Shown here in pieces: positions 1 to 64,000 of a DNA stretch of 64,000 nucleotides. Source of the DNA: Pseudomonadales bacterium. Its GTDB lineage: Bacteria > Pseudomonadota > Gammaproteobacteria > Pseudomonadales > UBA5518. The notes under the pieces were generated by a model that did no database searches, was not told where the DNA came from, and saw only the letters and a list, made by a program, of their open reading frames with translations. Location of the stretch: assembly GCA_022072145.1 (NCBI GenBank), contig JAJVIG010000016.1, positions 152,917-216,916 on the forward strand, in the 5' to 3' direction. Numbering within the stretch: the stretch's first letter is position 1; every line of letters starts with the position of its first letter. A program made the position numbers and the translations under genes.

Positions 1-2282
1 ACCGCGGAGATGGACGCCTTGCGGCTCTCGGTCACGAAGCGCACCGCCTCGTCGTAGAGACCGTCGCTCTCGGGGTCGTCGCTCGCCTCCCCGGGCAGCA
101 TCGCCAGCGGCGAGGCCGCGCTCTCCTCGAGGATGCCCTCGATGTAGTTCGGCTCCGAGTGCGCGCGCAGGTCCGCGACCACGCGGTGCACTTCGGCATC
201 GGCGACGAAGGCGCCGTGCACGCGGATCGGCACGCCGCTGCCGGGCGGCAGGTAGAGCATGTCGCCGTGGCCCAGCAACTGTTCCGCGCCACCCTGGTCG
301 AGGATGGTGCGCGAATCGATCTTCGACGAGACCTGGAACGCGATCCGGGTCGGGATGTTGGCCTTGATCAGGCCGGTGATCACGTCGACCGAGGGGCGCT
401 GGGTGGCGAGGATCAGGTGGATTCCCGCAGCGCGCGCCTTCTGCGCGATGCGCGCGATCAGTTCCTCGACCTTCTTGCCGACGATCATCATCATGTCGGC
501 GAACTCGTCGATCACGACCACGATCGCCGGCAGCGGCGCCAGCGTCGGCGGCGTCGCCAGCTGTTCCTCCTCGCTCACGAACACCATCGGATCCGGTGTC
601 CAGAACGGATCGGCGATCGGCTCGCCGGCGTCGATGGCGTCCTGGATCTTGCGGTTGAAACCCGCCAGGTTGCGCACGCCCATCGCCGCCATCAGGCGGT
701 AGCGGCGCTCCATCTCGGCCACGCACCAGCGCAGGCCGTTGGCCGCGTCCTTCATGTCGGTGATCACCGGCGTCAGCAGGTGCGGGATGCCCTCGTAGAC
801 CGAGAGCTCGAGCATCTTGGGGTCGACCAGGATCATCCGCACCTCGGCCGGCGTGGACTTGTACAGCAGGCTGAGCAGCATCGCGTTGACGCCCACCGAC
901 TTGCCGGAACCGGTGGTGCCGGCCACCAGCAGGTGCGGCATGCGCGCCAAGTCGACCACCATCGGCTCGCCGGAGATGTCGTAGCCGAGCGCCAGCGTCA
1001 GCGGCGAGCGCGAGGTCTCGTAGGCACGCGAGGCGAGCACGTCGCCGAGCAGCACGACCTCGCGGTCCTCGTTCGGGATCTCGATGCCGACCACGGATTT
1101 GCCGGGAATGACCTCGACGACGCGCACGCTGATCACCGCCAGCGAACGCGCGAGGTCCTTGACCAGGTTGCTGATCCGGCTGACCTTCACGCCCGGCGCG
1201 GGCTGGATCTCGAAGCGCGTGATCACCGGACCGGGCAGCACCGACACCACGGTGGCCTCGACCCCGAAGTCGCGCAGCTTGATCTCGAGCAGCCGCGACA
1301 TACCCTCCAGCGCCTCGGCCGAATAGCCGCGCTGCTTGCTGCGATCGGCCATGTCGAGCAACCCGAGCGGAGGCAGGTAGGCATCGGGCGCGCTGAACAG
1401 CGCCCCCTGGCGTTCGCGCTGCACGCGCTCGCCCTGCACTTCCTTGCGCGGCGCCGGGAGCCGGATCTCGGGCACCGCGCGCGCCGTCGTCAGGACCGCC
1501 GGCCCGACTGCCTCGACGCCCGCGTCCTCGAGCACGGGTTCGCGGCGTGCGCGCCGGCGCCGCGGTGACGGCTCGTCCAGCTCCTCGATCGTCAGTTCGC
1601 GCACCACCGGCGCGTGCTCGCCCGCTTCGCCGTCGAACGCATCCGCCGCCTCGCCTGCGCGACGCCGGCCAAGGTGACGCATCGTCGCGAGCAGGCCGCC
1701 ACCCTGCCACTGGCGTGCGGATCCCGCCGCCTGTCCCAGGCGCCGCAGGCCTTCCAGCGTGAGGCGGCCGGTCTGCTCGAGCACGCGCGACCACGACAGG
1801 TCGGTGAAGATCGTGACGCCGAACAGCAGCAGCGCCAGCATCAGCAGCCGCGTGCCGGTCAGACCGAAGGCGCGCTGCCCCACCTGCGACAGCGTCTCGC
1901 CGAGCATGCCGCCGATGCCGAACGGCAACAGCGAGGTCGCGCTGCCCTGCAGCGCGAGCAAGGTGGTCGCCGACAGGAGCACCAGCACGAAACCCACGCT
2001 GCGGATCGATACCAGAAGCCAGTCGAGCACGAACGAGGCCTGGCGCTCGCGCGTGGCCGCCCACGCACGGAAACCGAACAACAGCGGGAAGCCGTAGGCG
2101 GCGTATCCGAACAGCGACAGCAGCACGTCGGCGACCCACGCACCGGTGCGCCCGGCCGAGTTGGCGATCGCCGATCCGTTGCCGGTGCTCGACCAGCCCG
2201 GGTCACCCACGCTGTAGGTGCCGAGCGCGAGCAGCAGGAAGCCGGCCAGCACGCCCCAGCCGATCACCAGACCCTCGCGCAT
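1..2282 (-). CDS. ftsK: DNA translocase FtsK (C-terminal end runs off the window start; start codon approximate)
   Basis: Absent from the ORF track because no stop lies in the window. My minus-strand translation gives N-terminal TM segments ([21 protein letters not shown]...), Walker [18 protein letters not shown], Walker [13 protein letters not shown], and the start of the gamma domain [18 protein letters not shown] at nt 1-60. Confidence 0.9.
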
Positions 2283-2410
2283 CCCATGCTGCAGAACGGG
2301 CGGCAGCGTCCTTGCGGCCACCGCGGAAGCGCCTCTAGTCCTCGCCAAGATACCTGCACCTCTGCCGGTGCCGCCCCGCAACCGGCGGCCGTCCTGTGAA
2401 ATCACGATGA

Positions 2411-3466
<1,056 letters not shown>

Positions 3467-3478
3467 GCGCTGGGCGTC

Positions 3479-4204
3479 GTGCCCGCGATCGCCTGGCTCG
3501 GCCCCGACGTCGAAGCGTTCCCGCCGCTGGAGCACGCACTCGCGGACCCGCCGGGATTGCTGGCCGCAGGCGGTGACCTCAGCCCCGGGCGCCTGCTCGC
3601 GGCGTACCGCCGCGGCATCTTTCCCTGGTACGAGGAACCCGAGCCGATCCTGTGGTGGTCACCCGACCCGCGCGCGGTGCTGTTCCCCGGCGAGTTGCAC
3701 GTGCCGGCCAGCCTGCGCCGCACGCTGCGCCGGCGCGTCTACGAGGTCACGGCCGACCGTTGCTTCGAAGGCGTGATCGAAGGCTGCGCGGCTCCACGCG
3801 CGCGTGCCGACGGCACCTGGATCGGTGCCGCGATGCGCGAAGCCTACGTCGAACTGCACCGGCGCGGGTACGCGCACTCGATCGAGACCTGGCGCGACGA
3901 CGAACTGGTGGGCGGGCTGTACGGGATCGCGATCGGCCGTGTGTTCTTCGGCGAATCGATGTTCAGCCGCGCCGACGATGCCTCCAAGGTCGCGCTGGTC
4001 CACCTGGTCGCACGACTGCGCGCCTGGGACTTCGCGCTGATCGACTGCCAGCAGCACACCCCGCACCTCGCGCGGCTCGGCGCGCGCTGCATCGCGCGCT
4101 CGCGGTTTCGCGATATATTAGACGCGAGCGTAGTCGCAACGGGGCGCGTCGGATCCTGGCGCCTCGAATCGGAGCAGCACGGAGAGCCATGGGTAACCCG
4201 GTGA
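3479..4204 (+). CDS. aat: leucyl/phenylalanyl-tRNA--protein transferase
   Basis: 241 aa with [13 protein letters not shown] and a GESMF-type motif (FFGESMFS). Lies beside infA/clpA/clpS as in E. coli. Confidence 0.85.
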
Positions 4205-4908
4205 GCCTGCTGGCGAACATCCGCGTGTTCGCCACCTACCCGCACGAATGCAGCTATCTCGACGGCGAGGTAGCGACCACGCTGTTCGTGGACCCGGCGA
4301 CGCCGATCGACACCCACATATACAGCCAGCTCTCGAGCATCGGTTTCCGCCGCAGCGGTCCGCACCTGTACCGCCCCCACTGCGGCGCCTGCAATGCCTG
4401 CATACCGGCGCGCGTGCCGGTCGACCGGTTCCGCCCCGACCGCAGCCAGCGCCGCGTGCTGGCACGCAACACCGATCTCGAGGCCCGCACCGTTGCCAGC
4501 ATCGATTCGGAGCTGCATTTCGGCCTCTACAGCCGCTACATCCGCAGCCGCCACAGCGACGGTGACATGCATCCGCCCGACCGTGCGCAGTACGATTCGT
4601 TCCTGACCCGCGAATGGGGCTGTACGAGCTACGTCGAGTTCCGCGCCGCCGATCGCCTGCTCGCGGTCGCGGTGCTCGATCGTCTGGACAGCGGGCTGTC
4701 GGCGATCTACACGTTCTACGACCCCGCCGAGGACCGCCGCAGCCTCGGCAGCTACGTGATCCTGTGGCAGATCGCGCACGCGCGCCAGCTGGGGCTCGCC
4801 GCGGTCTATCTGGGCTACTGGATCCGCGATTGCCGCAAGATGAGCTACAAGACGCGCTTCCGGCCGGTGGAGCTGCTGGTGAACGGCCAGTGGGTTCACG
4901 TGGACTGA
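4189..4908 (+). CDS. bpt: arginyl/leucyl-tRNA--protein transferase (Bpt/Ate family)
   Basis: In-frame ATG at 4189 inside track ORF 3652..4908. [27 protein letters not shown]..., [26 protein letters not shown]. Overlaps the aat end by 16 nt. Confidence 0.8.
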
Positions 4909-5012
4909 CGCGGGAGCCGGTGGCGAACGCGCCGAGCAACAACCGGGGCGCCGCTTTGCATCGGCGCCACGATAGGGCAGAATGCGCGCCCAGTTTCCCC
5001 GAGTGACTACGG

Positions 5013-5231
5013 ATGGCGAAAGAAGACGTTCTCGAGATGGATGGCGAGGTGGTCGACACCCTGCCCAACACCACGTTCCGCGTGCGCCTGGAGAACGGGC
5101 ACATCGTGACGGCACACATCAGCGGCAAGATGCGCAAGCACTACATCCGCATCCTGACCGGCGACAAGGTCAAGGTCGAACTGACGCCCTACGACCTGAG
5201 CAAGGGCCGCATCACGTTCCGCGAGCGCTGA
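5013..5231 (+). CDS. infA: translation initiation factor IF-1
   Basis: 72 aa: [70 protein letters not shown]. Confidence 0.97.
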
Positions 5232-5249
5232 GCAGGCGCCGCGTGCCGC

Positions 5250-7517
5250 TCAGGCGGCCGCCTCGACGCTCAGCTGCAACCCCTCACCGTCCTCTGCCAC
5301 GCCAACGCGCACCACTCCCGCACGCTGCTCCAGCTCGCCGAACAGCAGCACGTCGGCCAGCGGCTTCTTGATGTGCTCCTGGATCACGCGCGCCATCGGC
5401 CGCGCGCCCATCTTTTCGTCGTAGCCGCGCGCGACCAGCCACTCCTCGGCCGCCTCGTCGATCTCGATGCGCACCTTGCGCGGCGCGAGCTGCGCCTGCA
5501 GTTCGGCGAGGAACTTGTGCACCACCGAGCGCACCACCGCCGGCGGCAGCGGCGCGAACTGGATGATCGCGTCGAGCCGGTTGCGGAACTCGGGCGTGAA
5601 CATCCTCTTCACCGCCTCGAGCCCGTCGCTGCTGTTGTCCTGCTCGGTGAAACCGATCGAGCGCCGGCTCAGCATCTCGGCACCGGCGTTGGTGGTCATG
5701 ATCAGCACGGTGTTGCGGAAGTCCGCCTTGCGGCCGTTGTTGTCGGTCAGCGTGCCGTGATCCATCACCTGCAGCAGCAGGTTGAACACCTCGGGATGCG
5801 CCTTCTCGATCTCGTCGAGCAGCAGCACGCTGTGCGGGTGGCGCGTGACCGCGTCGGTGAGCAAGCCCCCCTGGTCGAAACCGACGTAGCCCGGCGGCGC
5901 GCCGATCAGCCGTGACACCGTGTGCCGCTCCATGTACTCGGACATGTCGAAACGGATCAGCTCGAGCCCCAGCGTCTTCGCCAGCTGGCGGCTCGCCTCG
6001 GTCTTGCCCACCCCGGTAGGCCCGGCGAACAGGAAGCAGCCGATCGGCTTCTCCACCGTCTTCAGTCCGGCGCGCGCGAGCTTGATCGCCGTCGCGAGCG
6101 CATCCATCGCCGTCTCCTGGCCGAACACGGCGTCCTTCAGGTCGGCGGCCAGGCTGCGCAGCGACTCCTTGTCGGAGGCCGAGACACTGCGCGGCGGGAT
6201 GCGCGCGATCTTGGCGACGATTTCCTCGACCTCCCTGACGCCGATCACCTTGCGCCGGCGCGATTCCGGCTGCAGGCGCTGGAACGCCCCCGCCTCGTCG
6301 ATGACGTCGATCGCCTTGTCGGGCAGGAAACGGTCGGTGATGTAGCGGCTCGCGAGCTCCGCCGCCGCCTGCAGCGCGCGTGTGCTGTAGCGCAGGCCGA
6401 AGTGCTCCTCGAAACGCGAGCGCAGCCCCTTGAGGATCTCGACGGTCTCGGCGACGCTGGGTTCGCCGACGTCGACCTTCTGGAAGCGCCGGCTCAGTGC
6501 GCGGTCCTTGTCGAACACGCCACGGTACTCCTGGAACGTCGTCGAGCCGATGCAGCGAATCTCGCCGGAACCCAGCAGCGGCTTCAACAGGTTCGAGGCG
6601 TCCATCACGCCCCCGGAGGCGGCTCCCGCGCCGATGATGGTGTGGATCTCGTCGATGAACAGGATCGCGTGCTTCTTCCTGCGCAGTTCGGCCAGCAGGC
6701 CCTTGAAGCGCTTCTCGAAGTCGCCGCGGTACTTGGTGCCGGCCAGCAGCGAGCCGAGGTCCAGCGAATACACCACGCCGTCGCGCAGCACCTCGGGCAC
6801 GTCGCCCTCGACGATGCGTCGCGCCAGGCCCTCGGCGATCGCGGTCTTGCCGACCCCCGACTCGCCGACCAGCAGCGGGTTGTTCTTGCGCCGGCGCGCG
6901 AGGATCTGCGTGACGCGCTCGAGTTCGAGCGCACGGCCGACCAGCGGATCGATACGCCCCGCGCGCGCTTCGTCGTTGAGGTTGGTCGCGAAGCTTTGCA
7001 ACGGACTGGCCTCGCCGTCCGGCGCCGGCTGTTCGTCCTCTCCGGACTCCGTGCCGGCACCGCCGGGACGCGGGTTGTCGGCGACCTTCGGGATGCCGTG
7101 CGTGATGAAGTTCACGACATCGATGCGTGCGATGTTCTCCTTGCGCAGCAGGTAGACCGCCTGGCTCTCCTGCTCGCCGAACAGCGCGACCAGCACGTTG
7201 GCGCCGTTGACCTCGCTGCGGCCGGAGGACTGCACGTGGAACACGGCGCGCTGCAGCACGCGCTGGAACCCGACCGTGGGCTCGGTCTCGCGCTGCCCGT
7301 CCTCCTCCGGGATCAGCGGCGTGTTCGCCTCGACGAAGCCCGCCAGTTCCGCGCGCAGTCGCTCGATATCGGCGCCACAGGCGCGCAGCACCCGCAGCGC
7401 CGCCTCGTTGTCGAGCAGCGCGAGCAGCAGGTGCTCGACGGTCATGAATTCGTGACGGCGCGCGCGCGCGTGGCGGAACGCGGCGTTGAGGTTGAACTCG
7501 AGATCCTTGCTCAGCAT
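5250..7517 (-). CDS. clpA: ATP-dependent Clp protease ATP-binding subunit ClpA
   Basis: 755 aa. Clp N-domain plus two AAA+ modules (LLVGESGVGKTAIAEGLA and FAGPTGVGKTEASRQLA). Confidence 0.95.
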   Translation of the reverse strand: MLSKDLEFNLNAAFRHARARRHEFMTVEHLLLALLDNEAALRVLRACGADIERLRAELAGFVEANTPLIPEEDGQRETEPTVGFQRVLQRAVFHVQSSGRSEVNGANVLVALFGEQESQAVYLLRKENIARIDVVNFITHGIPKVADNPRPGGAGTESGEDEQPAPDGEASPLQSFATNLNDEARAGRIDPLVGRALELERVTQILARRRKNNPLLVGESGVGKTAIAEGLARRIVEGDVPEVLRDGVVYSLDLGSLLAGTKYRGDFEKRFKGLLAELRRKKHAILFIDEIHTIIGAGAASGGVMDASNLLKPLLGSGEIRCIGSTTFQEYRGVFDKDRALSRRFQKVDVGEPSVAETVEILKGLRSRFEEHFGLRYSTRALQAAAELASRYITDRFLPDKAIDVIDEAGAFQRLQPESRRRKVIGVREVEEIVAKIARIPPRSVSASDKESLRSLAADLKDAVFGQETAMDALATAIKLARAGLKTVEKPIGCFLFAGPTGVGKTEASRQLAKTLGLELIRFDMSEYMERHTVSRLIGAPPGYVGFDQGGLLTDAVTRHPHSVLLLDEIEKAHPEVFNLLLQVMDHGTLTDNNGRKADFRNTVLIMTTNAGAEMLSRRSIGFTEQDNSSDGLEAVKRMFTPEFRNRLDAIIQFAPLPPAVVRSVVHKFLAELQAQLAPRKVRIEIDEAAEEWLVARGYDEKMGARPMARVIQEHIKKPLADVLLFGELEQRAGVVRVGVAEDGEGLQLSVEAAA

Positions 7518-7596
7518 GAGGAGCCTCCGGCAGTTACTGCAGCCTCGCTTTCAGCATAGACCAAGGCACCGGGCGGGCGTTCCCGGCGCTTCGGGT

Positions 7597-7959
7597 TCAG
7601 TCGCCGGCGGCGACTTCGATCTCGCACAGCAGCGGATGCTGGTTCTCGCGCGCGTAGCGGTTGACCTGCATCGCCTTCGTTTCCGCGACGTCGCGCGTGA
7701 ATACCCCGCACACCGCGCGGCCCTCGGTGTGCACCGCGAGCATCACGCGCGTGGCCTTGTCGCGCCCCATCGCGAAGAATCGCTGCAGCACGTCGACCAC
7801 GAAGTCCATCGGCGTGTAGTCGTCGTTCAGCATCACGACCTGGTACATCGGCGGTTCGGCGAGTTGCGCATCCGACTCCTGCAGCGCGAGCCCGCCATCG
7901 CGCGCGAGACGGTCCTCACCGCTCGCGGTGATACGCCCTGCCGTCGAGGTGTCTCCCAT
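7597..7959 (-). CDS. clpS: ATP-dependent Clp protease adaptor ClpS
   Basis: Core [27 protein letters not shown]...[12 protein letters not shown]. The start is ATG 7959 or 7968. The longer track ORF (to 8205) is an upstream extension without ClpS-like sequence. Confidence 0.9.
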
Positions 7960-8167
7960 CACTGCCATCGCAAATCGCCCGTCTGCCCAGAATGTTCCAT
8001 GGATCGCGTCCCCGCACAAGAGGCGCCGGCGCCCCCCATGCGCTTGACACCCGCGGGCGCTGCCGCTAAAAAAGCTGTCCAATGCTTCAGCACGCTTCCG
8101 GCGTGCTGGCAGGTCCGATATAAGCACAACAACCGATGCCCCGCCCGGGGCAACGAGGACCAGAGTC

Positions 8168-8404
8168 ATGCGTACTGGTATCGTCAAGTGGTTCAACAAT
8201 GCCAAGGGCTACGGCTTCATCCTGGCCGACGAAGGCAGCTCCGATATATTCGCCCATTATTCGGCCATCCGGATGGAAGGCTACAAGACGCTGAAGGCAG
8301 GCCAGACCGTGCGTTTCGAGGTCGAGGCCGGCCCCAAGGGCATGCACGCGATCGCCATCGAGGCGATCGAGGCGCTCGAAAGCGGGATGCTGCTGGCCAG
8401 GTAA
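8168..8404 (+). CDS. cspD: cold-shock domain protein, CspD-like
   Basis: 78 aa. [15 protein letters not shown] (RNP1) and DIFAHY (RNP2). Divergent from clpS as in E. coli. Confidence 0.85.
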
Positions 8405-8417
8405 GCAACGCGGGATC

Positions 8418-8443
8418 GCGGCGACGCCCGGAGGCGCCGCCGC
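8418..8443. terminator. GC-rich hairpin between convergent cspD and icd (possible bidirectional terminator)
   Basis: gcggcgacgcc-cgga-ggcgccgccgc: an 11-bp stem with one A.C mismatch and a 4-nt loop. No clear U-tract. Confidence 0.4.
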
Positions 8444-8454
8444 TGCCGCCGCGT

Positions 8455-9711
8455 TCAGGCCATGTGGCGGATGATCGCGTCGCCGAACTGCGAGCACTTC
8501 ACCAGCGTCGCACCTTCCATCAGGCGCTCGAAGTCGTAGGTCACGGTCTTCGCCTGGATCGCACCGTTCATGCCGGAGATGACAAGGTCGGCCGCCTCGT
8601 TCCAGCCCATGTGACGCAACATCATCTCGGCCGACAGGATCAGCGAGCCTGGGTTGACCTTGTCCTGGCCGGCATACTTGGGCGCGGTGCCGTGGGTTGC
8701 CTCGAACAGCGCGACGGTATCGCTGAGGTTCGCGCCGGGCGCGATACCGATGCCGCCGACCTGTGCCGCGAGCGCATCCGACAGGTAGTCCCCGTTGAGG
8801 TTCAGCGTGGCGATCACGCTGTACTCGTCGGGACGCAGCAGCACCTGCTGCAGCATGGCGTCGGCGATCACGTCCTTGATCACGATGTCCTTGCCGGTCT
8901 TCGGGTTGCGCAGTCTCACCCACGGACCGCCGTCGAGCAGTTCACCGCCGAACTCGGACTGCGCGAGCGCGTAGCCCCACTCCTTGAAGGAGCCCTCGGT
9001 GAACTTCATGATGTTGCCCTTGTGCACGATGGTGACCGAGGGCAGGTCCTGGTCGATCGCGTACTGGATCGCACGGCGCACCAGGCGCTCGGTGCCTTCC
9101 TTCGATACCGGCTTGATACCGATGCCGCAGTTCTCGGGAAAACGGATCTTGGTGACGCCCATCTCCTCGCGCAGGAAGCGGATCAGCTTGTCGGCGTCCG
9201 GGGTGCCGGCCTTCCACTCGATGCCGGCGTAGATGTCCTCCGAGTTCTCGCGGAAGATCACCATGTTGGTCTTGTGCGGCTCGCGCACCGGCGACGGCAC
9301 GCCGCTGAACCAGCGCACCGGGCGCAGGCAGACGTAGAGGTCGAGTTCCTGGCGCAGCGCGACGTTCAGCGAACGGAAGCCACCGCCCACCGGCGTGGTC
9401 AGCGGCCCCTTGATAGACACCACGTACTCGCGGATCGCCTCCAGCGTCTCCGCCGGGAACCAGTCGCCGTCGTAGAGTTCGGCCGCCTTCTCGCCGGTGT
9501 AGATCTCCATCCAGCTGATCTTGCGCTTGCCACCGTAGGCCTTCGCGACCGCCGCATCGACCACCTTCAGCATCGCCGGCGTGATGTCGACCCCGATACC
9601 GTCGCCCTCGATGAACGGGATCACGGGATTGTCCGGCACATTCAGCGAATGGTCTGCATTGACCGTGATCTTCTCGCCCTGTGCTGGTACCTTGATGTGC
9701 TTGTACGCCAT
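8455..9711 (-). CDS. icd: NADP-dependent isocitrate dehydrogenase (homodimeric type)
   Basis: 418 aa. [28 protein letters not shown] and [19 protein letters not shown]. Confidence 0.95.
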
Positions 9712-9857
9712 TAGTCTGCTCCGTTGTCATGGCCGGGGTGAGTGGGTGCGATGCTGCTGGGCACGCGCGGCGCGGCAGTATATCACCGCTTCCCCGCGAT
9801 GGCGTGCCGGAGCGGCCGCGGCCGCTATAATGCCGGCCCTTTTCCGCGGAAACGGCG

Positions 9858-10322
9858 ATGAACGATACACTCAGGCAATGGCATCCGCACGTCACCGTCG
9901 CCACGGTGCTGGTCCGTGACGAGCGCTACCTGCTGGTCGAGGAAGCGATCGACGGTCGCCGCGTGCTGAACCAGCCGGCCGGGCACCTCGAGCCGGGCGA
10001 GACGCTGATCGAGGCAGCGCGTCGCGAGACGCTCGAGGAAACCGGCTGGGAGGTCGCGATCGAGGCCGTGCTCGGCGCCAGCCTGTTCACCGCCAGCACC
10101 AGCGGCATCAGCTACCTGCGCACCAGCTTCGTCGCCAGCGCACTGCACCACGACGCCACCCGCCGCCTCGACCGCGGCATCGTCGCCACGCACTGGCTGA
10201 GCTACGCGGAGATCCTCGCAGCGCGCGAGCACCTGCGCAGCGAGTCGGTGCTGGCGACCATCGAGCAGCACCGCAGCGGATGCCGCTTCCCGCTCGACTT
10301 CTTCTACCCGCACGCACGATGA
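9858..10322 (+). CDS. Nudix hydrolase (NudJ position by synteny)
   Basis: 154 aa. Nudix box [22 protein letters not shown]. Its stop overlaps the mnmA start (ATGA). Confidence 0.85.
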
Positions 10323-11407
10323 GCGGCGCACGCGTCATCGTCGGCATGTCGGGCGGCGTCGATTCCGCGGTCGCGGCGCTGCTGCTGCGCGAGCAGGGCC
10401 ATGCCGTCGAAGGCCTGTTCATGAAGAACTGGGACGAGGACGACGGCACCGAGTACTGCACGGCGCGCGCCGACCTCGCCGACGCCGAGGCCGTCTGCGA
10501 ACTGCTGGGCATCCGGCTGCACACGGCGAACTTCGCCGCCGAGTACTGGGACAACGTGTTCGAGCACTTCCTCGCCGAATACCGCGCCGGCCGCACGCCG
10601 AACCCGGACGTGCTGTGCAACCGCGAGATCAAGTTCAAGGTGTTCGTCGACTACGCATCCGCGCTCGGCGCCGACACCATCGCGACCGGCCACTACGCGC
10701 GGCGCGACGTGCGCGACGGTCACGCGCGCCTGTTGAAGGGGCGCGATCCGGCCAAGGACCAGAGCTATTTCCTGCACGCCGTGCCGGGGAGCCAACTCGC
10801 GCGCTGCCTGTTCCCGGTCGGGGAACTGCCCAAGAGCGAGGTGCGGCGGATCGCGCGCGCACACGCGTTCCCGGTCGCCGCGAAGAAGGACAGCACGGGC
10901 ATCTGCTTCATCGGCGAGCGACGCTTCGCCGACTTCCTGCGCCGCTACCTGCCGGCGCAGCCCGGCCCGATCCGCAGCACCGACGGCGAGCCGCTCGGCG
11001 AGCACCACGGCCTGATGTACTACACGATCGGCCAGCGCCAGGGGCTCGGCATCGGCGGGCGGCGCGACCACCCGGAGCAGCCGTGGTACGTGGTCGACAA
11101 GGATCTCGCCACCAACACCCTGCTGGTCGCCCAGGGCAGCGCGCACCCCGCGCTCTACCACCGCGCGCTGGTGTGCGCGCAGACGCACTGGATCGGCGCC
11201 GCGCCGGGGGCCGCCGAACGCGAACTGCACGCGAAGATCCGCTACCGCCAGGCCGACCAGCCGTGTCGCATCGCGCCGGCGGGCGACGGACGCTGGCGGG
11301 TCGAGTTCGCGAGCGCACAGCGCGCCGTGACGCCGGGGCAGTACGTGGTGTTCTACGACGGCGACTGCTGCCTCGGCGGCGGCGTGATCGAGGAGCGCTT
11401 CGCGTGA
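10319..11407 (+). CDS. mnmA: tRNA 2-thiouridine(34) synthase MnmA
   Basis: PP-loop [15 protein letters not shown] at the in-frame ATG 10319. CNREIKF and DSTGICFIG motifs. Confidence 0.93.
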
Positions 11408-12039
11408 GCGCCGCGGTGTCCGAAGCCGCACGCGCACAGGCGCTGGCGCTGGCCGCGATGCTCGAATGCGCCACGCTGGTCGACGAACTGGCACGCACCG
11501 GAGAGGCGCGTGCCCACGGCGTGCGCACGCTGGCCAATGGCCTGCTGCGCTTCGAATGGCAGCGTGTCGAGGATGTCTGGGGCGGCGGCGGCGCGCTCGG
11601 CGGCGCACTGCAACGGCTAGAGTCCGCGCTCATGCTCAGCGCCGGCGATGCGCAGGCGCCGGCGCTTCGCTACGCGCTCGCGCTCGCGCATCTGGGCAAG
11701 CGCCTCGCGCGCGACCGCGAGCGACTCGCGTTGATCCGCGGGCGCCTGCAGGCGCTGGCCGCCGATGCGCAGCAATTCACCCAGGATTTCGACACCGTGG
11801 CGCCGGCGCTGGCCGCGCTGTACGAGGAGACGATCAGCCGCTACAGCTTCCGCATCAAGGTGACCGGCTCCCCCGGGCACCTGCGCGACCCGCGCGTGGT
11901 CGCGCGGATCCGCGCGCTGCTGCTCGCGGGCGTGCGCGCGGCGGTGCTGTGGCGTTTCGTCGGCGGCAACCTGCCGGGGCTGCTGCTCGGGCGCGCGCGC
12001 CTGATCGCCGCGTGCCGCGCGCTGCGCGCCGGGCACTGA
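11404..12039 (+). CDS. hflD: HflD-like protein (high frequency of lysogenisation protein homologue)
   Basis: GTG at 11404 overlaps the mnmA stop (GTGA). 211 aa. Positioned between mnmA and purB as in E. coli. The call rests mainly on synteny. Confidence 0.65.
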
Positions 12040-14011
<1,972 letters not shown>

Positions 14012-14019
14012 ACCGGTGC

Positions 14020-14445
14020 TCAGCGGCGCCGGCGCGGAAAACGGATCACGTTGCGCGGCGCGCCGCCCGCATCGCCCAGGCGCGCCAGCGCCTCACCGAT
14101 CTCGAGCAGCCTCGACTCCGAAACCTCCGGCGTCAGGAAGTGGTAGAAACAACTCAGGCACATGTGCAGCGTCCCGCCGGCGGCCCCGGCATCGTGCGTG
14201 GCGGCCACCGCGTCCGCCAGTCCCGGCAGGCGAACCGGGTCGCAACAGCGGATCCGGCGGCAGCTCGGGCAGTACATGTTGCCGGCGCCGGTGCCGGCCA
14301 CCAGCTCGGGCGCGCGGTCGAAGTGCAGCTCGCGCGTGAGCGGGCGGCCGGCGAGCCGCTGCTGCACCAGCGCATCGAAACCGCCGGTGGCGTCGAAGCG
14401 CAGGCGCGTGAGCACGCGCGCGGTACGTATCGTGCGTTCGCGCAT
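14020..14445 (-). CDS. hypothetical Cys-rich protein (possible metal/FeS-binding)
   Basis: In-frame ATG 14445 in track ORF 14020..14634. Contains CPSCRRIRCC and CLSC motifs. No family recognised. Confidence 0.4.
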   Translation of the reverse strand: MRERTIRTARVLTRLRFDATGGFDALVQQRLAGRPLTRELHFDRAPELVAGTGAGNMYCPSCRRIRCCDPVRLPGLADAVAATHDAGAAGGTLHMCLSCFYHFLTPEVSESRLLEIGEALARLGDAGGAPRNVIRFPRRRR

Positions 14446-14453
14446 CCACGGCC

Positions 14454-15416
14454 TCAGCGAGCCGCGGGCGCGGCGGACCCGGCGAGCAGTTGGCGGAAGA
14501 AACGCCGTGCGCCGCACGCGGTCCAGTTGTCGTGGTCCTCGCCGTAGGCCGTGCGCTCGTCGAAGCGCCACGCCGTCAGGCAGTTCCAGGTGAACAGGTT
14601 CGGGTTCAGGTGCAGTCCGATGCGGTTCAGGCACTCACCTTCGGCCCGCAGTTCGCGACCCAGCTCGTCACGCAATTCCAGCGCCACGCGCAACGGCGCG
14701 CCGCTCGCCGCGTCGCGCTCCAGCACCTGGCGCCGCCCGCCCGTGATGCGCGCGCAATGTCCGTCGCGCAACAGGTAACCGTGGATCCCGATGCACTCCC
14801 CGGGGGTGAACTCCATGGTGATCAGGTGGAAGCCGTGGCCGTCGTCGGCGGTCGCGTAGCTGTAGCCACCGTTCACGGCGCCTGTGCCGTGGATGTCGGC
14901 GCCGAACTGCGAGCGCGCGCTCCAGGAACGGTCGCGCATGCCGTAGGCATCGACCGCGATCGTTTCCCCGTCGATGCGGATCCAGCCGCGGTAGCGCCCG
15001 GCCTGTTCGTAGTGCCCGCCCTGCAGGTGATTGGGTGGCACGATCGCGGCGAAATCGAGCGCGAACTCGACCTCGTCGGCGTCGGGATCGCGGTAGCGCA
15101 GTTCGTAGCGTCGCAACGGCTCGGTGCAGCGGATCGACAAGCCGTTCGCGAGCTCGATGTGGTCCAGGTTCTGCGGCGGGATCGGCAGATGCCAGAAGTT
15201 CTTGCCGAACAGCACCGTGTGCGGCTGGTGCCCGCTCGGGTCCCACAACCAGACCGCGGCCGAGCAGACGCCCAGATTCGGCTGGAAGAAGGGATAGACC
15301 TGGCCGGAAAGGCGCCGCTCGGGCACCGCGAAGGTGAACCAGCAGGTCTCGGCCCAGTACGGGCTGTCGCTGGCCGGAGGATGGAACAGATCGTCGGGAT
15401 GGGTGAGTGTGTCCAT
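14454..15416 (-). CDS. hypothetical protein, distant paralogue of 50376..51554
   Basis: In-frame ATG 15416 (MDTLTHPDDLF...). Shares the motif block GWIRIDGETIAVDAYGMRDRSWSAR with GWIEVDGVRTVIDPDGWVCTRDHSWGVR of the other copy. The upstream 275 codons of the track ORF overlap the NMO gene and are not coding. Confidence 0.6.
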   Translation of the reverse strand: MDTLTHPDDLFHPPASDSPYWAETCWFTFAVPERRLSGQVYPFFQPNLGVCSAAVWLWDPSGHQPHTVLFGKNFWHLPIPPQNLDHIELANGLSIRCTEPLRRYELRYRDPDADEVEFALDFAAIVPPNHLQGGHYEQAGRYRGWIRIDGETIAVDAYGMRDRSWSARSQFGADIHGTGAVNGGYSYATADDGHGFHLITMEFTPGECIGIHGYLLRDGHCARITGGRRQVLERDAASGAPLRVALELRDELGRELRAEGECLNRIGLHLNPNLFTWNCLTAWRFDERTAYGEDHDNWTACGARRFFRQLLAGSAAPAAR

Positions 15417-15484
15417 CGGAGTTTCTCCATGCCGCCACGGGTACATGTCACGCGCCGGCGACGCCACGCCCGGGCAGCGCCGTT

Positions 15485-16618
15485 TCAGCCGAGACCGTCG
15501 GCGATCCCGCCGAGCGCCGCGGCGAACGCTTCGCGGAAATCGTTCACGATCGTGCGGCAGGAACGGACCTGCTTGATCAATCCGATGGCCTGTCCCGCCG
15601 GCGAGGTGACCAGTTCGCGTGCGCCTTCGTTGCCCGTGGCCAGTGAGCGGCTGATTCGCGTCAGCGCCTCGGTGGTTGCCATCGTCTGCAGCGGCATCGG
15701 CAGCGGATCGGGCGTATCGGCCGCGTCCCATGCCTCTGTGTACGGCGTCACCAGGTGGCGCGCCGGCTTGCCGGTGATGCAGCGTGTGCGCGCGGTCTGC
15801 TCGGATGCGGCGGCTACCAGCTTGTCGCGCACCACCGGAGGCAGTTCGGATTCCGCACTGGTCAGCCACACCGACCCGGTCCAGACGCCACTCGCGCCCA
15901 GCACCATCGCCGCCGCCATCTGCCTCCCGGTGGCGATGCCGCCGGCGGCCAGCACCGGCACCGGCGCCACTGCCTCGACGACCTGCGGCACCAGCACCAT
16001 GGTGGTGATCTCGCCGGTATGCCCGGCCGCCTCGTAGCCATTCGCCACGATCAGGTCGACGCCCGCTTCCTTCTGCTTCAGCGCGTGGCGCACGCTGCCG
16101 GCCAGCGCGCCGATCCGGATGCCCTTCGCACGCACCCGCTCGACCACATCGCGCGGCGGCACCCCGAGCGCGTTGACGAGCAGCGCGGGCGAGAACTCCA
16201 GCGCCACGTCCAGCTGGCGCCGTGCCACCTGTTCGGACCACGCCAGCTCCGCCGTGTCGCGCAACGTCGCCCCCCCGGCGAGCGGCGGTACGCCGAAGCG
16301 GTCACACAGATCGTTGGCGAAGCGGACGTGTCCCTCCGGGATCATCTGCCACAGATCGGCGGCACCGAACTCTTGCCGACCCTCGGCGTCGGCGCGAACG
16401 TATCGTTCGGGGATGACCAGATCGACCCCGTAGGGGCATCCGTCGAGATGGTCCTCGATCCAGCGCAACTCCTCGCGCAACTGGTCGGGCGTGTAGTGCA
16501 GCGCACCGAACACGCCCAGGCCGCCGGCCTTGCTCACCGCGACCACCACGTCGCGGCAATGGCTGAACGCGAACAGGGGGAAATCGATGCCGAAGGTGCT
16601 GGCGATGGCCGGTGTCAT
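15485..16618 (-). CDS. nitronate monooxygenase (NMO / 2-nitropropane dioxygenase) family FMN oxidoreductase
   Basis: 377 aa. FGIDFPLFAFSHC..., VSKAGGLGVFG, IVANGYEAAGHTG, LAAGGIATGRQMAAA. Confidence 0.8.
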   Translation of the reverse strand: MTPAIASTFGIDFPLFAFSHCRDVVVAVSKAGGLGVFGALHYTPDQLREELRWIEDHLDGCPYGVDLVIPERYVRADAEGRQEFGAADLWQMIPEGHVRFANDLCDRFGVPPLAGGATLRDTAELAWSEQVARRQLDVALEFSPALLVNALGVPPRDVVERVRAKGIRIGALAGSVRHALKQKEAGVDLIVANGYEAAGHTGEITTMVLVPQVVEAVAPVPVLAAGGIATGRQMAAAMVLGASGVWTGSVWLTSAESELPPVVRDKLVAAASEQTARTRCITGKPARHLVTPYTEAWDAADTPDPLPMPLQTMATTEALTRISRSLATGNEGARELVTSPAGQAIGLIKQVRSCRTIVNDFREAFAAALGGIADGLG

Positions 16619-16719
16619 GTGGATTTTCCGTGAGGTTCGGACGTCCCCAGTATGCCGCAGGCCAGTGCTTCGCGGGCCAACCTCAACGGATCGTCATGCG
16701 ACCACCGGACGGCCGGGAC

Positions 16720-17517
16720 TCAGGGGCGGATCTCGATCGGCGTGCCGTCGGGCACCACGCGCCAGATCTCGTCGATGTGCTCGTTGTTCAGGGCGATGCA
16801 ACCCTCGGTCCAGTCCCGCGCGCGGCGGCGCAGGATACGGCGGATCGCCGGGTCGTCGTGCTCGCCGTGGAGCATGACCATGCCGCCCGGCTTGACCCCG
16901 CGTTCCTCGGCACGCAGGCGGTCCTGCGGTCCCGGATACGAGATATGGATCGACTTGTAGTACCGGCTGCGCGGGTTGCGCCAGTCCAGCGTGTAGACCC
17001 CTTCCGGCGTGCGCAGGTCGCCTTCCTGCCGCTTGTGTCCGTTCGGCGCACCGCCGAGCATCACCGGGTACTCGCGGAACGGTTTGCCGTTGCGCAGCAC
17101 GTAGAGACGCCGCTTCGATTTCTCGACCAGCACGCGAACGTCGGCACGCCGCACCGTGGCCTTGGGTGCCGCACCGGGCTCGGCCGGCAGCAGCCCCAGG
17201 CGGCGCAGCACGTCGTAGGCCTCGCTGGATGCCTGGTTCCGCGCCGCAGGCCGCGGCACCGCATTCACGACGGTCTCGCTCACCGTGACGGCGACCCGCT
17301 CGCCGGCCGCGGGCGCCACCGGCTGCGGACCCGTGGCGGGCTGCCTCGCCTGTGACGCCGCCACCGGTTGCGTCTTCAGCAGCCCCAGCCGCTGCAACAC
17401 CCGGTACGAATCGCTGACGGTGTCCGGCGCCACCGCGACGTCGGCGCGCACGGGCAGGGCAAACAGCACCAGGGTGATCGATGCGCAGGCGAGGCGCGGC
17501 AAGGCGGATCCGTACAC
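16720..17517 (-). CDS. L,D-transpeptidase (YkuD domain), secreted
   Basis: GTG 17517 start with signal peptide (V)YGSALPRLACASITLVLFALPVRA. YkuD catalytic block VMLHGEHDD...WTEGCIAL. Confidence 0.8.
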   Translation of the reverse strand: MYGSALPRLACASITLVLFALPVRADVAVAPDTVSDSYRVLQRLGLLKTQPVAASQARQPATGPQPVAPAAGERVAVTVSETVVNAVPRPAARNQASSEAYDVLRRLGLLPAEPGAAPKATVRRADVRVLVEKSKRRLYVLRNGKPFREYPVMLGGAPNGHKRQEGDLRTPEGVYTLDWRNPRSRYYKSIHISYPGPQDRLRAEERGVKPGGMVMLHGEHDDPAIRRILRRRARDWTEGCIALNNEHIDEIWRVVPDGTPIEIRP

Positions 17518-17612
17518 GTGTCGTTGTTCCCTGGCTTCGCGGATGGCCGTCTGCGGGCAATTATAGTCAGGCAGGCTGCATATGCCAGCCCTGCCGGCGC
17601 GCCCCGAACCGC

Positions 17613-19220
17613 TCAGCGCACCGCCTCGAAGCCGGCCTTGCGCGCATCCCAGGCGCCAGGCCCCACCCCTGCCTCGCGCAGCTTGTATTTCTGCAGCTTC
17701 TGGTTCGGCGTGTACGGCAGATCGGTGACGAACTCGATATAGCGCGGCACGAAGAAATAGGGCGCGTTGTCGTTGATGAAGCGCGCGATGTCCTCCTCGC
17801 CGACCGTGGCGCCGGGCTTCAGCACCACGTTCAGCTTGATCTCGTCCTCGCTGGCGAGTTCCTCGCTGGGAATACCGAAGGCGCCGCAATCGGCGATGGC
17901 CGGATGCCGCCGCGCGACCATCTCGACCTCGAAGGTCGAGATGTTGCGGCCCTTGTAGCGCACCGCGTCCTTCTTGCGGTCGACGAAGAAATAGTTGTCG
18001 TCGGCGTCGCGGCGCAGCATGTCGCCGGTCTTGTACCACTCGCCGCTGAAGGCGTTGGCGGTCGCCTCGGGGTCGTCGAAATAACCGTTGAAGACCACGA
18101 ACGGACGCCGCGGCCGCAACCAGAGCTCGCCGGCCTCGCCGACCGGCACGTCGGCACCGGTGTCGTCGACCAGCCGCACATCGACCGCATCGACCGGGTT
18201 GCCGCAGCTGCCGGCGGGCCACGCCGAGCGCTGGCGCGTGTCCTGACGCACGATCATCATCGCCTCGCTCTGCGACATGCCCTGCCCCAGCACGCGCACG
18301 CCGAAGCGCCGCGCGAACGGTTCCCGGATCTCGGTGGGCATCGGCACCGCCTGCAGTTCGCGCATGGGATTGTCCGCATCGTCCGGCCGCTCCGGCGCCG
18401 CCCACAGGAACATGTGCATGGCGCCGATCGTGAACGACTGCGTCGCGCCGTAGAAGCGCACGCGGTCCCAGAACGAGGTGACCGAAAACGCCGGATCGAC
18501 CGCCAGCGTGATGCCGCAGAACAGCGTACGGAACAGCGAGGTCGCCCACGCGCCGGAGTTGTACATCGGCATCACGTTGTAGGCGACGTCGCCGGGCCGC
18601 GTGTCGTACATCGAGTCGCCCCCGAGCGCGGCCTCGAACCACACGTTGTGGCTCTGCATCACGCCCTTCGAGCGCCCTGTGGTGCCCGAAGTCCACAGCA
18701 CCGCGCTGACGTCGCCGTAGCCCAGCCCCGACAGGTCGGGCTCGGCCGTCGACGCCGCGAACAGGTCCGCGAAGGCGATCGCGCCGGGCAGGACCGCCGG
18801 ATCACCGAGCACCGCGATGCGCTCGACCACGAGTCCGTCGGCGACCGCCGCGACCCGCGCGGCATGCGCGTCGTCGGTGACCAGCAGCCGGGCACGGCCG
18901 CGGTTGATCGTATCCTGCAGCCAGCTGCCCTTGTAGTCGCTGTTCACCGGCACCCAGACCGCGCCGAGCTTGTTGACCGCGAGCACCAGGAACATCACCT
19001 CCGGCGCGCTGCCCAGGTAGAACACCACGCGATCGCCACGGCCGATGCCCAGCCGCCGCAGCCCCGCCGCCAGGCGGTTCACCTCGGCGTTGGTCTGCGC
19101 GAAGGTGTAGACGGTGCGGTCGAAAACGAGGAAGCGGGTATCGCCGTTGCGCTCGGCCTGCACGCGGATCGCGCGGCCGATGTGGCGTTCACGGACATCG
19201 TCGAATTCGAGTTTGTACAT
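17613..19220 (-). CDS. AMP-dependent acyl-CoA synthetase/ligase
   Basis: In-frame ATG 19220 (MYKLEFDDVRERH...). AMP-binding motif LWTSGTTGRSKGV. C-terminal GEWYKTGD...FFVDRKKD. Confidence 0.85.
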   Translation of the reverse strand: MYKLEFDDVRERHIGRAIRVQAERNGDTRFLVFDRTVYTFAQTNAEVNRLAAGLRRLGIGRGDRVVFYLGSAPEVMFLVLAVNKLGAVWVPVNSDYKGSWLQDTINRGRARLLVTDDAHAARVAAVADGLVVERIAVLGDPAVLPGAIAFADLFAASTAEPDLSGLGYGDVSAVLWTSGTTGRSKGVMQSHNVWFEAALGGDSMYDTRPGDVAYNVMPMYNSGAWATSLFRTLFCGITLAVDPAFSVTSFWDRVRFYGATQSFTIGAMHMFLWAAPERPDDADNPMRELQAVPMPTEIREPFARRFGVRVLGQGMSQSEAMMIVRQDTRQRSAWPAGSCGNPVDAVDVRLVDDTGADVPVGEAGELWLRPRRPFVVFNGYFDDPEATANAFSGEWYKTGDMLRRDADDNYFFVDRKKDAVRYKGRNISTFEVEMVARRHPAIADCGAFGIPSEELASEDEIKLNVVLKPGATVGEEDIARFINDNAPYFFVPRYIEFVTDLPYTPNQKLQKYKLREAGVGPGAWDARKAGFEAVR

Positions 19221-19358
19221 TCGGAGTGCTCCCTGGCCAGGCGAACAGATGCGTCGCCGACCCACAGCCCCCATGGTCCCGGCGCACGCGACGCGTCGAA
19301 GGGTCGCAGAGCCGCGACAGTGCTGACAAGTACACCGTTGCGACATCCCCACCACGAC

Positions 19359-19392
19359 ATGCAGATGATCGATTATATATCTGTCACTGCAT
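19359..19392. promoter_or_regulatory. AT-rich inverted repeat in the 329-nt leader of TonB receptor 1 (candidate operator)
   Basis: atgcagatga-N15(tcgattatatatctg)-tcactgcat. The arms are complementary except for one bulged A. It lies in the only AT-rich patch between the divergent genes. Confidence 0.3.
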
Positions 19393-19549
19393 GTGCGATT
19401 TCAATTTGCCGGGCCTGCAGTACGTCGATTACCTTGTGTTTAGCTTACGAATAAGTACATGCGCCCGCGGTTGCACTGCAGCCAGCAGGACGACCCGGCA
19501 GCGCAATCGACTTCCGCCGCATCACAACACCAACGCAGGGGAGTTCAGC

Positions 19550-22261
19550 ATGTCGATCATCGAAACATCCACCATCGGTTCGTCGCATCGCAACCGGCTG
19601 CTGCAGCAGGCCGTCGCCGGCGCGCTGTGCGCGCTCGCGGCCGGGGGGGCCGGCGCGCAGCAAGCGGCCACCACACCATCGGGACTCGAGGAAATCATCG
19701 TCACCGCGCAACGGCGCGAGGAAAACATCCAGAACGTCGCGATCGCCGTCACCGCCTTCGACGGCAACCGGCTGCGCGAGCAGAACATCGGCAGCGCCTT
19801 CGACATGCTGGGCAAGGTGCCGGGCCTGTCGATCACCAGCAACGGCACCCAGCGCAACGCCGAGGTGATCACGATCCGCGGCCAGGGCCAGACCTTCCTG
19901 GCGCCGGTCGGGGTCGCGAACTACTTCGCGGAAGTTCCGCTGATCCAGGCCGGCGTGACCGCGATCCAGGGCGGCATGGGGACCTTCTTCGACCTCGAGA
20001 ACCTGCAGGTGCTGCGCGGTCCGCAGGGCACCCTGTTCGGCCGCAACACCACCGGCGGCGCGGTGCTGCTGAACCCGCGCAAGCCGGGATCGGAGTTCGC
20101 GGGCTACGTGCAGGCGCAGGCCGGCAACTACGACGACCGCGAGTACGAGGCGGCGATCGACCTGCCGCTGATCGAGGACACGCTGATGGTGCGCATCGCG
20201 TACAAGGACGTCGCGCGCGACGGCTACACGCGCGACGTGGGCCCCGCAGCGTTCGGCTACAGCACGGTCTGCCAGCCGTCGACGGAGTTCCTGTGCGGCA
20301 CCTTCGCGCCCGCGACCCGCTCCCCTGGCTACGCCGGCAAGGACTACGACAACAAGGATTACTGGCATGCACGCATCGGCGTGCTGTGGCAACCCACCGA
20401 AGCGCTGCAGAACTACTTCGTGGCGTACCAGTCGAAGGCGCGCGACAACGGCACCGGCTTCGTGTTCGAGGACATCGGACCCGGCGACAACATCACCTCG
20501 CTGGCCGGCAACATCGGCTACGCACCGCTCACGACGGTGTTCGTAGGCAAGCTGTTCGATCGCACGGTGGCCGAGGCAATCCTCGCCAGATCCCTGCAAC
20601 TCGGCCCGCGCAGGACCGCGTTGAACGTGGACCAGTACACCGGGGTCGAGAGCGAGGCCTACGTCAACACCACCCGCTTCGAGCTCGGCGACAACCTGAG
20701 TGTCCGCAACATCCTGGGCTACCAGACCCAGACGACGAACTACGCCTGGGACCTCGACGGCACCATCATGCCGGTGCTCGACCAGTGGTCGCCGATCGGC
20801 GGCAGTGACGTGGTGGTCAACGGCGTCACCATCGGCAACGATCCGTTTTCCGAACCCGGCGAGCGGGGTGACATCTCGGATCAATCCTTGCTCACCGAGG
20901 AACTGCAACTCGTGGGCACCGCCTTCGACGAGCAGCTCGACTTCGTGACCGGCATCTACTACTCGCGCCAGAAGCCCGAAGGCTTCCAGGCGACCGGCTC
21001 GTTCAACGTGGCCCGCTACAGTTCCGGCGGCGGTTACGAGATCGAGACGACCAGCAAGGCCGTCTACGCCCAGGGCACGCTGCAGCTCGGCATGCTGTCT
21101 CCCGGGCTGTCGAAGTGGAAGGCCACGCTCGGCGTGCGCTACACCGAGGACGAGATCGACGGCGCCCGCTACTCGACCAACTTCTTCTCCGACCGGGTCT
21201 ACACGGCCTATCCGGACACGTACACCATCCCCGCAAGGACGGCGAAACTGAAGTCCGACGAACCGACCTGGACCGTCGGACTCGATTACCAGATGAACGA
21301 CAGCGTGATGATGTACGGCAAGGTCACGCACGGCTACAAGGCCGGCAACTTCATCTACTCGGCGGTGCGCCAGTACACGGTCGAACCCGAGTTCGTCACC
21401 AACTACGAGCTCGGCATGAAGAGCGACTTCGCGATCGGCGAGATGCCGGCACGCGTCAACGTCGCCCTGTTCCACGTCGACTACGAGGACATCCAGCGCG
21501 CGGCCGGCGACGTGAACTCGATCGGCAGCTTCCAGCCCGACGGCAACGACGTCGACGGTGACGGCAACCGCAGCGAGGTCGTCTGCATCGGCCGCAACGG
21601 AGAGAATTTCACGGCGAGCACCAGCTGCCTCGACCAGGGGGCGATCGTGTTCAATGCCGACAAGGCCCGGATGACCGGTATCGAACTCGAGGCGACGGTA
21701 CGCCCGATCGACAACCTGGACGTCTCGCTCGCGTACTCGTACATCGACTCGGAATACCGCAAGTTCGAGCTGCCGATCGCTCCCGACGGCATCCGCGGCG
21801 GCACCTACGTCGACTCCTGCGACGGGCCGGTGCTGGTGCCCGGCGTCACCGGCACCGCCAACGTCGCCGACCTGTCGTGCATCCCGTTCCAGAACACCCC
21901 GGAACACATCGCGGCGCTGAACGTGCGCTACACGCTGCCGCTCGACGCCAGCGTCGGCGAGGTGGTGCTGCTCGGCAGCCTGAACTACCAGGGCGAGTGG
22001 TACAACGGCGCCACGACCACGCCGAAGGACGACCCGGCGGCCGAGCAGGACGCGTTCCACGTGTTCAATGCCTCGGCCGAATGGAACGGGATCCTCGGCT
22101 CGGGCTTCGACCTGCGCGCCTTCGTCAACAACGTCAGCGACAAGACGTACCGGCTGAACTCCTACACCGGCCGCGTCGGCTCGCAGGGTTTCGTGACCGC
22201 CGTCTACGGCGAGCCGCGCATGTACGGTGTCTCGTTGCGCTACCGCTTCGGCGCGCAGTGA
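19550..22261 (+). CDS. TonB-dependent receptor (paralogue 1)
   Basis: In-frame ATG 19550. Signal peptide ...LAAGGAGAQQ, plug EEIIVTAQRREENIQNVAIAVTAFDG...LQVLRGPQGTLFGRNTTGGAVLL, C-terminal beta-signal YGVSLRYRF followed by GAQ. Confidence 0.9.
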   Translation: MSIIETSTIGSSHRNRLLQQAVAGALCALAAGGAGAQQAATTPSGLEEIIVTAQRREENIQNVAIAVTAFDGNRLREQNIGSAFDMLGKVPGLSITSNGTQRNAEVITIRGQGQTFLAPVGVANYFAEVPLIQAGVTAIQGGMGTFFDLENLQVLRGPQGTLFGRNTTGGAVLLNPRKPGSEFAGYVQAQAGNYDDREYEAAIDLPLIEDTLMVRIAYKDVARDGYTRDVGPAAFGYSTVCQPSTEFLCGTFAPATRSPGYAGKDYDNKDYWHARIGVLWQPTEALQNYFVAYQSKARDNGTGFVFEDIGPGDNITSLAGNIGYAPLTTVFVGKLFDRTVAEAILARSLQLGPRRTALNVDQYTGVESEAYVNTTRFELGDNLSVRNILGYQTQTTNYAWDLDGTIMPVLDQWSPIGGSDVVVNGVTIGNDPFSEPGERGDISDQSLLTEELQLVGTAFDEQLDFVTGIYYSRQKPEGFQATGSFNVARYSSGGGYEIETTSKAVYAQGTLQLGMLSPGLSKWKATLGVRYTEDEIDGARYSTNFFSDRVYTAYPDTYTIPARTAKLKSDEPTWTVGLDYQMNDSVMMYGKVTHGYKAGNFIYSAVRQYTVEPEFVTNYELGMKSDFAIGEMPARVNVALFHVDYEDIQRAAGDVNSIGSFQPDGNDVDGDGNRSEVVCIGRNGENFTASTSCLDQGAIVFNADKARMTGIELEATVRPIDNLDVSLAYSYIDSEYRKFELPIAPDGIRGGTYVDSCDGPVLVPGVTGTANVADLSCIPFQNTPEHIAALNVRYTLPLDASVGEVVLLGSLNYQGEWYNGATTTPKDDPAAEQDAFHVFNASAEWNGILGSGFDLRAFVNNVSDKTYRLNSYTGRVGSQGFVTAVYGEPRMYGVSLRYRFGAQ

Positions 22262-22286
22262 GGCCGTAGCACCGGACCCGCACGAC

Positions 22287-24161
22287 TCAGGGCGTGTACC
22301 AGATCGGCGAGCTGTAGGCACGCTCCTGGGTCGTCTGCGGGACGCTGGCCGGCATCCGGACAGCGAAGTACGCCTGGTCGTAGGCGGTCCAGCGCGGCGT
22401 CGGTATCTCCAGCACGCGCACGTAATAGAAGGCTCGCTGACGAGGGTCGAAGTCGGGATCGCGCCACACCGCCGACAGTTCGGCGGCGCCGATCGTGTTG
22501 CTCCAGGTGGCCCGTTCCACGTCCACCGTCGTTCCCACCGCGGGCAGCTTGCCGTCGCGCTCCGGCCGGCGGTCCCCGCTCCACGCCACGTCGTACACGT
22601 GCTCGCGGGTCCGGCCGTCGGCGTCGAGCCAGCCCTTCACGATCTGGATGCGATCGAGGTTGCCGCTCAGCGCATCGCGGGCCGCGGCGACCAGAAACAC
22701 CGGCGCCTTGCCGCGCGGCGCGGCCTCGAGGTCGGCGCCCATCGGCACGCCGTGCGCATAGCCGGCCGCAGCGATATCGGGCGAATTCTCGTCACCGGGC
22801 GCGAATTCGTAGCCTCCGAAGAAACGCAGCGCGATGCGCGGCCCGGTGGTCGCGTAGACCTCCTTGCGCTTCATCGCCGCGAAGATCTCTTCCCGCGTGT
22901 TGTCGCGCGCCCACACCGCCATGTAGCCGGAGGCGGCCATCTCGTACTCGCGGTAGGTGAATTCGGGGTGATCGGTATTCTCGGCCAGCGCCACGTTCCA
23001 GCGCTGCGCGGAGGCCTCGGACTTGGTGCTCTTGCCCCAGAAATTGTTCTCCTCCGCGGCGGCGAAGCCGGTGTGCGCGTCGGTGCTGCCGATCATCCCG
23101 AACTTGAACGGGTTGACGCCCAGCGACTGCTCCTGCTGCAGACCGATGCCGAGCGCCGAGCGCGCGTACATGTACGGCAACATCGCCGGTGTCTGCGCCC
23201 GCATGCCGCCCAGATTCACCTTGTCCCAGGTTTCGTAGTTCGCGAATTCGTCCGCGGGCGAGTTGAGCGGATGCGTTTCCGAGTCGCCCTTGTACTGGGT
23301 GACTTCCATCAGCGGCTCCCAGCGGATGCGCCGCTCGGCGTAGTCACGATCGATCGGCGCACCGCCGAGGTCGCGCGGCGCGAACATCAGGCCGCCGCTG
23401 ACGTTGCTGTTGTGCGGAATCGCGATCGCCTGTCCGCCCGTTTCGCCTTCGTAACGCGCGAGGTACGCCCACAGCTGTTCCGGGTCGCGGCTGTCGATCG
23501 AACTGAAGGGCACGACGCGCGCGGCCTTGTCGGCGCCGTCGCCGAAGACCACCACCCGGTGCAGGTTGTCGCCGTCGGGCATCGAGGTCCACTCGTAACC
23601 GATCAGCGCCGTGAAGCGCCCGGGCTCGTTGAAGCGCTCCGCGTTGTCGACCACCTGCCTCCAGACGGAGGCGCCGAATTCGGGATCCTCGATCAGGTCG
23701 CGGTTCTCCTGCAGCGACATGCCCCATTCGTAGAGGATCCTCATGCTGTGCCCGCTGCCCTGCTCGGCCATCAGGCCGGCCCAGCGCTTGCCGGTCTCGT
23801 TCGCGAGCAGGCGCTCATCGCCGGCGCGCAGTCCCGGGAACACGCCCAGATACTCCGCATGATCGGCCACCACCAGGAAATCCAGCGGTCGCGACAGGCG
23901 CACCGCCATGCCGTTGTGCGCGGTCACGGTGTCGCCACGCGCGAAACGGTACGCATCGCGCGGGGCGATCTCGCGGTTGCCGAAACTGCTCGCATCGGCC
24001 GACATGTTGGTGTGCAGGTGCGTATCGCCCCACAGCAGGCGTTCGGGAAACGTGCGGCCCGCGTACGGCGAGTAACTCGCGCCCTGCCCGCTCGCGTGGG
24101 CGGTCGGCCCCCATCCCGGCGCCAGCATGACCGCCGCGACGGCTGCAATGATCGTTCTCAT
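22287..24161 (-). CDS. DUF3604-family secreted protein (PHP-like metal site), paralogue A
   Basis: In-frame ATG 24161 with signal peptide MRTIIAAVAAVMLAPGWGPTAHA. LLWGDTHLHTNMSADA, VADHAEYLG, C-terminal FYYVRVLEIPTPRWTAYD...SSPIWY. Confidence 0.75.
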   Translation of the reverse strand: MRTIIAAVAAVMLAPGWGPTAHASGQGASYSPYAGRTFPERLLWGDTHLHTNMSADASSFGNREIAPRDAYRFARGDTVTAHNGMAVRLSRPLDFLVVADHAEYLGVFPGLRAGDERLLANETGKRWAGLMAEQGSGHSMRILYEWGMSLQENRDLIEDPEFGASVWRQVVDNAERFNEPGRFTALIGYEWTSMPDGDNLHRVVVFGDGADKAARVVPFSSIDSRDPEQLWAYLARYEGETGGQAIAIPHNSNVSGGLMFAPRDLGGAPIDRDYAERRIRWEPLMEVTQYKGDSETHPLNSPADEFANYETWDKVNLGGMRAQTPAMLPYMYARSALGIGLQQEQSLGVNPFKFGMIGSTDAHTGFAAAEENNFWGKSTKSEASAQRWNVALAENTDHPEFTYREYEMAASGYMAVWARDNTREEIFAAMKRKEVYATTGPRIALRFFGGYEFAPGDENSPDIAAAGYAHGVPMGADLEAAPRGKAPVFLVAAARDALSGNLDRIQIVKGWLDADGRTREHVYDVAWSGDRRPERDGKLPAVGTTVDVERATWSNTIGAAELSAVWRDPDFDPRQRAFYYVRVLEIPTPRWTAYDQAYFAVRMPASVPQTTQERAYSSPIWYTP

Positions 24162-24339
24162 GGCGTCACTCCCCGGATCGCATCGCGTGGCTGCCATGGT
24201 CGCAGCATCACGCGGGTGCGCGCAAACGCCCCGTGCATTCCTTCGGCCTGGGCCCGCTTCGCGACAGCGGCGTGTGGCTGCGCTACAGTTGGCCGTCCGG
24301 AACTCGTCATCAGGAACAACCGCACGAGGATCGTCCACG

Positions 24340-26229
24340 ATGAGCGTCAGAGCACTTGCCTGCTGCCTGTTCGTTCTGCTCTGCGCCTGCGACGGCGAGC
24401 ATCCCGCCGCGCCGGAGCCGACGCAACCGGAAGCCGATACGCCCGCGTCCCCGGCGGTCGAGGAGCCGCCCACCGCCCACCCGGAGCGGCTGCTGTTCGG
24501 CGACCTGCACGTGCATACCAGCTACTCGCCGGACGCCTTCGTGGCCGGCAACCGCAACACCACGCCCGACGACGCGTACCGCTTCGCGAAGGGCGAGCAG
24601 ACGCTGCACGCGGGAGGGTTCCCGGTGCAGATGCACCGCGCGCTGGACTTCGCGGCGGTGACCGATCATGCGGAATACCTCGGCGTGCTGCCACAGACCG
24701 CCAATCCCGACAGCCCGCTATCGCGCCTGCCGATCGCACGCCGCCTGGTCGCTGACGACCCGCAGGAAGCGCAGCGGGCACTGTTCGAGATCATCGCATC
24801 GCTCGCCGCCAACGCGCCGATCCCCGAACTGAACAGCGCCGAGGTATCCGCCTCGCTGTGGCGCGAGGTCGTCGCGGCGGCGAACCGCCACAACGCGCCG
24901 GGCACCTTCACGGCGCTGGTGGGCTACGAGTGGACCAGCATGGTCGACGGTGCCAACCTGCACCGCAACGTGATCTTCCGCAGCGACGCGGTCCCCGAGC
25001 GCCCGTTCAGCAGCTTCGACTCGCCCGATCCGGAACAGCTGTGGGGCTACCTCGAGGCGAGCCGCACCGCCGGGATGGACAACCTCGCGATCCCGCACAA
25101 CGCCAACGCCAGCGACGGCCTGATGTTCGGCACCCGCACCTTCGACGGCCGCCCCTTCGACGCCGACTACGTGGCGCGCCGGATCCGCAACGAGCCGGTG
25201 CAGGAGATCGTGCAGATCAAGGGGCAGTCCGAAGTCCATCCGCAACTCGCACCGAACGACGAGTTCGCGAACTTCGAGATCTTCCCGTTCACGCTGAAGC
25301 CCGCGATGCCGCCGCCGGTGTCACGCCCCGCGGGCGGCTACGCGCGCGAGGCACTGGGCGTGGGGCTGGAGCTTGCCGCACGCGGGATCGGCAACCCGTA
25401 CCGCTTCGGCTTCATCGGCAGCAGCGACGCCCACAACTCGACCACCGCCATCGAGGAGGACAACTACCACGGCAAGCTGGTGCTGGTCGACGGCACGCCC
25501 GAAAGGCGTCTGGCGCTGGCCAGGAACCCGGTGCCGCCGGCAACCGGCCGCGTGTTCAGCGCCGCCGGTCTGGCCGCCGTGTGGGCGAGCGCGAATACCC
25601 GCGAGGCGATCTTCGACGCCTTGCGTCGCGGCGAGACCTACGCCACTTCCGGGACGCGGATCCGGCTGCGCGTGTTCGCGGGCTGGGACTACGGACAGCA
25701 ACTGCTCACGGACCCGGCGTATCTGCGCGCAGCCTACGCACAGGGCGTGCCCATGGGCGCCGACCTGCCGCCCCGCCCGGCCACTGCGGCGGCGCCGCGC
25801 CTGCTGATCCGCGCGGCGAAGGATCCCGACGGCGCGAACCTCGACCGCATGCAGGTGATCAAGGGCTGGCTGGCCGCCGACGGCACGCGACGCGAGAAGA
25901 TCTTCGACGTCGCCTGGAGCGGCACCCGCGCACCCGATCCCGCCACCGGCAAGCTGCCGGCGATCGGCTCCACGGTCGACGTCGCGCACGCGAGCTACAC
26001 GAACTCGATCGGCGCGCCGACGCTGGACACGCTGTGGCAGGACCCCGAGTTCGACCCTGCGGTGCATGCCTTCTACTACGTGCGCGTGCTCGAGATCCCG
26101 ACGCCGAGCTGGAGCACCTACGACGCGTTCCGCCTCCACGAGGATGCTCCGGGCGACGCCGAACTGCAGGAGCGCGTCTGGTCGTCCCCGATCTGGTACG
26201 TCCCTGCCCCCGTTCCAGCCTCTTCATAG
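24340..26229 (+). CDS. DUF3604-family lipoprotein, paralogue B
   Basis: In-frame ATG 24340. Lipobox-like MSVRALACCLFVLLCAC. LLFGDLHVHTSYSPDAF, VTDHAEYLG, FYYVRVLEIPTPSWSTYD...SSPIWY. Confidence 0.75.
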   Translation: MSVRALACCLFVLLCACDGEHPAAPEPTQPEADTPASPAVEEPPTAHPERLLFGDLHVHTSYSPDAFVAGNRNTTPDDAYRFAKGEQTLHAGGFPVQMHRALDFAAVTDHAEYLGVLPQTANPDSPLSRLPIARRLVADDPQEAQRALFEIIASLAANAPIPELNSAEVSASLWREVVAAANRHNAPGTFTALVGYEWTSMVDGANLHRNVIFRSDAVPERPFSSFDSPDPEQLWGYLEASRTAGMDNLAIPHNANASDGLMFGTRTFDGRPFDADYVARRIRNEPVQEIVQIKGQSEVHPQLAPNDEFANFEIFPFTLKPAMPPPVSRPAGGYAREALGVGLELAARGIGNPYRFGFIGSSDAHNSTTAIEEDNYHGKLVLVDGTPERRLALARNPVPPATGRVFSAAGLAAVWASANTREAIFDALRRGETYATSGTRIRLRVFAGWDYGQQLLTDPAYLRAAYAQGVPMGADLPPRPATAAAPRLLIRAAKDPDGANLDRMQVIKGWLAADGTRREKIFDVAWSGTRAPDPATGKLPAIGSTVDVAHASYTNSIGAPTLDTLWQDPEFDPAVHAFYYVRVLEIPTPSWSTYDAFRLHEDAPGDAELQERVWSSPIWYVPAPVPASS

Positions 26230-26398
26230 GTCGCGGTTCACAGGGTTTGGCAACGGATAGCGAGGCGCGCGCTGGCGGTTGCGTGCCGGTGGACGTACGC
26301 CGCTGGTATGCGGCGCAACGTATCGCCCCGCCCTGCCGATCGCTACAATTGGCGACCTTTTCGTATCGATCAGGAAATCACCCCGGAGGCTTCAGACC

Positions 26399-27490
26399 GT
26401 GAACTTCGATTTTTCCGACGACCAGCGCCTGCTGGCGCAGGAGGTACGCCGGATGCTGGCCGAGACCAGCACCTCGGCCGAGATCCGGCGCGTGCTCGAG
26501 GGGCACGCCACGCATTCCGGCGCCGTGTGGAACAACCTGATCGGCATGGGCGCGGCCGCCGCGGCGATTCCCGAGGAGTTCGGCGGCGCCGGCCTGGGCT
26601 ATCTGGAACTGTGCCTGATCGCCGAGGAGGCAGGCCGCCATCTGGCGCCGGTGCCGCTGGCATCGAGCTTCTACCTGGCTGCCGAGGCGCTGATGCGCTC
26701 CGGCAATGAGGAACAGCAACGGCGCTGGCTGCCGCGGATCGCCTCCGGAGACGTGATCGCCACCGCCGCGCTGGCCAATGCCGAGGCATGGAGCACGGAT
26801 CCCGAGCCGGTGTTCGCCGACGGACGACTGACAGGACGCTTCGCGGTGGTTCCCGACGCGATGATCGCCGGGCTGCTGGTGCTGCGCGCCGGCGACACGC
26901 TGGTGCTGGTCGACCCCGCGGCCGCCGGCGTCGCCCGCCGCGCCATCGCGACGCTGGACCCCACGCGGCCCTGCGGCGAAGTCGTGTGCGCCGACGTCGC
27001 GGCGCACGTGCTGTGCGCCGGCGAGAGCGGCGCCGCGCTGTGCGAACGCGTGCTGAACGCCGCGGCGGTGCTGCTCGCCTTCGAGCAGGTCGGCGGCGCC
27101 ACGCGCATCCTCGAGATCGCCCGCGACTACGCACTGCAGCGCAAGGCCTTCGGCCGCCAGATCGGCAGCTTCCAGGCACTGAAGCACAAGATGGCCGACG
27201 TCTACACCGCCAACGAACTGGCCCGCGTGCACGCGTACTACGGCGCGTGGGCGCTGTCCTCCGACGCACCCGAACTGGCGGTCGCGGCGGCCGCCGCGCG
27301 CGTGGCCGCCAGTGGCGCGTTCAATCGCGCCGCCGAGGAAGGCATCGAGATCCACGGCGGCATCGGCTACACGTGGGAGATGGACTGCCACCTCTACATG
27401 CGCCGCGCGCGCTACCTCGCACAACTGATCGGCAGCGAGCACGACTGGCGCACTCGTCTGGCCGACGCACTGATCCGGGAGGCCGCGTAA
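26399..27490 (+). CDS. acyl-CoA dehydrogenase family protein (lacks the usual C-terminal GGTxEI catalytic block)
   Basis: GTG 26399 preceded by GGAGG. VNFDFSDDQRLLAQEVRRML, IPEEFGGAGLGY, IEIHGGIGYTWEMDCHLYMRRA. Confidence 0.8.
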   Translation: MNFDFSDDQRLLAQEVRRMLAETSTSAEIRRVLEGHATHSGAVWNNLIGMGAAAAAIPEEFGGAGLGYLELCLIAEEAGRHLAPVPLASSFYLAAEALMRSGNEEQQRRWLPRIASGDVIATAALANAEAWSTDPEPVFADGRLTGRFAVVPDAMIAGLLVLRAGDTLVLVDPAAAGVARRAIATLDPTRPCGEVVCADVAAHVLCAGESGAALCERVLNAAAVLLAFEQVGGATRILEIARDYALQRKAFGRQIGSFQALKHKMADVYTANELARVHAYYGAWALSSDAPELAVAAAAARVAASGAFNRAAEEGIEIHGGIGYTWEMDCHLYMRRARYLAQLIGSEHDWRTRLADALIREAA

Positions 27491-27504
27491 GCGGAGACAG
27501 CACG

Positions 27505-28731
27505 ATGGATTTCAGAGACACCCCCGAAGAAGCCACGTACCGCGCCGAGGTGCGCGCCTGGCTGCAAGCCAGCGCGGAACCCCGCACCAGCGACGAACAG
27601 CGTTTCGGCGAAGGCCTGGACGACGCCGCGCGCATCGCCGCCGCGCGCGCCTGGCAACGCCGCAAGGCCGCGGCCGGCTACGCCGCGATCACCTGGCCGC
27701 GCGAATGGGGCGGCAGCGGCGGCACCGCGATGCAGCAGGTCATCTACGGCCAGGAGGAGGAACGCTTCCTGGTGCCACGCATGGTGTTCGAGAACAGCAT
27801 CGGCCAATGCCTGCCGACGGTGGCAATGTGGGCGGCGCCGGCGGTACGCGAGCGCCACGTGCCGCGCGGCATCGTCGGTGACGAGATCTGGTGCCAGCTG
27901 TTCTCCGAGCCCGCGGCCGGCTCCGACACCGGCGGCATCCGCACCCGCGCCGAGCGCCAGGGCGACGAATGGCTGATCAACGGCCAGAAGGTCTGGACCT
28001 CGGGAGCGCACTTCTGCGACTACGGCATCCTGCTCGCGCGCAGCGACTGGGACAAGCCGAAGCAGAAGGGCCTGACGATGTTCATCGTCGACATGAAGGC
28101 CCCGGGCGTCGAGATCCGTCCGATCCACCAGATGTCGGGCGACACCGAGTTCAACGAGGTGTTCCTGACCGATGTGCGCATTCCCGACGCCAACCGCCTC
28201 GGCGAGGTCGACGGCGGCTGGAAGGTGATGCTCAGCACGCTGATGCACGAGCGGCTCGCGATCGGCGGCCACCTGCCCACGCACCTGCACCGCAACCTGA
28301 TCCAGGTCGCGCGCACGGCACGCTGGAACGGCCGTCCCGCGCTCGACGACGAACGCGTGAAGGAGCGCATCGCCAACGCCTTCCTGAGCCAGCACGGTGT
28401 GGAGCTGATCATCGCGCGCGGCCTCACCGCGCTGTCGCAGGGCAGGGAGCCCGGGCCGGAAATGTCGATCCTGAAGCTGGTCGCCGGCCGCGGCATCCTC
28501 GACATCGCCGGCTTCGCGCTCGAGATGGCCGGTCCCGAAGGCCTGGTCGCACACCAGGACCTGGGCAAGGAATGGGCATTCCTGCAGCAGCTGTGGCTGT
28601 CGGCGCCCGGCATCCGCCTTGCCGGCGGCACCGACGAGATCCTGCGCAACGTGGTCGCCGAACGCGTGCTGGGGCTGCCCGGTGAAATACGCACCGATCG
28701 CGAGCTGCCGTTCCGTGAACTCGAGCGCTGA
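27505..28731 (+). CDS. acyl-CoA dehydrogenase
   Basis: In-frame ATG 27505. MDFRDTPEEATYRAEVRAWL, WCQLFSEPAAGSD, KVWTSGAHFCDY, RLAGGTDEILRNVVAERVLGLP. Confidence 0.85.
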   Translation: MDFRDTPEEATYRAEVRAWLQASAEPRTSDEQRFGEGLDDAARIAAARAWQRRKAAAGYAAITWPREWGGSGGTAMQQVIYGQEEERFLVPRMVFENSIGQCLPTVAMWAAPAVRERHVPRGIVGDEIWCQLFSEPAAGSDTGGIRTRAERQGDEWLINGQKVWTSGAHFCDYGILLARSDWDKPKQKGLTMFIVDMKAPGVEIRPIHQMSGDTEFNEVFLTDVRIPDANRLGEVDGGWKVMLSTLMHERLAIGGHLPTHLHRNLIQVARTARWNGRPALDDERVKERIANAFLSQHGVELIIARGLTALSQGREPGPEMSILKLVAGRGILDIAGFALEMAGPEGLVAHQDLGKEWAFLQQLWLSAPGIRLAGGTDEILRNVVAERVLGLPGEIRTDRELPFRELER

Positions 28732-28766
28732 TCGCGCACCCCGAGCAACCGGTCGAGGAACAGTCG

Positions 28767-30380
28767 ATGCAACGAGAGAAGACCTTCAACCTGGCTGACC
28801 TGCTGGACATCGTCGTCGACACCGTGCCACCCGAGCGCGAGGCACTGGTCTCGGGCGGGCAGCGTCTGGGCTACCGCGAGTTCCGCGATCGCGCCGGGCG
28901 GCTCGCGCTGTGGTTGCGCGCGCGTGGCGTAGGTGCCAACGACACCGTCGGCATCCAGGCGGCGAATTCGATCGCGTTCCTCGAGGCGACCTTCGCCGCG
29001 TACATGCTGCGCGCCACGCCGGTCAACGTGAACTACCGCTATACCGCCGACGAGTCGAAATACATCTACGGCAACGCCGGCCTCGCGGCGCTCTTCTACG
29101 ACACCGCGGTCGAGGACGCGGTCGCCGGCGCGCTGGACGCGGTGCCGGGGTTGAAGGCGCTGGTGCGCATCGGTGACGGTGCGCCCCGGCTGCCGGGGGC
29201 CGTTCCCTACGCGACGGCAGCCACCGGCGCACCCGGTACGCTGGAAGACATCGAGCGCAGCGACGACGACGTGCTGCTGCTCTACACCGGCGGCACCACG
29301 GGGATGCCCAAGGGCGTGATCTGGACGCACAAGGCGCTGTTCTACGCCGCCTTCGGCGGCGGCGGCAGCCTGCACCCGGCGGGGCCGATCGCAACCCCGG
29401 CGCAACTCGCCGACCGCGTGCGCGAGACCTATCCGTTGCGCCAGCTGCCGTGCGGGCCGCTGATGCACGGCGCCGGCATGTGGGCCACGACCATCGGGCT
29501 GCTCGCGGGTTGCACGGTGTACCTGAACGACCGCCCCAACTTCGACGTCGAGTACATCCTCGGACTGATCAGCGAGGAGAAGATCAGCTGCCTCAACGTG
29601 ATCGGCGACGCCATGGTGCTGCCGATGCTGGAGGCGCTGCGGCGCGAGCCGGGTCGCTGGGACCTGAGCAGCATCGTCGCGGTATCGAACGGCGGCGCCA
29701 TGCTCTCGGAACACGCACGCGAGGCGCTGCGCCCGTACCTCGCGCCCAACGTCTACATGGTCGACAGCATGGGCTCCTCGGAAACCGGCACCTCGGGCGG
29801 CGGCACCAAGCCGAGCGACGGCGGGCTGCTGCGCATGCCGCCCAGCCCCACCGTGGCGGTGCTGGTCGACGGGGTGCGCTTCGCCGAGCCGGGCGAGATG
29901 GGCATCCTGGTGCGCATGGGGCACCTGCCGATCGGCTATTTCCGCGATCCGGCCAAAACCGCCGCCACCTTCGTCACCATCGACGGCAAGCGCTGCGCCA
30001 TCAGCGGCGACAGCGCGCGCCTGGAGCCCGATGGTTCGATCACCGTGTTCGGCCGCGATTCGCAGTGCATCAACACCGGCGGCGAGAAGGTGTTCACCGA
30101 AGAGGTCGAGGAAGGTCTGCGCTCGTATCCCGGCGTGAGCGACGCGGTGGTGGTCGGCGTCGCGGACCCGCGCTGGGGCCAGAAGGTGGTGGCACTGGTC
30201 GAGCTGGCCGAGGACGTCGTCGCGGACGCGGAGGCGATGAAGCGGCATTGCCGCACGAAACTCGCCGGCTACAAGGTGCCGAAGGAGGTACTGTTCGTCG
30301 ACGAGGTGCCGCGCAGCCCGATGGGCAAGGCCGACTACCGCTGGGCACGCAGCACCGCGGAACGCCTGCTCGGGGACTGA
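28767..30380 (+). CDS. AMP-dependent acyl-CoA synthetase (FadD-like)
   Basis: 537 aa. LLYTGGTTGMPKGV, SGDSARLEPDGSITVFGRD, CINTGGEKV, KLAGYKVPK. Confidence 0.85.
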   Translation: MQREKTFNLADLLDIVVDTVPPEREALVSGGQRLGYREFRDRAGRLALWLRARGVGANDTVGIQAANSIAFLEATFAAYMLRATPVNVNYRYTADESKYIYGNAGLAALFYDTAVEDAVAGALDAVPGLKALVRIGDGAPRLPGAVPYATAATGAPGTLEDIERSDDDVLLLYTGGTTGMPKGVIWTHKALFYAAFGGGGSLHPAGPIATPAQLADRVRETYPLRQLPCGPLMHGAGMWATTIGLLAGCTVYLNDRPNFDVEYILGLISEEKISCLNVIGDAMVLPMLEALRREPGRWDLSSIVAVSNGGAMLSEHAREALRPYLAPNVYMVDSMGSSETGTSGGGTKPSDGGLLRMPPSPTVAVLVDGVRFAEPGEMGILVRMGHLPIGYFRDPAKTAATFVTIDGKRCAISGDSARLEPDGSITVFGRDSQCINTGGEKVFTEEVEEGLRSYPGVSDAVVVGVADPRWGQKVVALVELAEDVVADAEAMKRHCRTKLAGYKVPKEVLFVDEVPRSPMGKADYRWARSTAERLLGD

Positions 30381-30411
30381 GCGGTCCTGCCGCGGTGCCG
30401 GCGCGGGTCGT

Positions 30412-31140
30412 TCAGCGGCCGCGCCGGCGCTGCGGGATGCGGCGCTCCACGGCCCCGATCAGGTCCGCGAGCCCCTCGCGCAGCACGTCCCCCGAGGAGA
30501 TCTTCTCGTGGTAGGGGCGCAGCATCAGGAAGAACCGCTGCTGCTCCGGTGCCAGCTCCTCCACCCGCGCCAGCGAGATCTGCGAGTGATAGCCCATGTC
30601 GGTGACCTCGATGTGCAGCAGGTTCATCACCTGGCAGCAGAACAGCCACTTGGTCAGCGCGAGCTCCTTGCCGCGGAAACCGAGCTCGTACAGCGTCTCG
30701 CCGACCACGTGCGTGATGGCAAGCCAGCCGGCGGAGGTCTTGCCGTCGACACCCGTGACCTTGAACATCATCGGGTAGCGCTTGCCGAGCTCGTACAACG
30801 TCCACGTCCAGTCCGCGAGCGTCTTCTTCCAGTCCTGGCCGGCGACCGGATCGGGCATCCGGAACTGCTTGCAGACCTCGCTCGCCACCTCGGCGAGCAA
30901 CGCCTCGCGACTCGGAAAATAGTTGTACAGCGCCATCGACACCGTACCGAGCCGGCGCGCCACGCTCGCCAGCGTGAACTGCTCGACGCTGCAGTTCTCC
31001 AGCAGCTTCAGCGATTCGGCGAGGATCGCCTCGCGCGAGATCCGCGCGGGGCGTCCGACGCGTGCCCGGCGCGCGCGGCGCGCACCCGTTGAAGCTTCCA
31101 CCCTGGCATCCATAGATCCCCTTCCCGGTGCCGGCGGCAC
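30412..31140 (-). CDS. TetR-family transcriptional regulator
   Basis: HTH block SREAILAESLKLLENCSVEQFTLASVARRLGTVSMALYNYFPSREALL. The start may be the internal ATG at 31113. Confidence 0.85.
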   Translation of the reverse strand: MPPAPGRGSMDARVEASTGARRARRARVGRPARISREAILAESLKLLENCSVEQFTLASVARRLGTVSMALYNYFPSREALLAEVASEVCKQFRMPDPVAGQDWKKTLADWTWTLYELGKRYPMMFKVTGVDGKTSAGWLAITHVVGETLYELGFRGKELALTKWLFCCQVMNLLHIEVTDMGYHSQISLARVEELAPEQQRFFLMLRPYHEKISSGDVLREGLADLIGAVERRIPQRRRGR

Positions 31141-31206
31141 CGTGACGATTGCATCGACGACCGCCCCACTATACCAGCCCGCGCGCTCGCCACCGCAAGC
31201 CCGCGC

Positions 31207-32406
31207 TCAGGGGATCGCACCGCCGTGCTTCAGCGCCGCGATCTGCTCCCACGTGTACCCCAGCTCGAGCAGCACCTGCTCGGTATCGGCGCCGTATTCC
31301 GGCGCCGGCGTGTCCACGCATGAGTTCACGCCGTCGAAATCCGCCGGGCCGGCCGGCATGCGAATATGTCCGTGGGTCGGATCGTCGATCGCTATCCAGG
31401 CGTTGTTGAGTGCCGCCTGCGCATCCTCGGTTATCTGCTCCACCGTCTGCGCCTCGGCCCAGATCACCCCCTCGGCGTCGAAGCGTGCCCCCCACTCCGC
31501 GCGCGTGCGCGTCAGGAACACCTCGTCGAGCAGCCGGACGAGCCCGGCGGCGTTCTGCGCGCGACGCGCGAACACCTCGTAGCGCGGGTCGGTCATGAGC
31601 TCGGGGCGCCCGATCGCGCGGCAGAACCCCGGCCAGTACGGGTCCGGGGTATTCATGGTCAGGTAGAGATCCAGCCCGTCGCCGGCACGATAGACGTTGT
31701 AGAGCGCGTTCAGCACCTGATCGTGTTTCGGATGACGGAACAGCGGCACGCCGCGCAGATGGCCCGCGATATTCCAGGCCATCACGTGGATTCCGGTGCG
31801 GTACAGCGAGACGTCGATCAGCGCGCCCTCGCCCGTGCTCGCGCGGCGGAACAGCGCCGCGGCGATCGCGCCGGCGCAGGCCAGCGCGGTCGACATGTCG
31901 CCGATGCTCGACGGCGGCACCGGCGGATCCGCGTCGTCCTGTCGCATCGTCGTCATGAAGCCCGAGCGGGCCCAGAACGCCCCGCTGTCGAAGCTGGGAC
32001 GGTCCGCATCGGGTCCGTGCGGGCCGTAGCCGGTGATGCGGCAGTAGAGCAGCGAAGGATGCGCGGTGCGCACGCTCGGCGCATCGACGCCGAGCTTCTG
32101 CGCCGCGCTCGACTGCAGGTTCACGATCAGCACATCGCTTTGGGCAAGCAGGCGCTCGAACAACTCGTGTCCGGTCGCAGCGCGCAGATCGATCGCCACC
32201 GAGCGTTTGCCGCGGTTCACGTTCTCGAACCACGGGTTGCTGCCCGGCGGCATTCCCGGCTGCGTGATGCCACGCAAGGGGTCCCCCCGCGGTGGTTCGA
32301 TCTTGATCACGCTGGCGCCCCAGTCCGCGAGCAGCGCGCCGGCCGCCGGACCGGCTATCCACGTCCCGAGCTCGAGCACACGCACACCGGCGAGCGGATT
32401 CTTCAT
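31207..32406 (-). CDS. family III CoA-transferase (CaiB/BaiF; alpha-methylacyl-CoA racemase is an alternative within this family)
   Basis: 399 aa. GVRVLELGTWIAGPAAGALLADWGASVIKIEPPRGDP and the family-III layout. Confidence 0.8.
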   Translation of the reverse strand: MKNPLAGVRVLELGTWIAGPAAGALLADWGASVIKIEPPRGDPLRGITQPGMPPGSNPWFENVNRGKRSVAIDLRAATGHELFERLLAQSDVLIVNLQSSAAQKLGVDAPSVRTAHPSLLYCRITGYGPHGPDADRPSFDSGAFWARSGFMTTMRQDDADPPVPPSSIGDMSTALACAGAIAAALFRRASTGEGALIDVSLYRTGIHVMAWNIAGHLRGVPLFRHPKHDQVLNALYNVYRAGDGLDLYLTMNTPDPYWPGFCRAIGRPELMTDPRYEVFARRAQNAAGLVRLLDEVFLTRTRAEWGARFDAEGVIWAEAQTVEQITEDAQAALNNAWIAIDDPTHGHIRMPAGPADFDGVNSCVDTPAPEYGADTEQVLLELGYTWEQIAALKHGGAIP

Positions 32407-32533
32407 CGCCTGTTCTCCCCGATTGCCGGATTCATGACGTGCTATGGAACTCCGCCTCCCGATGCGGTATACAGCCTGCCGTGCAGATATTACTTACTCC
32501 TCAGCAAAACAGGCTACCGCACGGGGGACGACG

Positions 32534-33355
32534 ATGAAACTCCACGTCCAGCACATCTGGCCCAGCCCGCAGAACGACCGCTTCATCGGCGCGAAGATGG
32601 CGATCCTCTACGATGCCCAGACCGCGATGATCCAGTCGATCGCCGGCCCCGGCGTGGAGCTCAACGTCGCGTTCAACGAACGCTCGGCGTACTACACCAG
32701 CTGCGCGTCGATGGAAGCCTACAACGTCACCGGCATCCTCGATGCGCTGGCCGCCGGCGAGGCCGCGGGCTGCGACGCGGCGCTGATCGCCTGCGGCAAC
32801 GATCCCGGCCTGCACGCCGCGCGCGACGCGCTGCGCATCCCGGTGGTGAGCGCGACCGAGAGTGCCCTGCTCACCGCCTGCATGCTCGGGCGGCGCTTCG
32901 GCGTGATCACCGCCGACGAGGCCTCGGTGGCGCTGGTCGAGCGCAATCTCGAGTCCTACCGGTTGGAGGACCGCGCGATCCGCAACCGCCCGGTGCGCTC
33001 CCCGGGCTTCTACGAGGACGGCACCGACTGGGTCGGCGATCCGGAGTACCTGCGCGCCAGGGTGATACCGCGCTTCGAGGAAGTCGCGCGCGGCATGATC
33101 GAGGACGGGGCCGACGTGATCTGCACAGCCTGCGGCATGTACTCGGCATTCTCGATGCACGGCTACGCGAAGATCGGCGGCACCGAGGTGCCGGTGGTCG
33201 AGGCGATCGCCGCCGGTACCCATATGGCGCTGATGCTCGCGCGCCTGCGCCGGGATTACGGTGTGTCGACCAGCAAGCAGCGCGCCTACCGCGGCATCGC
33301 GCCGGAACTCGCCGCGCAACTGCTGGCGCCGTTGCGCAACCCGGGCACGGCCTAG
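32534..33355 (+). CDS. Asp/Glu/hydantoin racemase family protein
   Basis: In-frame ATG 32534. Two Cys-containing half-site motifs, ALIACGNDPGL and VICTACGMYS. Confidence 0.65.
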   Translation: MKLHVQHIWPSPQNDRFIGAKMAILYDAQTAMIQSIAGPGVELNVAFNERSAYYTSCASMEAYNVTGILDALAAGEAAGCDAALIACGNDPGLHAARDALRIPVVSATESALLTACMLGRRFGVITADEASVALVERNLESYRLEDRAIRNRPVRSPGFYEDGTDWVGDPEYLRARVIPRFEEVARGMIEDGADVICTACGMYSAFSMHGYAKIGGTEVPVVEAIAAGTHMALMLARLRRDYGVSTSKQRAYRGIAPELAAQLLAPLRNPGTA

Positions 33356-33371
33356 CAGCACGGGCGCGCCA

Positions 33372-34208
33372 TCAGGACACGGCCGCCGGCAGATCGAGCC
33401 CGACGAAGGCGCCGTAGTCCGGTCCGCGCCGCAGGTGGTTGCCGCCATCGATGCGGATCGTCTCGCCGGTGATCCAGCGCGCCTCGGGGCCGAGCAGGAA
33501 ACGCACCAGCGCCGCGACGTCCTCCGCCTTGCCGACACCCCCCAACGGCGTGTTGTCCACGTAGGAGCGGTACACCGTGCTGTCGCGCGGCACCACCTCC
33601 ATCGCCTCGGTCTCGATGAACCCCGGCGCGACCGCGTTGAAGCGCACGTTCACCGGGCCGTATTCGTCGGCGGCGTTGCGCATCAGTGCCTCGATGCCGG
33701 CCTTCGCTACCGGGTAGGCCCCGAAGTACGGATGGGTGCGGCTGCCCGCGAGCGAGGACATGCCGACGAAGCACCCGCCGCCGGCCGCGGCGAGTGCCGG
33801 CGTCGCGTATTTCACGCACAGCATCGTTCCCAGCAGGTTCTGGTGCAGCACCTGCAGGTAGTCCGCGGTATCGCGCCGGTGGTAGGGCGCGAGCGCACCG
33901 CCGCCGCCCGCGTTGGCCACGAAACCGTGCAGCGCGCCGTGCACCGCCAGCGTGCGTTCCACCAGCCGCGCCACGTCGGCCTCGACCGTCACGTCCACTG
34001 CCTCGCAGTGCAACCGCGCGCGCGTCGGCTCGTCCGGCGCCAGCCGCAGCGCGGCCTCGCGCAGGCGCTCCCCGCTGCGGCCGCAGATGGTGACCCGCGC
34101 ACCGTCGGCGAGCAGACGTGCGGCGCAGGCCGCGCCGATCCCCGAACCGCCGCCGGTCACGATGAACGCGCGCCCCGCGATGCCTTGCTCCGCAACCTCG
34201 TACGGCAT
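33372..34208 (-). CDS. short-chain dehydrogenase/reductase (SDR)
   Basis: In-frame ATG 34208. FIVTGGGSGIGAA, NAGG, catalytic YPVAKAG. Confidence 0.85.
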   Translation of the reverse strand: MPYEVAEQGIAGRAFIVTGGGSGIGAACAARLLADGARVTICGRSGERLREAALRLAPDEPTRARLHCEAVDVTVEADVARLVERTLAVHGALHGFVANAGGGGALAPYHRRDTADYLQVLHQNLLGTMLCVKYATPALAAAGGGCFVGMSSLAGSRTHPYFGAYPVAKAGIEALMRNAADEYGPVNVRFNAVAPGFIETEAMEVVPRDSTVYRSYVDNTPLGGVGKAEDVAALVRFLLGPEARWITGETIRIDGGNHLRRGPDYGAFVGLDLPAAVS

Positions 34209-34222
34209 GCCGCTCCCTCCAC

Positions 34223-35167
34223 TCACGCGATGAACTGCAGGAACGCGTCCCAGTCTACCTTGCCCGGATACATAGCCGCCTCCTCGAGCGCGTGTTGCGG
34301 AATCCTGTAGCCCGCCGTGTCCATCGCCTCGGGGAAGTGCGCCAGCGCGTCCTCGATGGTGAGCGGCCGCTCCTGCTGGTGATAGCCCGGCGTGGCGCCG
34401 AGGAAAATGCGCCGGAACCCGCCGCCGCCCACACTGAGGATCTCGCCGTTGCACGGACAGCGCTCGTGCGCGAGCAGCGCCACCACCGGTGCCACCGCTT
34501 CCGGCGGGAACCAGCGTCCCATCGCGCTGCACACCTCCTCGCCCATGTGCACCGTCATGCGGCTCACCGAGATCGGCATGATCACGTTGATGCGCAGGTT
34601 GCGTTCGCGCATCTGTGCCGCCACCGCGGTGCCGCGCGTCATGCCGATCACCGCGCCCTTGGCGGCGGGGTAAGGCACCGCGCTGCCCATGCCGAAGAAC
34701 GATCCCGAAGCGACGTTCACGATACGGCCGTAGTTGCGATCCCACATATGCCGCCACACCGCGCGCATCAGGTGGAAGGTGCCGCCGGCGGCGCTGTAGA
34801 GGTCGGTGCGGAAGTTCTGGTCGCTGACCTGGTCCAGCGTGCCCACCGACGTGACCACGCCGGCGTTGTTGACCAGGATGTCGACCTGCCCCCAGAGATC
34901 CATCGCATGCTGCACGATCTGCGCCGCCGCCTGCGGTTCGGCCACCGAGTTCGGGTCCGCGACCGCGGTGCCGCCGTCGGCGCGGATCTCCGCGGCCACG
35001 GCCCCGGCATAGCCGGGATCGGCGCCGGCGCCGGTGGTATCACCGCCCAGATCGTTGACCAGCACGCGCGCGCCGCGCGCCGCCAGCAGTTTCGCGTAGG
35101 CACGACCGAGCCCGCCACCGGCGCCGGTCACGATCGCCACCTGTCCGTCGAAACGCAGTTCGTCCAT
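34223..35167 (-). CDS. SDR, 3-hydroxyacyl-CoA dehydrogenase-like (MFE-2 N-domain type)
   Basis: 314 aa. AIVTGAGGGLGRAYAKLLAARGARVLVNDLGG, NNAG, YPAAKGAV. Confidence 0.8.
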   Translation of the reverse strand: MDELRFDGQVAIVTGAGGGLGRAYAKLLAARGARVLVNDLGGDTTGAGADPGYAGAVAAEIRADGGTAVADPNSVAEPQAAAQIVQHAMDLWGQVDILVNNAGVVTSVGTLDQVSDQNFRTDLYSAAGGTFHLMRAVWRHMWDRNYGRIVNVASGSFFGMGSAVPYPAAKGAVIGMTRGTAVAAQMRERNLRINVIMPISVSRMTVHMGEEVCSAMGRWFPPEAVAPVVALLAHERCPCNGEILSVGGGGFRRIFLGATPGYHQQERPLTIEDALAHFPEAMDTAGYRIPQHALEEAAMYPGKVDWDAFLQFIA

Positions 35168-35212
35168 CGTCGTTCTCCGTTATGGTCGGCGCGATCGCCG
35201 CGGTGCGTGGAT

Positions 35213-36070
35213 TCAGAAACGGTAGTCGGGCAGCGTGGCGCTGCCGTCGAGCGTGCTCACGCTGTGCTGCCCCAGTTCGCGCAACAGCTCCAGGCTGAGC
35301 ACGATGCGCCCCGACAGTTCGGTGGCCGGTCGCGTGGACAGCGCCAGCGCCGCTTCGGCCATCGCCTCGACCGGCTCGAAGTGCGCGATGTCGTCGATCA
35401 CGCCGGCTTCCAGCGCCCCTTCGCTGGCCACCGCCTCGACCGGCGCCAGCGTGTTGACCGCGATGCCGTGCGGCGCGAGCTCCACCGCAAGCCCCGCGCT
35501 GAGGCGCTCCAGCGCGGCCTTGGTCGAGGCGTACACCGAGGGCCCCATCGCGAGGTTGTAGCCGATGTAGCGCTCGCTGAAGTCGTAGGGCGCCGGATGC
35601 GGCAGGTTCGAGGTCGCGCTCGAGAGGTTCACCACCCAGCCGCCACCGCGCGCCTTCATGCTGTCCAGGCAGCGCTGCGCCAGATGCAGCGGCGTCACCA
35701 CGTTGATCTCCCACGCCAGCCGCAGGTCGCGCGGTCGCTGCTGGTGCGCCGGCTGCCAGCGCCCCCAGGCGGCGTTGTTGACCAGGATGTCGACACCGCC
35801 GAAGGCCTCGATCGTCGCCGGCACGATGCGCTCGCGGTCCTCCTCGCTCGACAGATCGGCGGCAATGCAGACGCACTCGCCGCCCTGCCCGCGGATCCAC
35901 GCGGCCACCGCGTTCAGCGAGCCCGCCAAATGGCTGCCGCCCTCCTCCACGGTGCGCGCCACCAGCGCGACCTTCGCGCCCTCGGCGGCGAAGCGCTTCG
36001 CGATGCCGGCACCGATGCCGCGGCTCGCGCCGGTCACGATCGCCACCCGGTCGGACAGTCTGCCTGCCAT
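35213..36070 (-). CDS. SDR
   Basis: 285 aa. AIVTGASRGIGAGIA, NNAA, YASTKAALE. Confidence 0.85.
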   Translation of the reverse strand: MAGRLSDRVAIVTGASRGIGAGIAKRFAAEGAKVALVARTVEEGGSHLAGSLNAVAAWIRGQGGECVCIAADLSSEEDRERIVPATIEAFGGVDILVNNAAWGRWQPAHQQRPRDLRLAWEINVVTPLHLAQRCLDSMKARGGGWVVNLSSATSNLPHPAPYDFSERYIGYNLAMGPSVYASTKAALERLSAGLAVELAPHGIAVNTLAPVEAVASEGALEAGVIDDIAHFEPVEAMAEAALALSTRPATELSGRIVLSLELLRELGQHSVSTLDGSATLPDYRF

Positions 36071-36224
36071 ACGAATTCTCCCTGTCGTCGTTGCCTTGAT
36101 TCACAGGCTGTCGCGCAACCTCTCGCTGCGCGACGGTGCCCGCGCCGGGCGGCGATTTCACACCCGTGGGACGCCGTGGACCCCAGTTTTCGACTCCGAC
36201 TGCAGTGCTCTTGCGACCGCCATG

Positions 36225-37622
36225 TCAGTGCTGCCGGTAGCGGCGTTGCACGTGTTCCTGCCGGATCGCGATCTGGTGCCTGCGTTCTTCCGGCGTGACG
36301 CGACGCGTGCCGGCCGGCAGCTGCTGCATCAGCTCGGCCAGCGGCACCTTGCGGGCGGTCGCCCACGGCAGGTCCTGCTTCGGGCGCACCGGGTAGGCCC
36401 AGCGCACCGTCATGTACCCCTCGGGGTGCCCGGTGGTGTCCACCCAGTTCGCCACCCCCGGATCCTCGTGCGCGATCACGTAGCGGATCACGTTGTCGTC
36501 GTCGCGCTGCGCCTGCACGCCGTTCAGGCTGCTCTGGTAGTTGGCGAAGTCCAGCGATTCGCCCCACATATTGCCCAGGCTGAAACCGATGTAGTTCGGT
36601 TCGATGGGCTGGTGCAACTCGACGATCATCGCCTCGCCCGGCGCCAGCTCGTAGATGCCGCCGCAGTAGATGTTGGTCGCCATGCCGCCGGCGGTCGCCA
36701 GCGAGGCCGCGTTCGGACGGTTGAAATCGTTGCGCGGAATGAAGCACTGGCCGTCGCCGTTCATGTCGCCGTAGGCCTCGCAGGTCACGGCGTAGAACTC
36801 GTTCCAGAAGTAGACCTGATTGCGTGTCAGTCGCCCGGCTTCCTCCATCTGGCGCGCCGCGTCCGCCGGCGTGTACACCGGCATCGGACGCCCGAGCCGA
36901 TCGTTGCGGTAGATGAACAGATCGAGCAGGTCCTCGTGCTCCCAGTCGCAGAACAGCTCGCGCAGCACCACGAACTGCGCCACGTAGGTCTGCGTCTGCG
37001 TGCTGCCGTCGGGCCGCGTGCGGCAGCGCTCGGTCCGCGTGCGCATGAAGTTGCCGGTGTGGCCCGCGGGACGCTCGGGTGCCAGCAGGATCTCGAAGCT
37101 GCCATCGGCGGCGACCTGGAGCGTGGTGCTGTCGAGCATGTCGCAGTTGGCGCGGGAGCCGGGACGCATCTCGGCGATGCTGCCGCTGTCGCCCGAATAC
37201 CCGCTGGGCGCCTCGAAGATCACGTAGTGCGGCGCCTTGCGCACGCCGCTGGCGGCCGGCTCGCCGCGCCAGTGGCGGGTGTCGCCGGCACGACCGCGGA
37301 TCGTGTAGCCGTGGTTGCCGTCGATCGGCGCCACGAGGTAGATGGCGTCGGCGTTGTCGATCGTCGAGCGGTTCAACGGCTGGATCGCGCGCACGAAGTA
37401 CGGAAACTCGGCCGTTGGCCCCAGCGAGCGTGCCAGCGAGCCGTACAGGAAGCCGAGTACGTAGCGGTAGCCCTCGGCAAGGTTGCGCTCGCCGGGCGGC
37501 GGCGGCCAGCGCTGCGGATCGTCGATCGCCTCGCGCGCCTGCCCCAGCTGTTCGATCAGCGTGTCCCACGCGGCACGCAATTGTCCCGCCGCGGCCGCGG
37601 CGCGTTGTTCGTTGTCGCTCAC
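36225..37622 (-). CDS. DUF1214-like hypothetical protein
   Basis: 465 aa. The GTG start overlaps the sulfotransferase stop (GTGA). C-terminal block IRYVIAHEDPGVANWVDTTGHPEGYMTVRWAYP resembles DUF1214 proteins. Family assignment is from memory only. Confidence 0.55.
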   Translation of the reverse strand: MSDNEQRAAAAAGQLRAAWDTLIEQLGQAREAIDDPQRWPPPPGERNLAEGYRYVLGFLYGSLARSLGPTAEFPYFVRAIQPLNRSTIDNADAIYLVAPIDGNHGYTIRGRAGDTRHWRGEPAASGVRKAPHYVIFEAPSGYSGDSGSIAEMRPGSRANCDMLDSTTLQVAADGSFEILLAPERPAGHTGNFMRTRTERCRTRPDGSTQTQTYVAQFVVLRELFCDWEHEDLLDLFIYRNDRLGRPMPVYTPADAARQMEEAGRLTRNQVYFWNEFYAVTCEAYGDMNGDGQCFIPRNDFNRPNAASLATAGGMATNIYCGGIYELAPGEAMIVELHQPIEPNYIGFSLGNMWGESLDFANYQSSLNGVQAQRDDDNVIRYVIAHEDPGVANWVDTTGHPEGYMTVRWAYPVRPKQDLPWATARKVPLAELMQQLPAGTRRVTPEERRHQIAIRQEHVQRRYRQH

Positions 37623-38791
37623 GATCTGCCCTCCTCGACGGCGGCGGACTGTGCGGTGTCGGCGTCCCAGCCGAAGCGCTCGAACAGCGGCGCCAACCGC
37701 GTGCGGATCTCCCGGCTGTCGAGGCCGAACTCCTCCATGCTGTAGCGGTGCTCGGTCTCGTGCTTGCGCGCCTTGTCCTGTTCCTTCTGCAGCGTGGCGC
37801 GGAACGCATCGCTCACCGTCAGGCCGAGGTCCGCGTACACCTTCTCGATGGTCGCCCTGGGCTGCGCGATCAGCGCGCGGTAATCGACCTCGGCACGCGG
37901 CACCTGCGGATGGCGCGCGAGCACCTCGAGCGGATGCAGATAGGTCTCGAACGATATTTCGACGCTGACGCGGCTCGACTCGAGCGCCTTGCCGGCGTCC
38001 ATGTCGCCGCGCATCTTCCAGCCGGTGTGCAACAACTTCAGCAGGCTGGGGATCGTTTCGTAGGGGTTGCGGTACATGATCACGAAACGCGCGTCCGGGA
38101 ACTCCTCGATCAGCGCCTGCACGCGACCACAGAACACCGGGTTCTTGCTCAGGTGGATCACGTTGCCGCCATTGAGGTAGAGCTGGCGGCGCACGCAGGC
38201 GCGATAGAAACGCATCAGGCGCCGCCGGCTGGCCGGCGGACGCTGGTCGATGTGGAAGAAGTCCACGTCACCCATGTTCGGCACGCGGGTGGACCAGAAA
38301 CCCGAGGCGCAGGAATCGAAGAAGATCAGGTCGTCCTCCTCGGGGATGTCGAGCGCCATGTGGTGGATGTGGCGGATCGGCCCGAACACGCGCTCCTCCC
38401 ACGCCCTCAGCCGACGCTCGATGCGTCGCCCGAACACGGTGCGGTCCAGCCACGCCACCAGATGCACCAGTTTCTTCTCGGTCAGCGAGGGCAACAGCAG
38501 TTCCCAGTACTTGAACGCGCTGAAGCGCCCGTCGGCGCCCATCAGCCGGTGCGTCAGCGTGGTGCCGCTGCGCGCATGGCCGATGATGAACACGGGGTTG
38601 CGCACCTGCTGGAACCAGATGCCGGGGAACAGGATGCCGTCGAGGAAGAAGAACACCGTGTGCGCCAGTGCGCGCAGCGGCACCACCAGCAGCACGTGCT
38701 TCAGCGCACTGCGCCGCCGCGAGGGCTTCTGCTCGCTGGCTGCCGAACGGATCAGCGTCAGCCAGGTCCGGAAATCGAAATAGAAGAGCAT
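37619..38791 (-). CDS. sulfotransferase family protein
   Basis: 390 aa. PAPS 5-prime-phosphosulfate loop IIGHARSGTTLTHRLM. Downstream block LSKNPVFCGRVQALIEEFPDARFVIMYRNPYETIPS. Hydrophobic N-terminus. Confidence 0.7.
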   Translation of the reverse strand: MLFYFDFRTWLTLIRSAASEQKPSRRRSALKHVLLVVPLRALAHTVFFFLDGILFPGIWFQQVRNPVFIIGHARSGTTLTHRLMGADGRFSAFKYWELLLPSLTEKKLVHLVAWLDRTVFGRRIERRLRAWEERVFGPIRHIHHMALDIPEEDDLIFFDSCASGFWSTRVPNMGDVDFFHIDQRPPASRRRLMRFYRACVRRQLYLNGGNVIHLSKNPVFCGRVQALIEEFPDARFVIMYRNPYETIPSLLKLLHTGWKMRGDMDAGKALESSRVSVEISFETYLHPLEVLARHPQVPRAEVDYRALIAQPRATIEKVYADLGLTVSDAFRATLQKEQDKARKHETEHRYSMEEFGLDSREIRTRLAPLFERFGWDADTAQSAAVEEGRS

Positions 38792-38836
38792 AGGGTCACG
38801 CCATCTTTGTTTACTGGTAAGTGAATTGTCCGCGAT

Positions 38837-39811
38837 TCACGGCAGGTGCGGCAACACGCGCGTCTCGAACAGGCGCAGCATGCGCCATGCCTCGTGCACC
38901 GGGATACCCCCCATCAACGGGTTCAGCAGCAGCAGTCCGCGCGGCCCGAGCCGCTGGCCGAGCGCGATCGCCTCCTCCGGCGTCAGCACGCGATACGCCG
39001 GGTTCGCGCGCGCCTGAGCGGGACTCACGCCGCCGCGGTACGGACCGCGTGCCTCGCCGTAGCCCTCCACCGTGAACTGCACGTATTCCTCGATCTGACC
39101 GAGCACGTGCGGCATCAACATCCGCCAGGCGGCTTCCACGTCCTCGGCGACCCACAGGAACACCGGCCCCAGCGGCTGCATCGGACCCGGATCGGGCTTG
39201 CCGAGCGCACGGCACTCGGCGCGGTAGGGCTCCCACAGCGCCGCATCGTGCGGCGTCGCGAAGCCGTCGGCGATGCGCGCCGCACGCCGGGCCGCCGCCA
39301 CGCTGCCGCCGCCGAGCAGGATCCGGGGCGGCGGATCCGGCACCGGCCGGATGCACAGGCTGCGCCCCTCGTTCTCGAAGGTCTCGCCGCTCCACGCGCG
39401 GCGCAGGAACGCGACCGTCTCGCCGACGGTCTTCCAGCGGTCCGCGAGCCGGGTGCCGTAGACATCGCATTCGCGCTGGCGGTAGCCGCCGCCGATCGCG
39501 ATCTCGAAACGCCCGCGGGACACCAGCGACAGCACCGCGGTGTCCTCCGCCAACCGCACCGGGTGGTAGAAAGGTGCCAGCAGCACGTTCGGCCGCATGC
39601 GGATGCGGCGCGTGCGGCCCGCCACGGCCGCACAGCTGACCAGCGGCGAGGGGTTGTAGCCGCTCACCGAGGCGTGATGCTCGCCGAAGTTCGCGCACGC
39701 GAAACCCACCTCGTCGCCCCAGGCACAGATGTCGAGCATCGCCGGGTGCAGCTCGCGGTGCGGCGTGGCGCCGGCCGGGGAGCGCAGTTCGAAAGCCAGG
39801 TGCAGTTCCAT
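38837..39811 (-). CDS. luciferase-like (LLM class) flavin-dependent oxidoreductase
   Basis: In-frame ATG 39811 (MELHLAFELRSP...). VGFACANFGEHH, LAEDTAVLSLVSRGRFEIAIGGGY. Confidence 0.7.
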   Translation of the reverse strand: MELHLAFELRSPAGATPHRELHPAMLDICAWGDEVGFACANFGEHHASVSGYNPSPLVSCAAVAGRTRRIRMRPNVLLAPFYHPVRLAEDTAVLSLVSRGRFEIAIGGGYRQRECDVYGTRLADRWKTVGETVAFLRRAWSGETFENEGRSLCIRPVPDPPPRILLGGGSVAAARRAARIADGFATPHDAALWEPYRAECRALGKPDPGPMQPLGPVFLWVAEDVEAAWRMLMPHVLGQIEEYVQFTVEGYGEARGPYRGGVSPAQARANPAYRVLTPEEAIALGQRLGPRGLLLLNPLMGGIPVHEAWRMLRLFETRVLPHLP

Positions 39812-39937
39812 CCAGTCCTCCGTCGGTTGGCGCCGAAACCGCGTCGCCGCTACGCCGCCTGCACGACCGCCGCGGGAAGCGGGACTGTACAAGTCTGTTA
39901 TATGATCGAACAAATACATTTTCTTCATGTGATGCAC

Positions 39938-40882
39938 ATGGACAAGATCGATATTCGACGCGGCGATCTGCACCTGCTGGTGGTGTTCGATGCCATCTAC
40001 CGCGAAGGCACCGTGACGCGCGCAAGCGACCGGCTGCACGTCACGCAGTCCACGCTGAGCCATTCCCTGCGCCGCCTGCGCGAACTGTTCGGCGACCCGC
40101 TGTTCGAGCGCCACGGCAACGTGATGACGCCGACCCCGAAGGCGCGCAGCCTGATCAGGCCGATCCAGGCCGGCCTGGAAATGCTCGAGAGTTCGGTGAA
40201 CCAGATCGTGCCGTCGCAACCGCGCCGCGTGCGGCAGAAGCTGACGATCGGCATGGACAGCACTGACGTCGCCGGTTTCCTGCCGGAACTGGTCGCGCGC
40301 CAGGACGCGGACTCGGACTACGACATCACCATCGCGCGCTACGAGTTGAACAAGTTCGAAACGCGCCTCGTGACCGGCAAGTTCGACGTGGTGATCCAGC
40401 CGCTGGCGCCGCATTCCGAGCACGTGCGCCACGCGCTGATGACCCGCGAGGGACTGGCGGTCGCCGCCCGCCGTGGCCACCCGGCCGTGGTCGGCGGCGC
40501 GATCGGCTTCGACGACTACATGCGCCAGCGTCATGTGCTGATCACGCCGGGCAACGCCTCGTGGGACCTGGTCGACATGGCGTTCCGCCAGTCGCGGCTG
40601 AACCGCGAGATCCAGGTGCGCTGCCAGGACTACTGGACCGCATGCGAGATCGTCCAACTCACCGACTGCCTGCTGACGGGCACCCGCACCACGATCGGCA
40701 AGATCGCGGGCAGCTTCCCTGAGCTGCAGGTCTGCGCGCCGCCCGCGGAACTGAACATGGAACCGCAGGACGTCTATCTCTACTGGCACGCCGCGCGCGA
40801 GAACGATCCGGCCAACCGCTGGTTGCGTAACAACCTGCTCGCGATCCTCCGGGAAGCCTCGCAGGAAGCCGTATCGAAATGA
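39938..40882 (+). CDS. LysR-family transcriptional regulator
   Basis: MDKIDIRRGDLHLLVVFDAIYREGTVTRASDRLHVTQSTLSHSLRRLRELFGDPLFER. Divergent from the LLM gene. The start could be ATG 39902, 39932 or 39938. Confidence 0.85.
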   Translation: MDKIDIRRGDLHLLVVFDAIYREGTVTRASDRLHVTQSTLSHSLRRLRELFGDPLFERHGNVMTPTPKARSLIRPIQAGLEMLESSVNQIVPSQPRRVRQKLTIGMDSTDVAGFLPELVARQDADSDYDITIARYELNKFETRLVTGKFDVVIQPLAPHSEHVRHALMTREGLAVAARRGHPAVVGGAIGFDDYMRQRHVLITPGNASWDLVDMAFRQSRLNREIQVRCQDYWTACEIVQLTDCLLTGTRTTIGKIAGSFPELQVCAPPAELNMEPQDVYLYWHAARENDPANRWLRNNLLAILREASQEAVSK

Positions 40883-40978
40883 TCGATACACTTGCGATGT
40901 AAACATCTCATTTGATCAATTCTCCCCCGGGCCGCTACCTTCTCGCCGTCCGCCACCCGCCTTCGCCGGCAGGTGCGG

Positions 40979-40996
40979 CCGCATTCGCGAATGCGG
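40979..40996. promoter_or_regulatory. perfect 18-bp palindrome 37 nt upstream of the TonB receptor 2 start (candidate operator)
   Basis: ccgcattcgcgaatgcgg is its own reverse complement. It lies between the lysR-type gene and the receptor gene. Confidence 0.3.
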
Positions 40997-41032
40997 AAAA
41001 CCATTAACGAGAAGTCAAGGGGAGTCGAGTTC

Positions 41033-43678
41033 ATGAGAGATGTCACCATCCGTCCCAGGCGTTCCGTGCTGCTGCTGCAGGCAGCGATCGCCGGCAGCCT
41101 GCTCGGTTCGTACGCCGTCACCGCCAGCGCACAGGAATCCTCGGCAACGGATTCGCTGGGACTGGACGAGATCGTCGTCACCGCGCAGCGGCGCGAGGAA
41201 AACCTCCAGGACGTCTCGGTCGCGATCAGCGCCTTCGACGGCGACGCGCTGCGCCAGCAGAACATCACCAGCGCCTTCGACATCGTCGGCAAGGTTCCCG
41301 GCGTCATGGTCAGCACCGGCGCCGGCCCGCGCAACGCCGAGGTCGTGGTGATCCGCGGCCAGGGCCAGACCTACCTCTCGTCGGTGGGCGTGGTGAACTA
41401 CTTCGCCGAGGTGCCGCTGATCCAGGGCACGATCCAGCCCACCCAGGGCGGTCCCGGCACCTTCTTCGACCTCGAATCGCTGCAGGTCCTGCGCGGCCCG
41501 CAGGGCACGCTGTTCGGCCGCAACACCACCGGCGGCGCGGTGCTGCTGGGGCCGAAGAAGCCCGGCGAGGACTTCGAGGGCTATGTGCAGGCGCAGGCCG
41601 GCAACTACGACGATCGCGAATACGAGGCGGCTGTGAACGTGCCGCTGGTCGCCGAGCGGCTGATGGTGCGCGCCGCGTACAAGGACGTGAGCCGTGACGG
41701 CTTCACCAGGGACGTAGGCCCGCAGGCCTTCGGCTACGACACCGTCTGCGACGTGGACAGCGGCGATTACTGCGGCTTCGGCAACCCGACCGGCGCCGGC
41801 TACGCGGGCAAGGACTACGACAACAAGGACTGGTGGCACGGGCGGGTCAGCGTGCTGTGGCGCCCCACCGATGCAATCGAGAACAACCTGATCGCGCTGC
41901 GTTCGAAGTCCGACGACAACGGCACCGGCATCATCTTCGACGGCGCCGGCCCCGGGCCGAACGTCGCGAACCTGGTCGGCAACATGGCCTACGACTTCAC
42001 CAAGCTGTTCTCGCCGGCAACGATGTTCGACCCGACGATCACCCAGTCGGTGCTGGCACGCCAGGAACAGCTCGGCGAGCGCAAGGTCGCGATGAACACC
42101 GACCAGTTCTACAGCGTCGAACACGAGGCCTACATCGACACGCTGTCGGTGGAGTTCTGCGACACCCTGACCTTCCGCAACATCCTGAGCTATCAGGAAA
42201 TGAAGATCGACTACAACTGGGACCTCGACGGCTCCATCCTGCCGATGCTGTCGCAGCAGTCGCCGTACGTGCCGGCCAACGTGAACAACAACCCCTTCGG
42301 GTCACCCGGAACGCGGGGTAACGTGTCGGACTCCAGCCAGCTCACCGAGGAAGCGCAGCTGATCGGCAAGGCCTTCGACGAGCGTCTCGACTACGTCGCC
42401 GGCATCTACTACGCGAAACTCGAACCCGAGGGATTCCAGGCCACCGGCAGCTTCAACGCCGCCACCGAGGAACCCGGCCTGCCGTACGCGATCGAGATCA
42501 CCAGCAAGGCGGTCTACGCACAGGGCACGCTGCAGCTCGGCCTGCTGTCGGGGTCGCTGGAGGCGTGGAAGCTGACCGTCGGCCTGCGTTACACGGAGGA
42601 CGAGACCGAGGGTTCCCGCTTCAGCAACCGCTACCGCGGTGACCGCATCTACACCGATCCGAACACCTACACTATCCAGGTGCGCAGCGAGACGCTGAAG
42701 TCCGACGAACCGACGTGGACCGTGGGACTCGACTACGACCTCAACGACAGCACCATGCTCTACGGCAAGGTCACGCACGGCTACAAGGCCGGCGGGTTCA
42801 ATTACGCCGGCGTCGGCGGCGTGATGACCTACGAACCGGAACTGGTCACCAACTACGAGCTCGGCGTGAAAACCGACTTCGATCTCGGCGGCATGCCGGC
42901 CCGCGTGAACGCCAACGTGTTCCACCTCGACTACGAGGACCTGCAGCGCGCGGCGGGCAACAACGCCCCGATCGGCAGTTTCGTGAACGGTGTGTGCACC
43001 GGCCCGAACGGCGAGAACTTCGCCGACGTGCCGACCTGCCTCGACCAGGGTGCGATCACCTTCAACGCCGAGCAGGCGTGGATCCGCGGTATCGAGCTCG
43101 AGGCGATGATCCGCCCGACCGGGAACTTCGATCTCTCGGCCAGCTACTCCTACCTCGACGGCGAGTACGACGACTTCGAGCTCACGGTACAGCCCGACCC
43201 GCTGCGCGGCGGCTTCGTGGTCAACACCTGCAACGGGGCGCAGACGGTGCCGTTCATCGGCCAGGCGAGTTTCGTCGCCGACCTCTCGTGCATCCCGATG
43301 CAGAACATCCCCGAGCATACGGCGGCGCTGACCGCACGCTACACGCTCGCGCTCGGCGACGGCGCCGGTGACGTGGTGCTGCTCGCGAACTGGAGCTACC
43401 GCGGCAAGGTCTACACCTCGGCGACCACGCATCCCAAGGACGACCCGGGCGCGTGGCTCGACGGCTACGACGTGCTGAACCTCTCGGCCGAGTGGAACGG
43501 CGTGCTGGGATCGAACGTCGATTTGCGCGCCTTCGTGAACAACGCCACCGACGAGACCTACGCGGTGTACTCGTACATCGGTCTGCAGCAGTCGAGCGGT
43601 TTCGTGAACTCGACCTACGGCGAACCACGCATGTACGGTGTGTCGCTGCGCTACCGCTTCGGCGCACTGGGAGGCTGA
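41033..43678 (+). CDS. TonB-dependent receptor (paralogue 2)
   Basis: In-frame ATG 41033 after AAGGGGAG. Signal peptide ...SYAVTASAQE, plug LDEIVVTAQRREENLQDVSVAISAFDG...LQVLRGPQGTLFGRNTTGGAVLL. Ends YGVSLRYRF+GALGG. About two-thirds identical by eye to paralogue 1 over the N-terminal 200 aa. Confidence 0.9.
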   Translation: MRDVTIRPRRSVLLLQAAIAGSLLGSYAVTASAQESSATDSLGLDEIVVTAQRREENLQDVSVAISAFDGDALRQQNITSAFDIVGKVPGVMVSTGAGPRNAEVVVIRGQGQTYLSSVGVVNYFAEVPLIQGTIQPTQGGPGTFFDLESLQVLRGPQGTLFGRNTTGGAVLLGPKKPGEDFEGYVQAQAGNYDDREYEAAVNVPLVAERLMVRAAYKDVSRDGFTRDVGPQAFGYDTVCDVDSGDYCGFGNPTGAGYAGKDYDNKDWWHGRVSVLWRPTDAIENNLIALRSKSDDNGTGIIFDGAGPGPNVANLVGNMAYDFTKLFSPATMFDPTITQSVLARQEQLGERKVAMNTDQFYSVEHEAYIDTLSVEFCDTLTFRNILSYQEMKIDYNWDLDGSILPMLSQQSPYVPANVNNNPFGSPGTRGNVSDSSQLTEEAQLIGKAFDERLDYVAGIYYAKLEPEGFQATGSFNAATEEPGLPYAIEITSKAVYAQGTLQLGLLSGSLEAWKLTVGLRYTEDETEGSRFSNRYRGDRIYTDPNTYTIQVRSETLKSDEPTWTVGLDYDLNDSTMLYGKVTHGYKAGGFNYAGVGGVMTYEPELVTNYELGVKTDFDLGGMPARVNANVFHLDYEDLQRAAGNNAPIGSFVNGVCTGPNGENFADVPTCLDQGAITFNAEQAWIRGIELEAMIRPTGNFDLSASYSYLDGEYDDFELTVQPDPLRGGFVVNTCNGAQTVPFIGQASFVADLSCIPMQNIPEHTAALTARYTLALGDGAGDVVLLANWSYRGKVYTSATTHPKDDPGAWLDGYDVLNLSAEWNGVLGSNVDLRAFVNNATDETYAVYSYIGLQQSSGFVNSTYGEPRMYGVSLRYRFGALGG

Positions 43679-43761
43679 TCCCCGCGCCACCGTCCCCGGA
43701 CCGTCCGCCGTCCCCCCGGGGCGGGCGGTCCGGGACCACCCCGCCAAGGGAGGAGATCCGG

Positions 43762-44439
43762 ATGAAAGCTACTTATCTTCGCGACACACCGCTGACGGGT
43801 CTGCTGGACCCGTTCGGCGAGGCGTGGTCGCGTGTGAACACCGAAACCCTGGCGCTGAGCGGCACGCCGTCGGCGCTGCAACCCACGGCGGCCGTGCGCG
43901 TGGCGTTTCCCGAAGGCACGATCGGCGCGATCCGCAGCGCCGAACTCGCCGTGGCGCACAACGGCAGCGAGATCGCGTTCCGCCTGCGCTGGGCAGATGC
44001 CTCGATGAACACCGCCGCCGCCGGGGAGGACGACACGCTGTTCCCCGACGGCGCCGCCCTGCTCTTCCCGGCCGCTCCCGGTGCGCCGCTGATGTCGATG
44101 GGCGCCCCCGGCAAACCGGTCACCGCCTGGTACTGGCGCGCCGACGAGCCCGATCGGGGCCGCCACGTCAGCGCGCAGGGACTCGGCAGCTCCGACACCC
44201 TCGATCGCGAACTGGTCAAGGTCGCCGGCGTCCACCGCGACGGCCACTGGCACGTGGTGATCGCGCGCGCCCTTGCCGTGGCGAAGGGACCGGCCACCGT
44301 GCGGCTCGTCCCCGGACAGGCCACCCCGTTCAGCCTCGCGATCTGGGAAGGCGGACACCGCGAACGCGCCGGCATCAAGGCCTTCGCGATGGGCCAGCAC
44401 GACGGCTGGCACGAACTCATCCTCGACCCGCAGGCCTGA
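43762..44439 (+). CDS. haem-b gamma subunit of a type II DMSO-reductase-family enzyme (ethylbenzene-dehydrogenase gamma / EB_dh-like)
   Basis: In-frame ATG 43762 after GGGAGGAG. 225 aa. FPDGAALLFPAAPGAPLMSMGAPGKPVTAWYWRAD and FSLAIWEGGHRERAGIKAFAMG carry candidate Met/Lys haem ligands. No obvious signal peptide. Confidence 0.7.
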   Translation: MKATYLRDTPLTGLLDPFGEAWSRVNTETLALSGTPSALQPTAAVRVAFPEGTIGAIRSAELAVAHNGSEIAFRLRWADASMNTAAAGEDDTLFPDGAALLFPAAPGAPLMSMGAPGKPVTAWYWRADEPDRGRHVSAQGLGSSDTLDRELVKVAGVHRDGHWHVVIARALAVAKGPATVRLVPGQATPFSLAIWEGGHRERAGIKAFAMGQHDGWHELILDPQA

Positions 44440-44453
44440 ACCCCGGAGGCGAC

Positions 44454-45497
44454 ATGAACACGAGCAAACGCCAGCTGGCGATGGTGATGGACCTCAACAA
44501 GTGCATCGGGTGCCAGACCTGCACGGTCGCGTGCAAGACGCTGTGGACCGGCGACGAGGGCATGGAGCACATGTGGTTCAACACCGTGAACACGCTGCCC
44601 GGCAAGGGCACGCCCCACGGCTGGGAAGACATGGGCGGCGGCTTCGACGCCGAGGGCAACGCCGTGGTCGGCCATATCCCCAGCCGCAAGGAGTTCGGCG
44701 AGGCGTGGAAGTTCGACCACGAGGGCAGCTACTACGGCGGCAAGGGCGATGCCTCGCACCTCGCGATCGCGGGCGAGCCCCCGACCTGGGGCCCCAACTG
44801 GGACGAGGACCAGGGCGAGGGCGAGTTCCCGAACACCCATTACTTCTACATGCCGCGCATCTGCAACCACTGTACGCACCCGGCGTGCAAGGAAGCGTGT
44901 CCGCGCGACGCCATCGACAAGCGCGAGGAAGACGGCATCGTCACCGTCAACGAGGACCGCTGCCGCGGCTACCGCTTCTGCCAGGCGGCGTGTCCGTACA
45001 AGAAGATCTACTTCAACCACCAGAAGAAGGTCTCCCAGAAGTGCCTGTTCTGCTTCCCGCGCATCGACAACGGCGTGGCGCCGGCCTGCGCGCGCCAGTG
45101 CCCGGGACGGGTGCGTTTCGTGGGCTACCGCGACGACCCCGAGGCGCCCATCTGGAAGCTGGTCGAGAAGTGGAAGGTCGCGCTGCCGCTGCACCCCGAG
45201 TACGGCACCGAACCCAACGTGTTCTACGTGCCGCCGATCGGCCCGCTGAGTTTCGACCAGGACGGCGACATCGACGAGTCCACGCCGCGCATTCCCGACG
45301 CGTACCTGATCCGGCTGTTCGGGCCAAGCGTGCTCGATGCGCTGGCGACGCTGAAGGCCGAGCGCGAGAAGAAGCGTGCCACCGGCGAGTCCGAACTGAT
45401 GGACCTGCTGATCGCCTACGAATGGAAGGACATGTTCGGCGGCTTCGACACCGACCCGAGCACGGTTTCGGTGGTGAAGTGGACCAACGCATCCTGA
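44454..45497 (+). CDS. FeS beta subunit (NarH/EbdB type, four cluster motifs)
   Basis: 347 aa. CIGCQTCTVACK, CNHCTHPACKEACP, CRGYRFCQAACPY, CLFCFPRIDNGVAPACARQCP. Confidence 0.9.
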   Translation: MNTSKRQLAMVMDLNKCIGCQTCTVACKTLWTGDEGMEHMWFNTVNTLPGKGTPHGWEDMGGGFDAEGNAVVGHIPSRKEFGEAWKFDHEGSYYGGKGDASHLAIAGEPPTWGPNWDEDQGEGEFPNTHYFYMPRICNHCTHPACKEACPRDAIDKREEDGIVTVNEDRCRGYRFCQAACPYKKIYFNHQKKVSQKCLFCFPRIDNGVAPACARQCPGRVRFVGYRDDPEAPIWKLVEKWKVALPLHPEYGTEPNVFYVPPIGPLSFDQDGDIDESTPRIPDAYLIRLFGPSVLDALATLKAEREKKRATGESELMDLLIAYEWKDMFGGFDTDPSTVSVVKWTNAS

Positions 45498-45512
45498 CCG
45501 GAGGAAACGCAC

Positions 45513-48377
45513 ATGCAATCGATCCATGCGACGCGCCGGGCCTTCCTGCGCGGCACCGCCATCGGTGCGCTGGGACTGGCCCTCGACCTCAAGACCCTGC
45601 GTCCGGTCTTCGCCGACGCGCGGCTCCCGCCCGAGGCACGTGAATACACCGGCTACCGCGACGTCTACCGCCGCAAGTGGAGCTGGGACCGCATCGGCGT
45701 GGGCACGCACTCGTGCACCAACTGCGCCAGCGGCGGCTGCTCGTGGAACCTGTACGTGCGCGACGGCATCGTCTGGCGCGAGGAGCAGGGCGCGCCCTAT
45801 ACGCAGACCAACGCGAGCGTGCCGGACTACAACCCGCGCGGCTGCCAGAAAGGCGCCTCGGCCAGCGCGCTGTACCGCAGCCCGGCACGGATCCGCTACC
45901 CGCTGAAGCGCGTGGGCGCGCGCGGCGAGAACCGCTGGAAGCGGATTTCGTGGGACGAGGCCTTCGACGAGATCGCGGCGCAGCTGGTCGACACGCTGTC
46001 GACCCGCGGTGGCGTCGGCGGCTACTGCGAGAACGGCAACAACAGCGACTTCGGCCCGAGCTGGATCGCGATGGTGCGTTTCTTCAACCAGCTCGGCATG
46101 CCGATCACCGAGAACTTCGCGAGCACCGGCGACCTGATGACCGGCGCCACGCTGGTGCTGGGCAACCCGGTCCCGGGCGGCTCCTCGGACGACTGGTTCC
46201 GCAGCGACTACTTCGTGAACTGGTTCGGCAACCCGATGTCGACCCGCATCCCCGACGCGCACTTCATCACCGAGATGCGCTACCGCGGCGGCAAGTACGT
46301 CTCGGTCACGCCGGACTTCAATCCGAGCGCGATCCACACCGATCTGTGGATCGGCGTGCGTCCGGGCACCGACGCGGCGCTCGCGCTGGCGGCGTGCCGG
46401 GTCATCATCGACGAGGACCTGCACGATGTGCCCTACATCATCGAGCAGACCGACCTGCCGCTGCTGATCCGCGAGGACACGCGGCAGTTCCTGCGCGAGT
46501 CCGACGTGATCGAGGGCGGCCGACGCGAGTGCTTCGCGTGGTGGGACGGCCGCAAGCGCGCGGTCGTATGGTCGGCCAGCTCGGCGCAGTTCGAACAGGA
46601 CAAACGCACGCTGAAGCTCGGCCCCGACGACCAGGTGGAACTCGAACCGCGCAACGCGCGCGTGACGCTGCTCTCCGGCGAGACCGTGAAACTCAGCAGC
46701 GCGTTCACGCTGCTGCGCCGCAACCTCGAGGACTACGACGCGAACAGCGCCGCCAGGATCACCGGCGTGCATGCGAACGTGATCCGGCGCTTCGCGCGCG
46801 AGTTCGCGAACGCGAAGGCGGCCAAGATCTATATGGGAGCCGCGGCGGGCAAGATCCTGCACGGCGAGCTGGTGCAGCGCGCCACCATCCTGATGTGCGC
46901 GCTGACCGGCAACAACGGCCGCGTGGGCGGCGGCTGGGAGGAAATGACGTTCTGGGAGCTCGACGGCAAGATACTGTCGGCCTTCCACGATTTCCCCAGC
47001 GACCTCGTCCCGGGCGACATGAACACCATCTACCCGGCGCTGATGGGCATGGGCGCACAGCAGGCGGCGAGTCCCGCGTTCATCTCGGGATCCTTGCTTA
47101 TGCTGCTGAACGGCGGCACCTACGCCGAGCAGCTCAACCCCGCGTACAACGATCCGACGCTGCGCCGCACGCCCGAGGAGTTTCTCAAGGAGGGTATCGC
47201 CAAGGGTGAACTGCACAACGTGCCCGGCGAGGAACTGGGCAGCCCGGACGTGATCTTCAACATGTTCGGCAACCCGTTCCGTCACCGCCGCATGGGCGAG
47301 CGCCTCGGCAGGACGCTGTTCGCGAAGGCCAGGCTGGTCGTCGACCTGACGCTGCGCATGGACGACACCGCACGGCACTCCGACATCCTGCTGCCGACCG
47401 CCGGCCCCTACGAGAAGCTCGGCTTCAAGTACTCGGTCTCGTATCCTCCGTACCTGCACCTGGCCGACAAGGCCGTGGAGCCGCTCGGCGAGGCCAAATC
47501 GGACTGGGAGATCCTCTCGCTGCTTATGCAGCGCGTGGAAGCCGAGGCCAGGCGCCGCGGCGTGCGCACGGTGAAGACCTACCGCGGCGTCGAGTACGAT
47601 CTCAGCCAGGCGTACTGGCGCTTCAGCGACAAGGGACGCATCGGGCCGCACGAGGACGAGAAATTCATGCGCCTGATCCTCGCGCTGTCGCCGGCGACGC
47701 AGGGCATCACGATGGAGGAACTGCGCGCCAACAAGGGTGTGATGCGCTACACCGGCGTCAGCCAGATGGGCAAGATGTGGTGCGGCACCAGCGATTACCG
47801 GCCCGACGAACCGCTGGTTCCCTACCAGGACTACGTGGTCAGGAAGATGCCGTGGCCGACCAGCACCGGGCGCCAGCAGTTCTACGTCGATCACGCGATC
47901 TACGTCGAGGTCGGCGAGACGCTGCCGGTGCACAAGCAGCCGCCCCGCTCCGGCGGTGACTTCCCGCTGGTGATGACCTGCGGCCACACGCGCTGGAGCG
48001 TGCACACGCTGTGGCGCGACGTCGACATCCTGCTCAGGCTGCAACGCGGCGAGCCGGTGATCTTCGTGAACCCGGACGACGCCGCGCGGCGCGGCCTCGC
48101 CGACCACGACTATGCCGCCGTGCACAACGACCTCGGCGAGTTCGTGGCGCGCGTGAAGCTCACGCCGGGCATGCAACCGGGCCAGGTGCATATCTTCCAC
48201 GCCTGGCTCGCCACGCAGCACGTCGGGGGGCGGGCCAGCGACGCGATCACGCCGAGTCCGACGCGGGTCACGAACTTCGCGGGCAAGCACGGCCACATGG
48301 TCAATGAGGTCGGCTGGTTCGACCTGAGTGGCAACGACCGCGACACGCGCGTCGATCTGCGCAAATATACGGCCTGA
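45513..48377 (+). CDS. molybdopterin (bis-MGD) catalytic alpha subunit, ethylbenzene dehydrogenase / steroid C25 dehydrogenase-like, Tat-exported
   Basis: 954 aa. Twin-arginine leader MQSIHATRRAFLRGTAIGALGLA. FS0 motif THSCTNCASGGCSW...YNPRGCQKGAS. YPLKRVGARGENRWKRISWDEA. Candidate Asp Mo ligand in FASTGDLMTG. C-terminal GHTRWSVHT...QRGEPVIFVNPDDA. Confidence 0.88.
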   Translation: MQSIHATRRAFLRGTAIGALGLALDLKTLRPVFADARLPPEAREYTGYRDVYRRKWSWDRIGVGTHSCTNCASGGCSWNLYVRDGIVWREEQGAPYTQTNASVPDYNPRGCQKGASASALYRSPARIRYPLKRVGARGENRWKRISWDEAFDEIAAQLVDTLSTRGGVGGYCENGNNSDFGPSWIAMVRFFNQLGMPITENFASTGDLMTGATLVLGNPVPGGSSDDWFRSDYFVNWFGNPMSTRIPDAHFITEMRYRGGKYVSVTPDFNPSAIHTDLWIGVRPGTDAALALAACRVIIDEDLHDVPYIIEQTDLPLLIREDTRQFLRESDVIEGGRRECFAWWDGRKRAVVWSASSAQFEQDKRTLKLGPDDQVELEPRNARVTLLSGETVKLSSAFTLLRRNLEDYDANSAARITGVHANVIRRFAREFANAKAAKIYMGAAAGKILHGELVQRATILMCALTGNNGRVGGGWEEMTFWELDGKILSAFHDFPSDLVPGDMNTIYPALMGMGAQQAASPAFISGSLLMLLNGGTYAEQLNPAYNDPTLRRTPEEFLKEGIAKGELHNVPGEELGSPDVIFNMFGNPFRHRRMGERLGRTLFAKARLVVDLTLRMDDTARHSDILLPTAGPYEKLGFKYSVSYPPYLHLADKAVEPLGEAKSDWEILSLLMQRVEAEARRRGVRTVKTYRGVEYDLSQAYWRFSDKGRIGPHEDEKFMRLILALSPATQGITMEELRANKGVMRYTGVSQMGKMWCGTSDYRPDEPLVPYQDYVVRKMPWPTSTGRQQFYVDHAIYVEVGETLPVHKQPPRSGGDFPLVMTCGHTRWSVHTLWRDVDILLRLQRGEPVIFVNPDDAARRGLADHDYAAVHNDLGEFVARVKLTPGMQPGQVHIFHAWLATQHVGGRASDAITPSPTRVTNFAGKHGHMVNEVGWFDLSGNDRDTRVDLRKYTA

Positions 48378-48390
48378 GGAAAGCGTATCG

Positions 48391-49065
48391 ATGGGGAGCA
48401 CGATGGAGCAGAACACGAGCGCCAGGGCGATGGACGCCTCGCGCAGCCTGAGCTACCTGACCTTCGCGACCGCGTTCGCGTACCCGGACCAGGAAGGACT
48501 GCAGGCGATCCGCGCCGGCGAGCTCGCCGGCGCGCTGCGCCACCTGCTCGGGTCCATCGACCCTGCCCTGCTCGCGGACACCGACTGGGAGGCGCTGGGT
48601 GACGCCGGCCCCGACGACGAGACGCTGCTGGTCGAGTTCACCCGGCTGTTCGAGGCCGGCCCGGACGGCCCGGACTGTCCACTGAACGGCGCGCGCTACC
48701 GCGGCGGCAGCATGGAGCCGCTCGAGGAACTGGTGCGCTTCTACGATTTCTTCGGCCTGACGCTGGACCAGGCCACGCAGGGCGAGCCCGACCACCTGGT
48801 CACGGAGCTCGAGTTCCTGCATTTCCTGTCGTTCCAGGAGGCGCAGCTCGGCGCCGCCGGCGAGGACGTCGGCGGACTGCTGCGCGCGCAGCGCGACTTC
48901 ATCGAACGCCACCCCGGCGCGTGGGTGCCGGCGCTCTGCCAACGCCTGGCCGAGCGCGAGGCGCCGCGCTTCTTCCGCGAGCTCGCGGGCCTGCTGCAGC
49001 GCTTCCTGCGCCAGGAGCAGACCCGGCTCGCGCTGCAGATCGACGACGGCACCACGGCGCACTGA
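48391..49065 (+). CDS. TorD/NarJ/EbdD-type maturation chaperone (delta)
   Basis: ATG 48391 ten nt after GAGGA (alternative 48403). LLVEFTRLFEAGPDGPDCPLNGARY...EPDHLVTELEFLHFLSFQE. Confidence 0.75.
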   Translation: MGSTMEQNTSARAMDASRSLSYLTFATAFAYPDQEGLQAIRAGELAGALRHLLGSIDPALLADTDWEALGDAGPDDETLLVEFTRLFEAGPDGPDCPLNGARYRGGSMEPLEELVRFYDFFGLTLDQATQGEPDHLVTELEFLHFLSFQEAQLGAAGEDVGGLLRAQRDFIERHPGAWVPALCQRLAEREAPRFFRELAGLLQRFLRQEQTRLALQIDDGTTAH

Positions 49066-49068
49066 GGC

Positions 49069-50205
49069 ATGAGCGAACTCACCGACACACTCGCCGCACC
49101 CCGCGTCACCACCCGCGATCCGGCCGAACTGCAGCGGCTGCTGACGGCCTGGTTCGCGCGCACGCTGGGGCCCGGCAGCGCGCCCCGGCTGTCGGCGCTC
49201 GCCAGCCCCGGCAAGGCCGGGATGTCGAGCGAAACGCTGCTGTTCGAGCTGCACTGGAACGAGCACGGCAGCGAACGCAGCGGCCACTTCGTCGCCCGCC
49301 TGCCCCCGCCCGCGGATGCCTTCCCGCTGTTCCCGCGCTACGACTTCGACCTGCAGGTCGAGGCGATGCGGCTGGTCGGCCGCCACAGCACGGTACCGGT
49401 GCCGCGCGTGCCGTGGCAGGAGCGCTCCAGCGAGGCACTCGGCGTGCCGTTCTTCGTGATGGAGCGCATCGACGGCGAGATGGTGCCCGACAACCCGCCG
49501 TACGTATTCGGCGGCTGGCTGGCCGAGGCGTCGGCGGCCCGGCAGCGGCAGGTCGAGCAGGAGCTGATCGAAGCGATCGCCGGCATCCACGGCATTGGCG
49601 CCGACCGCGCCGAAACCGCGTTCCTGCACATCGACCAGCCGGGCGCCACCGCGCTGCGCCGGCATTTCGCACGCGAACGCGCGCTGTACGAGTGGGGCCG
49701 CAACGGCATGCGCTTCGCGCTCGTCGAGCGGCTGTTCGACTGGCTGGAGGCGCACTGGCCGGCGCACGAGGGCGAGCCGGTGGTCAGCTGGGGCGACGCC
49801 CGGCCGGCGAACGCGCTGTGGCGCGAGGCACGCATCGTCGCGGTGCTCGACTGGGAGCTCGCGATGCTCGGCCCGCGCGAGATGGACGTGGGCTACCTGA
49901 TCTTCTTCCACCAGTATTTCCGGCACATCGCGCAGGTGATGGCCGCCATCGATCCTATGGCGGAGTTCCTGCGCCGCGACGCGGTGGTCGCCGCCTACGA
50001 GGCGCTCACCGGCGCGCGGCTCGGCGACATCGACTGGTATATCACCTACGCGCTGCTGCAGCAGTGCGTCATCGATATCCGGGTCTCGCAGCGGCGCATC
50101 CTGTTCGGCGAGATGGAACGCCCGCAGAACAGCGACGAGTACCTCTACGGCCGGCGCCTGGCCGAGCGCGTCCTCGCCGGCGACCGCGCGATCTGGCTAC
50201 CGTAG
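49069..50205 (+). CDS. APH-family phosphotransferase (kinase)
   Basis: 378 aa. Starts 3 nt after the delta stop. Catalytic-loop block VSWGDARPANALW and metal-binding VLDWELAMLGP. The TAG stop lies inside a REP element. Confidence 0.75.
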   Translation: MSELTDTLAAPRVTTRDPAELQRLLTAWFARTLGPGSAPRLSALASPGKAGMSSETLLFELHWNEHGSERSGHFVARLPPPADAFPLFPRYDFDLQVEAMRLVGRHSTVPVPRVPWQERSSEALGVPFFVMERIDGEMVPDNPPYVFGGWLAEASAARQRQVEQELIEAIAGIHGIGADRAETAFLHIDQPGATALRRHFARERALYEWGRNGMRFALVERLFDWLEAHWPAHEGEPVVSWGDARPANALWREARIVAVLDWELAMLGPREMDVGYLIFFHQYFRHIAQVMAAIDPMAEFLRRDAVVAAYEALTGARLGDIDWYITYALLQQCVIDIRVSQRRILFGEMERPQNSDEYLYGRRLAERVLAGDRAIWLP

Positions 50206-50342
50206 GTCCGGGCTGTGCCCGGACATGTGTTCGTGTAGGTCCGGGCTGTGCCCGGACATGTTCGGCCACAGGCCGAACCTGCGCGGACATGTTCGGCCAC
50301 AGGCCGAACCTGCGCGGACATCTGTTCGGCCACAGGCCGAAC
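50202..50342. repeat. tandem array of five REP-like palindromic elements (two sequence types)
   Basis: 2x GTAG+gtccgggc-tgt-gcccggac (hairpins 50206-50224 and 50239-50257). 3x gttcggcc-aca-ggccgaac (50260-50278, 50291-50309, 50324-50342). Spacers are 1-14 nt (14, 2, 12, 14 between successive hairpins). Confidence 0.85.
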
Positions 50343-50375
50343 CGGACAAATCTGATCACACACCGAGGAGCACTC

Positions 50376-51554
50376 ATGGACAATACCGTCAGCCCCGGCA
50401 GCAACCCCATCGGCCCCCTGATCGAGGCCGACGAGCAGTTCTGCCACCAGGTCACGGATTCCTTCGCCTGCGTGGGCAGCACCGACCCCTCGTGGACCGA
50501 GAAGGTCTGCGCGATGGCGATGGCGCGCGACGGCAGCCTGCAGCTCGGCTTCGGACTCGGCAAATACACCAACCGCAATGTGATGGACGCCTACGCGGGC
50601 ATCTCGCGCGGCAAGGAACAGATCACGGTGCGCGCCAGCCGCGAGCTCGCGCCGGAGCCGAACCGCACCGTGATCGGACCGATCCGCTACGAAGTGGTGG
50701 AGCCGCTGAAGAAGGTGCGCTTCGTGCTCGAACCGAATGCCACGCAGCCGATCGCCTTCGACTGCCTGTTCGAGCACCGCGTGCCGGCGCGCTTCGAGGA
50801 CCGCACGCACATCCGCCAGGGCTATCGCGTGATGAGCGAACTGGTGCGCTACCACCAGACCGGCGTGGCCTCGGGCTGGATCGAGGTCGACGGCGTGCGC
50901 ACCGTGATCGATCCTGACGGCTGGGTCTGCACGCGCGACCACTCCTGGGGCGTGCGCTACGGCGTGGGGCATCCGCTGATCGATGCCGAGCCGCCCGGCG
51001 TCGGCACGCAGGCGGATTACGAGTTTTTCTGGAGCCCGAGCTACCTGCAACGCGCCGACGGCAGCGATTACGCGGTCTTCCTCAGTTTCAACCAGTTCGA
51101 CACCGCCTGCGGCCGCACGCGCTCGGTGATGTCGGCCATCGAACACCCGGACGGGCGCATCGAGCGCATCGTCGACATCGAACCCGAGCTCGACTACCAC
51201 CCGGTCAACCGCCGCTTCCTCGGCGGCCGCATCGTCTGCCGCATGGCCGACGGCACGCTGCGCCCGATGACCATCGAGGTGCTCGCGGACACCGGCTTCC
51301 ACCTCGGTGCGGGACTCTATTTCGGCTTCGACGGCCACTACCACGGCGGCTGGCGCGGCAAGCTGCACATCGACGGCGAGCGCATCACCGACTGCAGCAC
51401 GCCCGAGAACGCCAGGCGCCTGCACCAGATCCGCGACACGGTGGTGCGCATCAGCGACCCGGTCGGCGGCGGCGTGGGCTGGGGCAACTGGCAACCGATG
51501 ATGGTGGGCAAGAACGAACGGCTCGGCCTGAAGGCCGAGGATTCGTTCTCCTGA
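50376..51554 (+). CDS. hypothetical protein (DUF; distant paralogue of 14454..15416)
   Basis: In-frame ATG 50376 after GAGGAG. 392 aa. EADEQFCHQVTDSF, GWIEVDGVRTVIDPDGWVCTRDHSWGVRYG. The upstream part of track ORF 48921..51554 reads through the REP array and is not coding. Confidence 0.6.
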   Translation: MDNTVSPGSNPIGPLIEADEQFCHQVTDSFACVGSTDPSWTEKVCAMAMARDGSLQLGFGLGKYTNRNVMDAYAGISRGKEQITVRASRELAPEPNRTVIGPIRYEVVEPLKKVRFVLEPNATQPIAFDCLFEHRVPARFEDRTHIRQGYRVMSELVRYHQTGVASGWIEVDGVRTVIDPDGWVCTRDHSWGVRYGVGHPLIDAEPPGVGTQADYEFFWSPSYLQRADGSDYAVFLSFNQFDTACGRTRSVMSAIEHPDGRIERIVDIEPELDYHPVNRRFLGGRIVCRMADGTLRPMTIEVLADTGFHLGAGLYFGFDGHYHGGWRGKLHIDGERITDCSTPENARRLHQIRDTVVRISDPVGGGVGWGNWQPMMVGKNERLGLKAEDSFS

Positions 51555-51579
51555 TCCTGCACGGCCCGGAGACGATGCG

Positions 51580-52545
51580 ATGAAGGCAGCGGTCTACTAC
51601 CAGAACGGCGGCCCCGAGGTGCTTCGCTACGAGGACGTCCCGGACCCGATGTGCGGCGCTGATGAGGTGATGATCCGCGTCGAGGCGATCAGCCTCGAGG
51701 GCGGCGACCTGCTGCACCGCCAGTCCTCGCCGCCGCCCGCGCGCCCGCACATCGTCGGCTACTCGACGGCCGGCGAGATCGTCGCGCTCGGCGCCGACGT
51801 GACGGGTTTCGCATGCGGACAGAAGGTGATCACGTTCGCATGGGCCGGTTCGCACGCCGAGCTGCGCACCTCGAAGGCAGCGCACACCTGGGCGCTGCCG
51901 CCGGGGCTCGACGTGCGCAGCGGGGCCGGGATCCCGGCCGCCTTCGGCACCGCACACGAGTGCCTGGTCGAGGCAGCGCGTGTGCGCGCCGGCGACAGCG
52001 TGCTGGTGCTGGGCGCGAGCGGCGGGGTCGGCGTGGCCGCCGTGCAGCTCGCGCGGAGGGCCGGAGCACGCGTGACCGGCACCGCGGGCAGTGCCGCCAA
52101 GCTTGCACGACTGCACGCACTCGGCATGCACGAGGGCATCGATTACCGCCGCGACGACGTGGGCGCGGCGATCGCGCGCCACGCGGGCGAGCACGGCTAC
52201 GACGTGTGCATCGACACCGTCGGCGGGCGTGCGCTGCAGGCAGCCTCGAAGGCGATGACCGTCAACGGGCGCCTGATCATCGCCGGCTGCGCCGCGCGCG
52301 AGCCGAACCTGATCGACTCGGTCGACATCATGGTCGGGCGCTACAGCGTCACCGGTGTGATCGCCGGTTTCGATTTCGCGACCCCGCGCCTGCACGCGGC
52401 GATCGGCGAACTGATCGCCGCCATCGCGCGCGGCGAACTCGTGATGCCGATCGCGCGCGAGTTCCCGCTCGCCGAGGCCGCCGCCGCGCACGCCTGGGTC
52501 GAGTCCGGCGCCGCCGGCTTCGGCCGCGTGCTGCTCATACCCTGA
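51580..52545 (+). CDS. MDR-family NAD(P)H quinone oxidoreductase / zinc-type alcohol dehydrogenase-like
   Basis: 321 aa. MKAAVYYQNGGPEVLRYEDVPDP, VLVLGASGGVGVAAVQLAR. Confidence 0.85.
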   Translation: MKAAVYYQNGGPEVLRYEDVPDPMCGADEVMIRVEAISLEGGDLLHRQSSPPPARPHIVGYSTAGEIVALGADVTGFACGQKVITFAWAGSHAELRTSKAAHTWALPPGLDVRSGAGIPAAFGTAHECLVEAARVRAGDSVLVLGASGGVGVAAVQLARRAGARVTGTAGSAAKLARLHALGMHEGIDYRRDDVGAAIARHAGEHGYDVCIDTVGGRALQAASKAMTVNGRLIIAGCAAREPNLIDSVDIMVGRYSVTGVIAGFDFATPRLHAAIGELIAAIARGELVMPIAREFPLAEAAAAHAWVESGAAGFGRVLLIP

Positions 52546-52571
52546 ACCGCAACGACCACGGAGCGACGCCG

Positions 52572-53465
52572 ATGCCTTACCTGAAACGCAGTGATGCCAG
52601 CGTGTTCTTCGACGATACCGGCGGGCGCGGCGCGCCGATCGTCACGCTGCACGGCTTCATCGAGAACGGCAGCTACTGGGGACGCACCGGCGTCTCGGGC
52701 GCGCTGGCCGACGCCGGCTACCGCGTGATCGACATGGACATGCGCGGCCACGGGCGCAGCGTGCCGGAAGGCGCGAACCCGGGGTATTCGATCGAGTCGG
52801 TCGCCGCGGACATCGGCGCGCTCGCCGATCTGCTTGGCCTGCAGCGCTTCCACCTGCTCACGCACGCCACCGGCGGCATGGCGGCGCTGCGCTACGCGAT
52901 GGACCACAGCGAGCGGCTGCTGTCGATCACCTCCAGCGATACCTCCTCGGCCACCATCCCGCTCGAGAAGTACTGCGGGCCGGAATGGGACGAGCAGCCG
53001 GTGCCGATGGACGATCCCGACATCCTCTCGGTCGCCGAATTCAACGCCGGCAACCTGGCGGCGTTCCCGAACTTCGCCGAGATGTTCCGCCGCCTGCGCG
53101 AGGACCCGGCGAACCACCCGCTGGCGCCGTTCTACAACCGTTTCGAGAGCAACGCCGACCCCGAACGCTGCTGGCGCTGGGCGCTGGAGATCCAGTCGCT
53201 GAACAACCCGGTGCTGTGCAGCGCCTTCGCGCGCAGCTACTACGCGGACCACGATCCGCGCACCGCGGCCCTGCGGCGCATCGGCTGTCCGAACCTGGTG
53301 ATCGTGGGCGAGCACGACTTCTACATGGTGAAGCCCGCCGAACAGCTCGCGCGCTGCATACCGCAGGCGGAGCTGGTCGTGATGGAAGGTCTTGGCCACA
53401 TGACCGCGATCGAGGCACCTGAGCGTATCACCGAACTGGCGCTGCGCTTCCTGCGCTCGCTGTAG
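52572..53465 (+). CDS. alpha/beta-hydrolase fold protein with non-canonical nucleophile elbow
   Basis: In-frame ATG 52572. IVTLHGFIENGSYW, DMRGHGRS. The elbow reads LLTHATGGMAA where G-H-S-x-G-G is expected. The TAG stop lies inside a REP. Confidence 0.75.
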   Translation: MPYLKRSDASVFFDDTGGRGAPIVTLHGFIENGSYWGRTGVSGALADAGYRVIDMDMRGHGRSVPEGANPGYSIESVAADIGALADLLGLQRFHLLTHATGGMAALRYAMDHSERLLSITSSDTSSATIPLEKYCGPEWDEQPVPMDDPDILSVAEFNAGNLAAFPNFAEMFRRLREDPANHPLAPFYNRFESNADPERCWRWALEIQSLNNPVLCSAFARSYYADHDPRTAALRRIGCPNLVIVGEHDFYMVKPAEQLARCIPQAELVVMEGLGHMTAIEAPERITELALRFLRSL

Positions 53466-53484
53466 GTTCGGCCTGTGGCCGAAC
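53462..53484. repeat. REP element (GTAG + gttcggcc-tgt-ggccgaac)
   Basis: GTAG at 53462-53465, whose TAG is the stop of the hydrolase gene. Perfect 8-bp stem and 3-nt loop at 53466-53484. Confidence 0.85.
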
Positions 53485-53498
53485 ATGCATCGCCGGCG

Positions 53499-54668
53499 TC
53501 AATCGCGCCCGAAGATCACCGCGCCGGTGGGCACGCCCACTCCGCTGGACACCAGCACGTGCTCGGCGCGCCTGGGCTGGTTGCACGAGGTGCCGCGGAT
53601 CAGGCGCACGCCTTCGGCGATGTTGTTGACGCCGTGGATGTACGCCTCCGACAGCAGCCCGCCGTGGGTGTTGTTCGGCAGCCGGCCGTCGATGCGCAGG
53701 TTGCCGTCGGCCACGAAATCCTTCGCCTCGCCGCGCTCGCAGAAACCGAAGGACTCTAGCTGCATGACGATCTCGGTCGAGAACGCGTCGTACAGGCACG
53801 CGGCGTCGATGTCCTTCGGCCCCAGTCCCGACATCGCGTAGACGCGCCGCGCGGCCAGTTCCATCTCCGGCAGCGAATCGAGCTCCTCGCGGTAGAAGCT
53901 GGTCATCTGCTCCTGGCCGCGCGTGGAGGCCTGCGTGACACCGCGGATCACCGCCGGCTTCTGGCGCAGGTCGCGCGCGCGCTCGGTGCTGGTGATCAGC
54001 AGCGCGCAGGCACCGTCGGTTTCCTGGCAGCAGTCGTAGATGCACAGCCGCTCGGTGATGCGTTTCGCGGCCATGTACTCCTCGATCGTCAGCGGGCGTC
54101 CGTAGCCGGCTGCATTCGGGTTGTTGAGCGCGAAGGTGCGTTGCGCGATCGCGACCTCGGCGAGGTGCTCGCGCGTCACGCCGTACTTGTGCATGTAGGT
54201 GTTGGCGATCATCGCCACCCACGACACCGGGGTCAGCATGCCGTAGGCCATGTACCACGACCAGTGGATCAGGTCGCTGCTGATGATGTTGCCCGAGACG
54301 CCCTGCCCCATGCGCTGACCCGAGCGGCCGTTCATCGCACGCCAGACGATCACGTTCTTCGCGGCACCTGAGGTCACCGCCATCACTGCCTGCTGGATCA
54401 GCCCGACCGCCGCGCCGCCGCCGTAGTTGATCTTGGCCCACATCGTCAGGTCACCGAGGCCGACCGCGCGCGCGACCTCGATCTCGTCGCTGGTCTCCAT
54501 CGTGTAGGTGACCAGACCATCGACCTCGGCCGGGTCGAGGCCGGCGTCGTCGCAACAGTTGCGCACCGCCTCGCACGCCAGCGCGAGTTCCGAGACGCCC
54601 GAATTCTTGGTGTACTTCGTGGTGCCGATACCGGCGACCGCTGCCTGGTTCTTCATCGAAACCGCCAT
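53499..54668 (-). CDS. thiolase-like (SCP-x / Ltp-type) protein lacking the nucleophilic Cys
   Basis: 389 aa. AAVAGIGTTKYTK..., and INYGGGAAVGLIQQA where thiolases have C-(A/S)-(S/T)-G. NNTHGGLLSEAYIHG near the C-terminus. Confidence 0.8.
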   Translation of the reverse strand: MAVSMKNQAAVAGIGTTKYTKNSGVSELALACEAVRNCCDDAGLDPAEVDGLVTYTMETSDEIEVARAVGLGDLTMWAKINYGGGAAVGLIQQAVMAVTSGAAKNVIVWRAMNGRSGQRMGQGVSGNIISSDLIHWSWYMAYGMLTPVSWVAMIANTYMHKYGVTREHLAEVAIAQRTFALNNPNAAGYGRPLTIEEYMAAKRITERLCIYDCCQETDGACALLITSTERARDLRQKPAVIRGVTQASTRGQEQMTSFYREELDSLPEMELAARRVYAMSGLGPKDIDAACLYDAFSTEIVMQLESFGFCERGEAKDFVADGNLRIDGRLPNNTHGGLLSEAYIHGVNNIAEGVRLIRGTSCNQPRRAEHVLVSSGVGVPTGAVIFGRD

Positions 54669-54669
54669 C

Positions 54670-55086
54670 TCAGATCCCCCCCTTCGCTGCCGGCCGGAAC
54701 ATCGGGATCTTGAACCCGTCCTCGTCCTCGTGGATGTAAGCCGTCACGGCCATACCGAAATCGACCTCCTCGGGCGTGCAACCGGTGAGGCACGAGGTGA
54801 CACGGGTGCCCTCCTCGAGATCGACCAGCACGATGTTCAACGGGTACTCGTAACCGGGGAACTGCGGGTAGTACAGCGTGGTGTAGCTGGTCACGGTGCC
54901 CTTGCCGCTGGAGGCGACGAAGTCCCATTCGAGCGAGCGGCACTCGCTGCACATCGGGCGGGGCGGATGGCGCAGCGTCTGGCACTGCGTGCAGCGCTGG
55001 ATCGCGACCACGCCCTGCGCCGCCTGCTCCCACCACCATGCGTTGTCGTGCCCCATCGGGGGCTTGATACGGCCGGGCTTCGGCAT
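54670..55086 (-). CDS. DUF35 OB-fold / zinc-ribbon acyl-CoA-associated protein
   Basis: 138 aa. Zinc ribbon CTQCQ...CSEC followed by an OB-fold. Its stop is 1 nt from the thiolase-like start. Confidence 0.8.
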   Translation of the reverse strand: MPKPGRIKPPMGHDNAWWWEQAAQGVVAIQRCTQCQTLRHPPRPMCSECRSLEWDFVASSGKGTVTSYTTLYYPQFPGYEYPLNIVLVDLEEGTRVTSCLTGCTPEEVDFGMAVTAYIHEDEDGFKIPMFRPAAKGGI

Positions 55087-55239
55087 CTTCTGCTCCTCTC
55101 GGTGTCGGTTGTTGTAGTTCAGGTTACGTATGGTAACACCGGGCGCCGCGTTACGTACCGGTCACGTTTGCCCCGGACGGGCCGGCGGCGGTTATCATGG
55201 CGCCCGTTCGACGAACCGCGCCAGGAGGTCCGCCCACCG

Positions 55240-55719
55240 ATGTCGAGCGAACACCTCGCCCTGGCGCGTGCGCTGCACGTGTGCGCGATCGTGATGTGGA
55301 TAGGGGGCGTGGCCTTCGTGACCACGGTGCTGCTGCCCTCGGTGCGCCGTCTGAAGGAACCGCAGCAGCGGGTGGCGTTCTTCGAGGCGATCGAGGGGCG
55401 CTTCGCATGGCAAGCGCGCGCCACCACGCTGCTGGCCGGCGCCACCGGTTTCTACCTCACGTGGGTCTGGGATCTGTGGGAGCGTTTCACGAACCCGCAG
55501 TTCTGGTGGATGCACGCGATGGTCGCGATCTGGCTGCTGTTCACGGTGATGCTGTTCGTCGCCGAACCGCTGTTCCTGCATCGCTGGTTCATCGAACGCG
55601 CGCGGCGCGAACCGGAGCGGGTGTTCCGGCGCATCGAACGCATGCACTGGCTGCTGCTCACGCTGAGCGTGGCGACCGTGATCGGCGCGGTGGCCGGCAG
55701 CCATGGCGGGCTGAACTGA
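55240..55719 (+). CDS. hypothetical integral membrane protein (about 4 TM helices)
   Basis: In-frame ATG 55240 after AGGAGG. Hydrophobic segments LHVCAIVMWIGGVAFVTTVLL, TTLLAGATGFYLTWVW, MVAIWLLFTVMLFVA, LLLTLSVATVIGAVA. Confidence 0.5.
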   Translation: MSSEHLALARALHVCAIVMWIGGVAFVTTVLLPSVRRLKEPQQRVAFFEAIEGRFAWQARATTLLAGATGFYLTWVWDLWERFTNPQFWWMHAMVAIWLLFTVMLFVAEPLFLHRWFIERARREPERVFRRIERMHWLLLTLSVATVIGAVAGSHGGLN

Positions 55720-55762
55720 CCGCGCCCGGGTCAACGAAACTTCCAGATCGAGGAGCAACACC

Positions 55763-57232
55763 TTGTCCAGACCGTATTCGCTTTCGCAGCCGCTTCGCCT
55801 CGACGCGGTGCAACACTGGGACATCGAAACCGAGGTGGCGGTGGTCGGCTTCGGCATCGCCGGGGCCTGCGCCGCGATCGAGGCGCGCCTCGCCGGTGCC
55901 ACCGTCACCGTGTTCGAGCTCGCGGCGGTCTCCGGCGGCAGCACCGCGCTCTCGGGCGGCGAGTTCTATCTTGGCGGCAATGGCGGCACGGCGGTGCAGC
56001 GCGCGGCCGGCTTCGAGGATGCCACCGAGGATTTCCGCGAATACCTGATGATGGCCGGCGGCGCCAACGCCGACGAGGCACGCGTGCGCTGCTATGCCGA
56101 GGGCGCGCGCGATCATTTCGACTGGCTGGTCGCGCAGGGTGTGCCGTTCAAGGGCACCTACTCGGCCGAGAAATGCCTCGAGCCGCTGACCGACGACACG
56201 CTGGTATGGTCGGGCAGCGAGAAGGCGTGGCCCTTCGCCGAGCGCGCCAGACCCGCACCGCGCGGGCATGCCGCGCAACTGGTCGGCATGGGCGCCGGCC
56301 GGGTGATCATGGAGAAGCTCACCGAACGCGTGAACGCACTCGGCATCCAGACGCGCTACAGCGCACGCGCGCTGGCGCTGGTGGCCGACGACGACAACCG
56401 CGTGCACGGCCTGGTGGTGCGCATCGACGGCGAGCCGCGCGTGGTGCGCGCCAGCAAGGGCGTGATCCTGTGCACCGGCGGCTTCATCTGCAACGAGGAC
56501 ATGGTGCGCCGCTACGTGCCGGCGGCGCTGAAGTGCCCGAACCCGACCAGCGCCGGCAACGACCACGGCGCCGGCATCCAGCTCGGCGCGTCCGTGGGCG
56601 GCGCCACGATCCACATGGGCGAGTTCTTCGCGACGCGCCCGATGTTCCCGCCGGACCAGTTGCTGAACGGCATCCTGGTCAACACCACGGGCCAGCGCTT
56701 CATCAACGAGGACGCGTACCACGGGCGCGTCACGCAGTACATGATGCGCCAGCCCGGCGACCACTGCTGGCTGCTGGTGGACAACGCGATCTTCGCACGT
56801 CCGTGGGTGTTCCAGGACATCGAGATCAGCGCGGCCGGCGAGACGTGGGAGGAAGTGGAAGCGGAACTCGGGATGCCGGCGGGCGAACTGGTGCACACCG
56901 TGACAACCTACAACCGTCACGCGGCCGGGGGCCAGGATCCGCTGTGGCACAAGATCCCGCAGTACCTGCGTCCGCTGGTCGAGCCGCCGTTCGCGGCGTT
57001 GAACTTCGGCGGCGATGCGGTCTCCGGCACCTCGTTCACGCTGGGCGGACTGTCGACGCTGCCGACCGGGCAGGTGCTCACACCCGACGGCAACGTGATC
57101 GAGGGCCTGTACGCGGCAGGGCGCACCGCCTGCGGCATCCCGCGCTGGGGCGACGGCTACAGCTCGGGCATGTCGCTCGGCGATTCCAGCTTCTTCGGCC
57201 GCCAGGCCGGACGCCACGCCGCCAACACGTAG
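55763..57232 (+). CDS. FAD-dependent oxidoreductase, 3-ketosteroid dehydrogenase / fumarate-reductase flavoprotein-like
   Basis: 489 aa (TTG start per track; start uncertain). Dinucleotide fold VAVVGFGIAGACAAIEA...SGGSTALSGG. C-terminal GLYAAGRTACG. Confidence 0.75.
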   Translation: MSRPYSLSQPLRLDAVQHWDIETEVAVVGFGIAGACAAIEARLAGATVTVFELAAVSGGSTALSGGEFYLGGNGGTAVQRAAGFEDATEDFREYLMMAGGANADEARVRCYAEGARDHFDWLVAQGVPFKGTYSAEKCLEPLTDDTLVWSGSEKAWPFAERARPAPRGHAAQLVGMGAGRVIMEKLTERVNALGIQTRYSARALALVADDDNRVHGLVVRIDGEPRVVRASKGVILCTGGFICNEDMVRRYVPAALKCPNPTSAGNDHGAGIQLGASVGGATIHMGEFFATRPMFPPDQLLNGILVNTTGQRFINEDAYHGRVTQYMMRQPGDHCWLLVDNAIFARPWVFQDIEISAAGETWEEVEAELGMPAGELVHTVTTYNRHAAGGQDPLWHKIPQYLRPLVEPPFAALNFGGDAVSGTSFTLGGLSTLPTGQVLTPDGNVIEGLYAAGRTACGIPRWGDGYSSGMSLGDSSFFGRQAGRHAANT

Positions 57233-57264
57233 GTTCGGCCTCCGGCCGCCGCGCCGCGACCTAC
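57229..57264. repeat. degenerate REP spanning the whole spacer between convergent genes
   Basis: gtaggttcggcctccggccgccgcgccgcgacctac. The GTAG head at 57229-57232 and the CTAC tail at 57261-57264 each supply a TAG stop, one per strand. Confidence 0.7.
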
Positions 57265-59888
57265 AGCGACCGCATTTCGCGCGCCGCCACGCCGAGGTCG
57301 CGCCAGTCCTCGGGGTGGCAGCTGAACAGCAGGATCTGGTGGCGCCCGGCGGCGTCGAAGAGGATGCGCTTCATCTGCGCCAGGCGCTCGCGGTCGGTGT
57401 GCACCAGCGCATCGTCGAGGATGATCAGCGTGGGCCGGCCGGCTTCCTGCAGCAGATCCGCGTAAGCCAGCCGGCTGATCAGACCGGTCTGCTCGCGCGC
57501 GCCGAAACTCAGCGTGAGCACGTCGCCGTGCTGATCGCTGCCATCGACGCGGCGCACCAGCGTCTGCGGCACCAGGTTCTCGTCGACGTCCAGGCTCGCC
57601 TGCGCGAACAGCAACTGCAGATAGTGATTCAGGTGGCGCTGCAACGGCGCCTGCAGCCGCCGCGTGAGCTCCTGGCGCTTGACGCGCAACAGCCCCAGCA
57701 GCAGATCCAGCGCACCGGCGCGACGCCCGAGTTGTTCGCGCCGGCGTGCCGCGAGCTCCAGCGTCTGCAGCGTCGCGGCGCGTCGCTCCTCGATGCCGTG
57801 CGCGCCCAGCGCCTCCAGGCTGCTCTGCAGCCGATGGAATTCGCGCTCGCGCACCTGTGCCTCGTGCTCCAGCGAATCCGCGCTGGCGTTCAAGCGCCGC
57901 TGGTCCTGCTCCAGCACCTCGGGCCGCACGGCGTCGATGGCGAGCTGGCGGGTCGCGATCGTCTCCTGCAGCGCACGCTCGGTGGCCAGCAGTTCGACCA
58001 GTTTCGCCTGGCTCTCGTCGACTTGCCGGCGCCGGTCCGGCGCCTGCACCAGCGCCTCGACCCGCTGGCATTCCGCGCGTGCGTGCGCGAACCTGTGCTC
58101 CGCGATACCGATCTCGCGCTCCAGATCGACCGCCGCGCGCCGCGCCGCATCCAGCTCCTCGCTGGCGCGTTCCGCGGCGCGCTGCGCGTCCTTGACGCTC
58201 GCCGCAGCGGCCGTCGCCGCCGGCAGTTCCGCCAGCGACGCCTGCAGACCCTCGCGGCGCCGACGCTCCAGTTGCTGTGCCTGCTGCAGTGCGTCGATGC
58301 CCTCCGGCGCGATCTCCCCGAGCAGCGACTCGCGGCGCTCGATCCCGTGACGCAGCGTGCGCGCGCGTTCGACGCGCTCCTCGGCCTGCGCGAGGCTGCC
58401 CACGCGCAACGCCGCGAGTGCGGCGGCGACGGCGTCCTGCAGCCGCTCGCGCTGGCGCAGCAGTTCGGCGAGGTCCTCGCCTCCGGGCTGGATGTGCAGA
58501 TCGCCCACGCCCTCGACGCGCAGCCGCACCGGCTCCAGCAGCAGGCGCTCGCCGTGGCCGGTCAGCGTCTCGTCGCCCAACAGCAGATGGCGTTGCGGCT
58601 GCAGCTCGAAGCGCAGCCGCGTGGCGACCGTGCGCTCCTGCAGCGCCAGATCCTCCAGTGCGCGTGCATCCTTCTTCAGCCGAGCCAGCCGGCGCGTGTC
58701 GATCTCGGTGGACTGCAGCTCCTCGCGCAGGCCGAGCAGTTCAGCCTGCAGCGTCTGCGCCTTGCCCAGGCGCCCGGCGGCGGCGTCCAGCTCGTTGGTG
58801 AGCTGCACCACCGAGCCTTGCAGCTGCGTGCGCTGCTCCTCCTGGTGCGCCACCTGCAACGCGTCGCGCGCGACCCCGTGCGCGGCCTGGGCGCGCTCCA
58901 GTCGCGAGGCGATCGCCGGCTGCGCGGCGCGCAGATCCGCCAGCGCCCGCTCGGCAACGCGCTGTTTTTCGCCGCGATCGCGCAGCTCCTGTTCCTGCCC
59001 GTCGAAGTCCAGCAGCCTCTCGCGGCACGCGCGCTGCGCTGCGCGTCCCTCCTCGAGTTGTTCGCGCGCGCGCTGCTGCTCGGCCTGCGCGCCGCGCGCC
59101 TCGGCGAGCCGCGCGGCGGCCTCCGCCGCCTGCCGCCGGAACTCCTCCCACGGCCGGCCGTGGTCCTCGCGCATGAGCTCGAACAGCTCGCCGAGCCGAT
59201 CGACCTGTTCGCGGTACGTGGCCAGGTCGGCGTCCAGTTGCCCGAGCGCGGCGCCTTGTTCCTCGTGCTCCGCGATCGCACGCTGGTACTCGCCGGTCGG
59301 ACGACCGGTGGAGGTCAGCAACAGCGCACGCTCGCGCTCGACCCGCGCCAGTACCTCGTCACCCGCGCTGCTCGCCACCTCGCCCAGACTGCGCCCCAGC
59401 GCCGACTTCAGGTGCTCGCCGGCGAAGGCCACCGCCTGCTGCAGCTCGTGCCCCGTGCCCTGCTCGATCCACAGCAAGCCCGGAATCCCCCAGTGCTCGG
59501 GCCGGCTGGCGCCGCGGCCGGGGAACTGGAAGCCGAGCAACCCGGCGAGCCGTTCCTCGGCCTCCTCGCCGCTGAACGCGCGGCCGCCGACCTGCAGATC
59601 GCAGCGCTTCTGGCGCAGGAAGCTCTTGACCAGCCGCCAGCGCTCGCCGCCCCAGTCGAACTCGAGCGTGACGCGCGGCGCCGCCGAGGAATCGCCCCAC
59701 GGCTGCAGGTCCTCGACGCTGGCGGACTTGTGACGCTCGAAGAACGCCGCGCGGATCGCGCGCACCAGCGTGCTCTTGCCCGACTCGTTGGGACCGGTGA
59801 ACAGGTTGATGCCATCGGCGAGGTCTTCGATGCACACCGCCTGGCGGAACTGGCGGAGCTGCTCGACGCGGATGCTGCGCAGTTTCAT
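57261..59888 (-). CDS. SMC-like AAA ATPase, SbcC/YhaN-like, no zinc hook
   Basis: In-frame ATG 59888 (MKLRSIRVEQLRQF...). Walker A FTGPNESGKST. About 700 aa of Q/E/R/A/L-rich coiled coil. Signature LSFGAREQ. Walker B TLIILDDALVHTD. No CxxC anywhere. Confidence 0.75.
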   Translation of the reverse strand: MKLRSIRVEQLRQFRQAVCIEDLADGINLFTGPNESGKSTLVRAIRAAFFERHKSASVEDLQPWGDSSAAPRVTLEFDWGGERWRLVKSFLRQKRCDLQVGGRAFSGEEAEERLAGLLGFQFPGRGASRPEHWGIPGLLWIEQGTGHELQQAVAFAGEHLKSALGRSLGEVASSAGDEVLARVERERALLLTSTGRPTGEYQRAIAEHEEQGAALGQLDADLATYREQVDRLGELFELMREDHGRPWEEFRRQAAEAAARLAEARGAQAEQQRAREQLEEGRAAQRACRERLLDFDGQEQELRDRGEKQRVAERALADLRAAQPAIASRLERAQAAHGVARDALQVAHQEEQRTQLQGSVVQLTNELDAAAGRLGKAQTLQAELLGLREELQSTEIDTRRLARLKKDARALEDLALQERTVATRLRFELQPQRHLLLGDETLTGHGERLLLEPVRLRVEGVGDLHIQPGGEDLAELLRQRERLQDAVAAALAALRVGSLAQAEERVERARTLRHGIERRESLLGEIAPEGIDALQQAQQLERRRREGLQASLAELPAATAAAASVKDAQRAAERASEELDAARRAAVDLEREIGIAEHRFAHARAECQRVEALVQAPDRRRQVDESQAKLVELLATERALQETIATRQLAIDAVRPEVLEQDQRRLNASADSLEHEAQVREREFHRLQSSLEALGAHGIEERRAATLQTLELAARRREQLGRRAGALDLLLGLLRVKRQELTRRLQAPLQRHLNHYLQLLFAQASLDVDENLVPQTLVRRVDGSDQHGDVLTLSFGAREQTGLISRLAYADLLQEAGRPTLIILDDALVHTDRERLAQMKRILFDAAGRHQILLFSCHPEDWRDLGVAAREMRSL

Positions 59889-61009
59889 CAGCGCACCTCC
59901 CCGGCCGCGCGCTCGCCGAGCAGCCCCGCGAGGATCACCAGCGCCTCGCGCGCCAGCGCGTCGGCCGCGTCCGCCTGACGGTCGCGCAACTCGGCCAGCA
60001 CGTCGCCCACGTAACCGTCGGCCTGCAGCGCCGCGATATCGGACTCCGAGGGTTGCAACCGCAGCCCCGACAGATCGGTGAGCAGCGCGCGCTGGCGCGC
60101 CTCGGCCACCGCGAGAATCTCCTGCAGCCGCTGCCGGCCCGCGAGATCGAGCCGACCCTCGATAGCGAGTTGCAGCACCGATTGCGGCGCCAGCCGCTCG
60201 AGTTCCTGCGCGAGCCGGTCCAGGTCCGTGTCCACGTCCAGCCGGAACTGCCACGCCTGCCACGCGTACTGCCCGCTCCGGCGCGGCTCGACCCGCGGCG
60301 CCGAGCCGTCGACCGGGACGTCGACCAGCAACACCTGCCCGGCGCCGTTGTCCTTGAAGCGGTCCTGCTCAGGCGTGCCGCTGTACCAGCAGCGCTCGTC
60401 GATACGCTTGGCGCCGTGCCAGTCGCCGAGCGCCAGATACGCCAGCCGCGCACGCGCGGCCCGATCGGCGGCGATCGGGTTCGGCGAGTCGATGTCCTCG
60501 GCCAGCACGCCCTGCACGCTGCCGTGCGCCAGCCCGATGCGCAGCAACCCCGGCGCGGTCCCGGTGCGATCGAACCAGTCGCTGAGGTCACCATAGGTAT
60601 GGCGCTGCGTGAGCGGTGCGGCCAGCACCGCGAAACCCAGCGCCTCGAACGCATACACGCCCGGCTTCAGCAAGAGCTGCGCGTTAGCGGGCACCGCGCC
60701 CAGGCGCTGCGCGCGCGTCCACACGCTCTCGGCCAGCGCCGCGTCGTGGTTGCCGGGAATCATGAGCCACGGCCCCGGATACGCGGCAAGCGCGTTGAAC
60801 AGTCGGCGGATCGTGCGATCCGACACCGTCTGCGCATCGAACACGTCACCGGCCACCAGCACCGCGTCCACGCGCTCCTCGCGCGCGATGGCGGCGATCG
60901 TCTCCACCGTGGTGATCCGTGCCTCTGCCAGCGCGGCGGCGTCCTCCGCTTCGAAACGCGGATACTGGCGGCCGATCTGCCAGTCGGCGGTGTGCAGAAA
61001 GCGGGGCAT
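59888..61009 (-). CDS. metallophosphoesterase, SbcD/YhaO-like nuclease subunit
   Basis: In-frame ATG 61009. MPRFLHTADWQIG, VLVAGDVFD, MIPGNHD, GLAHG. Its stop overlaps the ATPase start by 1 nt (TGATG). Confidence 0.8.
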   Translation of the reverse strand: MPRFLHTADWQIGRQYPRFEAEDAAALAEARITTVETIAAIAREERVDAVLVAGDVFDAQTVSDRTIRRLFNALAAYPGPWLMIPGNHDAALAESVWTRAQRLGAVPANAQLLLKPGVYAFEALGFAVLAAPLTQRHTYGDLSDWFDRTGTAPGLLRIGLAHGSVQGVLAEDIDSPNPIAADRAARARLAYLALGDWHGAKRIDERCWYSGTPEQDRFKDNGAGQVLLVDVPVDGSAPRVEPRRSGQYAWQAWQFRLDVDTDLDRLAQELERLAPQSVLQLAIEGRLDLAGRQRLQEILAVAEARQRALLTDLSGLRLQPSESDIAALQADGYVGDVLAELRDRQADAADALAREALVILAGLLGERAAGEVR

Positions 61010-61330
61010 CGGCACGACTCCTCGGCGATTCTCGACGCAGGGCAAGCATAGCAGCGCCGATTGTCGCCGGGCGCAGCCTCAGGGGGTGCGGCTGCGGGGC
61101 GCGGTGCGCTCATTTGCGGTCACTGCCAGGCCAGTTCACACGCGGCAAGGCGACACGGCGACCACGTGTCGATGTTTTTTACACAACAATCGCCATCGCA
61201 TGTGTATGTGTTTGTTTTGCCTTCGCTTTATCCATTGGCGCAAAATTTGCTTAGTGAATCCGTCGGCGACGCAGCACACGGTGCGGCGTTACGTTAATCG
61301 ATTTTCTGATCCACCGAGGGAGCCCTACTC

Positions 61331-61918
61331 GTGAAACATCTCCTCACCGGCGCACTGTTTGCCATGCTCTGCACCACCGCCTCCGCCACCACGATCGAGG
61401 CACAACTCGGCGACACCGACGGCTTCGGCATCGGCGCGACTCATGCCAGCGGCTTCGAATGGTCCGCTGTCGGGGGTGGTGACGGTGACGGCACCGACAC
61501 GTGGGTGTACGGCACCCAGGCGGTGTCCCTGACCTACAGCCTCGGCGGCCTGGGGCCGATCACCTCGGCCTCGCTCGAGGTATTCACGGGAGGCCAGGGA
61601 CTCAATGGCCTCACCTCGGTGCTGATCGACGGTCAACTGCTCGGCACCCTCACCGACGGCGACGACGTCGGCCCGATGTACAACTACGCCTGGCGCAACA
61701 CCTTCGACCTCTCGTCGTTCCTCGCACTGCTCGACGGCAGCAACACGCTCACCTTCCAGACCATCAGTGGCGGCGACGGCTGGGTGCTCGACTACGCGCG
61801 GTTCACGATCTCGGACGATGGCGCCCCGGTGCCGGAACCGGGCGCACTCGCGCTGCTCGCCGCCGGCCTGATCGCCGTGCGCCTCGCGGCAAGAAAGCAG
61901 CGCACCGCCCAAGCGTAG
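61331..61918 (+). CDS. PEP-CTERM-anchored secreted protein
   Basis: 195 aa. GTG start, signal peptide (M)KHLLTGALFAMLCTTASA. C-terminal VPEPGALALLAAGLIAVRLAARKQR sorting signal. The TAG stop lies inside a REP. Confidence 0.7.
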   Translation: MKHLLTGALFAMLCTTASATTIEAQLGDTDGFGIGATHASGFEWSAVGGGDGDGTDTWVYGTQAVSLTYSLGGLGPITSASLEVFTGGQGLNGLTSVLIDGQLLGTLTDGDDVGPMYNYAWRNTFDLSSFLALLDGSNTLTFQTISGGDGWVLDYARFTISDDGAPVPEPGALALLAAGLIAVRLAARKQRTAQA

Positions 61919-61960
61919 GTTCGGCCTGTGGCCGAATGTTTGTCCGGGCACAGCCCGGAC
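61915..61960. repeat. two adjacent REP elements (one of each type)
   Basis: GTAG at 61915-61918, gttcggcc-tgt-ggccgaaT at 61919-61937 (one terminal mismatch), then gtccgggc-aca-gcccggac at 61942-61960. Confidence 0.8.
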
Positions 61961-62234
61961 CTTGTACCTTGATGACGGGCGTGTTTTTGTCATGCCCGCT
62001 TCCGGGGAAGCCGACCGGACCTTTGAGCAGCCTTGGCTGACTCCGCACGTAGAGTGGCTCCCCGCCCCATTCGACCAGCACGTGGAGTGTCGTTAGCCCC
62101 GCTGGGGAGCCTGTGTGACAAGGCCGTGTGATCGATCGTTGCGAGGTCGGGGAACCTGGAAGCCGATGTTACGGGCTTTACAGCGAGGTGCAATCCCATG
62201 GCCGCAATGGTTTCCATTCCTCTGGTGGCGCTAC

Positions 62235-62269
62235 GGCCGAACAAATGTCCGGGCACAGCCCGGACCTAC
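62235..62269. repeat. REP element plus a half-element
   Basis: Half-site ggccgaac at 62235-62242. Hairpin gtccgggc-aca-gcccggac at 62247-62265. CTAC at 62266-62269, whose complement TAG is the stop of the minus-strand chaperone gene. Confidence 0.8.
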
Positions 62270-62937
62270 ATCGTGGCCGGTCGGCGGGTGGACACCATCG
62301 GCACCACGCCGTGGGCATCGAGCGCCACGGCGAGGAAGCCTCCCAGCAAGCGGGCACAGGCGTCGTGGAACGGGTGCGCGGTGGCGGCGATGACGCGGTT
62401 ACTGAAACCGCGCATCCACGCCCCGGGATGGGCAACCAGGAAATCCGTCCGCGCACGCCGGAACGCCCCGGCATCGAGTCCGTGCCGCTGGTAGCGTTCC
62501 TGCTGGAACGCGAGGAAGTGCAGGAACTCGAGTTCGCTGACCAGGTGATCGGGCATCTCGCTCGGATTCCTCCCGAGCTTCAGTCCGAAATGCGTGTAGA
62601 AGCGCAGCACGCGTTCCATCACGTCCATGCGGTTGCCGCGGTGCTCGCCCTCGTGCAGCGAGCACAGCGGCGCGTCTCGGTTGCCGAAATGGAACAGCCG
62701 GCTGTACTCCACGGCGAGCGCCTCGCGCGTGACCTTGCCCTCGAACCCCGCCACCGGCAGCTCCGCCCACAGCTCGGGGGCGAGCGCGCCGAAGCTACCC
62801 TGCAGTCGCTGCTTCAACTCGCCGCTGGCGAGTTGCGCGGGAAGCGCCTCGTCCGGATGGTCGAACAGCCGCGCGAGCAGCGCCCACGCCTCGCTTTCCA
62901 GCGCCACCGGCCATGCCTTCGCCGCGGGCGCGCTCAT
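62266..62937 (-). CDS. TorD/NarJ/EbdD-type maturation chaperone (second copy)
   Basis: 223 aa. LAVEYSRLFHFGNRDAPLCSLHEGEH...MPDHLVSELEFLHFLAFQQ parallels 48391..49065. The ATGA overlap with the upstream alpha gene is at 62934-62937. Confidence 0.7.
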   Translation of the reverse strand: MSAPAAKAWPVALESEAWALLARLFDHPDEALPAQLASGELKQRLQGSFGALAPELWAELPVAGFEGKVTREALAVEYSRLFHFGNRDAPLCSLHEGEHRGNRMDVMERVLRFYTHFGLKLGRNPSEMPDHLVSELEFLHFLAFQQERYQRHGLDAGAFRRARTDFLVAHPGAWMRGFSNRVIAATAHPFHDACARLLGGFLAVALDAHGVVPMVSTRRPATM

Positions 62938-64000
62938 GCGCGCTCCACGCGTTCGATCTCGACGCGGGTGTCGCGATCGGAAGGCCCCGGCGTGGCGGCC
63001 AGCGGCAACGGTTGCAGGTGGAAATAGCCGCCGGCGAGCTGCAGCGGATTGATCGGGCTGGCGGTGACGGCCGCGTAGGATTTGCCGTCGCGGTACTGGA
63101 ACGGCTCCCAGGCATGGTGCTGCATCAGCTGCCCCGGCCGCAGGCCGGGCAGGATCGTCGCGCGGGTCTCGAAGGAATCGATGTCGTTGAACACGCGCAC
63201 CAGGTCACCGTCGGCGATGCCGCGCTGCAGCGCGTCGTCGCTGTTGATGAAGATCGTCGGCTCGCCGCGCTGCAGGCGCAGCAGGTTCGGATGGTCGCGC
63301 CAGCTGGCGTGGATCGACCAGCGCGTGTGCCCGCCGGTCATGCGCAGCGGATGGTCGCCGCCGATCGCCGGACTGTCCTTGTGCGTGGGCAGTTGCTCGC
63401 CCTGCTCCATGAAGAACGGGTGATCGATGTAGAACTGGATCCGGCGCGTCAGCGTGGGCCACGGCAGTTTCTTCTCCGTGTGCCAGGTGTTGGCCGTGAT
63501 CGTGGCGTCGGGGGCGATGTCGGTCGCGTTCGCGGTGTTGATCAGGCTGATGTCGAGCGCGGTATAGCGCGCGAAGCCCTTTCGCTTGAGTTCCTCCCAG
63601 CCGATGCCGCCCAGGTTCGTAGTCATCTCCAGGATGTCGGTCAGCAGCTGCTGGTCGCTGTGTTCGTCGTAGCGGCCGTGGAAGCCGAACTCGTCGAAAA
63701 CTTCGTCGAGGCGCCGCGACTGGCCCGCGCGATCGACGAATTCCCGGATGCCGCGTTCGATCGCGCGCTGCTGGATCGTCTTCAGCAACAGCGCGACGAA
63801 GGCCCAGTCGGATTTCGACTCCCCGAGCGGCGGCACCGCCTGCGAGACGATGTGCGCATACGGTGCCAGCGGCGTGGCCCAGGTGATGTCGTCCTTCTCG
63901 TACCAGCCCGCGGCCGGAAACACATAGTCGCTGTGCAGCGCCGTGTTGCTCATGCGCCAGTCGAGCGTGACCAGCAGGTCGAGCTCCGCGACGAAGGTCT
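62934..64000 (-). CDS. second EBDH/S25DH-like molybdopterin alpha subunit (only the C-terminal ~355 codons are in the window)
   Basis: The reading frame continues upstream of the track Met (...TFVAELDLLVTLDWRMSNTALHSDYVFPAAGWYEKDD). GDHPLRMTGGHTRWSIHASWRD, LQRGEPTIFINSDDA, LAGGYFHLQP...DRDTRVEIERV. Confidence 0.85.
   Translation of the reverse strand, partial: TFVAELDLLVTLDWRMSNTALHSDYVFPAAGWYEKDDITWATPLAPYAHIVSQAVPPLGESKSDWAFVALLLKTIQQRAIERGIREFVDRAGQSRRLDEVFDEFGFHGRYDEHSDQQLLTDILEMTTNLGGIGWEELKRKGFARYTALDISLINTANATDIAPDATITANTWHTEKKLPWPTLTRRIQFYIDHPFFMEQGEQLPTHKDSPAIGGDHPLRMTGGHTRWSIHASWRDHPNLLRLQRGEPTIFINSDDALQRGIADGDLVRVFNDIDSFETRATILPGLRPGQLMQHHAWEPFQYRDGKSYAAVTASPINPLQLAGGYFHLQPLPLAATPGPSDRDTRVEIERVERA

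Follow-up and report, generated by a model that had tools for sequence, protein, structure and literature searches.

Several described systems resemble the locus considered here. The S25DH, 25-hydroxysteroid kinase (25-HSK), 25-phosphosteroid lyase (25-PSL) and S26DH of the betaproteobacterium Sterolibacterium denitrificans (PMC7411048, PMC8449060, PMC11061730) represent the same enzyme types as those encoded in the window, i.e. the whole 64-kb stretch of DNA analysed. In both organisms, a type II DMSO-reductase-family αβγ enzyme with a δ chaperone is accompanied by an APH-fold kinase, the two kinases being clade-mates, and by a lyase; the lyases share their NCBIfam family, their fold and the catalytic Asp motif. 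Further shared features are a second Mo paralogue and steroid-type side-chain β-oxidation genes, which lie nearby in the window. The differences are equally apparent. The window comes from an uncultured gammaproteobacterium with relatives assigned to the Steroidobacteraceae, its lyase represents a paralogous subtype (24–33% identical to 25-PSL), and its α subunit falls in a separate subclade. The hydroxylase, kinase and lyase genes of the window are situated in one operon, whereas those of Sterolibacterium are scattered; in a Sterolibacterium MAG, the genes for 25-HSK and 25-PSL lie four genes apart and in opposite orientation, and no gene for a Mo enzyme occurs within 10 kb of them.

Ethylbenzene dehydrogenase (EBDH; EbdABCD, PDB 2IVF) shares its subunit set, cofactor motifs and Tat leader with the window enzyme, but the α subunits are only 34% identical. 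The EBDH gene order is α-β-γ-δ, as opposed to γ-β-α-δ in the window, and to our knowledge neither a kinase nor a lyase is involved in ethylbenzene catabolism, unlike the window module. In the Rv3168–Rv3169 pair of Mycobacterium tuberculosis (3ATS/3ATT), an APH-fold kinase is followed by the protein that gives family NF053593 its name, which is the pair architecture of the window. The M. tuberculosis kinase belongs to the sister group of the window kinase clade, and we know of no Mo hydroxylase linked to the Rv3168–Rv3169 operon. That operon is repressed by the TetR regulator Rv3167c (PMC5340868). Finally, AttH/CrtC-like lipocalin-type proteins (2ICH) and kievitone hydratase (7A0T) have the overall β-rich fold of the window lyase (Foldseek E values of 2e-9 to 7e-8), but are only 10–12% identical to it, with TM values of 0.41–0.49, and act without a phosphorylated intermediate. 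The hydratases among these proteins convert C=C bonds of isoprenoids into tertiary alcohols and back, and thus change the same bond.

As the preliminary description had it, seven close-packed genes are situated on one (the forward) strand. They encode a TonB-dependent receptor with plug and barrel domains (41033..43678), the γ (43762..44439), β (44454..45497), α (45513..48377) and δ (48391..49065) subunits of the Mo enzyme, an APH-fold kinase (49069..50205) and a 392-aa member of the 25-PSL family (50376..51554). From the receptor to the lyase, the gaps between successive genes are 83, 14, 15, 13, 3 and 170 nt; the kinase ATG was confirmed to lie 3 nt past the δ stop codon. The genes for γ, β, α, δ, kinase and lyase constitute one operon (43762–51554). 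An MDR-type (zinc-ADH/quinone oxidoreductase-like) oxidoreductase gene on the same strand (51580..52545), 25 nt 3′ of the lyase gene and not conserved at that position in relatives, may extend the operon, and an α/β hydrolase gene (52572..53465, forward strand) is possibly its last member.

The order γ-β-α-δ-kinase-lyase was found to be syntenic in six other genomes (loci L009, L010, L011, L014, L015 and L016), mostly of Gammaproteobacteria and with Steroidobacteraceae MAGs among them. Nucleotide identity across the γ-to-kinase block ranged from 71 to 92%. The kinase and the lyase-family gene do co-occur with the Mo genes in relatives, a point that had been named as a test of the proposal. A 124-kb metagenome contig (L091) contains an α gene of the same subclade (46% identical product) adjoining a kinase, a lyase and an acyl-CoA dehydrogenase (ACAD) pair, the versions of these genes on the contig being far more divergent. 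Among 76 loci with the window-type lyase, from many phyla, the kinase gene is immediately 5′ of the lyase gene in 43, and no kinase gene lies within 10 kb in 31.

It had also been suggested that the module is fused to outer-membrane import, but this coupling is not conserved. In none of the six syntenic loci was a close homologue of the receptor found upstream of the γ gene. The nearest relative, L010 (92% identical), has a CoA ligase and an amidohydrolase annotated at that place. DNA homology to L010 ends upstream of approximately 43.86 kb, inside the γ gene, and the γ subunits are 69% identical, as compared with 98% for the β subunits. The TonB receptor gene is thus a neighbour of the operon and not one of its conserved members.

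The REP-like array reported between the kinase and lyase genes is real. It spans positions 50202..50343 (no strand assigned) in the 170-nt gap and is built from a 27-nt unit, present twice, and a 31-nt unit, present three times; relatives have a gap of about 100 nt at most. The two core hairpins recur at 53466, 61919–61961 and 62247, with four to five matches each vs 0.01–0.03 expected. Public short-read assemblies break at the array.

The γ subunit, with haem b and an EB_dh domain (PF09459, E 9e-22), scored 126 bits against TIGR03477 and 121 bits against the EbdC model. The β subunit, with four FeS clusters, exceeded the TIGR03478 cutoff (503 vs 480.7 bits) and scored 449 bits against the EbdB model, and δ is a NarJ/TorD-type assembly chaperone (PF02613; TIGR03482, 146 bits). 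The Tat-exported α subunit (Mo-bisPGD and FS0) contains the Tat motif TRRAFL and scored 806 bits against TIGR03479, below the cutoff of 985. Its Asp207 aligns with EbdA Asp223, which we take to be the Mo ligand, and its Lys447 with EbdA Lys450; EbdA His192 is not conserved, an Asn being present in the window protein. The α phylogeny proposed in the preliminary description was run with EbdA, ClrA, PcrA, pNarG and NarG as comparators. The window α and EbdA share a clade with 98% bootstrap support, and ClrA, PcrA, pNarG and NarG lie outside it. Within that clade, the subclade of the window α has 100% support and lies outside the well-supported EbdA subclade (90–100% bootstrap), with bootstrap values of 4–26% at the deep nodes. 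The term 'S25DH-like' is indirect for this α, as it depends on the EbdA anchor and on the published statement that S25DH clusters with EbDH (PMC6016249). From its sequence, α is proposed as a candidate water-dependent C–H hydroxylase.

Comparison of the kinase with the published 25-HSK, as had been advised, gave a full-length match to the S. denitrificans enzyme (PDB 9FSG; E 2.5e-124, 418 bits), as against 284 bits for Rv3168 (3ATS). The kinase shares 54% identity with WP_186453974.1 of Denitratisoma DHT3, the protein given in PMC8449060 as the nearest relative of 25-HSK, and 48% with the Sterolibacterium orthologue. It forms with the Denitratisoma and Sterolibacterium proteins a clade with 97% bootstrap support, to which actinobacterial kinases (84% clade) are the sister group.

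The 392-aa protein, previously designated a DUF protein, has no Pfam match. It proved to belong to the same NCBIfam family as 25-PSL (NF053593, cutoff 150), with 358.6 bits vs 387 for a 25-PSL orthologue, and the family profile matched the PDB 25-PSL with an E value of 1e-34. The fold is also the same. An AlphaFold model (pLDDT 77) gave full-length Foldseek matches first to the 25-PSL structures 9G4C, 9FZN and 9G2I, released in January 2026 (E approximately 1e-20, TM 0.67–0.74), and next to AttH and kievitone hydratase. Across three lyase subtypes, 31 residues are invariant, including D188 of the RDxSWG motif. The depositors mutated this Asp to Asn in 9G4C, an entry described as the lyase with phosphate and desmost-1,4-diene-3-one. 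Judged from sequence and model, the product is proposed as a candidate phosphate-eliminating C–O lyase. In seven loci, genes of the 25-PSL type and of the window type flank the same kinase gene, so the jobs of the two subtypes may differ.

Several neighbouring genes are also of interest. The thiolase/DUF35 aldolase-like pair noted previously is of the Ltp2 type: the product of 53499..54668 (reverse strand), with a thiolase fold, matched PDB 6OK1 chain A over its full length (E 1e-133), and 6OK1 is TcLtp2 (PMC12329534). Its partner is the stand-alone DUF35 protein (ChsH2-type OB/zinc ribbon; PF12172, PF01796) encoded at 54670..55086 on the same strand. The flavoprotein at 55763..57232 (forward strand), thought to be KstD-like, is instead a PRK07121-type FAD-binding protein (NF005510, 732 bits); KstD models gave at most 149 bits vs cutoffs near 790, and the superfamily is common to KstD. 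The second α/δ paralogue is real, although its α gene is partial. A δ chaperone gene (62266..62937, reverse strand; PF02613, product 38% identical to the first δ) is accompanied by the C-terminal third of an α gene that runs past the window edge (62934..64000, reverse strand). This α belongs to a different subclade, being closest to representative P0375 (55%) and sharing approximately 44% identity with proteins from the subclade of the first α, and is a candidate for a second (allylic) hydroxylase. The paired ACAD genes (26279..28731, forward strand; Pfam, start of the second gene uncertain) are likewise present. Their best PDB matches were Tcur3481/Tcur3483 (6WY8, 6WY9) and 4X28, which we take to be steroid side-chain ACADs, and the pair is apparently, from these matches, of the heteromeric steroid type. 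In L014 and L015, the lyase gene is followed downstream by a similar ACAD pair with SDR and ligase genes. A PRK07798-type acyl-CoA synthetase (28767..30380, forward strand; NF005863, 600 bits) has orthologues near the module in the same two loci (55–57% identical). A family III CoA-transferase/racemase-type protein is encoded at 31207..32406 on the reverse strand (PF02515, E 8e-105).

Gene content, homology, fold, conserved residues and synteny are the observations from which we infer both the catalytic steps and the substrate. The operon probably serves the oxygen-independent, ATP-driven activation of an unreactive isoprenoid-type alkyl terminus, most likely that of a sterol or steroid side chain. 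The Mo enzyme, with δ as its chaperone, would hydroxylate a tertiary C–H in the periplasm with water; the cytoplasmic kinase would then phosphorylate the tertiary alcohol with ATP, and the 25-PSL-family protein would eliminate phosphate to yield an alkene via the RDxSWG Asp. The allylic primary carbon would be the target of another Mo hydroxylase, perhaps the paralogue encoded at 62.9–64 kb. The product would then be oxidized to an acid, ligated to CoA and shortened in the manner of β-oxidation by enzymes encoded nearby (CoA ligase, paired ACADs, SDRs and the Ltp2/DUF35 aldolase).

The same three-step chemistry might act on a non-sterol substrate with a tertiary or isopropyl terminus (a hopanoid, acyclic isoprenoid, iso-branched lipid or terpenoid), the window-subtype lyase then differing from 25-PSL in specificity or regiochemistry. 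The distinct, fully supported α subclade and its distance from EbdA are consistent with such a substrate, as are the coexistence of two lyase subtypes beside one kinase and the wide distribution of the lyase family, which was confirmed in 586 stretches from GTDB species genomes, many of them from aerobic Actinomycetota and lacking a Mo enzyme in the vicinity. Furthermore, the 64-kb window was found to contain neither genes for steroid ring cleavage nor a true KstD gene. We nevertheless consider this reading rather unlikely. The kinase groups with 25-HSK, which requires the sterane skeleton and turns over tert-butanol at <0.1% of the rate (PMC8449060). A close homologue of Ltp2, the steroid C17 side-chain aldolase, is encoded with its DUF35 protein 2 kb downstream, and the ACAD matches and the Steroidobacteraceae labels of the relatives also point to steroids.

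Far less probable is that the Mo enzyme reduces an oxyanion (nitrate, chlorate, perchlorate or selenate), in respiration or for detoxification, and that its genes lie by chance beside those of an unrelated kinase and lyase. By raw score, the best PDB match of α was indeed PcrA (515 bits vs 458 for EbdA), and α falls below the TIGR03479 cutoff. The α motifs quoted earlier (YNPxGCQKG and YPLKRVGxRGExxWKRxSWDEA) are present, but are not specific to EBDH, of which they had been called typical; they are near-identical in PcrA and, therefore, mark type II DMSO-reductase enzymes generally. Against these points, the oxyanion reductases lie outside the clade of α and EbdA, and no chlorite dismutase or respiratory accessory gene was found among the annotated genes from 14 to 64 kb, whereas the clr locus has an adjacent cld. 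The 3-nt δ–kinase gap, the gene order kept in six genomes and the recurrence of the same association in L091 also argue against a chance arrangement. A role of the kinase in antibiotic resistance, as a phosphotransferase for aminoglycosides or macrolides next to an unrelated 392-aa protein of lipocalin-like or AttH-like type, is scarcely credible. Pfam assigns the kinase to the generic APH family only, and there are weak matches to APH(3′) (E 7e-4) and macrolide phosphotransferases (E 2e-4). However, resistance enzymes scored 19–24 bits vs 418 for 25-HSK, the partner matches 25-PSL in sequence, fold and catalytic motif, and the kinase–lyase pair is conserved across phyla.

Taken together, the kinase clade, the family and fold of the lyase, the α–EbdA clade and the synteny support the logic of hydroxylation, phosphorylation and elimination put forward in the preliminary description. 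The pathway module, with its probable role in the activation of a sterol or steroid side chain, is already known; its encoding as a single operon is new.

The seven co-oriented genes on which the preliminary description was based are all present on the forward (+) strand, as found by frame analysis and ORF listing and in agreement with Pfam and NCBIfam. A TonB-dependent receptor gene (41033-43678) is followed by genes for the gamma (43762-44439), beta (44454-45497), alpha (45513-48377) and delta (48391-49065) proteins of a type II DMSO-reductase-family enzyme and for an APH-fold kinase (49069-50205), which starts 3 nt past the delta stop codon. After a gap of 170 nt comes the gene for a 392-aa protein (50376-51554) that has no Pfam match and belongs to NCBIfam NF053593. 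The genes from gamma to this last protein (43762-51554) are referred to here as the operon. The REP array reported between the last two genes is genuinely REP-like, with five hairpin units and more copies elsewhere in the window; two families of such hairpins (cores GGTCCGGGCTGTGCCCGGAC and TTCGGCCACAGGCCGAAC) are situated at gene ends, at 50202-50343, 53466-53483, 61919-61961 and 62247-62266. Contig breaks in public short-read assemblies coincide with the kinase-lyase array. Between 40.4 and 53.7 kb, a scan for promoters and terminators gave no signal exceeding shuffled expectation, and the operon structure is therefore based on spacing and synteny. The G+C content of the window is ~69%, a tRNA scan of the window identified no tRNA genes, and the first 14 kb appears, judged by N-terminal sequences alone, to contain housekeeping genes.

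The 25-hydroxysteroid kinase (25-HSK) of Sterolibacterium denitrificans is an APH-type protein of 40 kDa, whose nearest relative is WP_186453974.1 of Denitratisoma sp. DHT3 (PMC8449060). The window kinase shares 54% identity with that relative and 48% with a protein from a Sterolibacterium MAG. PDB entry 9FSG was taken to be 25-HSK, since its N-terminus (MSDTPDL) agrees with the published cloning primers for that enzyme (SDENChol_21286). The window kinase could be aligned with 9FSG along its full length (residues 7-372 against 6-374, 418 bits, E 2.5e-124); the runner-up in the PDB was Rv3168 of Mycobacterium tuberculosis (284 bits), and antibiotic-resistance kinases scored at most 35 bits. In a neighbour-joining (NJ) tree (midpoint-rooted, 100 replicates), the gammaproteobacterial clade containing the window kinase was joined, at 97% bootstrap support, to the orthologues from Denitratisoma and Sterolibacterium, and actinobacterial and other kinases branched separately. 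The full-length match and this clade confirm the suspected relationship to the S. denitrificans kinase.

The corresponding lyase gene was unidentified in 2021, with no candidate for it close to the kinase gene (PMC8449060), and the enzyme was still termed "putative" in 2024 (PMC11061730). Three PDB entries released in January 2026 (9FZN, 9G2I and 9G4C) are named "25-phosphosteroid lyase (25-PSL)"; the name is that of the PDB depositors, no open paper on 25-PSL having been found. The 392-aa window protein, a DUF protein in the preliminary description, was connected to these entries with an E value of 2e-26 as a single sequence and of 1e-34 when a profile of its family was used. It scored 358.6 bits against NF053593 (the "Rv3169 family", cutoff 150 bits), as compared with 387 for a 25-PSL orthologue (an ORF of contig L004, from a Sterolibacterium sp. 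MAG, with E 1e-236 to 9FZN) and 356 for the Denitratisoma-type relative. The top five Foldseek matches to its AlphaFold model (pLDDT 77, pTM 0.78) were 25-PSL chains (E 6e-21 to 3e-20, TM 0.67-0.74, 352-394 columns), followed by a putative AttH, kievitone hydratase and fungal Diels-Alderases; the predicted fold is thus that of 25-PSL across the full length. An alignment of the three lyase subtypes (the window type, the 25-PSL type and a third type from a Denitratisoma contig) contains 31 invariant residues. Among these are D188 of the window protein, in the RDxSWG motif (TRDHSWGVR), and H24, Q25, D37, Y64, N66, D71, R158, Q161, R194, Y315 and H323. The RDxSWG Asp is replaced by Asn in 9G4C, an entry described as the lyase with phosphate and desmost-1,4-diene-3-one, and this substitution in a form with bound phosphate and product is the reason for which we infer that the Asp is catalytic. 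Family membership, fold and the conserved D188 all relate the protein to the S. denitrificans lyase, as had been asked of it. A remote relative of the family, a DUF7064/DUF7065 protein with an RDxSW motif, is encoded at 14454-15467 (-) beside a nitronate-monooxygenase-like gene; its NF053593 score, 48.8 bits, is below the cutoff.

The molybdenum enzyme is represented by a complete set of alpha, beta, gamma and delta genes, with an EB_dh haem-b gamma subunit and, in alpha, a Tat leader and the Mo-ligand Asp. The best PDB matches of alpha were PcrA (515 bits), EbdA, the alpha subunit of ethylbenzene dehydrogenase (458 bits), and NarG (232 bits). The motifs previously quoted as typical of ethylbenzene dehydrogenase do occur in alpha, but they are not specific to that enzyme, since PcrA has them too. 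Alpha scored 806.6 bits against TIGR03479, the model for type II alpha subunits (cutoff 984.75), and 482.7 bits against the EbdA equivalog model (cutoff 2000), below the cutoff in both cases, and as judged by its sequence it represents a divergent lineage. Residues D207 and K447 align with D223 and K450 of EbdA, and an Asn lies opposite EbdA H192.

NJ trees of alpha were constructed from 50%-identity representatives, together with partial EbdA and PcrA sequences from PDB alignments and ClrA and Haloferax NarG from annotated plasmids; a 1250-aa representative taken as NarG was the outgroup, and SerA, DdhA, NxrA and S25dA were not included. The window alpha formed part of its own subclade (100% support) within a clade, supported by 98% of bootstraps, that also contains EbdA and within which the branching is unresolved. 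Outside it fell ClrA, which formed a separate clade with 100% support, PcrA together with pNarG, and the presumed NarG of 1250 aa. Grouping with respiratory enzymes would have spoken against the proposed hydroxylase; alpha stands with EbdA, apart from the nitrate, chlorate and perchlorate enzymes represented in the tree. None of the 120 closest alpha homologues (all at least 46% identical, most without a name) carries a Sterolibacterium label. S25DH (the S. denitrificans Mo hydroxylase of sterol C25), EbDH and p-cymene dehydrogenase have been placed in one subcluster (PMC6016249). The second alpha, at the end of the window, belongs to a different subclade of the same large clade. A metagenome representative of 1152 aa (P0383) has a delta-type chaperone naturally fused to the N-terminus of an alpha subunit, and this chaperone part is 36% identical to the second delta of the window.

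GTDB species genomes were scanned for lyase relatives, which yielded 586 confirmed stretches, the best 80 of which were retrieved. Among these 80, the order gamma-beta-alpha-delta-kinase-lyase is kept in six loci (L009, L010, L011, L014, L015 and L016), from MAGs labelled Gammaproteobacteria, Steroidobacteraceae, "Pseudomonadales" and "Rhodocyclaceae"; their gamma-to-kinase blocks share 71-92% nucleotide identity. Of the 76 loci with sufficient flanking sequence, 43 have the kinase gene immediately upstream of that for the lyase, the remainder having mixed contexts. Another alpha from this subclade, 46% identical, is encoded on a metagenome contig of 124 kb (L091), where it adjoins a kinase, a window-type lyase and an ACAD pair, with an AdhE-like dehydrogenase and a sulfotransferase also nearby. 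Because of the six syntenic loci and L091, the link between this alpha subclade and the kinase-lyase pair is no accident of one genome; kinase, lyase-family and Mo genes co-occur in these relatives, as expected.

Several other features of these neighbourhoods were observed. In the more distant relative L091, the alpha gene (5455-8403, -), beside its kinase-lyase pair, has no beta, gamma or delta genes within 10 kb. A family of ~377 aa with no Pfam or NCBIfam match recurs beside the module, with no copy in the window: it is directly upstream of gamma in L014 (2555-3544) and L015 (2386-3447), upstream of the kinase in two other loci (L019, 7628-8677; L035, 7438-8461), and beside alpha in L091 (8748-9881, -). 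The L091 copy was considered as a second lyase and rejected for want of significant similarity. Upstream of the window operon, at 36225-40219 (-), are genes for a sulfotransferase, for a DUF1214 protein and for a luciferase-like oxidoreductase; this trio accompanies the kinase-lyase pair in locus L013 (1599-6103), and the sulfotransferase does so in L091 (397-1656) too. The AdhE-like aldehyde/alcohol dehydrogenase is found in L013 and L091 and is absent from the window.

The TonB receptor had been thought to couple the module to outer-membrane import. None of the six syntenic loci has a close receptor homologue upstream of gamma, and the receptor was rejected as a part of the module for lack of conservation. 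In the closest relative, L010 (92% nucleotide identity), which is the sole locus with annotated upstream genes, a CoA ligase and an amidohydrolase precede gamma. A comparison of window 43600-44400 with L010 3330-4180 places a recombination boundary where gamma and beta meet: beta is ~97% identical, gamma only 65-80%, and DNA homology ends upstream of ~43.86 kb. From this drop in identity the gamma allele and the receptor gene appear to have been swapped in as one. Since a receptor 53% identical to that of the window lies near a kinase-lyase pair in another locus (L018), the association is at most a loose, recurring one. At 19391-26229 there is a second TonB-dependent receptor gene and, after it, a divergently oriented pair of DUF3604 genes (Pfam E 1e-213 to 5e-237).

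The window lyase is only 24-33% identical to 25-PSL, with a phmmer alignment that covers the N-terminal half only, whereas it shares 62-66% identity with proteins from Actinomycetota, Myxococcota and Binatia. Seven loci (L042, L049, L052, L065, L068, L071 and L073), from Acidimicrobiia and Myxococcota MAGs, have genes for a 25-PSL-type lyase (37-50% identical to 25-PSL), a kinase and a window-type lyase in a row, at ~7.65-11.15 kb in most. The low identity and, chiefly, this coexistence, which does not require the subtypes to have one function, speak against orthology to S. denitrificans 25-PSL; on sequence grounds the window protein is best described as a paralogous subtype within the 25-PSL family. 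The presence of both subtypes around a single kinase in several phyla, together with the high conservation of the window type (62-66% identity between Gammaproteobacteria and Actinomycetota), leads us to suggest, tentatively, that the window type is not a functional duplicate of 25-PSL and might catalyse a distinct reaction on tertiary phosphoesters made by the kinase. Such a reaction may involve another substrate class, another alkene regiochemistry or a follow-up rearrangement. If this is true, the kinase-lyase pair, widespread as it is, would constitute a general system, not recognised before, for the ATP-dependent dehydration of tertiary alcohols in isoprenoid lipids, recruited by a gammaproteobacterial lineage to a new Mo-hydroxylase subclade.

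The Rv3168-Rv3169 operon of M. tuberculosis has the same architecture as the kinase-lyase pair; it is TetR-controlled, and Rv3169 gives NF053593 its name (PMC5340868). In L004, the 25-PSL orthologue (10001-11134, +) and the 25-HSK orthologue (13899-14987, -) are encoded on different strands, only ~2.8 kb and four genes apart. The Denitratisoma sp. DHT3 kinase contig (L007, 1761-7397) carries, consecutively, genes for an aldo-keto reductase, an SDR, the kinase, the third-subtype lyase (25% identical to the window protein and 32% to 25-PSL) and an amine-oxidase/phytoene-desaturase-like flavoprotein, which could be related to the delta-24 desaturase of PMC11061730. Such a flavoprotein was discarded as the usual gene after the lyase, since no more than two further loci had it, and there it was not adjacent.

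Genes for side-chain degradation are found near the operon. The product of the thiolase-like gene at 53499-54668 (-) matched PDB 6OK1 (TcLtp2, a steroid C17 side-chain aldolase) with E 1e-133, and a stand-alone DUF35 gene adjoins it, which bears out the aldolase-like pair noted earlier. Among solved structures, the ACAD pair was matched best by Tcur3481/Tcur3483 and 4X28, which we take to be steroid side-chain ACADs. A PRK07798-type CoA synthetase, a family III CoA-transferase, three SDRs, and TetR and LysR regulators are also encoded. The flavoprotein once considered KstD-like is a PRK07121-type FAD protein and no KstD equivalog, and no ring-cleavage genes were found in the window.

Taken together, these data suggest that the operon probably encodes a cascade of the S. 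denitrificans type acting on a sterol-like side chain. The periplasmic Mo enzyme would hydroxylate a tertiary carbon with water, the cytoplasmic kinase would phosphorylate the resulting alcohol with ATP, and the lyase would remove the phosphate to give an alkene, with a second Mo enzyme and enzymes of the beta-oxidation type presumably acting afterwards. We infer these catalytic steps and the substrate; what the data show is homology, a shared fold, conservation of residues and synteny. That the cascade acts in this way on a different isoprenoid is less likely. The new Mo-hydroxylase subclade could differ in substrate scope, and the aldolase and ACAD genes nearby have their best structural matches among steroid side-chain enzymes. 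Unrelated functions of the operon are improbable.

Both the logic of the pathway and its three enzyme families were known before, so the system is not new in kind. What is new, relative to what was found, is its organisation in a single operon with the gamma-beta-alpha-delta order, the pairing of a separate Mo-hydroxylase subclade with a different lyase subtype, and its occurrence in Gammaproteobacteria with relatives labelled Steroidobacteraceae. To our knowledge, the oxygen-independent route to the C26 alcohol, in which C25 is hydroxylated, phosphorylated and subjected to elimination before C26 is hydroxylated, has been elucidated in a single organism only, S. denitrificans, where its genes are reportedly scattered. 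The clustering of hydroxylase, kinase and lyase in one operon provides independent genetic evidence that the three steps are linked. S25DH is already in use for 25-hydroxyvitamin D3 production. The range of the pathway would be widened to uncultured Gammaproteobacteria of sludge and digesters, including relatives labelled Steroidobacteraceae; cultured Steroidobacter denitrificans has no 25-HSK candidate (PMC8449060). The NF053593 family, with its 586 stretches in GTDB species genomes, gains a functional hypothesis, namely that its members may eliminate phosphate from tertiary phosphoesters.
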